NCBI GenBank assembly: GCA_045577735.1
Contig: JAZNIY010000025.1
Location: forward strand, 48,964-112,963
DNA: 64,000 bases
Origin: Candidatus Stercoripulliclostridium sp.
GTDB taxonomy: Bacteria > Bacillota > Clostridia > Christensenellales > DTU072
Direction: 5' to 3'
The position numbers were made by a program, and so were the translations under genes. The notes under the pieces are model-generated. The model worked only from the letters and a program-made list of their open reading frames with translations, was not told where the DNA came from and ran no database searches. Shown piece by piece: positions 1 to 64,000 of the stretch. Position 1 is the first letter of the stretch. Each line of letters opens with the position of its first letter.

Positions 1-290
1 CCTTGCAAATTGCCGTCTTCGTCACGCAAACTGCTGTGCCAGTTGTCGTCAAGGTTTACGTAAGTGTACCCGGCCTCTTTAAGACCGCTATCAACCATAG
101 CTTTTGCAGTATCGTAAATTAAATCCTCGTCAATATGATTTTTAAAGGTATTCCAACTGCTCCAACCCATAGGAGGGGTTAACGCTACGCCGTTATCATA
201 GGCTTTGGAATCATAAATTTCGGTTACGTTTTCGCGTATCCCAACTAGTCTTTTCAAATAACAAATAGGGCAAGTGCCGTTACGTTTCAT
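1..290 (-). CDS. GH27 alpha-galactosidase family protein, N-terminal part (runs off window)
   Basis: Manual translation MKRNGTCPIC...DNGVALTPPMGWSSWNTF...GYTYVNLDDNW matches GH27 motifs; RBS AAGGAG upstream; not in ORF track. Confidence 0.88.
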   Translation of the reverse strand, partial: MKRNGTCPICYLKRLVGIRENVTEIYDSKAYDNGVALTPPMGWSSWNTFKNHIDEDLIYDTAKAMVDSGLKEAGYTYVNLDDNWHSSLRDEDGNLQ

Positions 291-311
291 AGGTTCTCCT
301 TTATATACTGT

Positions 312-1355
312 CTAAAAATAACCTTTTATTTGTCTACCACCGTTATACTCTTTAATAAGGCTAAGATATTGGCCCCTCGTAATGGTAATAACGTAGCCGT
401 GTCTAGGGGTAAAGGGGAGGGAATAATCGCCCGTCATATGTAAAGGACGGAAGGCTTCAAAATTTTCCGTTTCGTACAGGACGTAGTTGACGCCCCACCA
501 ACCACCCCAATGTAGGTCAGCCATAACGATCCATTTATTTTGACCAATTAGTTTATAGGCGTTAGAGCCTTCACACATTATGTTGCTTACCTCTTTAACG
601 TCTTTGTAACCCGAAGTGAGCGAGGTGGAGGAAAGCATCATAATCCCTTGATTCAAGCTGGTTTTATAGAAGAAACGGTAGGTGTCGCCGTCCTTTATAA
701 TGTCGCCGTCAATGATGTCTTCGCCGGGTATTTCGAGCAAAATTTGGGGCTCGCTACTTAGGGTTTTAAAGTCTTTGGTGTAGAAATAGTATATGCATTT
801 GTAGCCGACTTCAGGGGTGTTCCTCACCATAGAGTAGGGCTTGTCCGCACTAAAGTATACCATATATTCTTTACGTGAGGGATCGTATATCGCTTGTGGT
901 GCCCAAGAGGCAGTTGCCCCTCTAAGTAGGGGATATTGTCCTGCAAGGGGAATTATGTTTTCACTGTGCCAAGTGATTAAATCGCTTGAGCGCCAAGTAA
1001 TAAGCGAGTTATTACTCCGCCAACCATAGCGTGCGTGCATATCGGTTGCAAGCATAACGTAATCACCCTCTTCGGTTTTGAATATGAAAGGATCTCTCAC
1101 GCCACCGGTTCCAGAGTTTGATACCAATATAGGTTTATTATCGTTGAGTGCCGTGTAGTTGTATCCATCGCGTGAAAGGGCGTAGAAAACAGCCTCTTGA
1201 AGGGGACGAGTGCCGTCTGCCTCTAGTTCCTCGTTACCCTCAAAGTATACGAACAGGTAGGCGAATTCCTCGCTGTCATCATAGCTCACGAAAGCACTTG
1301 CAAGTGTGGTAGCAAGCATCATGACAAGGACTAGAGCTATTAAGGTTTTTTTCAT
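312..1355 (-). CDS. Secreted GH43-family glycoside hydrolase (5-bladed propeller)
   Basis: Signal peptide; GVRDPFI, WAPQAIYD, IDGDI, CEGS motifs. Confidence 0.8.
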   Translation of the reverse strand: MKKTLIALVLVMMLATTLASAFVSYDDSEEFAYLFVYFEGNEELEADGTRPLQEAVFYALSRDGYNYTALNDNKPILVSNSGTGGVRDPFIFKTEEGDYVMLATDMHARYGWRSNNSLITWRSSDLITWHSENIIPLAGQYPLLRGATASWAPQAIYDPSRKEYMVYFSADKPYSMVRNTPEVGYKCIYYFYTKDFKTLSSEPQILLEIPGEDIIDGDIIKDGDTYRFFYKTSLNQGIMMLSSTSLTSGYKDVKEVSNIMCEGSNAYKLIGQNKWIVMADLHWGGWWGVNYVLYETENFEAFRPLHMTGDYSLPFTPRHGYVITITRGQYLSLIKEYNGGRQIKGYF

Positions 1356-1728
1356 TGGTACCCTTTATATTCTAAAAAAGAATATGATTTTTTCCACAAA
1401 ATGGTTACTTATATTTTAACATGACATAGTGAAGTTTTCAATAGCGTTTTTTAATAAATATTAATCAAGTGTAAATAGCACCATATAAGATGCAAAGTTC
1501 TAGTAGAAATTAGCAAAAGTTTTACCTTTCATTAATAAAACTTTAACTTGCATTTGTTATGGTTTTAAGACAGCAAATATCTATGTAATTTCAATTTAAG
1601 GCTCCTTAATTCGTAATAAGAGATACCTAAAATTGGAATACAATGCTAATTTTAGAACAATAAAAATAAAAATAGAAAAAATGGAATTAGTATCGACATT
1701 TACTAGACTATAGTGTATAATATAAGTT

Positions 1729-3048
1729 ATGAGTAAGAAGGAAAATAAAATTAAGCAAAACAAAAAAACAAAATTCCCGTGGTTTTACTACGTTCTGTTT
1801 GTAACTCTAAGCAGTTTAGCTAGAGTGTTTTTTAACGGCAAATGCGTACAAACCGAAGCTTTCAAGGAAGCAAAGAAAAAGGGACCGATGCTGGTTATGT
1901 GCAACCACGCTTCGGCACTGGACTTCGTCTTTTTCACCCCTCCTTTTGGATTTAAGAAAATGACGTTCGTTGTTGCGGAAAATATGCTTTATTCCACACC
2001 CTTCCTTGCAAAGATTATTAGAAAGGCAGACGCCATTACCAAAAAGCAATACATTGCTGATTTGAGTTGTGTAAGAAGAATTAAAAAGAGTTTGGATGGT
2101 GGTGTGTCGGTAGCTCTTTGTCCCGAAGGTCAAGTAGCCTCTTGTGGTAAAACGGGTATTGTGCCCAATGCAAACGGCAAGCTTATGAAGTTCTTAGGAT
2201 ATCCCGTTGCAATATGTCACACTCACGGTAGTGGCCTTTCTCGTCCCAAGTGGGGATATGGCGCACGCAGGGGTAAGGTTATAACCCATTGTGACGTTCT
2301 TTATACCCCAGAGCAAATTAAGGAAAAATCTGCCGACGAACTCTACGCCGGCCTTGTTGAAGCTTTGCAATTCAACGAGCATAAATATCAAGTGGAAAAC
2401 GGCATAGAATTCAAGGGTAAAAATAGAGCTGAAGGCTTGGAAAGAATATTGTATCGTTGTCCCAAATGCGGGGCAGAGTACCAAATGGTAACTAGTGGAA
2501 ACGTCATTAGTTGCAAGGCTTGTGGCAATAGTTTAGAGTACACGTTAATTGGAAAATTGGTTCCTTTAACCGAGGGTTCGGTATCCCCAAAACGCATTGA
2601 CCTTTGGTATGATATGGAACGAGAGGTTGTCAAAGAAAAGATTTCGAAAGAAGATTTTTCGCTCACCAACGAGGCTTCCTTGTTCATAGAAAAGCCCGAG
2701 GTTTACAACTATAGATTCGTAACGTCTGGCGTTGCTACTTTGGATAGTGAAAAGATTACCTTCAAGTCCAACATTAGCGAGCGACCCAAGAAAATAATTA
2801 CCGAGTATGGTGTGGGCAAATTCGACGTTGCTTTGGATTACAGCGAGGGCACGGAACCGGTTGAAGAGGAATTCAAGGATTTGACCTTCAATATACGCAA
2901 TAACGAAAGCTGTGCCTTTAATCCGGGCTTATCGCTTGAGATGTACGATGCAAAGCATTCATACAGAATTATGTTCACAAAGGAAAATGCATCAACCGAA
3001 TATGCTCTTGCAATAGAAGAGCTGTATAAGAAACGCAAAGGGATATAA
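1729..3048 (+). CDS. PlsC-like (lyso)phospholipid acyltransferase with C-terminal Zn-ribbon region
   Basis: NHASALD and CPEG acyltransferase motifs; CPKC...CKAC. Confidence 0.8.
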   Translation: MSKKENKIKQNKKTKFPWFYYVLFVTLSSLARVFFNGKCVQTEAFKEAKKKGPMLVMCNHASALDFVFFTPPFGFKKMTFVVAENMLYSTPFLAKIIRKADAITKKQYIADLSCVRRIKKSLDGGVSVALCPEGQVASCGKTGIVPNANGKLMKFLGYPVAICHTHGSGLSRPKWGYGARRGKVITHCDVLYTPEQIKEKSADELYAGLVEALQFNEHKYQVENGIEFKGKNRAEGLERILYRCPKCGAEYQMVTSGNVISCKACGNSLEYTLIGKLVPLTEGSVSPKRIDLWYDMEREVVKEKISKEDFSLTNEASLFIEKPEVYNYRFVTSGVATLDSEKITFKSNISERPKKIITEYGVGKFDVALDYSEGTEPVEEEFKDLTFNIRNNESCAFNPGLSLEMYDAKHSYRIMFTKENASTEYALAIEELYKKRKGI

Positions 3049-3073
3049 TTATCCCTTTTTTTATGGGTGAAAT

Positions 3074-4651
3074 ATGATTAAAAGGACAATTGAAAGTGGA
3101 CGTGCCGTATTGGGCCTGGAACTAGGATCAACTCGCATTAAAGCAACCCTTATAGGAGAAGATTTTGCGCCTATTGCAAATGGCAGTTTTACTTGGGAAA
3201 ATGCCCTAGAAAACGGCGTTTGGACCTACTCTTTGGAGCTTGTGAAAGAGGGTATTAGTTCTGCCTATGCGTCGTTAAAGCGCGACGTCAAAGAGAGGTA
3301 TGGTATCACTCTTAAAAAAATTGGGGCACTTGGGGTGTCTGCAATGATGCACGGATATCTTGCCTTTGATGCTAAAGGTGAGCTATTGGTCCCATTCCGT
3401 ACTTGGAGAAATACCATTACAGGAGAGGCTAGCAAGGAGCTAAGCACACTTCTACAATTTAACGTTCCGGAAAGGTGGAGTATTGCTCATCTTGGACAAG
3501 CAATTTTGAACGATGAGACACACCTAAAAGATATTGCCAGTTTTACAACGCTTGCAGGCTACGTTCACAAACTTCTAACAGGTGTTAACGCGCTAGGTAT
3601 TGGTGATGCAAGTGGTATGTTCCCAATTGATAGCACTACGTTGAATTACAACAAGGATATGCTAGAAAAGTTCAACCAATGGGCAAAGGAAAGGGGCTTT
3701 AATAAAGATTTGGAAAGCTTGCTTCCACCCGTAATGCTTGCCGGTAGCAACGCTGGCTATCTAACCCAAGCGGGGGCAAGGTTACTTGACAAAGAGGGCG
3801 ACCTAGAAAGTGGCGCGATATGTGCTCCCGCAGAAGGTGATGCCGGCACGGGAATGGTTGCAACAAACTCCGTACTACCACTAACCGGAAACGTAAGTGC
3901 AGGTACGAGCGTATTTGCAATGGTCGTTTTGGACAAGGCACTAAAGGGATATTATAGAGAAATAGACGTTGTAACCACGCCTAGCGGTAAAGACGTTGCT
4001 ATGGTGCATTGTAATAACTGCTCTGGCGACATCGATGCTTGGGTAAATCTTTTTAAAGAAACGGTGACGTGCTTTGGAATGGACGTTTCAACCGACAAAG
4101 CATACGAGGTGCTTCTTGGCAAGGCGCTTGAAGGTAAGAGCGATTGTGGTGGAATAGTAAGCCTAAACTATATTTCCGGCGAGAGTATAACCTCTTTTAA
4201 CGAGGGTAGACCAATGCTTGTAAGGGGAGAGGGTATTAAACTTACCCTTCCTGAGGTAATGCGTTCACTGCTTTATTCTGCATTCGCAACGCTACGCATA
4301 GGCATGGATATTTTGTACGATAAGGAGGGTGTGAAGCTAAGTTCCATTGCAGGGCACGGTGGATACTTCAAAGCCAAGGAAGTTGGAGCAACAATGGCAA
4401 GTTCGGCACTTAAAACTGCAATAACAGTCACCCAAACTGCTGGTGAAGGTGGACCTTGGGGAATGGCAATACTCGCAAAGTACGTGCTTGATAATCCTCA
4501 AGTAAGCCTAGAAGAATACCTTAATAAAAAGGTATTTGCCTACTCCACGGTAGAGCGCTTTGAAGCAAGCAAAGAGGACCAAGATGGCTTTAATAGGTAT
4601 ATGCAAGAGTACGCCAAAATACTAAAAGCAGAAAGAGCATTTATCGGTTAA
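3074..4651 (+). CDS. FGGY-family pentulose kinase (ribulokinase/xylulokinase-like)
   Basis: LGLELGSTRIKA, SAMMHG, NVSAGTS, GHGG motifs. Confidence 0.85.
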   Translation: MIKRTIESGRAVLGLELGSTRIKATLIGEDFAPIANGSFTWENALENGVWTYSLELVKEGISSAYASLKRDVKERYGITLKKIGALGVSAMMHGYLAFDAKGELLVPFRTWRNTITGEASKELSTLLQFNVPERWSIAHLGQAILNDETHLKDIASFTTLAGYVHKLLTGVNALGIGDASGMFPIDSTTLNYNKDMLEKFNQWAKERGFNKDLESLLPPVMLAGSNAGYLTQAGARLLDKEGDLESGAICAPAEGDAGTGMVATNSVLPLTGNVSAGTSVFAMVVLDKALKGYYREIDVVTTPSGKDVAMVHCNNCSGDIDAWVNLFKETVTCFGMDVSTDKAYEVLLGKALEGKSDCGGIVSLNYISGESITSFNEGRPMLVRGEGIKLTLPEVMRSLLYSAFATLRIGMDILYDKEGVKLSSIAGHGGYFKAKEVGATMASSALKTAITVTQTAGEGGPWGMAILAKYVLDNPQVSLEEYLNKKVFAYSTVERFEASKEDQDGFNRYMQEYAKILKAERAFIG

Positions 4652-4659
4652 CAATATTG

Positions 4660-4688
4660 TTGACATAGTATCATCAAGGTGCTAGAAT
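4660..4688 (+). promoter_or_regulatory. SigA-type promoter of the riboswitch-pnuC transcript
   Basis: TTGACA-N17-TAGAAT with extended TG. Confidence 0.75.
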
Positions 4689-4704
4689 AGTTACACAACA
4701 CAAT

Positions 4705-4795
4705 AAATATAAACTGCCACCGGGTAGGAGATGCTTGGCATCCGTTATATATCGTTAGGTCTTTGAAGATATATAGTGGGTGCTTTAATTTTTAT
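4705..4795 (+). promoter_or_regulatory. Guanidine-IV-type riboswitch with intrinsic terminator
   Basis: P1 CTGCC-ACCG-GGTAG; long terminator stem GCATCCGTTATATATC...GATATATAGTGGGTGC plus T-tract, whose loop contains AGGTC complementary to the P1 loop; lies upstream of a PnuC-family gene. Confidence 0.75.
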
Positions 4796-4849
4796 TACGA
4801 GATAACTAGCGAGTGTATAGCCTATTAAAAAGGTTGGTTTAGGAGCAAT

Positions 4850-5539
4850 ATGCCAAAGAGGTTAAAGGGGTATTTTACAAAGTTTGAAATAGGTTTGTGG
4901 ACGGCATCTGTATGTGTCATACTTGTCACCTTTTTCATCTGGGACAGAGTAAGCTATTTGCAACTTTGTGCCTCGCTAATTGGAGTAACATCGCTAATTT
5001 TTTGTGCAAAGGGCAACCCTATAGGACAGTTGCTTATGGTTATTTTCGGTTGTTTATACGGCATTATTTCCTACGATTTTAGGTATTATGGCGAGATGAT
5101 AACCTATCTTGGTATGACTGTGCCAATGGCAGTGCTTGCGCTAATTTCTTGGTTGCGTAACCCCTACAAAGGCAATAGGGCAGAAGTCAAAACAAACGTA
5201 ATAAGGCCCAAAGAAATAGCCTTTATGCTTCTTCTAACATTGATTGTGACGGTGGCGTTTTACTTCATATTAAAAGTGCTTAACACTACGAATTTAGTTC
5301 CCAGCACGTTATCGGTAACCACCTCTTTTGTGGCCGTATATCTTACGTTTAGGCGTAGCCCGTATTATGCTTTGGCGTATGCCTTTAATGATATAGTACT
5401 CATAGTTCTTTGGATACTTGCTACGTTGAAAGGGGAGTCGTATCTTTCGGTAATAATTTGTTTCGTGGTATTTCTTGCCAATGATTTGTATGGTTTTGTT
5501 AGCTGGCTCAAAATGCAGAAGCGCCAAAAAAACGGTTAG
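4850..5539 (+). CDS. pnuC: PnuC-family membrane transporter
   Basis: Multi-TM protein with AKGNPIGQ, YYGE, NDIVLIVLW, NDLYGFVSW motifs; substrate uncertain. Confidence 0.8.
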   Translation: MPKRLKGYFTKFEIGLWTASVCVILVTFFIWDRVSYLQLCASLIGVTSLIFCAKGNPIGQLLMVIFGCLYGIISYDFRYYGEMITYLGMTVPMAVLALISWLRNPYKGNRAEVKTNVIRPKEIAFMLLLTLIVTVAFYFILKVLNTTNLVPSTLSVTTSFVAVYLTFRRSPYYALAYAFNDIVLIVLWILATLKGESYLSVIICFVVFLANDLYGFVSWLKMQKRQKNG

Positions 5540-5644
5540 CTTGTCCCTATTTGGTGACACCTAAATTTTTATTTTTCAAAAGCATAAGGAGATTACTCGT
5601 TCATTCCTTATAATATAGCACTACACTCAAAGGATGGTACGAAA

Positions 5645-5968
5645 ATGGATGCTAAAAGTATTAGAGAACTAGTGCAACTCAAGGACGTAGGCAAGATTAT
5701 TGCCAAGCTAACTGAGAATGGATGGAGGGAAGCAAAGGAAACTGAGTATCTTGGCGAGGTGAGCCTAGTCGATTTGTTTACGGCAAAAGAACTCTATTCA
5801 TCACCGCTTGCAAAACTACCGAATGACGAATACTTGTCGATCTCTTTGTATGACGAAGTTTTTTCAGCAAAGGACTGGACGTGGTTGGTCATATTCCACG
5901 ATAGGAAATTCCGTATGGGGACGATACCAAAGTTAATAAAGATATTTGTCAAAAAGAAAGGGATATAA
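5645..5968 (+). CDS. Hypothetical protein
   Basis: 107-aa ORF with AAGGA upstream; no family recognised. Confidence 0.55.
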   Translation: MDAKSIRELVQLKDVGKIIAKLTENGWREAKETEYLGEVSLVDLFTAKELYSSPLAKLPNDEYLSISLYDEVFSAKDWTWLVIFHDRKFRMGTIPKLIKIFVKKKGI

Positions 5969-6038
5969 AAGACAAAACACTCTTTTAATTTAATAGTTTT
6001 TGTGGTATGATTAGAGTATAAAAATTATGGAGTGCCAT

Positions 6039-7016
6039 ATGAAAAACAAAAAGACAATAATAATTATTGCAGTAGTTTTGCTATTCTGTCTAGGCCTTGG
6101 ATTAAGCGTAGGATTTACTTGGTATATGTATGACGGCAAGGATACCGAGGAAAACTACAGAGCAAACGTAGCGAAGGTGGGCTATGAGAATACCATAGAA
6201 AGTGCCATTCCCCAAACGGAATTGTATAACTTGATTAATGCTCACTTTGATGCTCCTCTTTCGGAAGGTAAAACCCAAAAGAAAGCAATTATTATTGGTT
6301 ACGACGGCTGTCGCGCCGACGTTTTAGTGGAAATGCAAGACGAGAATAGTGGTATCAACACCCTTGTAAAAGAGGGAGGCTCTCTCAATCTTGCTTACTG
6401 TGGTGGCGTGAATTATCCGGCAAAGAACACTCAGGACACTTCTACTGCTCCCGGTTGGTGTTCTATCTTAACTGGAGAATGGGCAACCGTACATGGAATA
6501 ACAGGTAACAATATTTCCAAAAATATGGAAACAAAAACCTTATTAACAAGCTTGGTAGAAAATGGTAAGGCAGACTCTTCTTCCTTCATAACTAAGTGGG
6601 CCGGACACTTCTCTAGGGATAACGCAACCTACCTTTATGAAAAGGAATACTGTGAAAGCAACAACTTGAACGTTGCCTTCAATAAGTGCAAAAACAACAA
6701 GAAATCTTTGGAAAGTGCTCTTGGTGAAATAGGAAAAGAAGACTGTGCCGACTTCATATTTGTAATCTACGAACAAACCGATGCGGAGGGCCACGGTTAC
6801 GGCTTTACTATTAACAATCCCGACTATAAAAAGGCTTTCAAGGAGGCAGACTCATACGGCTATGATACCATTCAAAAGATTAAGTCTAGACCCACCTATG
6901 CAAGCGAAGATTGGCTAATCATAATAACCTCCGACCATGGTGGCATTAAAATTAACCACGGTGACGAAAGCATACAAGAACGAATGACCTTCATAGCCAC
7001 CAACCAAGAAGCATAA
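6039..7016 (+). CDS. Membrane-anchored alkaline phosphatase/nucleotide pyrophosphatase superfamily protein
   Basis: IIIGYDGCR, TSTAPGW, TDAEGHGYG, ITSDHGG metal/nucleophile motifs; N-terminal TM. Confidence 0.8.
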   Translation: MKNKKTIIIIAVVLLFCLGLGLSVGFTWYMYDGKDTEENYRANVAKVGYENTIESAIPQTELYNLINAHFDAPLSEGKTQKKAIIIGYDGCRADVLVEMQDENSGINTLVKEGGSLNLAYCGGVNYPAKNTQDTSTAPGWCSILTGEWATVHGITGNNISKNMETKTLLTSLVENGKADSSSFITKWAGHFSRDNATYLYEKEYCESNNLNVAFNKCKNNKKSLESALGEIGKEDCADFIFVIYEQTDAEGHGYGFTINNPDYKKAFKEADSYGYDTIQKIKSRPTYASEDWLIIITSDHGGIKINHGDESIQERMTFIATNQEA

Positions 7017-7146
7017 TTCAAAAACAACAAGAGCAAGTGTAATACTTGCTCTTGTTTTATAATCTAGGCTGTCCCTTTTTATGGACACCCTCGGCATAAA
7101 TTTAAAGTTGGTATTTACAATTTTTATATTAGTATTATAATTATTT

Positions 7147-7532
7147 TAGTGTAAATTCAGTACTGAAAAAATATTGATACGAAGGCGTTCAAAATAATTT
7201 ATAGCAAGACGGCTTATACGAGTATCCGGTTTTAGAAAAGTTGAAGGAGGTGTAATAAACAATGGTTAAAGATATGATAACCAAAGCGGATGTTATATCA
7301 GATCGCAAAAATGTAATTAAGATTACTACGTTTGACAATATGATTTACCGCGGACGTTCCGAAGGTATAGAACCGATGACGGATGACGAAACCGGCGAAG
7401 AATTAGATGTTTATGGGGTACTCCTAAAACTCATGGATGGAAGTTATATTCAGCTTACAAATGAGGAAATAAAATCAGTTGAAAAAGAATAAACAAGTAT
7501 AAAGTTTGAGAGTAGTGTAAATTCAGTACTGA
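7147..7532. repeat. 20-bp direct repeat TAGTGTAAATTCAGTACTGA (7147-7166 and 7513-7532) flanking a small gene
   Basis: Exact copies read directly; internal palindrome TCAGTACTGA. Confidence 0.85.
7262..7492 (+). CDS. Small acidic protein, possible polymorphic-toxin immunity protein
   Basis: Strong RBS AAGGAGGTG; preceded by a toxin-like C-terminal remnant. Confidence 0.55.
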   Translation: MVKDMITKADVISDRKNVIKITTFDNMIYRGRSEGIEPMTDDETGEELDVYGVLLKLMDGSYIQLTNEEIKSVEKE

Positions 7533-7579
7533 CTAAACAGTGTTGTAGATATGTGTTCTTTTTGTAGTTTTATTGATTA

Positions 7580-8608
7580 TTAAAGATCTTCAGCAATTAT
7601 GTCTACGAATTGTTCTAGGCGTTCTTCTATTGGGGGGATAATGGCATCCATCCAGTGTTGGCGAGAAAGGTAGTAGGCAAATTCGGGGGTAAGCGCAATA
7701 TCGTTTAGGCGTAAGGGCTTGAATTTTAGCTGTGGTAAACGTGTGTGTGCGTTATCAATCTCGTTTAGTACGTGCTGTGAGGCAAGGGAGTTTTCGCTGA
7801 CGATAACTATAAAATGGGTGGCACGGCTTATTGCTCCCATTATGGCAGAAGCATAGGTGCCTGTGCCCACGTTTCTTGGAGCATACCATACCTTGATGCC
7901 TCTACTTTCTAGTTTGTTGCAGAGGTTATCTGCAATATTGCGGTCCTTTGTCGAGTAGCTTATGAATGCAAGTAGCTCGTTTTTCTTTTCGTTCGTAGTA
8001 TCGGGAGCCTCTTGTAGGGAATATATTTTAGCAAGGGTATCTGCAAAGGCCTCAGCCTTTTTCTCATTTATATCAACGAACAATATCCTTTCGCAAGAGG
8101 GGTTACGGCGCAAGAATGCAAGACATTCGTTTACAATCGGTATCAAGGTTAGCGTGGGGGATATTCCTTGGTCACCACCACCTATGAGTGGGAGAGATAT
8201 CGTTTTTATGTTAGCACCCGAAAGGCCGGCGAGTTCAAGCATACGGAAGTAGGCTTTTATGGACTCCAAAGGATCACCTAACTTGGGCTTGCCATAGTAG
8301 TCCATTATTTCCACACAGCCAATGCGAGCAACGTTGGGAGTAGCGCTGTTGTCCACGTTTTCCGATAGCCATACACCACATTTGTCACGCAAATCTAGGT
8401 AGGGATTTTTCTCTAACGCCTCTACGTCAATACCTGCTTTATATAGTGCACCGAACATTGTGCCGGGGAGAGGGAGATAATCGCCAACAAATGCCGAAAC
8501 GGTGAGGACGTCTATACGTTCTTCAACTTCAAGAACGCTTCCTGCAATAACGGATATAATTCTTTTGCCGTTTGGTGTTTGTACTTCTGTGGTATGCAAG
8601 TGTTTCAT
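7580..8608 (-). CDS. Macro-like domain fused to C-terminal TIR domain
   Basis: TISLPLIGGGDQGI macro-type motif; AFISYSTKD...VWYAPR...SQHVLNEI TIR motifs; start moved to ATG 8608 with GGGAG RBS. Confidence 0.75.
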   Translation of the reverse strand: MKHLHTTEVQTPNGKRIISVIAGSVLEVEERIDVLTVSAFVGDYLPLPGTMFGALYKAGIDVEALEKNPYLDLRDKCGVWLSENVDNSATPNVARIGCVEIMDYYGKPKLGDPLESIKAYFRMLELAGLSGANIKTISLPLIGGGDQGISPTLTLIPIVNECLAFLRRNPSCERILFVDINEKKAEAFADTLAKIYSLQEAPDTTNEKKNELLAFISYSTKDRNIADNLCNKLESRGIKVWYAPRNVGTGTYASAIMGAISRATHFIVIVSENSLASQHVLNEIDNAHTRLPQLKFKPLRLNDIALTPEFAYYLSRQHWMDAIIPPIEERLEQFVDIIAEDL

Positions 8609-8797
8609 ATCAATCTCCCGAGATATATTTACTTTATAACTATAACAAAAAGCGTGTGAGGTGTCAAGAGAGGGAAGGCGTGGCAAGAGAGCATTGTTAT
8701 CCCGGTAGAGTCACGGGTTCTATAAATATGCCCCAAAAGCATTGATTAAAAAGCAGTGTTGTAGTAATATAATTATATTAAACGAAGGAAAGCTTGC

Positions 8798-9265
8798 ATG
8801 GACTGGTTATATAGCGCAATAATAATTTTAGGTAGTGGATTGCTTGTTTTCATATTAGGAAGAGTGTTCCCCAGAAAGTGGATAAACCCCGATTTCTTTT
8901 ATTTTAAGGCATGGAAATGGGAAAACGAGGGTAAAATCTATGAGAAAATAGGCATTAAAAAATGGAAAACCAAATGGCCCGATTTTAGTAATATAATAAC
9001 CAAAATCTTCCCTAACATTATGCCTAAAAAACGCATTGATATGGGACTAAAAGAAAAATTACCCATTCTAATTAAGGAATGTTGTGTTGCAGAAGCCACC
9101 CATACCATCTGTTTCGTACTAGGCTTTATTCCTCTAGCAATATGGCCGGGAGTAGCAAGTGCCGTACTAGGAGTTCTATGGGCACTAACCCACGTTCCAC
9201 CCATAATTATACAGCGTTATAATCGCCCAAGATTCAAAGAAACGCTAAAAAGATTTAGTGAATAG
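8798..9265 (+). CDS. CrtO-like (glycosyl-diaponeurosporenoate acyltransferase family) membrane protein
   Basis: YEKIGIKKWK..PD, AEATH, IIIQRYNRPR motifs. Confidence 0.7.
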   Translation: MDWLYSAIIILGSGLLVFILGRVFPRKWINPDFFYFKAWKWENEGKIYEKIGIKKWKTKWPDFSNIITKIFPNIMPKKRIDMGLKEKLPILIKECCVAEATHTICFVLGFIPLAIWPGVASAVLGVLWALTHVPPIIIQRYNRPRFKETLKRFSE

Positions 9266-9306
9266 AAAACAAAAGAACCACAGTTTGGTGGTTCTTGTTT
9301 TTTGGT

Positions 9307-9513
9307 TTATGTCGGAGTGAACGAGGGCTTTCTAAGAGGTCTTAATAAAACTATCCATATCACACAACTCAAGCATAATAGAAGAATCGGGCCTGGATTT
9401 TCCCATTTTGATATCGCTCTATCGGTGATGTTCAGTCTCTCAGCCAACTGCATTTGTGTTAGATTTGCCTCTTTTCTACACTTAGCAAGGAACTTTCCAA
9501 TTTTTACTTGCAT
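9307..9513 (-). pseudogene. Truncated XRE-family HTH regulator fragment
   Basis: IGKFLAKCRKEANLTQMQLAERLNITDRAISKWEN then unrelated sequence; abuts a pseudo-tRNA junction. Confidence 0.6.
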
Positions 9514-9521
9514 TCATTTTT

Positions 9522-9596
9522 TGGTGGAGTGGTAATCAACATAACCGAACACTTAAAAACTCGCACTAGTATATCCAATAGAGAAATTGGAATTTG
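9522..9596 (-). repeat. Cassette-unit tail (12-bp site, conserved spacer, GTGTTCG-N16-CTCCACCA)
   Basis: 52 bp (9546-9597) identical to 10453-10504; homologous to 12575-12624 and 62223-62272. Confidence 0.9.
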
Positions 9597-9597
9597 A

Positions 9598-10257
9598 TTA
9601 TCTCTTTTTATAAATTACAAGCTCGGGATTCTCTCCATTTTCTTCATAAGTACACACGAGAAGGAAATCCATGTTTGCAGCAATGCCAAAGCATCTGCCA
9701 CCGAATTCGCTTTCGAGCTGGCTACCGAGATAGGTTTGCTTATCGTCAAGGAATTTTACCTTTTCTCCATTAGGTAGAGTGTATTCCATATTGATAAATT
9801 CACCCGACAGCACGTTTAATTGTTCCACCTTGGGTAATCCTTCGATATGTAAAAGCGTATTAAATTCGTTAATCAGCTGTTGTTTGAATTCTTCGAGTTT
9901 TTCTTTTCCACCAATTTCAGCGTATCGCTTCCAAATATCAAGGGTGTATTCGCCGTCTGCATAGCACCATTTGCAGTATTCTTCGTTGAAATGACCGTCT
10001 TTCTCACGGCTAAGATTACAATCATCAATAGGCATACCACAGCATTCGCAAATAAGCTCTCTCGGAGAACCGAGGAGGGTGTTGATGGACACATCAAACA
10101 ATTTAGAAAGGAGCTTGAGTGTATCTATATTAGGTATCGTTTCGCCCGTTTCCCACCGAGACACAGCCTGTCTTGTCACAAATAGTTTTTCTGCGAGTTC
10201 CTCTTGAGAGAGTCCTTTTTTCGTTCTTAATTCGTAGATTATATCTTTCGTTTCCAC
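9598..10257 (-). CDS. XRE-family HTH regulator with Zn-ribbon and C-terminal sensor-like domain (cargo)
   Basis: LSQEELAEKLFVTRQAVSRWETG; CECCGMP...YCKWC; palindrome AGCAAC-N5-GTTGCT at 10316-10332 is a candidate operator. Confidence 0.8.
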   Translation of the reverse strand: METKDIIYELRTKKGLSQEELAEKLFVTRQAVSRWETGETIPNIDTLKLLSKLFDVSINTLLGSPRELICECCGMPIDDCNLSREKDGHFNEEYCKWCYADGEYTLDIWKRYAEIGGKEKLEEFKQQLINEFNTLLHIEGLPKVEQLNVLSGEFINMEYTLPNGEKVKFLDDKQTYLGSQLESEFGGRCFGIAANMDFLLVCTYEENGENPELVIYKKR

Positions 10258-10428
10258 AAAATCACCACCTTAGTTAGTTGTGATTATATTATACCAATGG
10301 CGATCAGCATTGACAAGCAACTGTCTGTTGCTCTTTGGTTATCAAATACTTATTTATCTCAACTATTAATTAAAAATATACAACATAAGAACACAAAATT
10401 CAATAACCATAACGTGTGCTTTTCTTTT

Positions 10429-10503
10429 TGGTGGAGTAGTGGTAGGCATAATCGAACACTTAAAAACTCGCACTAGTATATCCAATAGAGAAATTGGAAT
10501 TTG
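10429..10503 (-). repeat. Cassette-unit tail, second copy
   Basis: Same 75-bp layout as 9522-9596. Confidence 0.9.
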
Positions 10504-10507
10504 AAAA

Positions 10508-10870
10508 TCATATTGGTGTTCCTACTTCTATTAAATTACCATCCAAATCGTAGAAGCGGATTACTCGTTGTCCCCAACTATGTGTCATAAGATGATTTAC
10601 ATATTCAATTTTTGGGTATAGTCTTTCTAGTTTTTCAATAAAAGATTCGATATCTTGCTCTTCAAAATACAATTCGCAAGAATTGCTTTTTGGAATAATA
10701 TCTTTATTTAAAAACGATCTCCATATTTTCTCATCTTGAAGAACTAAACCATCTGTTAAAATCATATTGCCATCGTTGTCAAGAACTAAGTCTATACCAA
10801 ATAATTTGTGATAGAATTCTCTCGATTTCTCTATATCTTTAACTACAATCAAAATGTTCTTCAGTTTCAT
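10508..10870 (-). CDS. VOC/glyoxalase-bleomycin resistance family protein (cargo)
   Basis: LIVVKDIEKSREFY...WGQRVIRFYDLDGNLIEV; start ATG 10870 with GGAG. Confidence 0.85.
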   Translation of the reverse strand: MKLKNILIVVKDIEKSREFYHKLFGIDLVLDNDGNMILTDGLVLQDEKIWRSFLNKDIIPKSNSCELYFEEQDIESFIEKLERLYPKIEYVNHLMTHSWGQRVIRFYDLDGNLIEVGTPI

Positions 10871-11055
10871 ATTGTATCTCCAAAAAATTCTTATTTGACT
10901 AATAACTTCAAATTTAATATACCACACAAAAATAAAGAAGGCAATAGCCGTAATGTGTGTTGGCTTTGATATAATCGGTGTCGACAAGGGTGACGCGAAA
11001 CACTATCTCAAACTAAGTAATGATAAAATAAGAGTAAAGCGCTTGTAATACTTTT

Positions 11056-11295
11056 TAGTTGGTAAATATACTTGAACGCAATGCGTTCACTTTCGCCAGG
11101 TTTTTGCTTAGCAAAATGCCAAACTTGTTTTGGCTATAATGTGAGCAACGCGAACTATAATTTGAACGAAGTGAGTTACTCGCAAAAACTTGCGCACCCC
11201 GTTTGCTTTGCAAAAGGGGTAAGTGCTCGCCTTGTCTCCACCGCACACAAAAGAAAAAGACGAACTTTAAGTTCGTCTTTTCGTGTGTGGTGGAG
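11056..11295. repeat. Structured non-coding 'head' element, copy 1
   Basis: ~105-bp core near-identical to 13152-13257 and 63351-63457; several hairpins. Confidence 0.9.
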
Positions 11296-11462
11296 TGCCG
11301 ACAAACATAATCGAACACTTATATATGTGAGATTATCGTATCATATATTTACCCAATTCTCAATTTCTATTTTATATCATTTTTTTAAAGAATTAATTTG
11401 GGGAACTATGTCGTGTTTTTTTCGTTTAAATATGAGTGGCGGAGGGCGTAACAAGAAACTAT

Positions 11463-12227
11463 TTATTTTTTGTTTTGTTTTACTAGCTTTTTCCCAATCT
11501 TTTGAAACACTTCTTTTGTTACCTTAACATCCGAAATCATTAGAATTAACACTATAACAATAATACCAAAGGCTGTTAAAGTTATATATTGGGATACACC
11601 AGGTATTATAAAAGGCAAGCCACTCCTATAAAACATATAATCTCCGGTTAATCCAAGAACATGTATATCAATGACTTCACAATTTATAAAATGCAAAAGT
11701 GTGCCGAGGAAGGTCCATCCGAAGTCCTTAATATTCGGCACATATTTTTTACTTGCATACTCAAACACGGGAATAAAGAGTAATCCAGTATGTTGAAGCA
11801 CACTCTTGAGAATAGGAAACACAAAAACAGTATTGCAGAAAATTCCATCTGGCATGGCGAACGTCAATATCCCACCAATAAATCCAAACAAATAAAACAT
11901 TTTTTTCATAATCTTGTTATCAAGCAATGCCGCAATTGGCACTAGGATGCCATTAAGATTACAAGGATACATTGGATATAAATCTATCCATGGGGATTTG
12001 TTGACGGTTATGTATATAATTCGCCAAAAAACCTCAAAAGCAAATTGGAACCCTGCTATGCCAATAAGTATTTTCCTTTTGGTTACGTCAGATATTTTTT
12101 TATTTGCTCCAAGTATTGCACAAATGCTCACACCGACTAAAACGACCACAATCACCACCAAATGCATTGTTTGGTATTCATATGCCCCGGGTGTGCCCAT
12201 ATTGCCATTAAACCAATTTTTGATCAT
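11463..12227 (-). CDS. YwaF/TMEM164-like integral membrane protein (cargo)
   Basis: Multi-TM; LYPMYPCNL, QHTGL, DYMF motifs; AAGGAGG RBS. Confidence 0.65.
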   Translation of the reverse strand: MIKNWFNGNMGTPGAYEYQTMHLVVIVVVLVGVSICAILGANKKISDVTKRKILIGIAGFQFAFEVFWRIIYITVNKSPWIDLYPMYPCNLNGILVPIAALLDNKIMKKMFYLFGFIGGILTFAMPDGIFCNTVFVFPILKSVLQHTGLLFIPVFEYASKKYVPNIKDFGWTFLGTLLHFINCEVIDIHVLGLTGDYMFYRSGLPFIIPGVSQYITLTAFGIIVIVLILMISDVKVTKEVFQKIGKKLVKQNKK

Positions 12228-12574
12228 ATTGATAATCCTCCTTGTCTTTAATGTATCTTAATAAATATAATATCACATTTTTATTGCAAAACAAACAATT
12301 TTATTTTCTAGTATTAAGTTAGAATAATAGTTATTTAGTGTCGATGGAACTTTTAGGAGAGATTTAGACTTAAGGAATATTAAAAATGAGCATTCACATT
12401 TATCGTCTATTTAATAGTATGGATATATTCCTAAATAAGCCAACAAGAATGAGTCCCGATGAAAATGGTTTTTTGTTGCCTTTTGGCATAAGAGCCTAAC
12501 ACACCCCATTCTCATATCAAGAGGCTTTCGTGGCATAAAACGTTGTTGCTACTTTTGAAAAATATCCAATAAAA

Positions 12575-12624
12575 CGAACACTTAAAATACGCACCAATAT
12601 ACCAAATATATAAATTGGAATTTG
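12575..12624 (-). repeat. Cassette-unit tail, diverged copy lacking the CTCCACCA end
   Basis: CGAACACTTAAAATACGCACCAATATACC...AAATTGGAATTTG. Confidence 0.75.
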
Positions 12625-12635
12625 TAATTACGCTA

Positions 12636-12965
12636 TTATTGTTTGTTATTCTTTTCGATCGTAATACTTGATACAATAGCATATATGAGAGTAATGATAA
12701 CAACCGCTACACCCACGAAGGAAATCCAATATGCTTCAAGCAACACAGCGAGAGCGAGCAATAAAAAGACGATTCCAAACAGTAAAAAAACAATAGCCGA
12801 TTGGCGATAATATGGCTTTTTATTCATTTTCTCACGTTCTTGCTTCGATGCATAGATGTAAGCATTGTTAAAAAGAAACCCCTTTTCCATAAAGGATCTG
12901 ATACTCATGAAAAACAAAAAAACGGATACTGCAAAAAGAATACTTGCAATAATAATTTCTTTCAT
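12636..12965 (-). CDS. Small three-TM membrane protein, DUF3784-like (cargo)
   Basis: EKGFLFNNAYIYASKQEREKMNKKPYYRQS loop between TM helices; GAGGTG RBS. Confidence 0.65.
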   Translation of the reverse strand: MKEIIIASILFAVSVFLFFMSIRSFMEKGFLFNNAYIYASKQEREKMNKKPYYRQSAIVFLLFGIVFLLLALAVLLEAYWISFVGVAVVIITLIYAIVSSITIEKNNKQ

Positions 12966-13060
12966 TATCTGTCACCTCTACAAATTCTTATTTATCTATC
13001 AAATCTTTTTTAAATATACCATATAAGAACAAAAAACTCAATAACTATAATATAGGGACG

Positions 13061-13403
13061 GTGGACGATAACGGACCGCGAAAGACTGTCTCGCGTAATG
13101 TGAAATATGTAATTAAGTTTGCAACACGTAATAGTGGCAATTGGTGGAATATACTTGAACGCATCGCGTTCACTTTCGCCAGGTTTTTGCTTAGCAAAAT
13201 GCCAAACTTGTTTTGGCTATAATGTGAGCAACGCGAACTATAATTTGAACGGAGTGAATATAATTCAAATTCGCATTTTTTAGACTCACTTACGCTCGAA
13301 TTATAGTTACTCCGTAACATTATAATCAAATTCTTGCGAATTTGACGCTGTCTCCACCGCACACAAAAGAAAAAGACGAACTCTAAGTTCGTCTTTTCGT
13401 GTG
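13061..13403. repeat. Structured non-coding 'head' element, copy 2, directly abutting the tRNA 3' end copy
   Basis: Shares its left part with 63260-63457 and its terminal hairpin with 11230-11295. Confidence 0.9.
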
Positions 13404-13449
<46 letters not shown>

Positions 13450-13471
13450 ATTTTATAAAATAAAATAATGT

Positions 13472-14512
13472 TTATATAAACTTTGTTTGTACGTATATAT
13501 TGTCTTCTTCGTCATACCAATAGTTTTTGTCGAAGTCGAGCTCTATTGGTCTTTCAACAAACTCAACCGCCTCTTTGTAGTTCTTCATTTCGGTTTCTTG
13601 CCAATACTTGCCTGTGTTCTCCCAGATTTCTAGGAACTCCGATATATTGAAACCGCACGTTGTACATTTAAAGCTTTTAATTAAGTTGTCGCTTTCCTCG
13701 TCCATTTCTTTTTCAACGAGTTTGCTAACTCCGTATAGAACGCCCCAACACGATATCTGACGTCTGTTCTTTAGCCCGTAAAATGCTTGTGCGACACGGT
13801 ACGTTTCCATATCCGGGTTAATCTTGGTTGCGTACTTTACGGTTTCGCAAACGGACCATAGCAATTTATCGCGGTTTTTGCTACCGTCTTTTGCCTTAAT
13901 GGGCTTTATGTTCGGCCAGGCAACTTGTATGTTTTCTCCCATAACGTGCTGTACCGCTTTGGACCAATTTTCCTTTAGGAAGTGTGCGTCCTTGCGGTAC
14001 CCGGTGCGTAGTACTAGCGCGTGTATATGTACGTGCCATTTCCCGGAGTACTTTCCAATCTTACACTCGACTGCTTTTACTCCGCCGGCAAAACGTTCTT
14101 TCCATTCTTTTGGGACTAGTTTATTAGTCATATAACGCCAGGCATCATATATAATCTTCAAAGCATACTCTAGGTCCTCTTGGTCCGGGATAGTGAACGT
14201 TGCAAAGTGTATGTTATTGCCTTTTTCTAACCATTGTTGAAGTAGGGGATAAAGTTTTGCGCACCATATTGCACCTTTAAGAGCAGAGCACGTAGGGCAA
14301 TATTTAGACTTGCAACGTGCGTATCCCTTGAAGAACTTTTCTCCGCACTTTTTGCAACCGATTGCTTTAATCATCATTCCACAGTTTTTGATACGTTCTC
14401 CTTCTTTGGCTAACGTATTGTCTTGGTAGTCTGTTGCTGCTTCTTGGAATTTAGGTAATACTATTCCCATTCCCGCTGCTTTTGTTTTCTTAAACCGTTC
14501 CCAACTAATCAC
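13472..14512 (-). CDS. rep: Rolling-circle replication initiator (HUH, Rep_1/pC194-like)
   Basis: CKSKYCPTC Zn motif, FATFTI motif I, WHVHIHALV motif II, ETVKYATK motif III; GTG start with AAGGAG. Confidence 0.88.
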   Translation of the reverse strand: MISWERFKKTKAAGMGIVLPKFQEAATDYQDNTLAKEGERIKNCGMMIKAIGCKKCGEKFFKGYARCKSKYCPTCSALKGAIWCAKLYPLLQQWLEKGNNIHFATFTIPDQEDLEYALKIIYDAWRYMTNKLVPKEWKERFAGGVKAVECKIGKYSGKWHVHIHALVLRTGYRKDAHFLKENWSKAVQHVMGENIQVAWPNIKPIKAKDGSKNRDKLLWSVCETVKYATKINPDMETYRVAQAFYGLKNRRQISCWGVLYGVSKLVEKEMDEESDNLIKSFKCTTCGFNISEFLEIWENTGKYWQETEMKNYKEAVEFVERPIELDFDKNYWYDEEDNIYVQTKFI

Positions 14513-14609
14513 AACGTACTCCTTTGCGCTTTGCGCGTACGCACGCTTGCGTGCGTGTCATACTAGATACTTAAGAAATATCTGACCGGCCGGAACCAGT
14601 CAAAAATTT

Positions 14610-15656
14610 CTAATTTTTTACCAATTTTTTGCTACTCTTCTCAAACTGCTTTTGGTACATTTCGCGGTCGTTATAGTAGCTATAACAAGCCGGAATAAAA
14701 AAGTACGTTTTCTCTTCTTTATCCGTAGTGTTAATTATCCTAACGTTTTGCGTGGCTTCCGTGTTTGCCTCAATATGGTACTCAATTTTGCGGAAACCAT
14801 ATAGACGCTCTGCTATAAATAGTTTAACCACGTGCAATACCTGGTTTAATTTGTTAAGTATTTCAAGACCATAAGCACGTCCAACGTGGCGTGCTTTCTC
14901 CAAGCGGAAGTTCTGTCCGACTACACGTCGCACAGATATGTCTACGTTGTTGTGGTCCTGTTCTGTTGCTAAAATATATCCGTCCCAAAAGTGTCGGTTT
15001 AGACGGAACGTCTCTTTTACTTTTTCCGGTGTCGTCTTGTAGCCCATCGCCTCGAGCAGCTCGCCAATTTCGTCAACGCAAAGTATCCAACCTTCCGGAA
15101 CGAGTTCTTCTTGTAATAGGTACTTCATAATGCCGGCGTTATCGTACGTGTACGACGTATGCCCTTTGAATGTTATCTTTATGTTGGATATAATAGGGAG
15201 TTTCTTCTCCTTGGATATTTTCAAAGCGTTATCGAATAGGCTAATGACTTGCATAGCCTTGTCTTTGCTTACTTGAGCGCCTTTCTTGAGTTTGGAACGA
15301 TACTTTACTATATCTCCATGACGTTCGTACAGGAATTGTGACATGCGGTATTTGGACCAAAAAACTTTGGTGTGAATAACCGCAAGAACGGTCATTATGA
15401 ACGTCTTACCGGATCCGGGTGGGCCCGATAGAATATTTACCCTCATGGATAATATACCAATACTCATTAGATAACTAATGTTTAGGTAAATTAGGTAACC
15501 AAGACGTACTGCTCCGTACACCCAAACCCATTGTAATACTTTGTTTTCGCTTGACGTAGCAATAATTATTGTTAAAAGTAGTATGCATATGTAGTATATG
15601 TACGTCTTTAACAGTGAGTGTTCGTAGTCAAAGCCGATAGGGGGCCTAGGTTTCAT
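14610..15656 (-). CDS. Zot/pI-like morphogenesis ATPase
   Basis: N-terminal TMs, Walker A GPPGSGKT, Walker B LCVDE, RH and ATEQ motifs typical of Zot/pI. Confidence 0.8.
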   Translation of the reverse strand: MKPRPPIGFDYEHSLLKTYIYYICILLLTIIIATSSENKVLQWVWVYGAVRLGYLIYLNISYLMSIGILSMRVNILSGPPGSGKTFIMTVLAVIHTKVFWSKYRMSQFLYERHGDIVKYRSKLKKGAQVSKDKAMQVISLFDNALKISKEKKLPIISNIKITFKGHTSYTYDNAGIMKYLLQEELVPEGWILCVDEIGELLEAMGYKTTPEKVKETFRLNRHFWDGYILATEQDHNNVDISVRRVVGQNFRLEKARHVGRAYGLEILNKLNQVLHVVKLFIAERLYGFRKIEYHIEANTEATQNVRIINTTDKEEKTYFFIPACYSYYNDREMYQKQFEKSSKKLVKN

Positions 15657-15862
15657 TTGAATATTCTCCTTTTACCACGAACGTTTTGGAACGTGCAAAT
15701 ACGGTAAATAGGACGTAGAAAGAAACCGAACACCATTACGCACGTGCAAAACATTGCCAGGAGACCGACAGCATCTCCGGTCTTCCATAGGTTTATAAAG
15801 TCTAAGTTCTCGCCTAAGCAGAACGTCCAAAATTCTTGGAAATAATATATCAATGGTTCCAT
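15653..15862 (-). CDS. Small single-TM phage protein (minor virion candidate)
   Basis: 69 aa, one TM, basic C-terminus, overlaps the ATPase start. Confidence 0.65.
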   Translation of the reverse strand: MEPLIYYFQEFWTFCLGENLDFINLWKTGDAVGLLAMFCTCVMVFGFFLRPIYRICTFQNVRGKRRIFK

Positions 15863-15871
15863 ATTTCTCCT

Positions 15872-16255
15872 TTATCTAGCGCCACCGGCGCCACCGCCAA
15901 AGCCATCTCCATCATATTCAAAGTCTTTTCCGTTGAAGAATTCGTGGATTTCTTCGAAGAAGTCTACTATTCCGTCGAATAAATCTTGTATGATTTCTCT
16001 ATATCCTTCTGTCAGTTGTTGTACAAATTGAACAAATGGGTTTTTGATAGTATTTTCTAACCATTCTTGTCCTGCTTTTATCAAGTCTGTGTATCGGTTT
16101 ATTTTTTCGTCTACTTCGTCTAGCATGTCATGCCCAATTTCGGCATACACGTGGTCATTTCTATATTCTTCCCACGTTGCATAACCACCGATTGTTATTA
16201 CACCGCATACGAAGAAACAAAATATACATAAAGCAATAATTTTTGTTTTTGTCAT
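15872..16255 (-). CDS. Phage membrane protein
   Basis: N-terminal TM, Gly-rich tail; coupled to upstream gene. Confidence 0.65.
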   Translation of the reverse strand: MTKTKIIALCIFCFFVCGVITIGGYATWEEYRNDHVYAEIGHDMLDEVDEKINRYTDLIKAGQEWLENTIKNPFVQFVQQLTEGYREIIQDLFDGIVDFFEEIHEFFNGKDFEYDGDGFGGGAGGAR

Positions 16256-17358
16256 TTTGAATACACCAACTTAATTATTATTCCTAGTACAATAACTCCA
16301 CCGATTATTCCTAATATCCCCCATAACGATATACCGGCTACTTCAAAGTCGAGTATCTTCATTATGAAATCAGTACTAGCACCTATTCCGGTAGCGGCTA
16401 TTTCGTTGATATTGGCGTCTACGTCAAAGCTACCTTTGTTGTATCCTTCAGCATAACCTTTGTCATAGCCTTCTTCTATACCGTCTTGTTTTCCTGTTTC
16501 GTAATAGTCTTCTTTAGCTGCATCATAACCATTATCGTATCCGTCTATTAATCCTTTTTGATAACCTATAGTTTCTCCTTGTTCCATGCCTTGAGTGTAT
16601 CCGTTTTCGTATCCAGCATCGTAGTTTAGGCCATTCTTTTTATAGAAATCGTATAATGGTTCTGCAGTATAACTTCCTTGTACTATAGGTGTGCCTGCAT
16701 AAACCTTGTAGAAGTTGTCATTGTCTATAGTGGGGGCTGCTGAAGCCCACTCTATATCACTTGTTAAAGTAAATAAATTACTTTGTTTGTAGTTAAGTCT
16801 AGTTATTGGACTAATCTTTAGCTTGAATTTTGTGTTGTCCGCTTGCATGTTGCTTGGGAAAGAGAATTTAATTTTATAATCTTGATTGAATTTATAGGCT
16901 ATATCATCTAGACTGCCACTTGTTGCGTTTCTATAGAAGAATATATGTTTAAAGTCTATTCCGTTTATAGTGTTTTGACTAAAATTAGTAAAGCTTGTAG
17001 ATAAGTTTGGGGCGTAAAGAGATATATTATCTGAGTTTGTGTATTCTTTGTCGGTAAACAATAGTATATCTTCAAATAGTATTAAATCTTCATCGTATAC
17101 TAGTGTAATTTTTACGTTTAACGTGGACTCATCGTATAATGAGTGATGAAAGGTACCTTGTCCCACACTATCTCCTGTACTATATACGAACAATGGCATG
17201 TAGTATAGTTGAATGTATGCGTTTTTGTATGTTATTTCTTCTTCGGCTTTTGCAAGTAACGTAGCACTAGACGGTAACCCGAATATATACGCTACCGTCA
17301 TACATACTAGTAAAATTATTATTAAGGTTATGCTAATAATTTTTGTTGATTTGCTCAT
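16252..17358 (-). CDS. pIII-like adsorption/minor coat protein candidate
   Basis: Signal-like N-terminus, beta-rich domain, G-xxx repeat stalk (YDAGYENGYTQG...), C-terminal TM. Confidence 0.6.
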   Translation of the reverse strand: MSKSTKIISITLIIILLVCMTVAYIFGLPSSATLLAKAEEEITYKNAYIQLYYMPLFVYSTGDSVGQGTFHHSLYDESTLNVKITLVYDEDLILFEDILLFTDKEYTNSDNISLYAPNLSTSFTNFSQNTINGIDFKHIFFYRNATSGSLDDIAYKFNQDYKIKFSFPSNMQADNTKFKLKISPITRLNYKQSNLFTLTSDIEWASAAPTIDNDNFYKVYAGTPIVQGSYTAEPLYDFYKKNGLNYDAGYENGYTQGMEQGETIGYQKGLIDGYDNGYDAAKEDYYETGKQDGIEEGYDKGYAEGYNKGSFDVDANINEIAATGIGASTDFIMKILDFEVAGISLWGILGIIGGVIVLGIIIKLVYSK

Positions 17359-17360
17359 AA

Positions 17361-18110
17361 TTAACCTACTCTTGCTAATAGATATTTAATTATTCCGGTT
17401 GCAATACCTAGACCTATCATTGAAAGGGCTACGATTGCTAAAACACTTAATCCGCCATTGCCATCTGTGACGATGGTTTCAAAAAAGTTAATGATTCCTT
17501 CTCCTATTCCGGTTAAGAACGTAGTAAAACCGCCGGTGACGTTGTTGATTATAGCGCCAGTTCCGAATTTTGCGCTCTTTAAGGTTATACTTTCTATTAT
17601 GAGATTTTCAAGAGTGGCTTCTTCGTTTAATGGCGTCATCATAATTAGGCAATTGTCTACGGAATAATTAGGTTCCGTTTCTAGGTCAGTAAATTGGCCT
17701 TTGTCTACTATTAATAATAGTCCCGTGTTGTTGTCTAATAGTAGTGCATTTTCAGCCATATCCCCTAAAGTTACTGCGCCATCTATTCCTATATTGTTGC
17801 CACTATTTCCTGCGAGTGCAGTGCGCTGTACAGTTGCTGTCTCACCTTTATACGTATAGGTGATTTCATATGTATTTCCTTCCACCAAGTTTAAGGTTGG
17901 AATATTTTGTAATGCAAATTCGCCCGAATTGAGTTGAAGTGTTACGGCTTCATCTAATAGATTCTCCGGAGCTGCGCTTGCGGTGATGTTATTGTTGTTT
18001 ATTATAGTAATGGCAAGGAAAGCCATTGCGATAATAAGTAAGCAACCTAAAATAATGTTACTTACCAAAAGCGCTTTATTTGTATTTTTTATATTTTCGT
18101 GATTTTTCAT
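17361..18110 (-). CDS. Exported domain fused to a coat-protein-like C-terminus
   Basis: Last ~66 aa align by eye with 18171-18371. Confidence 0.65.
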   Translation of the reverse strand: MKNHENIKNTNKALLVSNIILGCLLIIAMAFLAITIINNNNITASAAPENLLDEAVTLQLNSGEFALQNIPTLNLVEGNTYEITYTYKGETATVQRTALAGNSGNNIGIDGAVTLGDMAENALLLDNNTGLLLIVDKGQFTDLETEPNYSVDNCLIMMTPLNEEATLENLIIESITLKSAKFGTGAIINNVTGGFTTFLTGIGEGIINFFETIVTDGNGGLSVLAIVALSMIGLGIATGIIKYLLARVG

Positions 18111-18132
18111 AAATTCTCCATTTTAAGTTGTT

Positions 18133-18156
18133 GAGCCCCGACTTTCGCCGGGGCTT
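18133..18156 (-). terminator. GC-rich GAAA-loop hairpin after the putative major coat gene (stabiliser or partial terminator)
   Basis: GCCCCGGC-GAAA-GTCGGGGC on minus strand; no clear U-tract. Confidence 0.5.
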
Positions 18157-18170
18157 TAGGTTTTATGCGT

Positions 18171-18371
18171 TTATACTCTACGCATAAGTTTTTTAATCAT
18201 CCAAACTGCAAGTCCTAGACCTGTAAAAGTCAAGGCAAAAATACCTAGTGCGGTCATTTGACCTTCGCTGGTTTGTAGTAAAGTTTGGAAGAAATTAACG
18301 ATACCGCTACCAGTGCCTTCAAGAGTTCCTTGGAAACCATTGGTAATAGTGGTGATAATTTCAGTGCCCAT
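18171..18371 (-). CDS. Putative major coat protein
   Basis: 66 aa, amphipathic N-half, one TM, basic KKLMRRV end; very strong RBS AAGGAGGT. Confidence 0.7.
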   Translation of the reverse strand: MGTEIITTITNGFQGTLEGTGSGIVNFFQTLLQTSEGQMTALGIFALTFTGLGLAVWMIKKLMRRV

Positions 18372-18472
18372 TGACGTACCTCCTTATATATTAACGATTG
18401 GTAGGGGGTTTTTAATTCAACGTCGTTTAGGTTGAATGGCGGCACCCCACGTAAACCACTTTTTGGAACGGA

Positions 18473-18715
18473 CTATTTTTTACACTCACGTATCATTGTC
18501 TTGTAATCCTGGCATAGTTTAGTAAAATCTGCCATTATGTTCTGCAAGTCATTGCACGTGGAATGTATAAACTGTTTTTTCTCTTGGCTAACTACGATAC
18601 CGTATTTTACTTTGCCAAAGAACGTCGGCTTTGCAGCTCTAATTGTAAGAACGCTTTTGCCTATTGCTATTTCCTCTGATACGAGTTGACCTTTATATAT
18701 CTTTTTTGGGTTCAT
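18473..18715 (-). CDS. Phage hypothetical protein
   Basis: 80-aa ORF overlapping upstream gene, same orientation. Confidence 0.55.
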   Translation of the reverse strand: MNPKKIYKGQLVSEEIAIGKSVLTIRAAKPTFFGKVKYGIVVSQEKKQFIHSTCNDLQNIMADFTKLCQDYKTMIRECKK

Positions 18716-18902
18716 AATCTTTTAGTTTTCTTTTAATTTCTTGTATGCTTTTTTCGTGTTGTTCTAGATTACTTTGTATCTTTTTTATATTATCTTTAGC
18801 ACTAATCATATCATCTGTTAAAAACATTATTTTTATAGCAATTTTTGTTTCAAGGTCGCCTTTATCGTAAGCTTCTTTTATTAGTTTTAATATGTCTAAC
18901 AT
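18693..18902 (-). CDS. Phage hypothetical coiled-coil protein
   Basis: GGGAG RBS fits ATG 18902 (track start 18920). Confidence 0.5.
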   Translation of the reverse strand: MLDILKLIKEAYDKGDLETKIAIKIMFLTDDMISAKDNIKKIQSNLEQHEKSIQEIKRKLKDYEPKKDI

Positions 18903-18932
18903 TTCATTTTCTCCCATCAAAAAAAGGCAAAG

Positions 18933-19226
18933 TTATTGCCTTTTCATTCTCAATTTATAGTTATAAGAGGTCAATTCGATATCGATAGTATCACCAACGT
19001 TAACTTCAGGTTTGGCTTTGGTGAAGATATCGGTATTAAAAGGACGATAAGCGGTATTGATAGTACAGTACGTTCTCCAAAGAACGTCTGGTCCTAATTG
19101 CTTTTGAGAAGGCTCTTCAATAACGGTAGCAGTAAGAGTAACTACCGCTAGAGGTTTAAGGGAAGTCTTTTTCTCTTTAGGTGCATCTGCATCGGTAGGG
19201 AATGGTAAGTTGTTTTGTTCAGTCAT
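18933..19226 (-). CDS. Putative ssDNA-binding (pV-like) protein
   Basis: 97 aa beta-rich, VNVGDTIDIEL OB-like end, first gene of the leftward operon; AAGGAG RBS. Confidence 0.5.
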   Translation of the reverse strand: MTEQNNLPFPTDADAPKEKKTSLKPLAVVTLTATVIEEPSQKQLGPDVLWRTYCTINTAYRPFNTDIFTKAKPEVNVGDTIDIELTSYNYKLRMKRQ

Positions 19227-19543
19227 AGATATATCTCCTTTGCTAGTAACGCCAGCCGCGAAAGTGATAACGTTGGGAATAATTAGACTGTAAGTATTGC
19301 CGGTAACGAATGCAGGAGTGCATCGTCGGCAATACGTCTAATTGCCCCGTTAGGGACGGTAGGACTAATCTTGTGATAACGGTTGTTGTTTTGGGAGTTT
19401 GGCCGTCAACATTCCCCTCAAACTACCTAAGCTATTGCCACAAGCTTTTCCTCGCCGGAGTTGCTCGAGTGTGTCTTCCGTTATGCCAACCACTTTTCAA
19501 TCATTTTCTCAATTCCCACCGTCTAACGGTTGTCGGAGCCTGT

Positions 19544-19618
19544 TTCTAGGTTTCCTAGAATTATTATATTCTAAGTTTCTTAGAATTGTCAACAAGTTTT
19601 TTCTAATTTTGTTAGAAT
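19544..19618. promoter_or_regulatory. Divergent phage promoters overlapped by three TTCTA-N7-TAGAA operators
   Basis: Operators 19544-19560, 19569-19585, 19601-19617; minus-strand TTGACA-N18-TATAAT; plus-strand TGnTAGAAT. Confidence 0.8.
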
Positions 19619-19624
19619 AATTTT

Positions 19625-19828
19625 ATGTATGGTGTACGTATTAAGGAATTGAGAAAAGAAAAGGGTTTAACTCAAAAGCAATTAGCGGATATTTTAAAAG
19701 TTGATTTCCGTACGGTTTCTTTTTGGGAAAATGAAAAATATGAACCTAATATTCAACAGATAATTACTTTATGTAATTATTTCAACGTTTGTTCTGATTA
19801 TCTGATTGGTCGTAAAGATTGGTATTGA
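19625..19828 (+). CDS. XRE-family HTH repressor
   Basis: RIKELRKEKGLTQKQLADILKVDFRTVSFWENEKYEP. Confidence 0.9.
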   Translation: MYGVRIKELRKEKGLTQKQLADILKVDFRTVSFWENEKYEPNIQQIITLCNYFNVCSDYLIGRKDWY

Positions 19829-19837
19829 TTTTGATTT

Positions 19838-20617
19838 ATGTTATATCCTAGTGATATTCTGCTTATAGTTTTTGGTATTTTAATTGTTATAGCAATTTCT
19901 ATAACTATTTTTCTTATACGCAAAGATAATATATTACATAGACCATTTTCTAAAGGTGATTTTGGCGAAGGTATGGTTCGTGCTACTATGGACTTTACTT
20001 TATCAAAAGATGTTTATAAAATATTCAATAATGTAATGTTGTTTGATGGTGAGAAATCCATTCAAATAGACCATATCATAGCTTCCATATATGGAATATT
20101 CGTTGTGGAAACAAAGAATTATTCTGGTACTATATATGGTTATGAGAACTCGAAAAACTTTACGCAATATGTTGGAAGACAACGTAATGTGTTTTATAGT
20201 CCGATTAAACAAAACAAAAGCCATATTTATGCACTTAATAAAGTGGTAGGTTTGTATCCTTATACTTCCGTTATAATTTTTTTATCTCAAGCTAAGTTAA
20301 ATGTACATTCTACTACGTTTGTTGGCTCTCCGTTGAATGCCTCTCATTACATAAGAAGCTTTAACGACGTTAAGCTTACCGATGAACAGTTGAATGATTT
20401 TATAACCAAGTTAGAGAATAGTAACGTAAGCGATTTTATTAGCAATAGGGAACACGTTGCGAACGTCAATTACAACTTAGAGAAATACGAAACTGCACTT
20501 GAAACTATGACTTGTCCTTGGTGTGGCAGTAAACTTGTACAACGTAAAGGTAAATACGGTGAATTTTATGGTTGTAGCGCATACCCAAAGTGCAAGTACA
20601 TACACAAAGATAAGTAA
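19838..20617 (+). CDS. Membrane-anchored NERD-domain protein with topoisomerase-type C4 Zn finger
   Basis: QIDHII...IFVVETKNYSG, SPIKQN; CPWCG...FYGCSAYPKC. Confidence 0.85.
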   Translation: MLYPSDILLIVFGILIVIAISITIFLIRKDNILHRPFSKGDFGEGMVRATMDFTLSKDVYKIFNNVMLFDGEKSIQIDHIIASIYGIFVVETKNYSGTIYGYENSKNFTQYVGRQRNVFYSPIKQNKSHIYALNKVVGLYPYTSVIIFLSQAKLNVHSTTFVGSPLNASHYIRSFNDVKLTDEQLNDFITKLENSNVSDFISNREHVANVNYNLEKYETALETMTCPWCGSKLVQRKGKYGEFYGCSAYPKCKYIHKDK

Positions 20618-20874
20618 TAATCATCGAGCGTAGCGAAGCCCGGGAGGGCGCGAAGTGTAACGAAGCGATTAATAGCCGGTTGCTAGCAACCCTCCAACGA
20701 GTAGCTTATAAGCGTTAAGAACTTTAAGGGCCTTTCTGCACTCAGACATCAATTACCGGGAGACTATCATTCTTTCCAGCAAACCCACAAATTCAAACCT
20801 GAATTTGTGCAAAGAAATAACGAAAAGTAATATATAATAAAAAGTGGTTGTCGGAGCTCTGAAGAGGAGCACGT

Positions 20875-21873
20875 ATGAATAAAGAGAACGAGTTGCTGCA
20901 GTTACTGCAGGAACTCACGTTAGGCTTGACTAACGTAAAAGAAGAATTAAGCATCCTTCGCGCTGCGCAAGTAACGTATGATACCTCACTCACCTATGGT
21001 GAGTGGCTTTTAACCTGGTTAGAAACTTATAAAAAACCCAAAGTAAAGTACAATTATTATTTGAACCTAGTCGGCTACGTAAGAAATTACGTATTACCGA
21101 TGTTTGGATCCAAACCACTTGTAAGTATAAATTCCATGGAACTGCAGGAATTTTTGTTACGTATAAATATGCCGGCAACACGCACACAAGTGGCTGCAGT
21201 AATAAGCGCAAGTTTACGTAAGGCTTTCGAGCTGCGTCTTATTCCGTTCAACCCATACCTGGCTGTATGTTTTGAGCATTACGAGCAGCCGACGTTGGGA
21301 GCGCTCACCCACCGGCAATACGTTGACGTACTTAATGCAATTGACGTTCCGAAACGTTACGTGCAAACCTGGTTACTACTTGCTACCGGACTGCGACAGG
21401 GCGAGTGCCTTGCTCTCGAACGTCGCAACGTTGATTTGGAACGTAAAACGATAAGAGTGGAGAAGTCGCTCGAGCGCGGAACGTTGGAACTCGTAAAGCC
21501 CAAAACACGTGCCGGAGTGCGTACCGTTCCTATCGAGGAACCGCTGATAGGAATGCTAGCACCTTACCTAGATACGCCGGGGCGAATATTCCCGGAGAAT
21601 ACACCGGATAGTTTGTCCCGGTACTATCGCCGGTTATTTGCCCGGCTAAATCTTCCCTTTAGCGGACATATCTTCCGGCACACGTTTATAACAAATGCGT
21701 ACGAGCTCGAAATACCAGACTACGTAGTGCAACGTTGGTGCGGACATAGTAAACGTGCACAGGCAGACGTGTACCTAGCATTACGCAATGCCGGCGAGTT
21801 TGAAGAATCGGAATTGGTCCGTTATATGTTACGTCTAAAAAACCGAGCAGTGCCATCAATATTACGCACGTAA
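20875..21873 (+). CDS. int: Tyrosine recombinase/integrase
   Basis: TGLRQGE, KPKT, HIFRHT, CGH, DVY catalytic set; adjacent to att/tRNA. Confidence 0.92.
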   Translation: MNKENELLQLLQELTLGLTNVKEELSILRAAQVTYDTSLTYGEWLLTWLETYKKPKVKYNYYLNLVGYVRNYVLPMFGSKPLVSINSMELQEFLLRINMPATRTQVAAVISASLRKAFELRLIPFNPYLAVCFEHYEQPTLGALTHRQYVDVLNAIDVPKRYVQTWLLLATGLRQGECLALERRNVDLERKTIRVEKSLERGTLELVKPKTRAGVRTVPIEEPLIGMLAPYLDTPGRIFPENTPDSLSRYYRRLFARLNLPFSGHIFRHTFITNAYELEIPDYVVQRWCGHSKRAQADVYLALRNAGEFEESELVRYMLRLKNRAVPSILRT

Positions 21874-21912
21874 CACGCGCATTAAAGAGGTCAACACAAT
21901 TTATAGGTAAAG

Positions 21913-21948
21913 AAAAAGCCCATTTTCGTTAGAAAACAGGCTTTTTTG
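21913..21948. terminator. Bidirectional hairpin terminator between integrase and tRNA
   Basis: AAAAAGCC...GGCTTTTT. Confidence 0.6.
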
Positions 21949-21954
21949 ATTATT

Positions 21955-22030
<76 letters not shown>

Positions 22031-22163
22031 AAGGCGTGTTTAATTTTAATATATTAGGCGTTGTTTGTCAATAGATTAAAATAAAATCGTTAAAAAGTTG
22101 TGGGTTTAAGATTTTCACTAAACTTTCATTGTACTTGGTGTACTTTTGTGGTATTATTAAGAT

Positions 22164-23273
22164 ATGAAAAAGGTTCTAACGGTAATTTTAATATTTGCGC
22201 TTTGTCTAACTTTGGTAGTTGGTCTTGTTGCCTGCAACAAGGATTGTAAGGAGCACGTCGACGAAAATGGCGACTACGTTTGCGACAATTGTGAGGAAAG
22301 TTTGCCTAACAATAACGAACAAAACGGTGACGATGACTCTAACTCTAACGCCGGCGATAATGGTGAGGACAATGAAGATAATGATATTACCGTAGAGGCT
22401 GTACCCAAAGCTGAATATACTAGCGAAAAAGTAGGGGACGTTACCTACGTCTATTATGGTACTTTGCCACTTTCCGCAGTAACGCAAGAGAACAATCTTC
22501 ATAGCGTACTAGTAAACCTTATTGAAAGCTCTCAGCTCACTCCCAATGCAAGTGGGTATTACGTTCACAACGACAAGGAATATGCTTGCATTAGAGGAAC
22601 GGAAGACAACGAGGGAATACGCCTCTCGAATGGTCTGACGATGGAGGAAGACAAGCTTTACGTTTTTAACGTGGAAAAGATAAAATGGAGAGTGCTAGAA
22701 GAGAAAGATGGGCGTTCCGTACTGTTGTGTGAAAACATAATAGCAGAGCATCATTTTAACCCTGCAGGCTCCTATAGTGTCAATTTAGGAACCCTAATTG
22801 GCACACCAAACAATGCTAACGATTACTCGGTTAGTGCCCTTCGTACCTACGTTAACGAAACCTTATTAAATGAAATTTTCACAGTTCGTGAAAAACAATC
22901 CATATTCGACACCAACGTTATTCTTCGCCCCGGTGAAAGTGCGTTTATGTTAACCCAAGGAATGTATGTAACAACGGTAAACAAGATGTATATTCCATCA
23001 TACTGGGAAATAAACGAAAAGTACGACTTGAAGCAGGGAGAGAGCAAAGTTCCCGTTGCAGAAGTGCCAGACTACCAGTTGGCAAGTGGTTTTAATGCAA
23101 GTACAAACGGTACGCGTTACTATGCGTCTTGGTGGTTGCGTACTAGTGGTGAACATATTAACGAGGGAAACGTAGTAAACTACGATGGTACTATTGGTAC
23201 CGATTCGTCTTGCTCGGTCAACCTTAGCGAAACAATAGGGATTCGCCCCATGATTACACTTAGAACGGCATAA
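22164..23273 (+). CDS. Lipoprotein with DUF6273-like domain
   Basis: Lipobox LVAC; IKWRVL, WWLRT, GIRP motifs. Confidence 0.7.
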   Translation: MKKVLTVILIFALCLTLVVGLVACNKDCKEHVDENGDYVCDNCEESLPNNNEQNGDDDSNSNAGDNGEDNEDNDITVEAVPKAEYTSEKVGDVTYVYYGTLPLSAVTQENNLHSVLVNLIESSQLTPNASGYYVHNDKEYACIRGTEDNEGIRLSNGLTMEEDKLYVFNVEKIKWRVLEEKDGRSVLLCENIIAEHHFNPAGSYSVNLGTLIGTPNNANDYSVSALRTYVNETLLNEIFTVREKQSIFDTNVILRPGESAFMLTQGMYVTTVNKMYIPSYWEINEKYDLKQGESKVPVAEVPDYQLASGFNASTNGTRYYASWWLRTSGEHINEGNVVNYDGTIGTDSSCSVNLSETIGIRPMITLRTA

Positions 23274-23284
23274 CGTTAAGGAAT

Positions 23285-23313
23285 AAAAAAAGCACCCAAC
23301 GGGGTGCTTTTTT
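23285..23313. terminator. Bidirectional intrinsic terminator
   Basis: AAAAAAGCACC...GGTGCTTTTTT between convergent genes. Confidence 0.8.
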
Positions 23314-23320
23314 GTTGCTA

Positions 23321-23923
23321 TCAATCTTTGAAAAGAGCAAGTAATACTTTTATTATGTTCGTGCGCATTTTATCATAATCAATATAATCGTGCAAATCGT
23401 AGACGCATTCGTGTGCGTAGGATTGTATCATTTCCATTGCAAGGTGTACGCGCTCGTACAAGTCGCAAGGGGAGTAGCCCAAACCTTTTAGGGTATCAAC
23501 GATGTTTACCGTCATATCCTTTTCAATTTCTAGGAATTTGTTGCCAACTGCTTCGTCGGAAGAGGACAACGAGTGCAATGCCTCGTGTATGCTTGCGTTA
23601 TGCTTGTGAATTTCTATAGTGCTATCAATAATGGTAGAAAGTAAGCTTTCAAAATCAAGAGGAGTTTCTAGGTTGTCAAAGATTTCCATAATAGGGGTAA
23701 ATACCTTGTCTACGTAAATTGATAATACCTCTAAAAGAATATCTCTCTTGTCACGGAAGTACCCATACACAATCCCCGTCGATACACCTGCGTGTTTTGC
23801 AATTTGAGCCGTATTGGTATTAAAATATCCGTCGCGTGCAAAAAGTTCGTATCCAGCTTCTATAATACGATTTTTTTTGTCGATACTACGTTTTTGTTGT
23901 GGCGTCCTTATGCTTTCACCCAT
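23321..23923 (-). CDS. TetR/AcrR-family regulator
   Basis: IIEAGYELFARDGY...IAKHAGVSTGIVYGYFRDK. Confidence 0.9.
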   Translation of the reverse strand: MGESIRTPQQKRSIDKKNRIIEAGYELFARDGYFNTNTAQIAKHAGVSTGIVYGYFRDKRDILLEVLSIYVDKVFTPIMEIFDNLETPLDFESLLSTIIDSTIEIHKHNASIHEALHSLSSSDEAVGNKFLEIEKDMTVNIVDTLKGLGYSPCDLYERVHLAMEMIQSYAHECVYDLHDYIDYDKMRTNIIKVLLALFKD

Positions 23924-24107
23924 TAAAGCACACTCTCCTTTATTTGGTAACATCATTATATCTTTTTATTAAAAATTTTGCAACCCAAAATATAAAACTG
24001 AAATTCTTTTCATATTTTTTCTTGTAACACTTGACAACCATAAATCATATTATTATAATAATGTCGAAAACTGAAACAAATTTCACATTTTGTGTAGGAG
24101 ATATAAT

Positions 24108-24344
24108 ATGAAAGAAAAAAGACTAAGCGAGTACAAGATTGGCGAGTACGGCAAGGTTAAAATCGTAGAGGGCGAGGGTAAAATCCGTCGTCGCCTTTTC
24201 GACATGGGAGTAACTCCAAGTGCAGACATTATTATGCGTAAGCGTGCACCCCTAGGCGATCCTATTGAAATAACCATTCGTGGTTATGAACTCACTCTTC
24301 GCAAAAGCGAAGCTGAATGTGTTGTAATGGAGGGAAGAAAATGA
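24108..24344 (+). CDS. feoA: Ferrous iron transport protein A
   Basis: RRRLFDMGVTP, APLGDPIEITIRGYELTLRKSEA. Confidence 0.95.
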   Translation: MKEKRLSEYKIGEYGKVKIVEGEGKIRRRLFDMGVTPSADIIMRKRAPLGDPIEITIRGYELTLRKSEAECVVMEGRK

Positions 24345-26695
24345 TTAGATTTGCTCTTGCTGGTAACCCAAATAGTGGTAAGACCACTCTATTTAATGCA
24401 CTAACCGGTTCAACTGCCCACGTAGGCAATTGGCCCGGCGTTACGGTTGACAAGAAAGAGGGCACCTACAAAAAGTGTGCTGAACCCATTTCTATCGTTG
24501 ACCTTCCCGGTATATATTCACTTTCTCCCTACACTCCCGAGGAAGTAATTTCTCGTAACTTTATACTTGATGAAAAACCCGATTGCGTAATAAACATCGT
24601 TGACGCAACCAACCTTGAGCGTAACCTTTACCTCACCACTCAAATTATGGAAATCGACGTGCCAGTAATCATTGCGTTAAATATGATGGACGAGTTAACA
24701 AAGCGTGGTGATAAGATTGATGCTAAAGCACTGGAAGAAAAGGTTGGCGTGCCCGTAGTAGAGATTTCTGCACTTCGTGGCAAGGGCATAAACGAACTTA
24801 TGGATCGTGCTTATGAAACCAGTAAGGTTCCAAGGAAGGGCAAGACCGTGTTAGAAAAGACGGCTCTAATCCACCTCATTAACGATTGCCGTATTGCTCT
24901 TTCCGGTCAAGGCGTAGACAACGCACTCTTCCACGCTGTTAAGCTTGTTGAAATGGATGAGCTTGAAGTAGCATCTCACCCTGCTTCTGCAAAGATGGTT
25001 GAGGAATTCAAAGAGGGATTTGAAGACGAATTGTTCGGCGATGACTTCGAAGCACTCATTGCAGATAGTAGATACAAATACATAGTAGGGCACTATTCAC
25101 CCACCCTTACCAAAAAACCAAGAAAGGTTACCGAGCTAACAAAATCGGAAAAGATAGACAGAGTGTTTACCCACAAATATTTGGGCATACCACTATTTTT
25201 CATTATATTGTTTGCAGTATTCCACCTCACGTTTAGCGAAAATATGTTGTGGTTGGGTGCCGGCCCTCTGGCTGATTGGGTGTCCTGTGAAGGCACGGCA
25301 TTCGAAGGCGTATTTGGTGATGGCGGACTAGCCTCTCCCGGTGTAATACTCTTCAACCTACTCGACCTAGCAACTGCATCACTTGGCGAAGTAATCATGG
25401 GCGCCATGGAGTCAGCCGGTATAGCCGAGTGGTTTACGGGACTAATTTGCGATGGTATCTTTGGTGGTATCTTTGCAGTTTTAAGCTTCTTACCCCAAAT
25501 ACTACTCCTCTTCCTATTCTTCTCCATTTTGGAAGACAGTGGTTATATGGCACGTGTAGCATTTATGCTAGACAAAATCTTCCGTAAGTTTGGTCTTTCC
25601 GGTAGGGCATTTATGCCTATGATTATGGGCTTTGGTTGCTCCGTACCTGCAATGATTAACACTCGTACCCTTGCTAACGAAAATGAAAGAGTGGCAACCA
25701 TTCGCGTCATTCCCTTCTTTAGCTGTGGCGCAAAGCTCCCCATACTTACTGCCGTAGCAGGTGGCATAATGCAAGTATTCGGTGTTGGTAACGCCGACCT
25801 TATTACCTATGGTATGTACGTAATAGGTATTGTGGTCGCAATCGCTTCCGTAATACTAATGCGTTCAACCACGATGAAAGGCGAAGTTCCTCCCTTTATT
25901 ATGGAGCTACCGGATTACCATAGTCCACAATTTAGGAACCTAATGTTGCACTTGTGGGACAAAGCAAAGCACTTTATTCAAAAGGCTTTCACCATCATTT
26001 TGATTTCCACAATTATTATTTGGTTCATTAGCCACTTTAGTTGGCAATGGGAATTCCTTGTTGATGAAAGAATAGACGAAAGCATTCTTGCAGGCATAGG
26101 TGGACTAATTCAACCCATATTCACTCCCTTAGGTTTTGGTAGTCAGCTTAGCGCAATGGGTTGGGTATTTGCAGTAGGTGCTATTACCGGACTTATCGCA
26201 AAAGAAAACGTTATTGCAACCTTTGGTACTCTTGCAGCTTGCATCGTTGCCGGCTTTGAAGGAACCGAAGAGGGTGTTGCCGAAGTAGCACTTATGATAC
26301 AAGCAACCGGCGCAAGTCTTCCCGCAATGATTAGCTTCATAGTATTTAACATGACGACTATACCTTGCTTTGCAGCGGTTGCAGCGGCAAAGGGCGAACT
26401 TTCCACCAAGAAGAAGTTTACCGGCACTTTGATTTTCTGGATTGTTACAAGCTATATCGTATCAAGTATGATTTACCTTATTGGCTCTTGGTGGTGGACT
26501 TGCTTCATCTTCCTAGCAGTTTGGTCAGTCGTTATAGCAGGCATCGTACTATATAACAAAGGCAAACTTGACCTAACCAACGTTAAGGCACTACTCAAAA
26601 AAATACCCTTAAAGAAAAAGACCAAGAGCGTAGGTTGCGGTTGTGGCTGTGCAGGATGCTCGGTTAAGGATCAATGTCCTTCCAACAAAAAATAA
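24341..26695 (+). CDS. feoB: Ferrous iron transport protein B with Cys-rich tail
   Basis: GNPNSGKT, GNWPGVTV, DLPG, NMMD G-motifs; membrane domain GFGCSVP. Confidence 0.96.
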   Translation: MIRFALAGNPNSGKTTLFNALTGSTAHVGNWPGVTVDKKEGTYKKCAEPISIVDLPGIYSLSPYTPEEVISRNFILDEKPDCVINIVDATNLERNLYLTTQIMEIDVPVIIALNMMDELTKRGDKIDAKALEEKVGVPVVEISALRGKGINELMDRAYETSKVPRKGKTVLEKTALIHLINDCRIALSGQGVDNALFHAVKLVEMDELEVASHPASAKMVEEFKEGFEDELFGDDFEALIADSRYKYIVGHYSPTLTKKPRKVTELTKSEKIDRVFTHKYLGIPLFFIILFAVFHLTFSENMLWLGAGPLADWVSCEGTAFEGVFGDGGLASPGVILFNLLDLATASLGEVIMGAMESAGIAEWFTGLICDGIFGGIFAVLSFLPQILLLFLFFSILEDSGYMARVAFMLDKIFRKFGLSGRAFMPMIMGFGCSVPAMINTRTLANENERVATIRVIPFFSCGAKLPILTAVAGGIMQVFGVGNADLITYGMYVIGIVVAIASVILMRSTTMKGEVPPFIMELPDYHSPQFRNLMLHLWDKAKHFIQKAFTIILISTIIIWFISHFSWQWEFLVDERIDESILAGIGGLIQPIFTPLGFGSQLSAMGWVFAVGAITGLIAKENVIATFGTLAACIVAGFEGTEEGVAEVALMIQATGASLPAMISFIVFNMTTIPCFAAVAAAKGELSTKKKFTGTLIFWIVTSYIVSSMIYLIGSWWWTCFIFLAVWSVVIAGIVLYNKGKLDLTNVKALLKKIPLKKKTKSVGCGCGCAGCSVKDQCPSNKK

Positions 26696-26860
26696 TCGGT
26701 TTTTGCCGTAGAAATGTATTTAGCGTGAAAAGGGAACTCGGTAGGGTTCCTTTTTCTATTGCTTAGGTGGGATAGTACTAAATATATCAAGATATATTTT
26801 AGTAACGGGAGTGGCTTTTTTCGTTTGACTTTAATCTTTTTGCTATGATATATTATTTAT

Positions 26861-26968
26861 GTGACCTGCGACTGACGGAATTTTATGGATAACCATAGTG
26901 GAGCAGATCATCTTGGAAGCCGACCGTCTGGGCGCACTATCTATATATAGATTAGTGCGCCCATTTTT
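26861..26968 (+). promoter_or_regulatory. ZMP/ZTP (pfl) riboswitch with terminator
   Basis: GCGACTGACGGA...GGAGCAG...GCCGACCGTCTGGGC followed by GGGCGCACTA...TAGTGCGCCC-T tract; upstream of the pur operon. Confidence 0.9.
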
Positions 26969-26987
26969 GTTTTCTTAGGAGGTTTAT

Positions 26988-27485
26988 ATGAGCAAAAAAA
27001 TCGGTATTGTAATGGGAAGTGATAGCGATCTACCCATCGTTAAAAAGGCTATGGATATGCTTGACGCTTTTGGTGTTAAGTATGAAGTACACGTCTATTC
27101 TGCACACAGAACGCCCGATGAAGCAGGCGTTTTTGCATTTAATGCAAGACAAAAAGGTTTTGGCGCAATCATTGCAGCAGCAGGTATGGCGGCCCATCTT
27201 GCAGGCGCAATTGCAGCACGCACCACTCTTCCCGTAATAGGTATTCCTTGCAAGTCAAGTTGCTTCGATGGTATGGACGCACTACTTTCTACTGTACAAA
27301 TGCCTACCGGTATTCCGGTTGCAACCGTTGCCGTTAACGGCGCAGCAAACGCAGCACTTCTTGCCATTCAAATGCTTGCAATAGAGGACAAGGAGCTCCA
27401 AGAAAAGTTGGATGCAAAAAGAGCAAGCGACGCACAAAAGGTACTAGAAAAGAACGACGCAATATGCGCCGAATACAATAAATAA
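26988..27485 (+). CDS. purE: N5-CAIR mutase
   Basis: MGSDSD, SAHRTP, AAHLAG. Confidence 0.96.
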   Translation: MSKKIGIVMGSDSDLPIVKKAMDMLDAFGVKYEVHVYSAHRTPDEAGVFAFNARQKGFGAIIAAAGMAAHLAGAIAARTTLPVIGIPCKSSCFDGMDALLSTVQMPTGIPVATVAVNGAANAALLAIQMLAIEDKELQEKLDAKRASDAQKVLEKNDAICAEYNK

Positions 27486-27509
27486 ACATCATTTTAAGGA
27501 GAAAAATAT

Positions 27510-28196
27510 ATGATTACCAATCTTGTTTACACCGGCAAAACCAAGAACGTTTATGCACTCGACAACGGCAACTATCTCTTGAAGTTCAAAGACGATTGTA
27601 CCGGTAAAGACGGCGTGTTCGATCCGGGTGAAAATACCGTAGGTCTAACCATCGAAGGTGTGGGCGACGTAAATTTACGTATGTCCATCTACTTCTTTGA
27701 AAAAATCAATCAAGCAGGTATCAAGACTCATTACGTTTCCGCAAACCTTGACGATACCACCATGGAAGTTCTTCCTGCAAAGGCTTTCGGTAAGGGATTG
27801 GAAGTAATTTGTCGCTACAAGGCAGTAGGTAGTTTTTTCAGAAGATACTCCGATTATTGCACCCTCGGTCAAGACCTTCCCGCATACGTAGAAACCACCT
27901 TCAAAAACGACGAAAAGGGTGATCCCCTAGTAACCAAAGACGGACTCATCGACCTAGGCGTTATGACCAGCGAACAATATGATAGCGTAAAAGATATGAC
28001 CCAAAAAATTACCGCCATCGTAGCCGATGACCTCAAAGAAAAGGGTCTTGAACTTTATGATATCAAGTTTGAATTCGGCTATGACAAAGACGGAAGCGTT
28101 ATGCTTATTGACGAAATCGCATCCGGCAATATGCGTGTCTATAAGAATGGCGAATACGTCGATCCTATGACTCTTTCAAAACTTTTCTTTGCATAA
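27510..28196 (+). CDS. purC: SAICAR synthetase
   Basis: GKTK, DIKFEFG, DEI. Confidence 0.93.
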
Positions 28197-28218
28197 ACTA
28201 ACTAGATAAGGAGTAATT

Positions 28219-29646
28219 ATGGGAGCAATTTTTGGCATAGTATCGTCAAAAGACTGCCTAAGCGACGTTTTCTTCGGTACCGACTATCATTCACACTTGG
28301 GGACCCGCAGAGGTGGACTTGCAGCCTACGATACCGAGCTTGGTTTACAGCGCAAAATTCACAACATTCAAAACGCGCCTTTTAGAACCAAATTTGAAAA
28401 TATTTTTGATGAAATGAAGGGTAATAGCGTAATCGGATGTATTTCCGATTACGATCCCCAACCCCTAATGATACGCTCAAAGCTTGGCATTTTTGCAATG
28501 TGCGTAGTGGGGCATATTAACAATTATGAAGAACTCATAACCAACTTTTTGGACACCACTGGTGGACATTTTAGCGTGGCAACCGGCAATAGGATTAATA
28601 CAATCGAGTTGGTTGCTTCTTTAATTAGCCAAAAGGATAATTTTGTTGACGGCATAAAGTACGCTCAAGAAGCCATTGACGGAACGGCTTCTATAGCCAT
28701 ATTAAAAGAGGGTGGTCACGTTATTGCTGCTCGCGATCGTTATGGTAGACTACCCATTCAAGTAGGAAAGGATGAAAACGGATATTGTTTTTCCTTCGAG
28801 TCCTATGCTTTTGAAAAACTGGGTTACGAAAAGGTGCGCGAGTTGGGCCCCGGTGAAATCGTGGAAATTACTCCCACGGAAATCATAGAGCTTTCTGCCC
28901 CTCGCAAGGAAATGAAGATGTGTGCGTTCTTGTGGTCTTATTATGGTTACCCCACCACCTCTTACGAGGGCGTTAACGTAGAAGTTATGCGCTATCGCAA
29001 TGGTGAGATTATGGCGGAAATGGACGAAAAGAACTTCCCCGACCTCAAACTTGATTACGTAAGCGGTGTTCCCGACAGCGGTACGCCTCACGCAATAGGA
29101 TACGCTAACAAATCCAAGACGCCTTTTGCACGTCCTTACATAAAGTACACACCCACTTGGGCACGTAGCTTTATGCCAAACAGCCAAGTGGATCGCAATA
29201 GAATTGCAAAGATGAAGCAAATTCCCGTACACGATTTGATTAACGGCAAAGATTTACTTTTCGTGGATGACTCCATAGTAAGAGGCACTCAGCTTCGTGA
29301 AACGGTAGAATTCTTGTATGAGCACGGCGCAAAGAGCGTTCATATTCGCTCTGCTTGTCCACCCATTATGTACGGGTGCAAATACCTTAATTTCTCTCGA
29401 GCCACCTCCGACATGGAACTAATTACCAGAAAGACCATAGTGGAATTAGAGGGAGAAGAGGGACTAAACCACCTTGAAGAGTACGCCGATGCTACTACGG
29501 AAAGGGGTAAGAAAATGAGAAAAGCCATTTGCGACAAGATGCACTTTAGCACCCTTGAATTCCAAAACATGGAAGGTCTTGTTAAGGCAATTGGCATAGA
29601 CGAGTGCAACCTTTGTACTTATTGTTGGAACGGAAAAGAAAAATAA
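28219..29646 (+). CDS. purF: Amidophosphoribosyltransferase
   Basis: [14 protein letters not shown], Fe-S cysteines; N-terminal Cys absent. Confidence 0.93.
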
Positions 29647-29657
29647 GGAGATACATT

Positions 29658-30701
29658 ATGAACGAACAATCCAAATCTATAGCATACGCAGAAGCCGGTG
29701 TGGATATTACTGCAGGATACAAAGCTGTTGAGTTAATGAAGAAGCATATTGCAAGGACGATAGTAACCTCCAAGTCCAGTGATATAGGTGGTTTCGGTGG
29801 ACTATTCGAACTTGACCTTTCGGGATATAAAAATCCTGTTTTGGTATCCGGAACGGATGGCGTTGGCACAAAATTGAAGCTTGCTTTCTTGCTAGACAAA
29901 CATAATACCGTAGGTATTGACTGTGTAGCAATGAGTGTTAACGACGTTATTTGTTGTGGTGCTAAACCCTTGTTTTTCCTAGATTATATTGCTTGTGGCA
30001 AGAACGTACCCGAAAAGATAGCCTCCATCGTTGAAGGTATTGCAGAAGGTTGCGTTCAATCTGGTGCCGAACTTATTGGTGGCGAAACTGCTGAAATGCC
30101 CGGCTTCTATCCTGTTGATGAGTACGATCTAGCAGGCTTTGCAGTAGGCATCGTTGACAAGGCAAACGTTATTAAAAAGGAAAATATGTCAGAGGGTGAC
30201 GTTATTATCGCACTACCCTCCTCAGGCGTTCACTCTAATGGCTTTTCTTTGGTTAGAAAGGTATTTGACGTAGAAAACAAAGACCTTAACGGATACAAAG
30301 AAGAACTCGGTGGCAAAGGTCTTGGCGAAACGCTACTAACCCCCACCAGAATATACGTTAAAGCAGTACTTGCACTCATGGAACAAGTTAAGGTTAAGGG
30401 TATTTCCCACATAACCGGTGGTGGTTTCTATGAAAATATTCCACGCTCCATTCCAGACGGTCTTGGCGCAGTAATCGAAAAGAGTGCAGTAAGAATTTTA
30501 CCCATCTTCAAACTCATTCAAAAGGTTGGTGGCATTGATGAAAGAGATATGTTCAACACCTTTAATATGGGCGTAGGTATGAGTATCGTTGTTGCGAAGG
30601 AAGATGCAGACAAAGCTATCGAAATCTTAAAGGCAAACGGCGAAGATGCATACTTATTAGGTAACATCGTTAAGAGCGAGAGCAAAATTACCATTAAATA
30701 G
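29658..30701 (+). CDS. purM: AIR synthetase
   Basis: [31 protein letters not shown]. Confidence 0.97.
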
Positions 30702-30709
30702 GGGAAGGC

Positions 30710-31357
30710 ATGGTTAAAAATATACTAAAGAATATAATTTATGGTTTCTTGGCAGGCGCAATGATAAGCATTGGCTGTGCCGTATATCTTGCTTGTGCAA
30801 ACAAGTACGTTGGAGCCGTTATGTTTAGCGTTGCACTACTAACCATTTGCTACAAAGGATACAACCTTTATACCGGTAGAATTGGTTTTATAGTAAACGG
30901 CCACACTAAGGAAGATTTTAGTGGATTATTGCTTGGCCTTCTTGGCAACACCATTGCTATGATGGCTTTTGGTGCAATGCTGGGTTATGCTCTACCCAAT
31001 GTTCAAGAAACGGCAGTGGGCGTTGTTAGCTTAAAGCTCGCCCAATCATTTGGTAGCGCATTAATAAGAGCAATCTTTTGTGGCATTTTAATGTATATCG
31101 CAGTTTCTCTTTACAGGGAAAAGAAAACCATAGTCGGCATCGTATTCTGCATTCCCGTATTTATTCTTTCCGGCTTTGAGCACAGCATAGCAGATATGGG
31201 ATATTTTGCAGTTGCAGGCGAGTGGAGTATTAAGGGCTTCGGTTATATCTGGACCATTATTTTGGGTAACTCAATAGGAGCAATGTTGTTCCCCGCTCTT
31301 AAACTTTTGGTTAAAGAAAGGAAGATTAAGGAAGAGGATAAAAATGGTGAAAACTAA
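30710..31357 (+). CDS. Formate/nitrite transporter (FNT) family protein
   Basis: LYTG, GNTI, FILSGFEHSIAD, GNSIG. Confidence 0.85.
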   Translation: MVKNILKNIIYGFLAGAMISIGCAVYLACANKYVGAVMFSVALLTICYKGYNLYTGRIGFIVNGHTKEDFSGLLLGLLGNTIAMMAFGAMLGYALPNVQETAVGVVSLKLAQSFGSALIRAIFCGILMYIAVSLYREKKTIVGIVFCIPVFILSGFEHSIADMGYFAVAGEWSIKGFGYIWTIILGNSIGAMLFPALKLLVKERKIKEEDKNGEN

Positions 31358-31955
31358 GATTGCTGTTTTAGTATCGGGAGGGGGAACCAACCTCCAAGCT
31401 CTAATTGACGCCGAAAAGAGTGGTATTCTCAATAGTGGCGCAATCTCCCTTGTTATAGCCAACAACAAGGATGCATACGCGCTTGAAAGGGCAAAGCAAA
31501 ACGGCATTCAGAGTGCTGTCGTGCTCAAAAAAGAGTGTGCTTCTCAACTCGACTTTGAAAACAAAATTATTGCTCTAATAGAAGAAAACGATATTGACCT
31601 AATAGTGCTTGCGGGCTTTATGTCCATTTTAAGCGAGCATTTCACGTCAAAATACGATCATCGCATTTTAAACGTACATCCCTCGCTCATTCCCAGTTTT
31701 TGTGGTCAAGGATTTTATGGACTACGCGTACACGAATCAGCCCTCAATTATGGGGTTAAGGTGACGGGTGCTACGGTACACTTCGTAAACGAAATTCCCG
31801 ATGGCGGTGAAATCATAATGCAAAAGGCCGTGGAAATACAAGAAGGCGACACTCCCGAAACGTTGCAAAAAAGAGTAATGGTAGAGGCGGAGTGGAAGAT
31901 TTTACCATTATCAGTAGAAAAAATAAGCAAAAAAATACTAGACGAAAGGAGATAG
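31344..31955 (+). CDS. purN: GAR transformylase
   Basis: SGGGTNLQA, LAGFM, NVHPSL, GATVH. Confidence 0.96.
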   Translation: MVKTKIAVLVSGGGTNLQALIDAEKSGILNSGAISLVIANNKDAYALERAKQNGIQSAVVLKKECASQLDFENKIIALIEENDIDLIVLAGFMSILSEHFTSKYDHRILNVHPSLIPSFCGQGFYGLRVHESALNYGVKVTGATVHFVNEIPDGGEIIMQKAVEIQEGDTPETLQKRVMVEAEWKILPLSVEKISKKILDERR

Positions 31956-31957
31956 TT

Positions 31958-32677
31958 ATGGATATTTACAAGATTAACGATATAGGCGAGCTCATCAAAG
32001 ACAACGCTTACGTAGGTAGAGGAATAGTGCTAGGTAAAACCGAAGACGGTACCAAAGCAGTTAGCGCATATTTCATAATGGGAAGAAGCGCAAATTCCCG
32101 TAATCGTATCTTTACCGAAAAGAATGGCGAAGTATTCACCGAGCCCTTTGATGCAAGCAAGGTAGAAGACCCCAGCCTCATCATTTATGCCGCAATTAGA
32201 AGATATGAAAACAAACTTATTGTAACCAACGGCGACCAAACCGATACTATCTACGAAGGTCTCCAAAACGGAAAGTGTTTCAAGTGTGCGTTGGAATCAC
32301 GAGAGTTCGAGCCGGATGCTCCCAACCTCACTCCTCGCATTAGTGGTATGATTACCTTTAAGGATAATGATTTTAGTTATGAAATGAGCATTTTGAAGTC
32401 TGCAGACGCAGTAGGAAGTGCTTGCAATCGTTACACTTATTCATACAGCCCCTTGAACGGACTGGGTCATTTTATACACACCTACGTTTGTGACGGCAAT
32501 CCAATTCCCACCTTCCAAGGCGAGCCCGAAAGAGTATTTATCGATAACGATATAGACGCTTTCACCACCAATCTTTGGAACAATCTTAACGAAGCAAACA
32601 AGATTTCCTTGTACGTAAAGTACGTTGATCTTGCAAACGGTAAAGAAGAAAACAGATTAATCAACAAAAACAAATAA
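31958..32677 (+). CDS. Stand-alone IMP cyclohydrolase (PurO-like, Ntn fold)
   Basis: YVGRG, MGRSANSRNR, TNGDQTD, EPDAPNLTPRISG. Confidence 0.85.
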   Translation: MDIYKINDIGELIKDNAYVGRGIVLGKTEDGTKAVSAYFIMGRSANSRNRIFTEKNGEVFTEPFDASKVEDPSLIIYAAIRRYENKLIVTNGDQTDTIYEGLQNGKCFKCALESREFEPDAPNLTPRISGMITFKDNDFSYEMSILKSADAVGSACNRYTYSYSPLNGLGHFIHTYVCDGNPIPTFQGEPERVFIDNDIDAFTTNLWNNLNEANKISLYVKYVDLANGKEENRLINKNK

Positions 32678-32690
32678 TAAGGAGATAAAA

Positions 32691-33878
32691 ATGAAAGAAT
32701 TCGAATTAAAGTATGGCTGTAACCCCAACCAAAAGCCCGCTAAAATCTATATGAAGAGTGGCGCAGATCTACCCATCGAGATTTTGTCTGGCCGTCCCGG
32801 CTACATCAACTTTTTGGATGCTTTTAACTCTTGGCAATTGGTTAAAGAAGTTAAGGAAGCAACCGGAATGGTATGTGCAACCTCTTTCAAACACGTATCT
32901 CCCACCTCTGCAGCAGTTGGCAAGCCCCTTAGTGCAAAACTAAAGAAGGCCTGTTTTGTTGACGACATCGAAGGCTTGGACGAAAGTCCCCTCGCTTGTG
33001 CATACGCCAGAGCTCGTGGTACCGACCGTATGAGTAGCTTTGGCGACTGGATTGCACTTTCTGACGAATGCGACCTTACCACTGCAAAAATAATAGAGCG
33101 CGAAGTAAGTGACGGCGTTATTGCTCCCGGATATTCCGAAGAAGCATTAGCACTTCTAAAGACCAAGAGAAAGGGCAACTATAATATCGTTAAAATTGAT
33201 CCTAACTACATTCCCGAAGTACAAGAAACCAAAGACGTTTTTGGCATCACCTTTGAACAAGGCAGAAATAACTTTAAAATCAATAGGGAACTACTCCAAA
33301 ATATCGTAACCGAAAACAAGGACCTACCCGAAGAAAAAATAATCGATATGATTATTGCTCTTATCACCCTTAAATACACCCAATCAAACAGCGTATGCTT
33401 TGCAATGGATGGACAAGCAATCGGTGTTGGTGCCGGTCAACAATCGCGTATTCATTGTACCCGTCTTGCAGCTCAAAAGGCAGACCTATGGATACTCCGT
33501 CAAAGCGACAGAGTGCTAAACCTTGAATTCGCTGACGGCGTGGGCAGACCGGATATGAACAATATTATCGACCTATATTTGAGTGACGTTGACTACGTTG
33601 ACGTACTAGGCGACGACGTATGGCAAAAGTACTTCAAGGTTCGTCCCGCTCGCTTTACCAGAGAGGAAAAGGACGCATATCTTGCTTCCGTTAAAGGCGT
33701 AACTCTTGCTTCCGATGCATTCTTCCCCTTTAGCGATAACATTGACAAGGCAGCTAAGAGTGGCGTATCTTACGTAGTTGAGCCCGGTGGCTCCATTCGT
33801 GATGATTTGGTAATTGAAGCTTGCAATCGTCACGGTATGGTAATGTGCTTTACCGGAATGAGACTTTTCCACCACTAA
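32691..33878 (+). CDS. purH: AICAR transformylase (PurH C-terminal domain only)
   Basis: LKYGCNPNQ, SFKHVSP, GQQSRIHC, SDAFFPF. Confidence 0.92.
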   Translation: MKEFELKYGCNPNQKPAKIYMKSGADLPIEILSGRPGYINFLDAFNSWQLVKEVKEATGMVCATSFKHVSPTSAAVGKPLSAKLKKACFVDDIEGLDESPLACAYARARGTDRMSSFGDWIALSDECDLTTAKIIEREVSDGVIAPGYSEEALALLKTKRKGNYNIVKIDPNYIPEVQETKDVFGITFEQGRNNFKINRELLQNIVTENKDLPEEKIIDMIIALITLKYTQSNSVCFAMDGQAIGVGAGQQSRIHCTRLAAQKADLWILRQSDRVLNLEFADGVGRPDMNNIIDLYLSDVDYVDVLGDDVWQKYFKVRPARFTREEKDAYLASVKGVTLASDAFFPFSDNIDKAAKSGVSYVVEPGGSIRDDLVIEACNRHGMVMCFTGMRLFHH

Positions 33879-33910
33879 AATATAAACCCGAAAGGGAAAC
33901 GGAGCAGATT

Positions 33911-35179
33911 ATGAAAATATTGGTTGTAGGTGGCGGCGGAAGAGAGCATGCCGTCATCAAGGCGATAAAAAAGAATAAAGACGTTAAGGAAATATATGCT
34001 TGTCCGGGTAATGGTGGCATGGCAAATGATGCTACCTTAGTTGATATTAAGGCAACCGATTTACAGGGCATAGTGGATTTTGCAGTAGAAAAGAAGATAG
34101 ATTATGCTATCGTCACCCCCGATGACCCATTGTGTCTAGGCTGTGTAGATGCTTTGAATGAAAAAGGTATACCTTGTTTTGGCCCCGATAAAAAGGCTGC
34201 GATAATTGAAGGTAGCAAGGCTTTCAGCAAGGATCTAATGAAGAAATACGGCATTCCTACTGCTAAATACGAAGTATTTACCGAAAGAGAAAGAGCTCTT
34301 GAATACTTAAAGAGTTGCGATATGCCAATAGTAATCAAGGCCGATGGTTTGGCTCTTGGAAAGGGCGTAATTATTGCAAATAATATGGTGGAAGCCGTTG
34401 ATGCCGTCAACTCTATGATGGAAAGCAAGATTTTTGGTGAAAGTGGTTCAAAGGTTGTTATTGAGGAATTCCTTACCGGTCCCGAAATAAGTGTACTTTC
34501 ATTTACCGATGGCAACGTAGTAGTGCCCATGGTTTCTTCCATGGATCATAAGCGCGCACGCGACAACGATGAAGGACTTAACACCGGAGGCATGGGCACG
34601 GTTGCTCCCAATCCTTACTACACCGAAGAGGTTCAAAAAGAGTGTATGGAAAGGATTTTTAAGCCCACGATAGAGGCTATGAACAAAGAGGGCAGAACCT
34701 TTAAAGGTTGCTTGTACTTCGGTTTGATGCTCACTCCTAACGGACCCAAAGTAATAGAATACAACTGCCGTTTTGGCGATCCCGAAACCCAAGTCGTACT
34801 TCCTCTACTCGAAAGCGACTTGTTGACAATTATGAAAGCAACTACCGACGGCACGCTTGACAAAACCGAAGTAAAGTTTTCTTCCAAGAATGCTTGTTGT
34901 GTCATAATGGCGTCGGATGGGTATCCAAGTAGCTATAAAAAGGGATATGAAATAACCATTCCTGATGAACTTAGTGACAGCGTTTACGTGGCTGGCGCAG
35001 TTGAAAAAGAAGGTAAACTTCTAACAAATGGTGGCAGAGTGCTTGGCGTTACCGCTATTGCAGATTCGCTAGAAGAAGCAATAGAGTGTGCCTATGGTAA
35101 AGTCAAAAATATAAGTTTTGAAAACGCTTACTATAGGAAAGACATAGGCAAAAGAGCGCTTGCAAAAAAGGAGGCTTAG
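33911..35179 (+). CDS. purD: GAR synthetase
   Basis: GGGGREHA, KADGLALGKGV, EYNCRFGDPE. Confidence 0.97.
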   Translation: MKILVVGGGGREHAVIKAIKKNKDVKEIYACPGNGGMANDATLVDIKATDLQGIVDFAVEKKIDYAIVTPDDPLCLGCVDALNEKGIPCFGPDKKAAIIEGSKAFSKDLMKKYGIPTAKYEVFTERERALEYLKSCDMPIVIKADGLALGKGVIIANNMVEAVDAVNSMMESKIFGESGSKVVIEEFLTGPEISVLSFTDGNVVVPMVSSMDHKRARDNDEGLNTGGMGTVAPNPYYTEEVQKECMERIFKPTIEAMNKEGRTFKGCLYFGLMLTPNGPKVIEYNCRFGDPETQVVLPLLESDLLTIMKATTDGTLDKTEVKFSSKNACCVIMASDGYPSSYKKGYEITIPDELSDSVYVAGAVEKEGKLLTNGGRVLGVTAIADSLEEAIECAYGKVKNISFENAYYRKDIGKRALAKKEA

Positions 35180-35180
35180 T

Positions 35181-38100
35181 ATGGTTTATAGAATTTACGT
35201 AGAAAAGAAGGCTGGATTTGACCATGAAGCACAAAGTTTGACGAAAGAAGTACGCGAGCTCTTGGAAATTTCTAGTGTAGAGAGCATTCGCGTTATTAAT
35301 CGTTATGACGTAGAAGAGATCGAAAAGGAACTTTTTGATTATGCCGTTAAAACGGTATTTTCCGAGCCTCAAATGGACAATGCTACTTTGAAGATAGAAA
35401 GCGGTGAGGCCAAGGTTTTTGCAGTAGAATATCTTCCCGGTCAATTTGACCAAAGAGCAGATTCTGCAGCCCAATGTATACAGCTAATAAGTCAAAAAGA
35501 ACGCCCCTTGGTTAGAACGGCTAAGGTATATTGCGTATACGGCGACTTGAGTGCAAGCGAGCTTGAGCAAATCAAAAAGCACGTTATAAATCCCGTTGAA
35601 GCACGTGAAGCAAGTCTTGACGAGGTGGCTACATTGAAGCAAGAAAATGAAATTCCCACCGAAGTTGCTACTTTAGAGGGATTCATTACTCTTAATCGCA
35701 ACGGCCTTGCAGATTTCGTTAAGAGCTATGGTCTTGCTATGGATATTGACGATATCGCATTCTGTCAACAATATTTTATTAGCGAAAATCGTAATCCCAC
35801 GATTACCGAAATTCGCATGATAGATACCTATTGGTCAGACCATTGCCGTCATACTACCTTTAACACTACGATCGATAGCGTTAAGTTTGAAGACGAGCTA
35901 CTCCAAAGCACCTATGAAGAATATATTGCTACGCGCAAGGAACTAAATAGAACTAAGCCCGTTAATTTGATGGACATAGGTACTATTGCAGCAAAAATAC
36001 TTAAGAAACAAGGATATCTTAACAAGCTTGATGAAAGTGAAGAAATTAATGCTTGTACCGTTAAAATAAAGGTGAACGTAGAGGGCACGGAGGAAGATTG
36101 GCTACTTCTATTCAAGAACGAAACACACAATCACCCCACCGAAATTGAGCCTTTTGGTGGTGCGGCAACTTGTATCGGTGGCGCTATTCGTGACCCATTG
36201 TCCGGCAGATCTTACGTTTACGCAGCAATGCGTGTAACAGGCGCTGCAGATCCATTAAAGCCTGTTAAAGATACGATTAAAGGCAAACTTCCCCAAAGAA
36301 AAATTGTTACTACTGCAGCGGCAGGCTACTCCTCCTATGGCAACCAAATTGGTCTAGCAACCGGTCAAGTTGATGAAATATATCACGAAGGATACGTTGC
36401 AAAGCGTTTGGAAATAGGTGCCGTTATTGCCGCAACACCGGCAAAGAACGTTAGACGTGAATGTCCTGTCGCAGGTGACAAGATTATCCTCATTGGTGGA
36501 AGAACGGGCCGTGACGGATGTGGTGGCGCAACCGGATCATCCAAATCTCACACCACCGAATCTTTGACCAAATCTGGCGCAGAAGTTCAAAAGGGAAACG
36601 CGCCCGAAGAAAGAAAGCTACAACGTTTGTTCCGTAATGAAAGAGCATCCTTGCTCATTAAGCGTTGCAACGACTTTGGTGCAGGTGGCGTTTCCGTTGC
36701 AATAGGCGAATTGGCAGACGGCCTTGAAATATACCTAAACGCAGTGCCCAAGAAGTACGATGGACTGGATGGTACCGAACTAGCAATTAGCGAATCACAA
36801 GAAAGAATGGCCGTTGTTGTAGAGGCCGATAAAGTAGAGGAATTCATCGCTCTTGCAAGCAAAGAAAACCTTGAAGCAACCATAGTTGCAACCGTTACCG
36901 ATCGTAACCGTTTGGTTATGAATTGGAACGGCAAGATTATTTGCGACATATCTCGCGACTTCTTGAACAGCAATGGCGCAGAAAAGCACGTTGACGTTCA
37001 AGGCGTAAGTTGCGCTAACTTCGAAAAACCCGAAGTAAGCGATTTTAAGAATGGATACAAAGCACTAGCAGGCGATCTTAACGTATGTTCCAAGAGGGGA
37101 CTTTCCGAAAGGTTTGACTCTACGATAGGTGCGGGTACCGTACTTATGCCTTTTGGTGGAAAATACCAACAAACACCTCCTCAAGCAATGGTACACCTAG
37201 TTTCCGTTGAAGAAAAGCACACTGACACGGTATCGTTTATGAGCTGGGGTGGCAACCCCTACGTTGCAGAAAAGAGCCCATACCATGGCGCGTATTTTGC
37301 AGTAGTAGAAAGTATTAGCAAACTTATTGCAAGTGGTGCTGATTATAGTGACATATACCTTACATTCCAAGAATACTTCAAAAAGCTTGGCAAAGATGCA
37401 AAACGCTGGGGGGAACCACTAAGCGCTCTATTAGGCGCATTCAAGGCACAAAAGGAACTAAAGTGTGCAGCAATTGGTGGCAAGGACAGCATGAGTGGTA
37501 GCTTCGAAAATATTGACGTTCCACCCACTTTAGTTTCATTTGCAGTAACGACCGGTAAAGTTGATAGGGTTGTTTCTCCCGAATTCAAAAAAGCAAATTC
37601 TAAAGTTGTGGTTGTTAAGCCCGATTATGATAGAAATGGACTACCGGTTACCGAAAGTTTGGTTAAGGTATACCAAAATGTTGTAGATTTGTTAAAGAGT
37701 GGTAGGGCAATATCAGCTTATACTCCCACTTATGGTGGCATAGCAGAAGGTGTCTTAAAGAGTGCTATTGGTAATGGCATAGGTTTTAAGTACGGTGCTA
37801 ACGTTAAGGTAAACGACCTCTTCAAATACAACTATGGCGCGTTCGTTCTTGAACTAGCAAGTGACGTACAAGTAGGGGAACTTCTTGGTTATACTACGGA
37901 AGAAAGGGTAATTTCCTTAGGAAGCGAAGTGCTATCACTTGACGAACTCCAAGCAATATACGAAAACAAATTGGAGCCGGTATACAGCTGTAATATTAAA
38001 GCACGCGAGCAAGAGCTTGTTAACTTCACTTATGAAAGTGACGTTATTACTGCTCCTCAAATCAAGGTTGCTCGTCCCAAAGTTCTCATTCCCGTATTTC

Positions 38101-38870
38101 CAGGCACGAACTGTGAGTTCGATACGGCAAAGGCATTTAGAGATGCAGGCGCAGAACCCGAAATCTTCGTTGTTCGCAACCTAAGTAGCGATGACGTATC
38201 TCGCTCTGTTGAGCAGTTCGCTAAGAAGTGCAAGGATAGTCAAATAGTATTTATCCCCGGTGGATTCTCCGGCGGTGACGAGCCCGATGGCTCCGGTAAG
38301 TTTATTACGGCATTCTTCCGTAACGGTGCAGTTAAGGAAAGAGTACACGAACTTCTTAACGATCGTGACGGTCTTATGGGAGGCATCTGTAATGGCTTCC
38401 AAGCCCTTGTAAAACTAGGTCTTGTTCCCTATGGTAAGATTATAGACACCGACGAAAACTGCCCCACACTCACCTATAATGATATAGGGCGTCACCAATC
38501 CAGAATAGTTAGAGTAAGAGTATGCTCCAACAATTCTCCTTGGCTAAAGGGTGTAAACGTAGGCGACGTATTCAACGTACCCATTTCTCATGGTGAAGGC
38601 AAGTTTATTGCCCCTCAAAAGCTAATAGAGGAGCTTGCAAACAATGGTCAAATTATGACTCAATACGTTGACCTCGAAGGAAAGGCAACCATCGATATTC
38701 GCTTTAATCCCAACGGTAGCACCATGGCGATAGAGGGTATTCTCTCTCCCGACGGCAGAGTATTCGGCAAGATGGGACACTCGGAAAGAAAGGGATATGG
38801 ACTCTACAAAAACGTCTGTGGTAAGTACGATATGGCACTCTTTGAGTCTGCAGTAAAATATTTTAAATAA
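35181..38870 (+). CDS. purL: FGAM synthase, large single-chain form
   Basis: WSDHCRH, KNETHNHPT, FPGTNC, GICNGFQ, GHSER. Confidence 0.97.
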   Translation: MVYRIYVEKKAGFDHEAQSLTKEVRELLEISSVESIRVINRYDVEEIEKELFDYAVKTVFSEPQMDNATLKIESGEAKVFAVEYLPGQFDQRADSAAQCIQLISQKERPLVRTAKVYCVYGDLSASELEQIKKHVINPVEAREASLDEVATLKQENEIPTEVATLEGFITLNRNGLADFVKSYGLAMDIDDIAFCQQYFISENRNPTITEIRMIDTYWSDHCRHTTFNTTIDSVKFEDELLQSTYEEYIATRKELNRTKPVNLMDIGTIAAKILKKQGYLNKLDESEEINACTVKIKVNVEGTEEDWLLLFKNETHNHPTEIEPFGGAATCIGGAIRDPLSGRSYVYAAMRVTGAADPLKPVKDTIKGKLPQRKIVTTAAAGYSSYGNQIGLATGQVDEIYHEGYVAKRLEIGAVIAATPAKNVRRECPVAGDKIILIGGRTGRDGCGGATGSSKSHTTESLTKSGAEVQKGNAPEERKLQRLFRNERASLLIKRCNDFGAGGVSVAIGELADGLEIYLNAVPKKYDGLDGTELAISESQERMAVVVEADKVEEFIALASKENLEATIVATVTDRNRLVMNWNGKIICDISRDFLNSNGAEKHVDVQGVSCANFEKPEVSDFKNGYKALAGDLNVCSKRGLSERFDSTIGAGTVLMPFGGKYQQTPPQAMVHLVSVEEKHTDTVSFMSWGGNPYVAEKSPYHGAYFAVVESISKLIASGADYSDIYLTFQEYFKKLGKDAKRWGEPLSALLGAFKAQKELKCAAIGGKDSMSGSFENIDVPPTLVSFAVTTGKVDRVVSPEFKKANSKVVVVKPDYDRNGLPVTESLVKVYQNVVDLLKSGRAISAYTPTYGGIAEGVLKSAIGNGIGFKYGANVKVNDLFKYNYGAFVLELASDVQVGELLGYTTEERVISLGSEVLSLDELQAIYENKLEPVYSCNIKAREQELVNFTYESDVITAPQIKVARPKVLIPVFPGTNCEFDTAKAFRDAGAEPEIFVVRNLSSDDVSRSVEQFAKKCKDSQIVFIPGGFSGGDEPDGSGKFITAFFRNGAVKERVHELLNDRDGLMGGICNGFQALVKLGLVPYGKIIDTDENCPTLTYNDIGRHQSRIVRVRVCSNNSPWLKGVNVGDVFNVPISHGEGKFIAPQKLIEELANNGQIMTQYVDLEGKATIDIRFNPNGSTMAIEGILSPDGRVFGKMGHSERKGYGLYKNVCGKYDMALFESAVKYFK

Positions 38871-38915
38871 AACACGCTAAATATAACGAAAACAACTAAA
38901 AAAAAGGAGATAACT

Positions 38916-40589
38916 ATGGCTTATTTAACCGATATCGAAATCGCCCAACAATGCAAAATGAAACCTATCACCGAGATAGCTGACTCTATTAATATTGATG
39001 ATAAGTACGTTGAGCAATATGGCAAGTATAAAGCAAAGGTGGACTATTCTTTGCTTAAAGAAAGTACCAGAAAGGACGGCAAACTTATTCTCGTAACAGC
39101 TATTACACCCACCCCTGCAGGCGAGGGGAAAACCACCACGACCATAGGTCTTGCAGACGGCTTAAAACGTATTGGTAAAAACGTTGTAGTTGCCCTTCGC
39201 GAGCCCTCTCTTGGACCGGTTTTTGGCGTTAAAGGTGGCGCAGCCGGTGGTGGATATGCTCAAGTAGTACCCATGGAAGATATTAACCTCCACTTTACGG
39301 GTGACTTCCACGCTATTGGCGCAGCAAACAACCTTCTTGCTGCAATGATAGATAACCACATCCAACAAGGCAATGCTCTTGGCATCGACCCTAGACGCAT
39401 AGTTTGGAAGCGTTGCGTGGACATGAACGATCGTCAACTTCGTTTCGTAGTAGATGGTCTTGGTGGTAAGGTTAACGGCACGCCTCGTGAAGACGGCTTT
39501 GATATTACCGTTGCAAGTGAAATCATGGCAGTATTCTGTCTGGCAAGCTCCATTACTGATCTTAAAGAAAGACTTTCTAGAATCGTTATTGGTTACACTT
39601 ATGACGATAAGCCCGTAACTTGTGGTCAAATTAAGGCGGTTGGCGCAATGGCAGCCCTTCTAAAAGATGCCCTAAAGCCCAACCTCGTTCAAACTTTAGA
39701 GGGTACTCCCTCCTTCGTTCACGGTGGACCTTTTGCAAATATCGCTCACGGCTGTAACTCCGTTATAGCAACCAGAATGGCACTAAAACTTGGTGATTAC
39801 GCAGTTACCGAAGCTGGCTTTGGCGCAGACCTAGGTGCAGAAAAATTCCTTGATATCAAGTGCCGTATGACTGGCCTTACACCTAGTGCAGTAGTTGTTG
39901 TTGCAACCGTTCGCGCACTCAAGTTGCACGGTGGCGCACTCAAAACTGAACTTGGCAACGAAAACCTCGTTGCACTAGAAAAGGGACTTCCCAACCTTCT
40001 CCGTCACGTATCCAATATGGTCAACGTTTATAAACTTCCTTGCGTGGTTGCAGTTAACCGTTTCCCCACCGATACCGACAATGAAATTGAACTTGTAATT
40101 AACAAGTGCAAAGAACTTGGCGTAAACGTAGTTCTTTCTACCGTTTGGGCAGATGGTGGCAAGGGTGGTATGGCACTTGCAGAAGAGGTAGTACGTCTTT
40201 GTGAAAAAGAGAACAATTTCTCATTCAGTTATTCACTTGATGGTACTATTGAAGACAAGATTGAAGGCATTGTTAAGAACGTATATGGTGGCGCTGGAGT
40301 TAACTTTACGGCTGAAGCCAAAAAGCAAATTGCAACTTTAACGGCACTAGGTTTCGATAAGATTCCCGTATGTATGGCAAAGACCCAATATTCATTTAGT
40401 GATAATCCCGCTCTTCTAGGCGCACCCGAAGGCTTCATCGTTACCGTTCGTAACGTAAAAGTTAGTGCTGGTGCCGGCTTTATCGTAGCCCTTACCGGTG
40501 ATATTATGACCATGCCCGGACTTCCCAAGGTTCCCGCAGCAGAACGCATTGATGTTAATGAAGACGGAGTTATAACCGGCCTATTCTAA
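38916..40589 (+). CDS. fhs: Formate-tetrahydrofolate ligase
   Basis: [28 protein letters not shown]. Confidence 0.97.
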
Positions 40590-40714
40590 AAACGCGTTAT
40601 TTTAGCGCTCCCCATAGAAAATAATTAACCCCACTCAGTCATTTACGTCGAGTAAACTCCTGTCGTGGGGTTTTCTCATTTCCGTCGGGGAGCATCTAAA
40701 TTAACGCGTTTTTA
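40587..40714. repeat. Long nested imperfect palindrome (MITE/REP-like or structured 3' UTR)
   Basis: TAAAAACGCGTTA/TAACGCGTTTTTA, GCTCCCC/GGGGAGC, AACCCCAC/GTGGGGTT, TTTAC/GTAAA arms. Confidence 0.7.
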
Positions 40715-40935
40715 AGAGGCTAGTCAATGGTGAGAACAAATTAAACCTTTTCCTTGTGAGCGAAGTGTAACGGAGTGAAGCCGTTCCACGTTCCGCATTC
40801 CGCGCTCCACACTTAATATCTATCCTTGTTTGTGTAACATCGTGTAGCAATGTCGTTTTGCGTTTATTTGTAATTTGGGTATTTACTAAATACTCTTTTA
40901 ATAGTATAATATGTTCATTAAGGAGCTTGTTGGAT

Positions 40936-42369
40936 ATGAGTGCAACCAAAGAACAAAGAATAGTTTTAAGAAGAGAAAGAGAAATTAAGCATTGGGAGAG
41001 AGAAAAGAATCGCCCAAAGGGTAAGTATTATATTGCTTACGTAATCTTTATTATAACCTTAATTTATGCGGTAGACGAGATTGCATCACAGATTACTACC
41101 TTAATGAAGACGGAGATTGCAAACGATCTTTTTGCTACTGAAAACTCAATTGGGCTTTTAAATATTCTTACCATTTTGGTAGTCCCATTCCAAGCATTAG
41201 GGCTTCTATATCGCCCGCTTGCCGACAGATTTGGTAGAAAGGTTTTCCTAATTATAAATACCTTTGGCATGAGCCTTGCACTCCTAGTAATATTCCTTTC
41301 GCGCAACGTTATAGTGTACTTTATTGGTGCGTGTATGGTGCAATTCTTCATTCCACACGATATGCACGTTGTATATATTATGGAGTCATCTAGTCCAAAG
41401 CAACGCGCGCGTACATATTCGGTAATAAAATTTGTTGCCAACATGGGTGTTATGCTCATTCCTTTAATGCGCAAACTAATGATGGACAATGCTGGTGAAT
41501 GGCGTAACGTTTTCCTAGTACCTGCAATAGTAGGGTTAGTTGCTTCTTTTATTGCACTAGTGCTTGCAAGAGAAACCGACAGCTTTATTGACTCACGCTT
41601 GCGTTACCTTAACTTAACGGATGAAGAGCGACAAGCAGAGAAAGAGCAAAAGGCTCTTGATAATGCTCAAGGTGGTCTAATTCCAGCTTTAAAGTTTGCA
41701 CTAAAGCACAAGCAATTGCGTTGGCTATATATAACTTCTGCACTTATGAATATCGGTTTTATTGCCACTATTGACTATCAAGCAATAATGACCTACGGGT
41801 ATGCTACCAACTATTTGAATAGTGGTTTGTTTGCTACCTTAAACGATGCAGTAAATTCGGTTAGTACGGGGGTAATTACCGAAGCGCTGTTCCTCTTCCC
41901 CATAGGCAGTGCCGTTGCTCAAGTAATAATGGGTTTTGTTAGCGATATTAAGGGAAGAAAACTTGCTGCCATCGTTACGGCACTAAATTGCCTAGTAAGT
42001 TTCGTATTGTTTATTGTAGGCGCAAACCTTGGTTGGAGTCCATATTTTGTAGGTCTAATGTGTGGCGCATGCATTGGTAGTTACTATAGTTCTAACGACG
42101 TTATAATTATGATGATAGGGGAATCATCTCCCACGAACTTACGTTCATCAACGATGTCTGCCCAGTTTATTGTAACGGGCATAGGCGTTGTGATTTCCTA
42201 TGGCATAAGCTTGCCAATAACTTCCATACTAGGCAATACGGTTGTGGGAATAGTTGCTTTCTGCCTACTTGTTCCCGGCTTTATTAGTGGATTTATATCT
42301 CTTGTTAAAAAGTGTCACGAAACCAAGGGTATCGATATGGAAACGGTAAAAGGTGACGAATGGGATTAA
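40936..42369 (+). CDS. MFS transporter
   Basis: LADRFGRK and VSDIKGRK motif A; ES-P..R motifs; ~12 TM. Confidence 0.88.
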   Translation: MSATKEQRIVLRREREIKHWEREKNRPKGKYYIAYVIFIITLIYAVDEIASQITTLMKTEIANDLFATENSIGLLNILTILVVPFQALGLLYRPLADRFGRKVFLIINTFGMSLALLVIFLSRNVIVYFIGACMVQFFIPHDMHVVYIMESSSPKQRARTYSVIKFVANMGVMLIPLMRKLMMDNAGEWRNVFLVPAIVGLVASFIALVLARETDSFIDSRLRYLNLTDEERQAEKEQKALDNAQGGLIPALKFALKHKQLRWLYITSALMNIGFIATIDYQAIMTYGYATNYLNSGLFATLNDAVNSVSTGVITEALFLFPIGSAVAQVIMGFVSDIKGRKLAAIVTALNCLVSFVLFIVGANLGWSPYFVGLMCGACIGSYYSSNDVIIMMIGESSPTNLRSSTMSAQFIVTGIGVVISYGISLPITSILGNTVVGIVAFCLLVPGFISGFISLVKKCHETKGIDMETVKGDEWD

Positions 42370-42463
42370 ACTAACAAGATTTTAAAACGAGCACCACTAT
42401 AGAATAGTGGTGTTTTTTATTTTTAAAAAACTTTACAAAATTTTACACTTTTTTACGGAAATC

Positions 42464-42504
42464 ACTTGACAGAATTTTACAGAAAGTGTAAAATAGTGTC
42501 AAGT
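42464..42504 (+). promoter_or_regulatory. Promoter embedded in a 41-bp palindrome (candidate auto-operator)
   Basis: ACTTGACA-ga-ATTTTACA-gaaag-TGTAAAAT-ag-TGTCAAGT; TTGACA-N17-TAAAAT. Confidence 0.7.
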
Positions 42505-42519
42505 TAAGGAGGTCGAAAG

Positions 42520-42861
42520 ATGAAGATAACCGACATGATATCAATTACCGAGTTATCCCGACTACTCAAAAAAACAAGACCAACCGTATACAAATATCTT
42601 GCAGATTTTGAGAAAGGGAATTTTAGTGCACTACCCCACTCGGTAAAGAAGTTGTTTAGCAGTATCCAAAGTGGTAAAACTCCCAAAAAAGAAATTTATG
42701 AATATTGCGATTATTGGTACCAAGATGATTTTACTGCTACGGAGTTCAAAACCAAAGAAGAATCTACCACTTTAAAAGAGGTAATAAATCTATTAAAAAC
42801 AAATGAAAGAAAGCTTAACCTGTCAAAGATAAAGGAATTTATATTGGAGGAGTTAAAATGA
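42520..42861 (+). CDS. Small HTH-like DNA-binding protein
   Basis: ISITELSRLLKKTRPTVYKYL. Confidence 0.65.
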   Translation: MKITDMISITELSRLLKKTRPTVYKYLADFEKGNFSALPHSVKKLFSSIQSGKTPKKEIYEYCDYWYQDDFTATEFKTKEESTTLKEVINLLKTNERKLNLSKIKEFILEELK

Positions 42862-43784
42862 TTTTTAATAAGGCAAAAAGATTGGCAAAGGCCAAAAAAT
42901 TGGTGGCAAAAAACCTAATATATATTCGCTTGAAGAGTGATCTTGAAGCAATAGAAAGGGACATTAATAATAATCAACCCGTGGAAAAAGAGGCTGGTGG
43001 CAATGCAATAGTAAAATTCATTAATGGAATAGCTACCGACGTTGCAAATAGCGTAAGAAGAAAGGCTGTTTCCGAGCTTTCAGTTGAGAAAAAGGTGGCA
43101 GTTGATAACTTAACGGCATTCGAAAAAGAAAACGATGCAAAAGACTTGGAGCTTGCAGGGGACCTAGAAAAACTCAAGAATTATATTAACAAAGAGCTCT
43201 TTAAAAAGGACGCATACGGCATTCAAAGAATGCAATTCGCACTTTCTTTAATGCTAGATAATTCTCGTGAATACGTAAGAAAAGAGGACTCTTTGGAAGT
43301 TGTTTCTAAGGTATTGTTTGACGATGAAGGTTACATGAACGTACTCTTCAATGCGTTCGAGCAAAATTACTATGGCATACAAAAGAAAACCGTTGACGAA
43401 CTAAAAGCTGGTATGCTATTAGGGGCCGGAGTATGGAGTCTAGTAACCGGCAGTTTACTACCCATTGGACTAGGTGGAATGGCAACGCTTGTCAAGCACG
43501 TCATTAGTAGAAAGGAACAAAAAGAAAATTTCCAAACCCTAACTAAGGACGAGCTACAAGCATTCCTAGCAATGAAGCTTACGATTATAGAGGAAACTAG
43601 AACAAGGCTTCCCGAAAACGTAAAGAATGATCTAATTGACGATTTACTCAAATACGTTTCCAACCTAAGAGGGGATGCAGAGTACGAATGGCTCATTGAA
43701 AAGATGGACGTTCCTACTAATAAAGAAAAGATTGAACTTTGCAATTTAACAGTAGAAAGACTTTCCGTAGTCGTAGGAATCTAG
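42858..43784 (+). CDS. Hypothetical helical protein with a Gly-rich hydrophobic hairpin
   Basis: ATGA overlap with upstream gene; no family recognised. Confidence 0.6.
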   Translation: MIFNKAKRLAKAKKLVAKNLIYIRLKSDLEAIERDINNNQPVEKEAGGNAIVKFINGIATDVANSVRRKAVSELSVEKKVAVDNLTAFEKENDAKDLELAGDLEKLKNYINKELFKKDAYGIQRMQFALSLMLDNSREYVRKEDSLEVVSKVLFDDEGYMNVLFNAFEQNYYGIQKKTVDELKAGMLLGAGVWSLVTGSLLPIGLGGMATLVKHVISRKEQKENFQTLTKDELQAFLAMKLTIIEETRTRLPENVKNDLIDDLLKYVSNLRGDAEYEWLIEKMDVPTNKEKIELCNLTVERLSVVVGI

Positions 43785-43864
43785 TAAGCTGTTAACGATA
43801 TATATAAACAAAGAAGTTCCCGTTTTGGGGAACTTCTTTTTCATTTTAGGAACACTATTGTGGG

Positions 43865-46204
43865 TTATGCAACAATATCATTGCTGTCCTTCGTTTCTTC
43901 CAAAGGATCGCCGTTTTCCTCTGCAATGGCCTTGTTTTTCTTTTTAAACAAGTTTTTAAAGTCACACTTGTCAACCAATTTTTCCGTAACAAGCAGTAGA
44001 GAAGGAAGAACGAATATTACTATGATTAGTGAGGTTAGTGCGCCCACACCAAGCAGGCTTCCCATTGCTGAAACCGTGCCACTTGCGAGCAAACTCAAAG
44101 CAAATCCTGTGCCTGTTAGTATTATGCCGGAGGTAATAATAGTTGGGAATACTGCGTTTTCGGCATCAGCCATTGCTTCGTATCTGTCAAGGTAGTTGCC
44201 CCTTATTTCACGGTATCTGTTTGTAAGCACAATCGCATAGTCTATGGTTGCACCCATTTGTACTGCCGTAATAATAAGGTAACCAATGAAAGCAATAGGT
44301 GTGCTTGTTAGGAAGGGGAATACGAAGTTTATCCATATACCACCTTGAATTGCAAGGATGAGTACGATGGGGAGTAGTAAATTTTTGAAGGCGAATAGTA
44401 GGATGACGAGAACGAAGCCAAGCGAGCATAGACATACTATTAGGTTATCGCTATCGAAGTAACTTGCCATATCGTAACAGGCAACGCTTTCACCCGTCAT
44501 ATAAAACTCGTTATAGTAATTAGGAATATTTGCGCCCAGCTCGTCTAGGAAAGCGAAAGTATCTTCACTTTCTATTTCTGAACAAATATTAAATGTCAAG
44601 CGAGTGTAATTTTCACTCTCCAAGTTGGCCTTTGCAAAGGTTAGGGAATCAAGCATACTTGCATAGTCACCAAGCATTGGGGCAATAATCTCGCCGTACT
44701 CTGCTACAACGTATTCCAGTAGGTCAATAATGCGAACCTTTGCGTTTGTATCGGTGATGCTTTTACTGGTTAGATAGCCGTCAAAAATGGACTCGGCAAA
44801 GGTTTCGAATGCGCTAAAATCTTGACCTCCGGCAAGGGCGCCCATTAAGCTGGACATATCTTCCTTGCCTATTTCATCGGTGAGATATACGCCTTCTGCA
44901 AGCTCAATGGTGGAAAGTGCGTTAACAGAGTCAACGTTGTCAAATGAGGTTACGTATTCAGCAAGAGCCCTTTCTTGCTCGGGGTTACCTTTGGGAACAA
45001 CAACGACTAGAGAATTTAAAGTGCCAAAATCATCGGTTATGTGCTCTTTGGCATCTACTATCATGGAGCCACCATTGTAGTTGAATGAATAGTCGTTATA
45101 GAATTGACCGACGCAAGCAAGTGCAACAATGACTATGAAAATGGGAACGATTACCTTTCTACCCTTTAGTAGTGCTTTCGCGGGCTTTTTAACGCTTGGG
45201 ACAAAAGGCTTGTGTTTACTCTTCATAAGAGGCTTGTCAAGAAGAACTAATAGGGCGGGCATTAGGAATACTACGCTGAGTAAACTTGCAATAATACTCT
45301 TACCGAGAGCAAGACCGATTTCCACACCAATGGGCATACTCATTAGTAGTAGTGAGCCAAGACCGGCGATGGTGGTTAACGAGCTGGAGAATATTTCAAT
45401 TAGCCCCTTTGAAAGCGCCGTTGATGCAGCGTTCGTAGCGTCTTTAGTTTTCCTTTCTTCCATATATCTATGAAGTAAAATAACCATATAGTCAAGCGAA
45501 AGAGCGAGTTGTAGTACGAGGGCAACTAGGTTGGAGAGGTAACTTATGCCGTTGAAGAGTATGTTTGTACCCATGTTGACGGCCACGGCACAAGCAAACG
45601 TAATTAGCATAATTACAATTTCAAAGTAGGTTTTGGAAGTAAAGAATAGTATTGCAAGAATTAGTACGACGATCACTACACCAATTTTTAAAATGCTGTC
45701 TTCGGTTTCAGCCTTGGTGAAATATGAGTATGCACTCATTCCCGTGAGATAACCCTCTCTACCCGTTTCGTCAAGGTAATCAATAATATCTTCTACCGCT
45801 TGGAAGGCGCCTTTGGTGCTATCGTAATCGGTGAGGTTTACGGTATAAAGAGCCTTGTTATTACGATAGTTCATGTCTTCAACGTATGTAACGTTTGCAA
45901 CACCTTTAATATTTTTGAGTTCACCGAGCAAAGTATTGGCCTCGGATTTAGTGATGTTTACCACACAAACGTAGGTCATACCTTTGTCATCAAATTCTTT
46001 TTTTAGCAAATCAAGAGCATCGTCGGTATAACTTTTGTCTGGCATTTGTCCAGTCAGATCATATTCAATTTCTATAAAAGGAATCATGCACGCGCAACCA
46101 ATTGTTAGCACTATAAAAACGATTAGGCACACCCATTTACCTTTAACGATAGCGTTTGAAAACTTATCTAGTAAACCGCTTGCTTTTTTTAGAAAATTAT
46201 TCAT
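43865..46204 (-). CDS. MMPL/RND-family transporter
   Basis: Two repeats with LALSLDY..LLHRY.EE and MGATIDYAIVLTNRYRE. Confidence 0.88.
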   Translation of the reverse strand: MNNFLKKASGLLDKFSNAIVKGKWVCLIVFIVLTIGCACMIPFIEIEYDLTGQMPDKSYTDDALDLLKKEFDDKGMTYVCVVNITKSEANTLLGELKNIKGVANVTYVEDMNYRNNKALYTVNLTDYDSTKGAFQAVEDIIDYLDETGREGYLTGMSAYSYFTKAETEDSILKIGVVIVVLILAILFFTSKTYFEIVIMLITFACAVAVNMGTNILFNGISYLSNLVALVLQLALSLDYMVILLHRYMEERKTKDATNAASTALSKGLIEIFSSSLTTIAGLGSLLLMSMPIGVEIGLALGKSIIASLLSVVFLMPALLVLLDKPLMKSKHKPFVPSVKKPAKALLKGRKVIVPIFIVIVALACVGQFYNDYSFNYNGGSMIVDAKEHITDDFGTLNSLVVVVPKGNPEQERALAEYVTSFDNVDSVNALSTIELAEGVYLTDEIGKEDMSSLMGALAGGQDFSAFETFAESIFDGYLTSKSITDTNAKVRIIDLLEYVVAEYGEIIAPMLGDYASMLDSLTFAKANLESENYTRLTFNICSEIESEDTFAFLDELGANIPNYYNEFYMTGESVACYDMASYFDSDNLIVCLCSLGFVLVILLFAFKNLLLPIVLILAIQGGIWINFVFPFLTSTPIAFIGYLIITAVQMGATIDYAIVLTNRYREIRGNYLDRYEAMADAENAVFPTIITSGIILTGTGFALSLLASGTVSAMGSLLGVGALTSLIIVIFVLPSLLLVTEKLVDKCDFKNLFKKKNKAIAEENGDPLEETKDSNDIVA

Positions 46205-46376
46205 TTTTGCACCCTTCCACAAAATGCTTGTTTATATTGTAAAACTATTACGTTAATAATAAGTTAAAACAAAGTTAAATTGCAAGAGTTTTTTATAACT
46301 TGTTATAAAAACATATATTGACTAATAAGACGTAGAGGGTTATAATAGAAGATAGGAAAATTATAAGGAGATGCTT

Positions 46377-47891
46377 ATGAGCAACTATGACGTAATTGTA
46401 GTAGGTGCCGGCAATGGTGGTCTAATGGCTGCTGCCAACACCTCTAAAGCAGGCTTAAAGACCTTACTACTAGAAAAACACAATTTGCCCGGTGGTTGCG
46501 CAACCAGTTTCAGAAGGGGTAGGTTCGAATTTGAACCATCTCTACACGAACTTTGTGGCGTTGGCACCAAAGAAGAACCCGCAGAAATTTATGGTCTATT
46601 TGACGAACTTGGTGCAAAGGTTAATTGGGAGTACGAAGACACTATGTATCGCACTATTGTTAAGGGCGAAAATGGGTATGACGTAACTGTTAAAGCAAAG
46701 CGCGAACCATTCTATGACAGTATGGAAAAGGCTGTTCCCGGATGCCGAGAAAAAGTCAAAGCGTTCATTGAACTAAACGATAAGGTTGACGCAGCTCTTG
46801 AATACGTTGATAAAAAGAAAGGGAATCCTAATCCTCTAGTAATGGTACTCAAACACTCCGATTTTATGCGTGTTTGTGCACACTCTACCGAGGAAATATT
46901 GGACGCTTTGGAAATGCCAGACAAAGCAAAAAAGATTCTTACAACCTACTGGGGTTACCTAGGTGTTCCTACCGATGAGCTTAACTGTATGCACTTTTTA
47001 AGCATGCTTACAAGCTACATGGACAACTGTGCTGCAATGCCAAAAAAACGCTCCCACGAATTGTCCCTTGCCCTTTGTGACGTAATCTACAAGAATGGTG
47101 GTGAAATTCGTTACAATAGCGAAGTAACCGAATTCCTATACAACGAAGACGGCTCTATCGCAGGCGTAGTTGCAAACGGAGAAAAACTTTATGCAAAAGA
47201 GGTAATATCCAACGTTATTGCAAATACCGTATTCAATCGTTCCAAAGGCGTTAAACTTCCCGAGCGTGACGTTAAACTTGCAAAGTCAAGAGAGTTCGGT
47301 ATATCCGTTGCAACCATATACTTAGGATTAGACAAATCTGCTGAAGAGTTAGGCATTAATGATTATACCGTTTTCATTGCAAACGATGGGGATCCTCGTA
47401 CCCAAGACAACAATAGAGTAAACGATGGTTTTTACATTGTTAACTGCTTGAACAAGGTTATTCCCGACAGCTCGCCAGAAGGAACTTGTACGCTTTTCTT
47501 TACTACCTTAATTTATGGTTCTGACCTCCCCAAAGATCTTAAGCCCGAGGACTATAAGAAGTACAAGAATGACCTTGCTGAAAGACTTATTCGTGACTAT
47601 GAAGAGACGATGGGCGTAAACGTTATGGATCACATTGAAGAAATATCAATTGCAACTCCGGTAACCTTTGCTCGTTATCTTGGAACCCCAGACGGAACTA
47701 TTTATGGATATAAAAACGCTGGTTGGGATAACGTTATTATGCGTACGACAGCACAAGGAAAGGACAACAACATTAAAGGCTTGTCGTTCTGTGGCGGACA
47801 TGGCGTACGTGGTGACGGCTACAGTAGCGCATATTCAACCGGTGCTACGGAAGGTAAGCGCGTAGTTAGAAAATTAAAGGGGGACAAATAA
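46377..47891 (+). CDS. FAD-dependent oxidoreductase of the phytoene desaturase/retinol saturase family
   Basis: VVGAGNGGL, EKHNLPGGCATSF.RGRFEFE, ATPVTFARY, GTIYG. Confidence 0.85.
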   Translation: MSNYDVIVVGAGNGGLMAAANTSKAGLKTLLLEKHNLPGGCATSFRRGRFEFEPSLHELCGVGTKEEPAEIYGLFDELGAKVNWEYEDTMYRTIVKGENGYDVTVKAKREPFYDSMEKAVPGCREKVKAFIELNDKVDAALEYVDKKKGNPNPLVMVLKHSDFMRVCAHSTEEILDALEMPDKAKKILTTYWGYLGVPTDELNCMHFLSMLTSYMDNCAAMPKKRSHELSLALCDVIYKNGGEIRYNSEVTEFLYNEDGSIAGVVANGEKLYAKEVISNVIANTVFNRSKGVKLPERDVKLAKSREFGISVATIYLGLDKSAEELGINDYTVFIANDGDPRTQDNNRVNDGFYIVNCLNKVIPDSSPEGTCTLFFTTLIYGSDLPKDLKPEDYKKYKNDLAERLIRDYEETMGVNVMDHIEEISIATPVTFARYLGTPDGTIYGYKNAGWDNVIMRTTAQGKDNNIKGLSFCGGHGVRGDGYSSAYSTGATEGKRVVRKLKGDK

Positions 47892-47892
47892 T

Positions 47893-49098
47893 ATGGCAAG
47901 TGCAATTAAGAAAATAAATCCTGCTGATTTTTTGAAGCTTGAACCAACTCGTGAAAAGAAAATTGCCGGAGCAGAATACGGCGCAATAAAGCCCGAAACT
48001 GCCTATCTTCCCAATAAGATTGCAAAGGCACTTCACCCCGAAGTACAACATCTAATCGTTAAAGAGATTATACCTTTTAGTGATGACGTTAAGACTTTTA
48101 CTCTTATTGCTGATAAAGAAGCCGGTACGGAAGCCCTTGCTTATTTTAGCGCCGGGCAATATCTTTCCATAAGGTTAAAGGTAGGCGACGTAGAATTAAC
48201 TCGTCCCTATTCCATTTCGTCTTGTCCCAAAGATGCGCTTGACGGATTCTATCAACTAACTATTAAGAGAGTAGATGGTGGTCTTGCTAGCGAATATATT
48301 TTGGACAACTGGGCAGAGGGTACCAAGGTTAGTGCATCTGCTCCTCAAGGAACCTTTACCTATGAGCGTTTGCGTGATGCTAAAACCATTATTGGCGTTG
48401 CCGGTGGTAGTGGTATCACTCCCTTCCGCTCCCTTGCAAAGTCGATTGCAAATGGTGACGAAGACTGCAATTTGATTTTACTTTATGGTTCACGTACCAA
48501 GGCTGACATTCTCTTCCTTGACGAGTTAAAGGCTATTGAAAGTGGTTGTGCCAAGTTTAAACTTGTTAACGTCTTGAGTGACGAAAGGGTTGATGGTGAG
48601 GAGAGTGGTTTCATAACAGCTGATCTTATTACAAAGTATGCTCCTGAAGGCAACTACTCCATATTCCTTTGTGGGCCTCAAGGAATGTATACTTTCGTTG
48701 ACAAAGAAATAGAGAAACTAGGACTTCGTCAAAAGTTCGTTCGTCACGAATTGTTTGGTGAGTATCATAACCCAGAAAAGTTAGAAGGCTATCCTACGGA
48801 TGCTGTTGGTAAAACCTTTAAGCTAACCGTAACGGTATGTGGCGTAACTAAGGTTGTAGACTGCAGTGCCAACGAAACGATGCTTTCTGCTATGGAACGT
48901 GGTGGCATACTTGCTCCTGCAAATTGCCGTAGCGGTGAATGTGGCTGGTGTCACTCCAGACTTGTTAGTGGAAACGTGTACGTACCAAAACGCGGAGATG
49001 GAAGAAGACTTGCCGACCTCGATTTCGGGTACGTTCATCCCTGTATGACCTTTGCCCTTGGTGACTGTGAACTAGACGTTCCCCCTTTTAAAGCATAA
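47893..49098 (+). CDS. FNR-type FAD/NAD(P) reductase with C-terminal 2Fe-2S ferredoxin
   Basis: RPYSISS, AGGSGITPF, LCGP, CRSGECGWC...C. Confidence 0.88.
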   Translation: MASAIKKINPADFLKLEPTREKKIAGAEYGAIKPETAYLPNKIAKALHPEVQHLIVKEIIPFSDDVKTFTLIADKEAGTEALAYFSAGQYLSIRLKVGDVELTRPYSISSCPKDALDGFYQLTIKRVDGGLASEYILDNWAEGTKVSASAPQGTFTYERLRDAKTIIGVAGGSGITPFRSLAKSIANGDEDCNLILLYGSRTKADILFLDELKAIESGCAKFKLVNVLSDERVDGEESGFITADLITKYAPEGNYSIFLCGPQGMYTFVDKEIEKLGLRQKFVRHELFGEYHNPEKLEGYPTDAVGKTFKLTVTVCGVTKVVDCSANETMLSAMERGGILAPANCRSGECGWCHSRLVSGNVYVPKRGDGRRLADLDFGYVHPCMTFALGDCELDVPPFKA

Positions 49099-49182
49099 CG
49101 CTAATAAACTAAAACAGCCCGCTTGTTCGGGCTGTTTTTTTGTGCCAATAAGTACTAGAATATGTATCTATAGCTACAAAAA

Positions 49183-50217
49183 CTAGTGAAAAGTGTGAGA
49201 GAAGAATATTTTGTAGGCTTCGCAAAATTCATCACTTTGAGAATATCTTTTGCACCCACCTTTGCAAACGTTCAAGTAGGGGCAGGTCGTGCATTTTTCT
49301 TTAATGCCATTTTTCGCTCTAAAGGATGTTGCTCGTGGTGAGGAAAGTAGTTCTTCGATTGAATGAGTGGTTACCTTCCCTAGGGCATAATCATCAAGAC
49401 AGTAAAAGTCACAAGGGAATGCCGTGCCGTCGCCCTCGAAAACCAAAGTGGGCTCACATCTACCATTCATGCCACATTGCTCGGCTCTACCCTGCTTTAT
49501 GATCATTAGGTAATTGTCAAATTGTCTTATTCTAATAGGGGAGGAATTAAAGTCACGGGCGTAAAGGGTATAGGTATCAATTAAAAATTGGGCATACTCT
49601 TCCCCGCTCATAACGTAGTCTTTGTTATCACCAAGGTACGGTATGAACTGTAGGTTTCTAAAGCCCCGCTTTTTAAAATCTTCATATATCTGTTTGCCTC
49701 GGCTTGCGTTGCCTTTATGAATTACGGACAATACGTTAAATGGAACACTCTCTTCTTTTAGTATTCTAATAGCGTCAAGTGCCAAGGGGAAGATTTCCTT
49801 TCCTTTTGCAATTCTTTCACTCGTAGCTTTTCTATCACCATCCAAGCTCACACCAACGAGCACGTTGTTTTCCTTGAATAACCTCGCCCATTTTTTGTCT
49901 ATGAGTAGTCCGTTGGTTTGTATGGAAAAGAGCACTTTAGCATTCAGCGTATTGCGTTCTTTAAAGTATGAGAAAAAGTCGTTAAAGAAGTCGTATCCAG
50001 CAAGAGTGGGCTCACCACCTTGGAAAACTATGGATAGATGTCCATCCTTAACGTAGTCAAGAGTTTTGTCAATTAGAGTATGGGAAAGTTCACGCGTAAA
50101 CGTGCCGTAATTCTTTATGCTACGTGCCTCAACTTCATCGCGATAGAAACAATATTTACAATTCGCATTACATTGCCCCGATGCGGGTTTAATCATTATG
50201 CTTAAATTTTTTCCCAT
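49183..50217 (-). CDS. Radical SAM/SPASM protein, anaerobic sulfatase-maturase-like
   Basis: IKPASGQCNANCKYCFY, FQGGEPTL, PCDFY, C-terminal Cys cluster. Confidence 0.85.
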   Translation of the reverse strand: MGKNLSIMIKPASGQCNANCKYCFYRDEVEARSIKNYGTFTRELSHTLIDKTLDYVKDGHLSIVFQGGEPTLAGYDFFNDFFSYFKERNTLNAKVLFSIQTNGLLIDKKWARLFKENNVLVGVSLDGDRKATSERIAKGKEIFPLALDAIRILKEESVPFNVLSVIHKGNASRGKQIYEDFKKRGFRNLQFIPYLGDNKDYVMSGEEYAQFLIDTYTLYARDFNSSPIRIRQFDNYLMIIKQGRAEQCGMNGRCEPTLVFEGDGTAFPCDFYCLDDYALGKVTTHSIEELLSSPRATSFRAKNGIKEKCTTCPYLNVCKGGCKRYSQSDEFCEAYKIFFSHTFH

Positions 50218-50340
50218 ATATTAATTATATCAAAGGGTATTGATTTTGTCCATACGATAAAAGATGAGTATTGAAAAACTATAATATATATATAGTATAA
50301 TAAAAAGATAAAAGTTAACGTAGACACCAAGGAAAAGGTT

Positions 50341-51423
50341 ATGGAAAAAGTAATTAAGATATCAAATGAATTTATGGTAGATGCACCCATTATTAAAGCC
50401 GAAAAATACGGTTGTGGGCACATTAACGATACCTATAAATTGACGGATGAAAGGGGGAAGTTCTACATTCTCCAAAGGATAAACCATCGCGTTTTTAGGG
50501 ACGTTGAGGCTCTAATGCAAAACATAGTTGGTGTAACACAATACGTCTACGCAAAAATGCTAGAAAGAGGTGAGGACGTTAGTGATGCTCTTAGGGTTAT
50601 TCCTACTCGTTTGGGGAACTCTTACTATGGCAATAGTGAGGTGGGATATTACCGTTTGTACAATTTTGTTTACGGTGGTATTAGCATAGAAACAGCACCG
50701 ACTTTAGAGCAATTTGAAGTATCTGGGATAGGTTTTGGTAAGTTTCAAAAACTGCTAAACGGGTATCCTGCAGAAACAATAAAGGACTCTATACCCAACT
50801 TTCATAATACGATAGACCGTTTTAGTAAATTTGAAAAAGCCATAAGGGAAGACAAGATAGATAGGTTAAAAGGAGTAAAAAAAGAGGTTGAGTGGTTTTT
50901 TGTAAGAAAGGAGTATTGCTCGCGTATAGTCAATCTGCTTGAGAGTGGGATTATGCCACTCAGAGTAACCCATAACGACACCAAACTCAACAACGTTTTG
51001 GTTAACACTTCCAGCATGACGCCCGTTACCGTAATAGACCTGGATACCGTTATGAAGGGCAGTTTGCTTTATGACTTTGGCGACAGCATTAGAAGTGGCG
51101 CGAATACGGGTGCAGAGGATGAAAAAGATCTTAGTAAAGTGGATTTTTCGCTTGCTCATTACGAGGCGTTCGTAAAAGGTTTTGTAGGCGAGGTAAGAGA
51201 CACTTTGACGGAATGCGAGCGGGAGCATTTGCACTTCGGGGCAATTCTAATGACCTTTGAGTGCGGTATGCGCTTTTTGACTGACTATTTGGAAGGAGAC
51301 CAATATTTTAAAGTGCATCGCGAGGGGCACAACCTTGACAGATGTCGCACCCAAATTAAAATGGTAGAAAAAATGGAAGAGCATTTGGAGGAGATGAAAG
51401 CCATAATCGCAAAGTATGCCTAA
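50341..51423 (+). CDS. APH-fold sugar kinase (N-acetylhexosamine 1-kinase-like)
   Basis: GHINDT, RVTHNDTKLNN, IDLDTV, YDFGD. Confidence 0.8.
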   Translation: MEKVIKISNEFMVDAPIIKAEKYGCGHINDTYKLTDERGKFYILQRINHRVFRDVEALMQNIVGVTQYVYAKMLERGEDVSDALRVIPTRLGNSYYGNSEVGYYRLYNFVYGGISIETAPTLEQFEVSGIGFGKFQKLLNGYPAETIKDSIPNFHNTIDRFSKFEKAIREDKIDRLKGVKKEVEWFFVRKEYCSRIVNLLESGIMPLRVTHNDTKLNNVLVNTSSMTPVTVIDLDTVMKGSLLYDFGDSIRSGANTGAEDEKDLSKVDFSLAHYEAFVKGFVGEVRDTLTECEREHLHFGAILMTFECGMRFLTDYLEGDQYFKVHREGHNLDRCRTQIKMVEKMEEHLEEMKAIIAKYA

Positions 51424-51564
51424 AATTATCTTTCAACTTTTAAGATAAGGGGCAAAAATCGTTGTCTATTTTTATTGTTAGTGATATAATCTTATAAAAT
51501 AAATCGTATAACAAGAGTTATACGAAAGCTTTTAAAAAAAAACTCATTTTAAGGAGACGGAAAT

Positions 51565-52557
51565 ATGAAAATTTTGGTTACCGGTGGCGCAGGGTATATA
51601 GCAAGCCACACCAACGTTGCACTTTTAAACGCCGGCTATGAAGTAGTAGCAGTCGATAATTTTTCTAACAGTTCTATCGATGCAGTTAGAAACGTAGAAA
51701 AAATTACTGGCAAGCAAGTAACTTTCTACGAAGGTGACGTTTGTGACAAGAAAATTTTAGAAAAGATTTTTAGCGAAAATGAAATATATGCAGTTATTCA
51801 CTTTGCAGGCTTAAAGGCCGTTGGCGAAAGCTGTGCAAAGCCTTTGCTTTACTATCGCAATAACATCGATAGCACCCTTTCTCTTCTTGAGGTTATGAAT
51901 GCCTACAACGTTAAGAAGTTTGTTTTTAGTTCTTCTGCAACCGTATACGGCACTCCTGAAAGACTTCCCATCGATGAAGACTGCCATCTTTCAACGACCA
52001 ATCCTTACGGCGCAACCAAACTTATGATAGAAAATATTCTTCGCGACGTATATGCAGCAGATAATGATTGGAATATTCTACTTCTCCGTTACTTCAACCC
52101 AGTAGGCGCACACGAAAGTGGACTTATAGGCGAGGACCCCAAAGGCATTCCTAACAATCTTATGCCTTACGTAGCAAAAGTAGCTCACGGCATTCTTCCC
52201 TACCTTAACGTATTTGGCAACGACTACGATACTCCCGATGGTACCGGTGTACGCGATTATATCCACGTTATGGACCTCGCAGAAGGACACCTCGCTGCGC
52301 TTGAAAACATCAATAATTATGGTGTTGATGCCGTTAACCTTGGTACCGGCGTAGGATACAGTGTTCTCGATATGGTTAAGGCATTCGAAAAGGCTTGTGG
52401 CCATGAAGTTGCCTATAAGATTGCTCCCCGTCGTGCCGGTGATATTGCTACTTGCTACGCTTGCCCCGACAAAGCAAAGAAAGAACTTAAATGGAGCGCA
52501 AAGCGTAATTTGGAAGATATGTGTCGCGACCTTTGGAATTTCCAAAAAAACAGATAA
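51565..52557 (+). CDS. galE: UDP-glucose 4-epimerase
   Basis: GGAGYI, HFAGLKAVGES, YGATK, LRYFNP. Confidence 0.96.
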   Translation: MKILVTGGAGYIASHTNVALLNAGYEVVAVDNFSNSSIDAVRNVEKITGKQVTFYEGDVCDKKILEKIFSENEIYAVIHFAGLKAVGESCAKPLLYYRNNIDSTLSLLEVMNAYNVKKFVFSSSATVYGTPERLPIDEDCHLSTTNPYGATKLMIENILRDVYAADNDWNILLLRYFNPVGAHESGLIGEDPKGIPNNLMPYVAKVAHGILPYLNVFGNDYDTPDGTGVRDYIHVMDLAEGHLAALENINNYGVDAVNLGTGVGYSVLDMVKAFEKACGHEVAYKIAPRRAGDIATCYACPDKAKKELKWSAKRNLEDMCRDLWNFQKNR

Positions 52558-52569
52558 TAGGGGCTAACC

Positions 52570-53754
52570 ATGTATAACAAGAAAATGCATCATTTGGGCA
52601 GTGTGCGCTCGGTTATTAGAGAGCTTTTCGAGTTTGGAAAGAAGAGAGCGCAAGAGGTTGGAGCAGACAAGGTATATGATTTTTCACTTGGTAATCCCTC
52701 CGTACCCGCGCCCGCTTGTGTTAATGAAGCAATAAAAGATTTGGTAGAAAACTATCCATCAACGGCCCTTCACGGATATACTTCCGCACAAGGTGACGCT
52801 TCCGTTAGAAAGGCTATTGCCGAGTACATTAACGAGCGTTTTGGAACGGCTCTTAACGCTGATAGTATCTATATGACTGTAGGTGCTGCAGCTTCTCTAT
52901 GCATTACGCTAAGAGCACTAAACGAGGGCGCAGACGAGTTTATTACGGTTGCACCATTCTTCCCTGAATATACCGTTTTTACCGAGGCAACCGGAGCTTC
53001 TCTCAAGGTTGTTCCTATGAAGCAGGACGACTTCCAAATTGACCTTGTAGCTTTCGAAAAGGCGATTACTCCTCTTACAAAGGGCATCATCCTAAATTCT
53101 CCTAATAACCCATCCGGCGTTGTATATACCAAAGAAACGATCATTGGTGTAACAACAATTTTGGGCAACAAACAAAAGGAATATGGTCACCCAATATATC
53201 TCATAAGTGACGAACCATACAGAGAACTTGTATATGGTGACGTAGAGGTTCCATACCTAATGAACTACTATGATAATACCATTGTTTGCTACTCGTACAG
53301 TAAATCTCTTTCTCTTCCCGGTGAGCGTATTGGTTACGTAGCAGTAAGCAACAAAATAGAAAACGAACGCGACGTATACGCAGCAATTTGTGGAGCCGGT
53401 AGAGCTCTTGGTTACGTATGTGCGCCTAGCCTTATGCAAAGGGTTGTAGAAAGATGTTTGCGCGCAACTCCCGACATTGCAGAATACAAAAAGAATAGGG
53501 ATATAATATACAATTCTCTAACCGAAATGGGTTATACTTGCATTAGGCCCGACGGAGCTTTTTACTTGTTTGTAAAGGCACTAGAAGAGGATGCAAACGC
53601 ATTTTGCGATAGGGCAAAGGAGCTTGGTTTATTAATAGTTCCCGGTGACAGTTTTGGGGCTCCCGGCTTTTGTCGTATCTCCTACTGCGTATCATATGAT
53701 ATGATAGTACGTTCCCTTCCCGCATTCAAGGAACTAATTGCGAGTTATAAGTAA
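52570..53754 (+). CDS. PLP-dependent aminotransferase class I/II
   Basis: NSPNNPSG, SDEPY, SYSKSLSLPGERIG. Confidence 0.9.
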   Translation: MYNKKMHHLGSVRSVIRELFEFGKKRAQEVGADKVYDFSLGNPSVPAPACVNEAIKDLVENYPSTALHGYTSAQGDASVRKAIAEYINERFGTALNADSIYMTVGAAASLCITLRALNEGADEFITVAPFFPEYTVFTEATGASLKVVPMKQDDFQIDLVAFEKAITPLTKGIILNSPNNPSGVVYTKETIIGVTTILGNKQKEYGHPIYLISDEPYRELVYGDVEVPYLMNYYDNTIVCYSYSKSLSLPGERIGYVAVSNKIENERDVYAAICGAGRALGYVCAPSLMQRVVERCLRATPDIAEYKKNRDIIYNSLTEMGYTCIRPDGAFYLFVKALEEDANAFCDRAKELGLLIVPGDSFGAPGFCRISYCVSYDMIVRSLPAFKELIASYK

Positions 53755-54560
53755 TGCTTAATATTATTATTTACATTTTAATAACACTTTTTGCCACCAC
53801 CCTAGGAGCCATTTCCGGCATGGGTGGCGGTGTTATTATGAAGCCCGCGTTTGACTTAATAGGAGAATACAACGCTTCCAGTATTGCAGTCGTTACCTCT
53901 TGTTCGGTTTTCACAATGTCCCTTGTTTCCGTTGCACTCAAGTTGCTTGCAAAGAAAAAAGAGGGCGAGGAAAAACCCGATTATATCATAATTCTATTTA
54001 TGGCACTCGGTTCGATTGCCGGTGGATATTTAGGCAACTTAGTATTTGGGTTAATTACTGCAAACGCTAGCGATGCAATAGTTAAAATTTGTCAAAACTC
54101 CGTGCTCATAACCGTTATGATATTTATCATAATATATATGAACTCGGCAAACAAACCCAAATCACTCAACTCAAAAAGCAAGGTGGTGGCCGTTATAGCA
54201 GGTCTATTCCTCGGTGTAATTTCCAGTTTCTTAGGAATAGGTGGTGGCCCAATGAACGTGGCAATCATAATTTTCCTATTTGGATACGGCATGAAAACGG
54301 CGTCAATATGCTCCCTTGCAATAATTATTTTCTCGCAAGCAACCAAGATTATCACAATGACCGTAGAAGGTGGAGTTGGAATTTTTAACGTAGAGATACT
54401 AATCTTCGTAATGGTTGCAAGCGTTCTTGGTGCATTTATAGGTAGGTTTATTACTAAAAAAATATCGGAAAAAGGCGCAAAAGTATGTTTCCTTTGCGCC
54501 CAAATTATAATAGTAGGTTTGTGTATTTATAACCTTGTTAAATATGCTTTGTTAGTTTAA
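53754..54560 (+). CDS. TauE/SafE-family membrane protein
   Basis: GMGGGV..KP and GIGGGP repeats. Confidence 0.82.
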   Translation: MLNIIIYILITLFATTLGAISGMGGGVIMKPAFDLIGEYNASSIAVVTSCSVFTMSLVSVALKLLAKKKEGEEKPDYIIILFMALGSIAGGYLGNLVFGLITANASDAIVKICQNSVLITVMIFIIIYMNSANKPKSLNSKSKVVAVIAGLFLGVISSFLGIGGGPMNVAIIIFLFGYGMKTASICSLAIIIFSQATKIITMTVEGGVGIFNVEILIFVMVASVLGAFIGRFITKKISEKGAKVCFLCAQIIIVGLCIYNLVKYALLV

Positions 54561-54979
54561 GCAATAGCACCCTCGACTACAACTGCAATAATAAAGCAAA
54601 TCCAAAGTGCAACTATGAACGCGCCTTCCGCTGGGAGGGCGAGTTTTGTATATGCACATTTCCAACCCTTATCAACGAAGGTGAACGTTAGGCGAGTGAA
54701 GAATACGGTGTTGGAAAAAATGAGTCCTCCAACGAGAGAATAGAAAGGCTTACCAAAAAGGAAAGCAAGTAGCGCTAGGAACAAACCCAAAGCAAATGAG
54801 ATACCGCCGTAATATACGCGAATTTCGGTTACACCGGCCTCATCTTTTGGTTTCATAGAGTATTTTTCTGCGCTTTTAACCGGGTTGAGAATGAATACGA
54901 TGGCAGTGCCAAAAAAGTAAAGACAAAGACCTATTGTTGCGACGGTCGAAGCTACGTTACTTGAAATAATTTCTAGCAT
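54557..54979 (-). CDS. Small membrane protein (DUF4345-like)
   Basis: EIRVYYGG motif, 4 TM. Confidence 0.6.
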   Translation of the reverse strand: MLEIISSNVASTVATIGLCLYFFGTAIVFILNPVKSAEKYSMKPKDEAGVTEIRVYYGGISFALGLFLALLAFLFGKPFYSLVGGLIFSNTVFFTRLTFTFVDKGWKCAYTKLALPAEGAFIVALWICFIIAVVVEGAIA

Positions 54980-55174
54980 ATTGATTTTTTTCTCCCTTTT
55001 ATGATATAATTAATTTGTTGATAATAAGATTTTACTACTAAAAGTGAAATATATCAAGGGGAAAGAACAATAACTAATAGACTAATTAGTGACTTAAGAG
55101 AGAAGCCGAAAGGTTTCTCTCTTTTTTTTAAAAAAGTATTGACAATTATTTTTCATAGGTTTATACTTTCAAAT

Positions 55175-55237
55175 ATGAAAAATATGAAGTTTAACGCATT
55201 TGAATTTTTCTTTTTTGGCTTTAGCAATAGAGTTTAA
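55175..55237 (+). CDS. Phe-rich leader peptide MKNMKFNAFEFFFFGFSNRV
   Basis: 7 Phe codons in 20; starts ~7 nt after -10 TATACT of TTGACA-N17-TATACT (55139-55167); upstream of pheA. Confidence 0.8.
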   Translation: MKNMKFNAFEFFFFGFSNRV

Positions 55238-55240
55238 TTT

Positions 55241-55298
55241 GTGTGCGGTAAATTAATATATTACGTTACATTGAACCGCACGAAAGTGTGGTTTTTTT
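55241..55298 (+). terminator. Attenuator: antiterminator GTGCGGT and terminator AACCGCAC-GAAA-GTGTGGTT-T tract
   Basis: Mutually exclusive pairing read directly. Confidence 0.8.
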
Positions 55299-55314
55299 AA
55301 TAGGAGATATCTAT

Positions 55315-56463
55315 ATGGACAAAACGGAAATCAAAGACCTTAGGCAAAACATTAATGCTATTGATGATGAAATAGCCACCCTATACGTTAAACGTATGGC
55401 AATTGCAAAAGAAATTGGCGAATACAAGGTACAAAACAAGCTTTGTGTGGGCGATGCTAATCGTGAAAGAGAGATTATAAATAGGGTAACTAAGGATATG
55501 CCCCAAGAGATTAAACTTTACGGCAAACAGCTTTTTGAAAGTTTGTTTAATACCTCAAAGGCCTATCAAACCAGATTTGTAGAAGTTGACTCTAAAGTTA
55601 TAGCCAACGTCAAAAAGGCCATTCAAGAGGGTGTCCAAGAATTTCCTACTTCTGCTTGCGTTGCTTGTCAGGGCGTTGCTGGAGCATATTCACAAATAGC
55701 AACTGACAGAATGTTCCCCATTGCAGATATTTTGTATTTTAAGGATTGGGACGCAGTATTTAAAGCCGTTGAAAGAGGTCTTTGCGACTTTGGCGTTCTT
55801 CCCATAGAAAACTCTAACGCAGGCTCTGTTAACGCTGTTTACGACCTAATGCGCAAGCATAACTTCTATATTGCAAAGAGCATAAAATTACGTATTCAGC
55901 ACTACTTACTTGCAAAAACGGGTACCGAAATTGGTGATATTAAGGAAGTATTCACCCATGAACAAGCAGTTGCACAATGTAGTGAGTTCCTAAAGACACT
56001 AGGAGAGGTTAAAGTAACGGTTGTAGACAATACTGCAAAGGCAGCAGAACTTGTTGCAGACAGTGAAAGAAAGGACATTGCTTGCATTTGCTCCCACGAT
56101 TGTGCCGGATTGTACGGCTTGAGCATAGTTGAGCCCAACGTTCAAAATAACGATAACAACTATACTAGATTTATCGCTATCGCAAAGGAACTTAAGGTTT
56201 ATCAAAATGCTTCCAAGATTTCCATTATGGCAAATCTTCCCCACGAAGCCGGTAGTCTTAACAAGGTACTAAATCGTTTTGCATCCCTTGGATTAAACCT
56301 AACCAAACTAGAATCTCGTCCCATGAGCAATACCTCTTTCGAGTTTGCTTTCTACTTTGATATTGCGGCGAAGATTGAGCAACCCGAAGTACAAAACTTG
56401 CTGGCTGAACTTGACAACACTTGCGACAAGTTCGTATTCCTAGGCGCATACGAAGAAATTTAA
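55315..56463 (+). CDS. pheA: Chorismate mutase/prephenate dehydratase
   Basis: LRQNINAIDDEI CM domain; LPIENS, NYTRF, LTKLESRP ACT. Confidence 0.94.
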   Translation: MDKTEIKDLRQNINAIDDEIATLYVKRMAIAKEIGEYKVQNKLCVGDANREREIINRVTKDMPQEIKLYGKQLFESLFNTSKAYQTRFVEVDSKVIANVKKAIQEGVQEFPTSACVACQGVAGAYSQIATDRMFPIADILYFKDWDAVFKAVERGLCDFGVLPIENSNAGSVNAVYDLMRKHNFYIAKSIKLRIQHYLLAKTGTEIGDIKEVFTHEQAVAQCSEFLKTLGEVKVTVVDNTAKAAELVADSERKDIACICSHDCAGLYGLSIVEPNVQNNDNNYTRFIAIAKELKVYQNASKISIMANLPHEAGSLNKVLNRFASLGLNLTKLESRPMSNTSFEFAFYFDIAAKIEQPEVQNLLAELDNTCDKFVFLGAYEEI

Positions 56464-56532
56464 TCTATTAGCATATAGATAAATCTCGATTAATTTGTAG
56501 CACACTTCAAATAAGTGTGCTATATTATTTGC

Positions 56533-57246
56533 ATGAAGGCAGAATTTTTAAAGAATAAAAAGTTGGTTATTTTTGATATGGACGGCACTCTCATTGATTC
56601 CATGGGAGTATGGAACGAGGCTGATGAAAGGGTCGTTGCCATTATTAGAAGAGATGGGTTGAACACGAAGGAAAATATGCTAGAAGTACGCAACGAAGCT
56701 CTTCGATTGTTTTCTACCAGTCCTAATCCTTATGAGGAATATTGTTCTTTGTTAAAAGAGAGATATAAATCCGACCTTTCCAAAGAGGAGATATTTGCCA
56801 TTCGTTACAAGATAGCAAGCGAATATTTGGAAACGCGCATAAAGTTCAAACCATATGCCGATCAACTGATTAAGAAGTTAAAAGAAGAGGGCTATCTTCT
56901 AGCCATAGCGAGCACAACGCAAAGCAAGAATATGGCAATATATCGTTTTAAGAATCAAAACATCATTTCAAAAGCAAGGCTTGACGATTACTTCGACCTC
57001 ATTCTAGCCCGTGACGATTGTTATGAAATTAAGCCACATCCCGAAATATTTCTCAAGGTGCTTTCAACCTTAGGGGTAAAAGGGGAGGATGCCATTATTT
57101 TTGAAGACTCTCTTGTAGGTGTAGAGGCTGCAAAAAGAGCAGGGGTTGAGTGTTGTGTTATCTATGATAAATTCTCGGATTGCGATCGTGATAAAATAAA
57201 TGCACTTGCCGATTATAAGATAGACTCTTTTGAAGAATTACTCTAA
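56533..57246 (+). CDS. HAD-family phosphatase
   Basis: FDMDGTL, KPHP, FEDS. Confidence 0.9.
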   Translation: MKAEFLKNKKLVIFDMDGTLIDSMGVWNEADERVVAIIRRDGLNTKENMLEVRNEALRLFSTSPNPYEEYCSLLKERYKSDLSKEEIFAIRYKIASEYLETRIKFKPYADQLIKKLKEEGYLLAIASTTQSKNMAIYRFKNQNIISKARLDDYFDLILARDDCYEIKPHPEIFLKVLSTLGVKGEDAIIFEDSLVGVEAAKRAGVECCVIYDKFSDCDRDKINALADYKIDSFEELL

Positions 57247-57301
57247 TCATACGCATTAAAAAAGCACCCACATGGGTGCTTTTGTTTTATCAATTATAAA
57301 A

Positions 57302-58543
57302 TTATTTTAGTAGACTGTCTTTTTTGTATTTTCTCATTATAGTAAAATACACAAAAATTGCTATTAGTGGGAAAATCATGCCAACCAGCATGCCGGCTTT
57401 CATGCCTAATTGTTCGGGCGTTATGCTTAGTTCCAAAGCAAGTTTAATGCCGAAATCAGAAAGAGTAATGGCATCGGTTATACTGCCTACCAATTGTGGT
57501 ACTATTGCAGAACCAAGATCGCCACCCGAAGCCATCATTGCGAACATAAACACGCCACCTTGAGGTATGCGTTCTTGACCAACTATTAAACTGCCCGGCC
57601 ATAGCATAGCCGTGAAAAGCCCCGTTAACGCACAAGCAACAAGTCCAAGAATGGGTATGGGGGTGAGAACTGCTGTCAAATAGCAGAGGGTTGCTCCTAT
57701 TGCACTAAAGAATAGCACTTTTGCTACGTTCTTTCCTATTTTTGAGTATAAGGTACGGCCAAGACCTAGGAACAAGGCAAAGAGAGCAAGACCAAATATG
57801 TCCCCAAGTAACTTTGGTATACCGAGGGAAGCCTCCAAATATCCACTACACCATTGGCTCATTGTGTTTTCTGCCGCTCCGCCAAGGAATATCGCAAAGA
57901 AGCATAGCCACAATTCCTTGTTTTTCATTAAGTCAATAACGCCGGAAACCCTTTCCGGTGTTTCCATTTGAGGAATTTTAGAACATATGAAAAGACAGGC
58001 TGAAACAAGGGGTATTATGCCAAGAATAAGGGCGAGATAATGCCAATTATTGTACCCTACGAAATGCAAGAAAATGGAACTAAAGGCAATTACGCCTACA
58101 ACACCCCAGGCGTACATGGAGTGTAGTTTACTCATTTCACGTTCGGGATTCTTTGAGGGGACCGAGGCAATAACAGGGCTCATTAGCACCTCGCCAAGGC
58201 CTCCGCTTACTGCAAAAATAATGGTACCAATAAAGATGCCGACTACTGCGTGAGTAGGGAAAAATAGTGGAATTAGAGCATATATTAATAAACCGACACA
58301 AGTGAGTATGGGTGTCAGTTTTACAGCGATTGGGATATTAAACTTGTGTGAAAAGAAGCTAAATAGCAAATCAATTGAAAGTTGAGTTACAAAGTTTACG
58401 GCAACCAACAAACCAAGCAAAGTATAGCTAATACCGTAGGTTTCCTTGAACGTCAAAAAAAGGAGTGGAGAAAGACAAATAACCACACTCATAGAAACGC
58501 CCGAAGAATAGCAAGCTAGTTTTACTCTTTTGTTATTATCCAT
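57302..58543 (-). CDS. MFS transporter
   Basis: ~12 TM; LHSMYAWG, GGAAE, GGDLG. Confidence 0.82.
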   Translation of the reverse strand: MDNNKRVKLACYSSGVSMSVVICLSPLLFLTFKETYGISYTLLGLLVAVNFVTQLSIDLLFSFFSHKFNIPIAVKLTPILTCVGLLIYALIPLFFPTHAVVGIFIGTIIFAVSGGLGEVLMSPVIASVPSKNPEREMSKLHSMYAWGVVGVIAFSSIFLHFVGYNNWHYLALILGIIPLVSACLFICSKIPQMETPERVSGVIDLMKNKELWLCFFAIFLGGAAENTMSQWCSGYLEASLGIPKLLGDIFGLALFALFLGLGRTLYSKIGKNVAKVLFFSAIGATLCYLTAVLTPIPILGLVACALTGLFTAMLWPGSLIVGQERIPQGGVFMFAMMASGGDLGSAIVPQLVGSITDAITLSDFGIKLALELSITPEQLGMKAGMLVGMIFPLIAIFVYFTIMRKYKKDSLLK

Positions 58544-58749
58544 AATGACCTCTTTAATAAAAGTATAGCATATGGCGCGTTGGTAACACAACATTTTAAC
58601 GTTAAGTAGCTACCCGTCATAAAGGATATATCAAGATTTTGGGGCGTTGTTTTCAAAATATGGAGGTTTTATTTAATTTACGTATTGAAGTAGTAAGAAA
58701 TATATGGTAAAATATAAAAATAGTAAACCACGTTACTAAAGGAGAAGAG

Positions 58750-60087
58750 ATGATTACTAAATTAAGAAGAACTAGTAAATTGTCCAAAAATTTAGTTAAC
58801 GAAAAGCTTAATGCCAACAAGCTTGATATTGAAGATCGCAAGCAAAGAAAGGCATTTTTGCAAGCAATAGAGGAAAGACCTCGTCTGCTAAACTCTCTTA
58901 ATGAGGAAAACAGAAACGAGTTCTTGATGCTTGCAATCAAAGAAGATTATCGTTACTTTACCTATTTGGACAAAAAGTTCTACACGGAAGAGCTAGCAAG
59001 CGAATATCTTTACGAGCGCCTACTTGAAGGCAGTAAGGATATGTTCAAAAACAAGCAAAAGCACAATTATTTGAAGGGCTTTGCAAGTATTCTTGAGGGT
59101 AATGGTGATGGACTTTATGATTCCTTTGTTGGACAAGTAGGGGACAATTTCCGTTATATTATCCAAAAAAGTTATGACAACAAGGTATTGCTTTCCTTTA
59201 ACTACGCAACCGTCGATGGTGACGAAGTTTTCTACGTTGACAGAGAGCTAGAGGTTCCAACTTCTTTAAAATCTCACTTTAAAGTATCATTCCAGATGGT
59301 CGATACCTTGAAGTTCTTGGAGAAAATGAACGTTAGCGTAGCACAACTAGGCGTGGAAAAAATATACAATACTTTCACCGATTTAATTTGTGGCAACTAT
59401 AAGACCTATTTGCACCAATACATTGATGAAAATAACGCTGGTTTCTATAGCTTAACCTCGACTACGCCTAGAATTCAAGAGTTCATTAAGGGAAAATTCC
59501 AAGCTACTTTCTTGGAATACGGCGTTGAGTTAACCGATTTCGTCATTAAGAGCATCAACGTTCCCAGAGAGGTGGTATATAAGATTGAGGACCAAGCTCT
59601 TGAGTTTTTACTTGCTCGTCATAAGATGGAAGCAGATACCATTCTTCAAAGAAAATCTCTTGAAAACTACGTTGAAAAGCTCACGGCACTCAAGGATTTC
59701 CCCGACGTATATCCCGAGCAAACGGAATACGAAAAGGATCTTGCACTTGTTAGAGAGCTCAAGAGAAGTGGTAAGTTTGAAGATAAACTCGTTGATAGGA
59801 ATATCGGCCTAGCTAACATTAAAGAAAGAGTGGACACTGACGTCGAGCAAGTCAAAGACGTACTACCAAAGAGAAGATGGCTTACCCTTGCAAAGGTACT
59901 ATATCATACGGCATTCTGGATATGCGTAATCGTAGCACTTTCCATGCTTGCAGTAGATGCAACCGGTGGCATAACTATGGTAGCACTAGGTGGCGTATTC
60001 CTACTCTTCGGACTAGTTGCATTCTTTGCGTATGACAAATTCAAAGCACCCAATTTGATAGAAAAACAAAAAGGAGACAAAGAATAA
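58750..60087 (+). CDS. Hypothetical membrane protein, possibly SPFH-like, with two C-terminal TMs
   Basis: FLEYGVELTDFVIKSINVP resembles an SPFH-domain end. Confidence 0.55.
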   Translation: MITKLRRTSKLSKNLVNEKLNANKLDIEDRKQRKAFLQAIEERPRLLNSLNEENRNEFLMLAIKEDYRYFTYLDKKFYTEELASEYLYERLLEGSKDMFKNKQKHNYLKGFASILEGNGDGLYDSFVGQVGDNFRYIIQKSYDNKVLLSFNYATVDGDEVFYVDRELEVPTSLKSHFKVSFQMVDTLKFLEKMNVSVAQLGVEKIYNTFTDLICGNYKTYLHQYIDENNAGFYSLTSTTPRIQEFIKGKFQATFLEYGVELTDFVIKSINVPREVVYKIEDQALEFLLARHKMEADTILQRKSLENYVEKLTALKDFPDVYPEQTEYEKDLALVRELKRSGKFEDKLVDRNIGLANIKERVDTDVEQVKDVLPKRRWLTLAKVLYHTAFWICVIVALSMLAVDATGGITMVALGGVFLLFGLVAFFAYDKFKAPNLIEKQKGDKE

Positions 60088-60194
60088 TGAAACAAAAAAT
60101 AAGAATTAGAAAGGCACTAATACTAATTTCCACCATTCTCTGCTCCTCAGCGCTCATAGTACCGGGTATTTTGAGATTGCTTGGAAAGATTTAA
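60087..60194 (+). CDS. 35-aa single-TM small protein
   Basis: AAGGAG RBS, TAATG coupling, followed by terminator 60210-60238; not in ORF track. Confidence 0.55.
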   Translation: MKQKIRIRKALILISTILCSSALIVPGILRLLGKI

Positions 60195-60250
60195 CCTCTT
60201 ACGTTTAGAAGGCGACCTATATGGGTCGCCTTTTTTTTATGTAAATAGGT

Positions 60251-60676
60251 TTCTATGAGAAAAAGTTGGAAATCCAAGAAAAATACCCCAATGCAGAGCA
60301 CTCTTTGACCGAGTTTGAAAAGGATTTAGCATTACAAAGATATCTAATTAAGACGGGACAAGAGGCCGAAGAAGAAGTTGACCATAGTATTCAAATTAAG
60401 CAAAAACTTGACAAGAAAGATACGATTATTGCGCAAGCAGAGGACGTTGTTCCAGAATCACCCGTTAAGGATAAGTTTAAAATAGCTTTTTACACTTCAC
60501 TTGCAGTCTTTGTTTTGGTTTCTTTAATTTGTTTCGCAGCAGGACCCGGAGTAGCATTCATTATGCTAGGCGTGACGGCTGTTATTTTTGGTGGTATTGG
60601 AGCATTCTTCCACAAGAAGCTTAAGGTAACTAAGGGCGCAGGAACTGACAAGGTGGCTAAAAACAATGGAAAATAA
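60251..60676 (+). pseudogene. 5'-truncated paralog of the C-terminal third of 58750-60087
   Basis: TEFEKDLAL vs TEYEKDLAL, D(V)VP/DVLP, two TMs; homology extends upstream of the TTG start. Confidence 0.65.
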
Positions 60677-61244
60677 TGAAGATATGATGCAACCCACTTT
60701 TGTGGAAAAGACCGAGCCGGAAGTTAAAGAAGCACCTATCGTTGTCAATGAGGAAAATGGTGGAAAGCCTAGCTTTAAGTTGGACAAAAAAGGCATTATC
60801 ATTCTAGTAATAAGTTGTGTTCTGGCGCTTGCATTTTTAATCACTGGTATAGTCCTACTAACAACAAATGGAAGGGATGCTTCTAGTGATGATAATAATA
60901 AAAATGACAATTCTTCCATAAATTTTGACAACGTGTATTATAATACAGCCTATTTGGATGATGATTATATCATTTATGCTCCCGGCGAAGACTATTACCA
61001 TTTTAAGTATTATTGTGGAGAAACTGCAAAAAGATACATATGCCTAGATGGTGGCGAGATTTGGTCCGTATACAAATCTTACAACGGTGATCAAGGGACA
61101 AAAACGGCTGTATCCGTTTATAGTGCGTTCATCGATGGCACCTATGACCTCGAATACTATTTTTATGCTGAAGCAGATGTAACTTACTACATCACCGTTG
61201 AAACGGAAAGCAGAGACGAAATAATATTAGAAATTAAAAGTTAA
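60666..61244 (+). CDS. Hypothetical membrane-anchored protein
   Basis: One TM, N/D-rich linker, Tyr-rich beta domain; terminator follows. Confidence 0.6.
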   Translation: MENNEDMMQPTFVEKTEPEVKEAPIVVNEENGGKPSFKLDKKGIIILVISCVLALAFLITGIVLLTTNGRDASSDDNNKNDNSSINFDNVYYNTAYLDDDYIIYAPGEDYYHFKYYCGETAKRYICLDGGEIWSVYKSYNGDQGTKTAVSVYSAFIDGTYDLEYYFYAEADVTYYITVETESRDEIILEIKS

Positions 61245-61337
61245 TAATTAAGCTTGAAGCAATGAATTAAAAGCAGTGGTTTGACCACTGCTTTTAATAT
61301 TGTTTTTTGAACTAGACTAACCAATAGGTATCCAAAA

Positions 61338-62201
61338 TCAAATACAAGGCTTACTGACGACCTCGTTTTCCTTTCCGTCTTCTAATATTTCAATAGGAAC
61401 GATCGTGCGGAATAGCTCTATGTCATAGTTAGGAATGAAGATTTCAAATTGTTCCCCGTCTATCTCTAGAAGAACTTTGTACAAGCTTTTAATTATATAA
61501 CCGCCTTGATCGTTTTTTCTAAGTTTGTAGGGCTTGTATTTTTCGCTTTTCACACCTTCTTCCTTGTTCCAATTAGAAATACTCTTACGCTTTTTTTTCA
61601 TCGTAATGGACTTGAAGCACTCGCGTGGAATAGCAAAAACCGAATAGCAGTCTGCAAAACATATTTTGCCATTTTCTTCAAAAACGTGTAATGGCACGTT
61701 TTGATATGAATTTGACCATATTTCTTTTTCTACTCCATGGTCGTTTTCTTTAACCATTGGGAAAATGACGTCGACAAAAACGGAGGTATCCGGCACTTTT
61801 AATTCTAAAATAGCCTGGTCCGTCAATTCGTTTATAACATCTAATTGAGAATTTAAAAGGGGGTCTTGTTTTAATTTATATTTACGAATTCCAATATATG
61901 CAAACAAACCTAAACCGGCTAGCAAGCAAGCTCCACAAATATAGAATAAATAAGGAGCGTGATTATAGGACTCCGTTATGGTAGCGTCACTATCTAAAAT
62001 ACCCTCAAGTATGCAAGCGCCAATAAACGTAATAACGCTAGCTAATATGCTTATCCACGTGGGCAGAGCCTTTTTAAAAGAAGTAGCAACAACTTCCTTA
62101 CTATCGTCCAATTTGGATTGGCTCTCTTCACTTAAAGAGCGAATTTCAAAGCGAGTATACGGAGCAGTACCATCTTTTTTTACGCCAAATAGATTTTTCA
62201 T
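61338..62201 (-). CDS. Hypothetical two-TM membrane protein
   Basis: 287-aa ORF with GAGGT RBS. Confidence 0.6.
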   Translation of the reverse strand: MKNLFGVKKDGTAPYTRFEIRSLSEESQSKLDDSKEVVATSFKKALPTWISILASVITFIGACILEGILDSDATITESYNHAPYLFYICGACLLAGLGLFAYIGIRKYKLKQDPLLNSQLDVINELTDQAILELKVPDTSVFVDVIFPMVKENDHGVEKEIWSNSYQNVPLHVFEENGKICFADCYSVFAIPRECFKSITMKKKRKSISNWNKEEGVKSEKYKPYKLRKNDQGGYIIKSLYKVLLEIDGEQFEIFIPNYDIELFRTIVPIEILEDGKENEVVSKPCI

Positions 62202-62274
62202 AATATACCTCTATTTAAGTATCGAACGTTTAAGAATCGTACTAATATATCAAATTGCTAAATTAGAATATGTA

Positions 62275-62694
62275 TTATTCAATTGTGAAATTTTCTGTTT
62301 TCAAATCACAATAGTATCTTCCGCTTTCTGCGTTAAATCTTAAAACGCAATAGTCTGGATCAGTAACACCACCTTTATAAAACATCGTGTCTCCTTTGTG
62401 CCAAATCATATCTTTCGTCTTTTGGTCGGTTAACACTTCTATTTTCCCCTTTAACAAAACACCTGTGTACTTAATCAAGCCTTTATGATAGAAGTAAATA
62501 CTAGCATTGGGATTATTCATATACTGTTTAACTCTCATGGAAGAAGTATTTGTTGAAAAATAAAACTGGCGCAAGCCATTGACTTTTCTCGGTCTAAGCA
62601 TCGCTTTTACGTTTGGAAATCCTTCTTCGTCAACAGAACAGATAAAAGCGACTTTTTGCTTCTTGATAAATTTTGCAATTTTGTTGTTATCCAT
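62275..62694 (-). CDS. Pyridoxamine 5'-phosphate oxidase-like FMN-binding protein (cargo)
   Basis: SVDEEGFP, YFSTNTSS..V, NPNASIYF, DPDYCVLRF. Confidence 0.85.
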   Translation of the reverse strand: MDNNKIAKFIKKQKVAFICSVDEEGFPNVKAMLRPRKVNGLRQFYFSTNTSSMRVKQYMNNPNASIYFYHKGLIKYTGVLLKGKIEVLTDQKTKDMIWHKGDTMFYKGGVTDPDYCVLRFNAESGRYYCDLKTENFTIE

Positions 62695-62740
62695 AAACAC
62701 TCCTCACATAAATTCAAATTTGTTTATATGCTTGACAAAA

Positions 62741-63154
62741 TCAATTGTACTCAAACTCAAAATCACCATTTATACATTTGCCAGTTGATTCGAGAACAAC
62801 GTAGATTGTTTTTTCGTTATCGTATTTATCATTAAGTATGATAGTTTCATCGTAGGATTTTCCGCCTTTAATTGTACGGAGCAATTCTTTTTCACCGTCA
62901 ACACCAATATAAACTTTCATTTCGCCTTCATCAAGGGTTGCTTCAATATCAAGCGTATGCTCAGCTACACCATCTCTTTTCAATTTGAAATTATACGTTC
63001 CATTAAATGTATCAAATTCCATACTCGCTTCATCGCCATGACACGAAGTAATCAAAATGGTTGCAGAATAATTCTTGACATATCCGCTACAACCGCAGAG
63101 GGTGGCAAGCGTGAGAACTATAAGCAATGCAAAACAAACTTTTTTCATATCCAT
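62741..63154 (-). CDS. Hypothetical lipoprotein (cargo)
   Basis: Lipobox LCGC. Confidence 0.65.
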   Translation of the reverse strand: MDMKKVCFALLIVLTLATLCGCSGYVKNYSATILITSCHGDEASMEFDTFNGTYNFKLKRDGVAEHTLDIEATLDEGEMKVYIGVDGEKELLRTIKGGKSYDETIILNDKYDNEKTIYVVLESTGKCINGDFEFEYN

Positions 63155-63259
63155 TTTCCTTTGTCAAATTCTAATTTATCTATCAACTATTAAATATAAT
63201 ATACCACATAAGAATAAGGAAATCAATAGGCATAAGGCGGGCTTGTCTTGGTAGAAGCC

Positions 63260-63573
63260 GTGGACGATAACGGACCGCGAAAGGCGGTCTCGCACTATAT
63301 GAAACATGTAATTAAGTTTGTAACACGTAATAGTGGCAGTTGGTGGAATGTACTTGAACGCTAAAGCGTTCACTTTCGCCAGGTTTTTGCTTAGCAAAAT
63401 GCCAAACTTGTTTTGGCTATAATGTGAGCAACGCGAACTAAAATTTGAACGAAGTGAGATACTCGCAAAAACTTGCGCACCGCGATTGCTTTGCAATAGC
63501 GGTGAAGGTCCGTTCGTCCGTCAACAAAACAAAAAAGCAACCTAAATTGGTTGCTTTCGTTTTGTTGGTGGAG
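63260..63573. repeat. Structured non-coding 'head' element, copy 3
   Basis: Homologous to 13061-13257 and 11069-11220. Confidence 0.9.
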
Positions 63574-63601
63574 TGATGATAGATATAATCGAACACTATT
63601 T

Positions 63602-64000
63602 TTATGTATTATTTCTTTTTCTAATCATCTCACTTTCTCGATATTGTTCTGCTTCGGCAGTATTTATAAAATCAACAGTTTTGTCATGGTTTTCTTCTAC
63701 TACTTTTTTTATTTCATCTAAAGTAACTCTAAAAAACTCTTTTCTGCCATTTATTAAATTTAATTTTTTGTCAGCAAAAGCAGTATGTAGTGCATGTTCT
63801 AATTTCGGAGCATCATCTGAGAAAATCATAGCATGAATATCATATCGAAAAGGTACGGAGGCGCCACTTAATTCAGCGATACGGTCTTCGGGTTCTAATC
63901 TTCTAGTCATTCCTATTTTGTAAACATTTTCTCCAAAGGCGCCAATGTTGGAAATAATATATACATATCCAGCACGATGATTTGCGGCACGATAATCTAA
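63602..64000 (-). CDS. T5orf172/GIY-YIG-like (DUF4041-type) protein, C-terminal part (runs off window)
   Basis: AGYVYIISNIGAFGENVYKIGMTRRLEP.DR..EL..ASVPF; frame stays open to 64000. Confidence 0.85.
   Translation of the reverse strand, partial: LDYRAANHRAGYVYIISNIGAFGENVYKIGMTRRLEPEDRIAELSGASVPFRYDIHAMIFSDDAPKLEHALHTAFADKKLNLINGRKEFFRVTLDEIKKVVEENHDKTVDFINTAEAEQYRESEMIRKRNNT

Follow-up and report, generated by a model that had tools for sequence, protein, structure and literature searches.

The locus at positions 62220-63596 of the window (the whole 64-kb stretch of DNA that was analysed) raised the question of how small genes come to be stacked between copies of one 12-bp site behind a folded element, and by what means such units move between genomes. 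The source organism was an uncultured ruminant-gut bacterium with a ~2-Mb genome that was 97.6% complete (G000). We compared it with the 22 genomes of its genus, with other genomes of the order, and with metagenome and RNA runs, which were examined as contigs and as such cannot show absence or strand. The best explanation was that this DNA forms the distal portion of an array, made up of mini-elements without recombinases, that grew from the 3' end of a tRNA-Val(GAC) gene.

Layout of the locus and its relation to the rest of the window

Read along the minus strand, the locus consisted of a pseudo-tRNA tail, a terminator, a folded head of ~290 nt, a promoter and a 12-bp site, followed by a lipoprotein-like ORF, another 12-bp site, a PNPOx-like ORF, a third site and a tail (Table 1). 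A preliminary description of this DNA had listed the head, promoter, sites, two genes, tail and right-hand junction, and all of them were present within 1 nt of where it had placed them. The lipoprotein-like ORF was likely to start at its second ATG (63148), and no separate promoter for the PNPOx-like ORF was predicted between the two ORFs.

Table 1. Features of the second locus and of related parts of the window
Feature	Position	Strand	Remarks
Pseudo-tRNA tail GTGTTCG-N16-CTCCACCA, closing the neighbouring unit; junction after ...CCA	63566..63596	-	4 copies
Terminator-like hairpin with A-run and T-run, first module of this unit	63522..63565	-	stem 63558-63533
Head, proximal strand ACGGACGAACGGAC, mirror (complementary) copy of the tRNA-Val tail	63508..63521	-	pairs with 63260-63275
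Head core: hairpin P1, conserved CCTGGCGAAAG...CTTTCGCG closing stem, more hairpins	63276..63507	-	covariation, z -4.5 and -5.0
Optional insert of ~82 nt within head core	about 63386-63469	-	joint in run X5 skipping 82 nt
Head, distal strand GTCCGTTATCGTCCAC, identical to the 16 nt that precede the terminal CA of tRNA-Val	63260..63275	-	
Sigma-70-like promoter TTGATT-17-TATATT with TG extension	63198..63226	-	within 70-nt repeat D2
Left-hand inverted repeat flanking the ORF module; contains the site at 63166-63177	63165..63183	-	19 nt, 84% complementary to 62254-62272
Lipoprotein-like small ORF, signal peptide and Cys N-terminus (by eye)	62741..63154	-	no family match
Internal site between ORFs, including 62710-62721	62708..62722	-	15 nt, 87% complementary to 63165-63179
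PNPOx-like ORF, 139 aa, RBS GAGGAG	62275..62694	-	Pfam PNPOx_N E 9e-16
Tail module with right inverted repeat 62254-62272 and site variant 62260-62271	62232..62275	-	repeat D3, 4 copies
Putative truncated pseudo-tail start AAACGTTCGATA, apparently joined directly to the RBS of the gene that follows (61338-62201)	62220..62231	-	D4 copies compared
3' part of a 381-aa DUF4041/T5orf172 gene (PD-Lambda-1-type defence), last gene of the neighbouring unit	63602..64000	-	
First locus of the same cassette system, ending in a 46-nt tRNA-Ala 3' fragment (13404-13449)	9513..13449	-	

The same modules recurred at the first locus. The tail had been described as homologous, and repeat copies of several modules were indeed found: a tail of 44 nt (four copies, including 62232-62275), a junction of 43 nt (four copies, including 63557-63599) and a promoter block of 70 nt (four copies in the window). 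The head blocks of the second locus were 90-95% identical to 13061-13303 and 11080-11220. The first locus contained two heads, three pseudo-tails and four cargo genes (DUF3784, TMEM164-like, glyoxalase-like, and HTH_3 plus Zn-ribbon). Its array started at the tRNA-Ala fragment, which was in favour of tandem accretion.

The pseudo-tail at the right edge of the second locus had been taken as the mark of a further unit. This unit was found, with the pseudo-tail ending at 63596 rather than 63597. It comprised heads (two and a half), a 660-aa ORF and the 381-aa ORF whose 3' part lies in the window; the 381-aa ORF matched T5orf172 (E 7e-19), DUF4041 (E 9e-19) and PD-Lambda-1 (E 2.5e-148). A minus-strand tRNA ending in CCA had also been predicted shortly beyond position 64000. 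Such a gene, tRNA-Val(GAC), was located at C25:116378-116453 (window-equivalent 67415-67490), 3.4 kb past the window end and hence farther away than predicted. The array started at this gene and shared its orientation, again in favour of tandem accretion. Moreover, from the intact tRNA-Val onward the units were bounded by direct repeats of the 3' end of the target gene, which is the arrangement of CIMEs and of tandem accretion; this was seen in tRNA-Val and the copies of its tail, in pseudo-tails ending in ...CTCCACCA, and in the tRNA-Ala fragment of the first locus.

Proposed exchange of ORFs at the 12-bp sites

The sites of the second locus read AAATTCTAATTT at 63166-63177, AAATTCAAATTT at 62710-62721 and AAATTAGAATAT, a one-mismatch variant, at 62260-62271. 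The exact pattern AAATTNNAATTT was found at five places in the window, all of them cassette borders; 0.85 occurrences were expected, and no shuffle out of 100 gave as many as five. The 12-bp sites were the inner ends of inverted repeats of 17-21 bp that flanked each swappable ORF. In three of the four cassettes examined this flanking repeat was the longest inverted pair, and in the remaining one it was the fifth-longest.

It had been suggested that genes can be added inside one carrier, and a look for one-gene versions in relatives had been proposed. The suggestion was supported, and such versions were found. The lipoprotein gene stood alone, in the same carrier as in G000, in the sister species G005 and G011, and one promoter-carrier was fused to three unrelated ORFs directly after ...AATTTG, which supported exchange at the level of single ORFs. 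Homology of G000 to these lipoprotein-only cassettes stopped at the 12-bp site; with G005 it began at 62709. The PNPOx gene was found in one of the 22 genus genomes (G000 only) and homologues of the lipoprotein gene in five, so the two genes were not always linked. In three metagenome strains of the same species they were linked as in the window. The 12-bp sites may be either candidate recombinase targets or mere break points of homology.

A metagenome scan for the promoter-plus-site pattern returned 18 loci, four of which were judged carrier-like by reading (L119, L120, L124 and L127). The matching 3' site was present in L119 and L127, while L120 and L124 ended before it; L119 and L124 carried differing ORFs. 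Four identical loci (L118, L121, L125 and L126) were placed in neither class, and the other 10 were chance matches in AT-rich DNA.

Cassette junctions in related genomes

Units were gained or lost exactly at ...TCCACCA / junctions (the slash marks the junction). In G005, tRNA-Val ran directly (...GTCCACCA / ACAAAACG) into the terminator sequence known from 63522-63565 and a head. In G000 the corresponding junction was ...CACTCCACCA / ACAAAACG, again followed by terminator and head, and 3.8 kb of other units separated it from the tRNA. In G011, a pseudo-tail ...CTCCACCA / was joined to the interior of a head, where the interior in G000 reads ...TTCCACCA / ACTGCC. The lipoprotein cassette started directly after ...CTCCACCA / AAACAAGCC in G005 as against ...CTACCA / AGACAAGCC in G000. 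Additionally, the glyoxalase cassette belonged to the tRNA-Ala array in G000 and to the tRNA-Val array in G005.

Besides the glyoxalase cassette, run X5 pointed to cassette movement: one of its contigs had the head-to-head joint found in G005 (depth 14.4, side 52). No circle or empty-site reads were seen in the runs, which were contigs only. Some short joints within heads (skips of 159-267 nt, sides 23-41) may stem from repeats or from other organisms. Over window-equivalent positions 63600-66758, X1 had a depth of 0 and neither X5 nor X6 exceeded 3.3, compared with 4-16 in the flanks; this missing cover was not used as evidence. In the RNA run X20, contigs lay on the lipoprotein and PNPOx ORFs with about 88-90% likeness.

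The head element

A head directly followed 12 of the 48 tRNA genes in G000; a displaced head was found after tRNA-Ala and a variant head after tRNA-Arg(ACG). Heads were present in 18 of the 22 genus genomes, with 27 matches in G015. Outside the genus, none was found in 129 other genomes of the order, and a head pattern scan of IMG/VR contigs gave no matches. A pseudo-tail pattern gave six matches there, all within coding sequence and hence due to chance.

The head is a covarying structured element. Over 33 head pairs, 85.3% of cells were paired as compared with 75.7% in shuffled and 32-44% in slid alignments; none of 500 shuffles reached the observed value, and 20 of the 33 pairs changed on both sides. 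One end of the head mirrored the tail of the adjacent tRNA, and the other end copied it directly. Among 24 heads adjoining a tRNA, the distal end fitted the tail of its own tRNA better than any non-cognate one in 20 cases and the proximal end in 17. Head length across the junction elements ranged from 200 to 330 nt.

Heads of G000, G001, G004, G005 and G015 belonged to no Rfam family (T-box, hammerhead, tmRNA and ROOL among them) in searches at E up to 1-10, their matches reaching 14-26 bits against cut-offs of 40-376. At gathering scores, only tRNA and one ZTP riboswitch passed in the whole window and the heads. A hammerhead-like CUGAUGA...GAAA, noticed by eye in variant heads (CCTGACGAG, CCTGATGAG), had no fitting stems and no Rfam match. 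None of the literature searched described a folded element with a mirror copy of a tRNA tail on one side and a direct copy on the other.

Search for a recombinase

A recombinase had been thought worth looking for near the array, and none was found nearby. No recombinase gene was linked to an array in G000 or G015. Of the three tyrosine recombinase matches (PF00589) of G000, two were Xer-like genes and the third was a prophage integrase that had a 46-bp tRNA-Ala site to itself; none lay in or beside either G000 array. There was no intI-type gene beside the array, and NCBIfam integron-integrase scores were far below the cut-off. The array units had no recombinase or replication genes of their own. 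Despite its 27 head matches, G015 had one tyrosine recombinase only, the Xer-like gene conserved across the genus, and in most of the 22 genomes this gene was likewise the single tyrosine recombinase found.

Several candidates were rejected. One Xer-like gene of G000 (C19:68056-68958) adjoined a head remnant and was 98% identical in G005. As a general enzyme it was set aside, being present in only five of the 22 genomes and having a headless flank in G005. G000 also encoded one large serine recombinase, on C3, and one IS200 TnpA. The former lay at a contig end in other DNA. The latter (C21:13578-13934) was dismissed as a source: its flanks, judged by eye, were unlike heads and tails, whereas a PATE derived from IS200/IS605 would share its ends with a resident IS that has a Y1 TnpA.

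Proposed mechanism and alternative explanations

A full unit, read in tRNA orientation, comprised a terminator hairpin, the folded head, a promoter, an inverted repeat of 17-21 bp, an RBS with one or more ORFs, the matching inverted repeat and the tail. The closing stem of its head carried the mirror and the direct copy of the target tRNA tail, and the unit's tail ended as a pseudo-tRNA 3' end ...CTCCACCA. In our model, new units would enter as circles by site-specific recombination, with the pseudo-tail or tail copy recombining with a ...TCCACCA end that belongs either to the tRNA gene or to a unit inserted before, so that older units would be pushed outward (tandem accretion). The recombinase would work in trans and be encoded outside the array. 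We gave about even chances to this successive insertion of cassettes at the tRNA 3' end by an enzyme acting in trans. Against it stood the failure to find a recombinase linked to the arrays, circle or empty-site reads in the runs, or heads in the IMG/VR contigs. At a second level, inside the carrier, ORFs may be exchanged or added where the inverted repeats end on their inner side, at the 12-bp AAATTNNAATTT site. The lipoprotein-PNPOx pair may have formed when the DNA leading from the 3' site of one cassette to the 5' site of its neighbour was lost.

Since the identity between pseudo-tail and tRNA tail extends over only about 7-8 nt, the junctions could also reflect short-homology recombination. 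It is possible, with roughly half the weight we gave to insertion in trans, that there is no dedicated recombinase and that heads, promoters and tails serve as conserved portable homology. Cassettes would then change places through ordinary recombination, homologous or short-homology, once DNA has been taken up or transduced. The mirror and direct tail copies would be made by template switching at hairpins, which would extend palindromes outward from the terminator and the closing stem of the head. The lack of a linked recombinase in G000 and G015 is in line with this, as are the chimeric head at 13061-13403 (proximal end of tRNA-Ala type, distal end of tRNA-Val type), the differing numbers of tandem heads between species, and the fact that tail, A-run, stem, loop, stem, T-run and anti-tail form a single long near-perfect palindrome (D7/I5). 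However, three independent junctions fell at the same 7-nt TCCACCA core, ORF replacement stopped sharply at the 12-bp site rather than at varied points of the flanks, and the same conserved core behind at least 12 different tRNAs would require some route of spreading. The inverted repeats around the ORFs allow for yet another process, in which the host's single Xer-type recombinase would exchange ORFs as in the dif modules of Acinetobacter, and the junctions at tRNA ends would be a separate matter. The Xer-like gene being the only tyrosine recombinase in most genus genomes agrees with this, and the dif modules offer an example of modules that lack a recombinase and are flanked by inverted Xer sites. 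We gave this process a low probability. No 11-6-11 site of Xer type was recognisable by reading in the inverted repeats, and the conserved motif that precedes the xer gene in this genus (TTTTACGAATAG...) had no convincing match to them.

Plain accretion does not account for the role of the head, because a conserved covarying fold is not expected of a double-stranded attP site. The head might instead be mainly a functional RNA tied to its tRNA, such as a trailer RNA or a mimic of the acceptor/T-arm minihelix, with the cassettes merely using the space next to the tRNA. Its conserved fold with compensatory changes would suit such a role; the closing stem reproduces the T-stem and the 3' acceptor strand of the tRNA, heads are always co-oriented with the tRNA, and many are followed by ordinary genes rather than cassettes. 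Yet a terminator hairpin stands between tRNA and head, no head promoter was found, and there was no strand bias (72 G-U cells versus 54 A-C cells, both strands folding well). Presence also varied at orthologous loci, with a head behind tmRNA in G005 and not in G000, and four of the 22 genus genomes were headless; tandem arrays of 2-3 copies and truncated copies occurred, and no head was found in the 129 genomes of the order from outside the genus. No RNA contig of X20 lay clearly on a head, although contigs cannot prove absence. We regarded a mainly RNA role as improbable, and successive insertion in trans as the preferred reading.

Comparison with known systems

The usual explanation for islands at tRNA genes is an integrase that the incoming element brings along. 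The array showed this pattern of growth at the scale of single genes, each unit having a promoter, bracketing inverted repeats and a look-alike of the tRNA tail, with no recombinase seen; the cargo consisted of defence genes (PD-Lambda-1-type) and small metabolic genes. On the best reading, the array results from the known way of island building, reduced to single genes and combined with an undescribed head. The array looks like a compact gene-swapping site, of which no description was found in the literature searched.

The closest likeness in stacking is with CIMEs. According to the excerpted text of a review (PMC5704250, citing Pavlovic et al. 2004 on tandem accretion and CIMEs), these elements lack integration genes, keep their att sites and stack at a tRNA 3' end with newcomers next to the gene; they are decayed ICEs or IMEs of several kb for which the matching integrase is known. 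The array units likewise lacked integration genes and were stacked at a tRNA 3' end. Unlike CIMEs as that text presents them, they were 0.2-2 kb long with one or two genes and their own promoter, their head had a covarying fold and their ORFs were flanked by inverted repeats, and no matching integrase was found in the 22 genus genomes. In Dehalococcoides, islands of ~10 kb stand in tandem downstream of the tmRNA gene (ssrA) with a ~20-bp repeat of its 3' end, and a conserved motif without a match in the gene lies just upstream of each repeat (McMurdie et al. 2011, PMC3146451). In the part of that paper available, 16 of 31 islands have a CcrB-like serine integrase module and some lack integration genes. 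The GTGTTCGATTATG before ...CTCCACCA is comparable to that upstream motif. In contrast to those islands, no unit here carried an integrase, many tRNAs were used, and the structured head had no counterpart in the available part. Prochlorococcus tycheposons, as far as the preprint's excerpt goes, are also stacked at tRNA genes with partial tRNA copies between adaptive or defence cargo, and have a tyrosine or serine recombinase gene of their own, often together with genes for replication (bioRxiv 10.1101/2020.12.28.424599). Our array shared with those islands the stacked cargo and the tRNA-tail copies between units, but not the recombinase and replication genes. The dif modules of Acinetobacter are, in the excerpted text, plasmid-borne genes without a recombinase between inverted 28-bp XerC/XerD sites, shuffled between contexts. 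The units described here were similar in having no recombinase, short inverted flanking repeats and shuffled contexts; they differed in that the repeats were AT-rich, 17-21 bp long and without a recognisable Xer consensus, and in their chromosomal position behind tRNA genes.

The bridge RNA of the IS110 family is a structured non-coding module with segments complementary to the target and a constant core. The head, known here from DNA only, resembles it in both its target-matching segments and its constant core, whereas no DEDD/IS110 recombinase was found in the 97.6%-complete G000 (PF01548, 0 matches). With low probability, the head might be a programmable targeting module, in which a constant folded core of RNA or single-stranded DNA has ends that base-pair with a chosen tRNA or tmRNA tail and present the site to a host or trans-acting recombinase. 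Such a family could colonise any tRNA end as an integron-like platform for capture of single genes. Should the head indeed choose its target through base pairing, it would represent a naturally occurring integration module that can be retargeted. With at least 12 tRNA targets in one 2-Mb genome the head family is a testable case.

Integrons collect single-gene cassettes next to a fixed site. Their attC sites are imperfect palindromes of about 57-141 bp with R''/R' core sites, in which structure is kept more than sequence, and the cassettes are mostly promoterless and expressed from Pc. Unlike in integrons, the array had no intI gene beside it and its cassettes had their own promoters; the heads were longer than attC, at 200-330 nt, with end repeats that copy tRNA tails rather than a fixed core, and the target was not an attI but the end of a tRNA gene, with at least 12 different tRNAs used. 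Features shared with integrons were the single-gene cassettes next to a fixed site and junction elements that are imperfect palindromes kept more in structure than in sequence. A mirror and a direct copy of the target core stand at the two ends of the head, much as R'' and R' do in attC, and the stem of the head has bulged bases. If the units are mobilised in trans, they would constitute a compact gene-capture system of gut Clostridia comparable to integrons.

Anatomy of the unit and its anchoring tRNA

On the minus strand, the flagged region comprised a single unit of a repeated design, and all the features given in the preliminary description were present at 62220-63596. A complete cassette consisted of a carrier (a folded non-coding head, a promoter and a site 5' of the ORF, plus a tail) together with its ORF or ORFs, and was closed by a pseudo-tail resembling a tRNA 3' end. 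The window contained five exact copies of the pattern AAATTNNAATTT, where 0.85 would be expected; none of 100 shuffles gave that many, and all five lay at cassette borders. Further copies of this unit's junction, head, promoter and tail blocks were present at 9513-13449.

Features of the flagged unit and of its surroundings (window coordinates)
Feature	Position	Strand	Remark
tRNA-Val(GAC)	67415-67490 (window-equivalent)	-	C25:116378-116453
Pseudo-tRNA 3' end, GTGTTCG-N16-CTCCACCA	63596-63566	-	closes neighbouring unit to the right
Terminator hairpin	63565-63522	-	
Non-coding head	63521-63260	-	~290 nt
Promoter-like site	63226-63198	-	extended -10
12-bp site AAATTAGAATTT	63177-63166	-	
Lipoprotein-like ORF	63154/63148-62741	-	
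Second 12-bp site	62721-62710	-	between the two ORFs
PNPOx-like ORF	62694-62275	-	Pfam PNPOx_N, E 9e-16
Third site, variant	62271-62260	-	within conserved tail 62275-62232
Truncated pseudo-tail	after tail 62275-62232	-	fused to next gene
ZMP/ZTP riboswitch	26858-26940	+	56.6 bits; gathering score 39
tRNA-Ala(GGC)	21955-22030		
Element integrated in tRNA-Ala(GGC)	13404-22030		8.5 kb; bounded by exact 46-nt repeat, 13404-13449 and 21955-22000
Tyrosine integrase of the element	20875-21873		
Rep_1 protein of the element	13472-14512		
368-aa ORF, C-terminal TIR-like domain	7580-8686	-	just outside first array; PADLOC SAVED_TIR and ThsB-like models, E 1e-10 to 5e-6

The window represented C25:48964-112963 of a 1.96-Mb draft genome (G000), and its sole tRNA gene was tRNA-Ala(GGC). 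A minus-strand tRNA or tmRNA had been predicted shortly past position 64000. Whole-genome analysis with ARAGORN located tRNA-Val(GAC) on that strand, where it anchored the array as expected, although 3.4 kb beyond the window end. Between this gene and the junction at 63596 lay 2.5 heads, a 660-aa ORF without a family match, and a 381-aa DUF4041/T5orf172 ORF matched by the PD-Lambda-1 defence model (E 2.5e-148). Thus, the junction at 63566-63596 was the border of a further unit to the right, as had been proposed, in an array anchored on the tRNA.

Other arrays were present in G000. One followed tRNA-Gly(CCC) at C6:51013-53681, with the related carrier TGATATAAT...CGATAAATAAGAATTT and the 3' site AAATTCCAATTTGTCGAAC, and the contig stopped within it. 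A third, long array followed tRNA-Ser(GCT) at C8:203000-228473. It contained one head at 228166-228331 and another at 224320-224478, and position 207758 held a Ser-type pseudo-tail (...CACTCCGCCA).

The element in tRNA-Ala(GGC) also included a P-loop ORF whose match to Zot-like proteins was weak. Given its integrase, Rep_1 protein and this ORF, it resembled small prophages of the filamentous or rolling-circle type. The sister species G005 lacked the element, and there the head was directly behind tRNA-Ala.

The head matches its tRNA and folds

In G000, a genome search located the head core immediately 3' of tRNA genes and in their orientation; 12 of the 48 tRNA genes had it within 400 nt downstream. 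Additionally, a prophage separated tRNA-Ala(GGC) from its head, and tRNA-Arg(ACG) had a variant core. The order within the head was constant: a terminator, the complement of the last 12-18 nt of the tRNA, hairpins, CCTGGCGAAAG ... CTTTCGCG, and a direct copy of the tRNA tail. Among 24 tRNA-adjacent heads from G000 and its relatives, the cognate tRNA was the best fit to the direct copy in 20 and to the mirror copy in 17, ahead of every non-cognate tail. A second subtype, with CCTGACGAG or CCTGATGAG replacing CCTGGCGAAAG, was found at G000 C27:83966-84250 and at loci L097 (from G004) and L098 (from G001), behind tRNA-Arg(ACG), tRNA-Gly(CCC) and tRNA-Thr(CGT).

A covariance model based on 10 copies matched in 18 of 22 genus genomes, with a maximum of 27 matches per genome, and tandems ~200-230 nt apart were common. 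Across 151 sampled genomes of the order, it matched only G000 and one genome of the same genus. Orthologous sites differed in head content: the tmRNA gene of G005 was followed by a head and that of G000 by a plain terminator only. The G005 locus (L084) aligned to the G000 tmRNA 3' end at 93%.

The fold was examined in 42 aligned copies with 33 proposed pairs. Paired cells made up 85.3%, against 75.7% in shuffled alignments and 32-44% with partners slid; in 500 shuffles this level was never attained. Both-sided changes occurred in 20 of the 33 pairs, with compensated changes such as GCGAAAG/CTTTCGC with GCAAAAG/CTTTTGC and the triplets CGT/GCG, CAA/TTG and TGT/GCA. A strand bias check, with 72 G-U against 54 A-C cells, did not single out either strand, and folding was far better than in shuffles on both strands (z -4.5 and -5.0). 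No Rfam family matched the heads.

An ~82-nt insert of the head was polymorphic. It replaced a small hairpin in 9 of ~23 copies (window ~63386-63469, also 11080-11220 and 13163-13303), was missing at the flagged locus from a contig of the metagenome run X5, and may be a nested mini-insertion.

How units join and exchange genes

G005 shared ~80% identity with G000 across the syntenic flanks. Its terminator and head directly followed the genuine tRNA-Val end (...GTCCACCA/ACAAAACG...), whereas in G000 the corresponding terminator and head followed a pseudo-tail (...CACTCCACCA/ACAAAACG...). Therefore, the 3.8 kb of tRNA-proximal units in G000 sat exactly between ...CCA and the terminator. The same junction core was found at two further points. 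In the relative G011, the pseudo-tail ...CTCCACCA/ abutted a head interior where G000 read ...TTCCACCA/ACTGCC, and the lipoprotein cassette started with ...CTCCACCA/AAACAAGCC in G005 and ...CTACCA/AGACAAGCC in G000. The G005 arrangement, in which the two head types adjoin, also occurred in an X5 contig (depth 14.4, shorter side 52 nt). Contigs from three DNA runs with the same species carried 1064-1075 additional bases, absent from G000, at window ~60236-60246.

The glyoxalase cassette belonged to the tRNA-Ala array of G000 but to the tRNA-Val array of G005, which indicates that cassettes change arrays. Moreover, one head-promoter-site carrier was fused straight after ...AATTTG to three unrelated ORFs: DUF3784 in G000, glyoxalase in G005 and a different ORF in G015. 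The lipoprotein gene was found in 5 of the 22 genus genomes and the PNPOx gene in one. In G005 and G011, the lipoprotein gene was the sole ORF of its carrier and homology to G000 ended at the site, 62709/62710. Such one-gene versions had been anticipated, and they supported the earlier reading that genes can be added inside one carrier. In three DNA runs with the same species, contigs across the internal site showed the G000 arrangement of two linked genes.

The 12-bp sites were the inner ends of longer inverted repeats on either side of the ORF module. Their length was 19 nt (84% complementary) for the two-gene module, 21 nt (86%) for DUF3784, 19 nt (79%) for an HTH gene and 17 nt (76%) for glyoxalase. 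The bracketing repeat was the longest inverted pair of its region in three of the four cassettes and ranked fifth around glyoxalase. These repeats could equally serve in mRNA pairing of the 5'UTR with the 3'UTR. The internal site reads like a joint of one cassette's 3' site with the next cassette's 5' site; the two genes would therefore most plausibly have become stacked when the tail, head and promoter separating two adjacent cassettes were lost.

Candidate enzymes

The tyrosine recombinases of G000 were two Xer-like proteins and one prophage integrase with its own 46-bp tRNA-Ala repeat. One gene for a large serine recombinase stood at the end of a contig. The genome also encoded a single IS200 TnpA with unrelated flanks and a single reverse transcriptase, and it had no IS110.

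One Xer-like gene (C19:68056-68958; 6057-6959 of extracted locus L105) was a solitary tyrosine recombinase gene, in G000 divergent and adjoining a head remnant with a Ser-type pseudo-tail. Its protein was 98% identical in G005 although the genomes differ by ~20% in DNA. The gene occurred in 5 of the 22 genomes of the genus, frequently at the end of a contig, and so probably represents a small mobile unit; it was rejected as the general enzyme because its presence did not track the heads.

The arrays encoded no recombinase, and G015, with 27 head matches, held the conserved Xer-like gene only. The acting enzyme could be the Xer-like protein of the host or one supplied transiently by a phage or plasmid. 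Alternatively, no dedicated enzyme may act, and homologous recombination and template switching would do the work.

Comparison with known systems

In the literature, supplementary files being outside its scope, we found no description of the head or the cassette design. Several working features were like those of integrons, while the integron-defining features were absent from the array. The Acinetobacter dif modules were the nearest precedent for modules without a recombinase between inverted sites. The growth pattern matched tandem accretion and CIMEs (PMC5704250), the Dehalococcoides ssrA islands (PMC3146451) and the tycheposon islands (bioRxiv 10.1101/2020.12.28.424599). The ssrA islands have a conserved non-gene motif immediately before each repeat (PMC3146451), a feature shared with the present array. 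The array differed from CIMEs, ssrA islands and tycheposons in its single-gene scale, a promoter per unit, ORF-bracketing inverted repeats, and a covarying head with ends that vary with the adjacent tRNA. We class the array as a variant of known tRNA-end island building, and the head, the one component with no assigned function, carries most of its interest.
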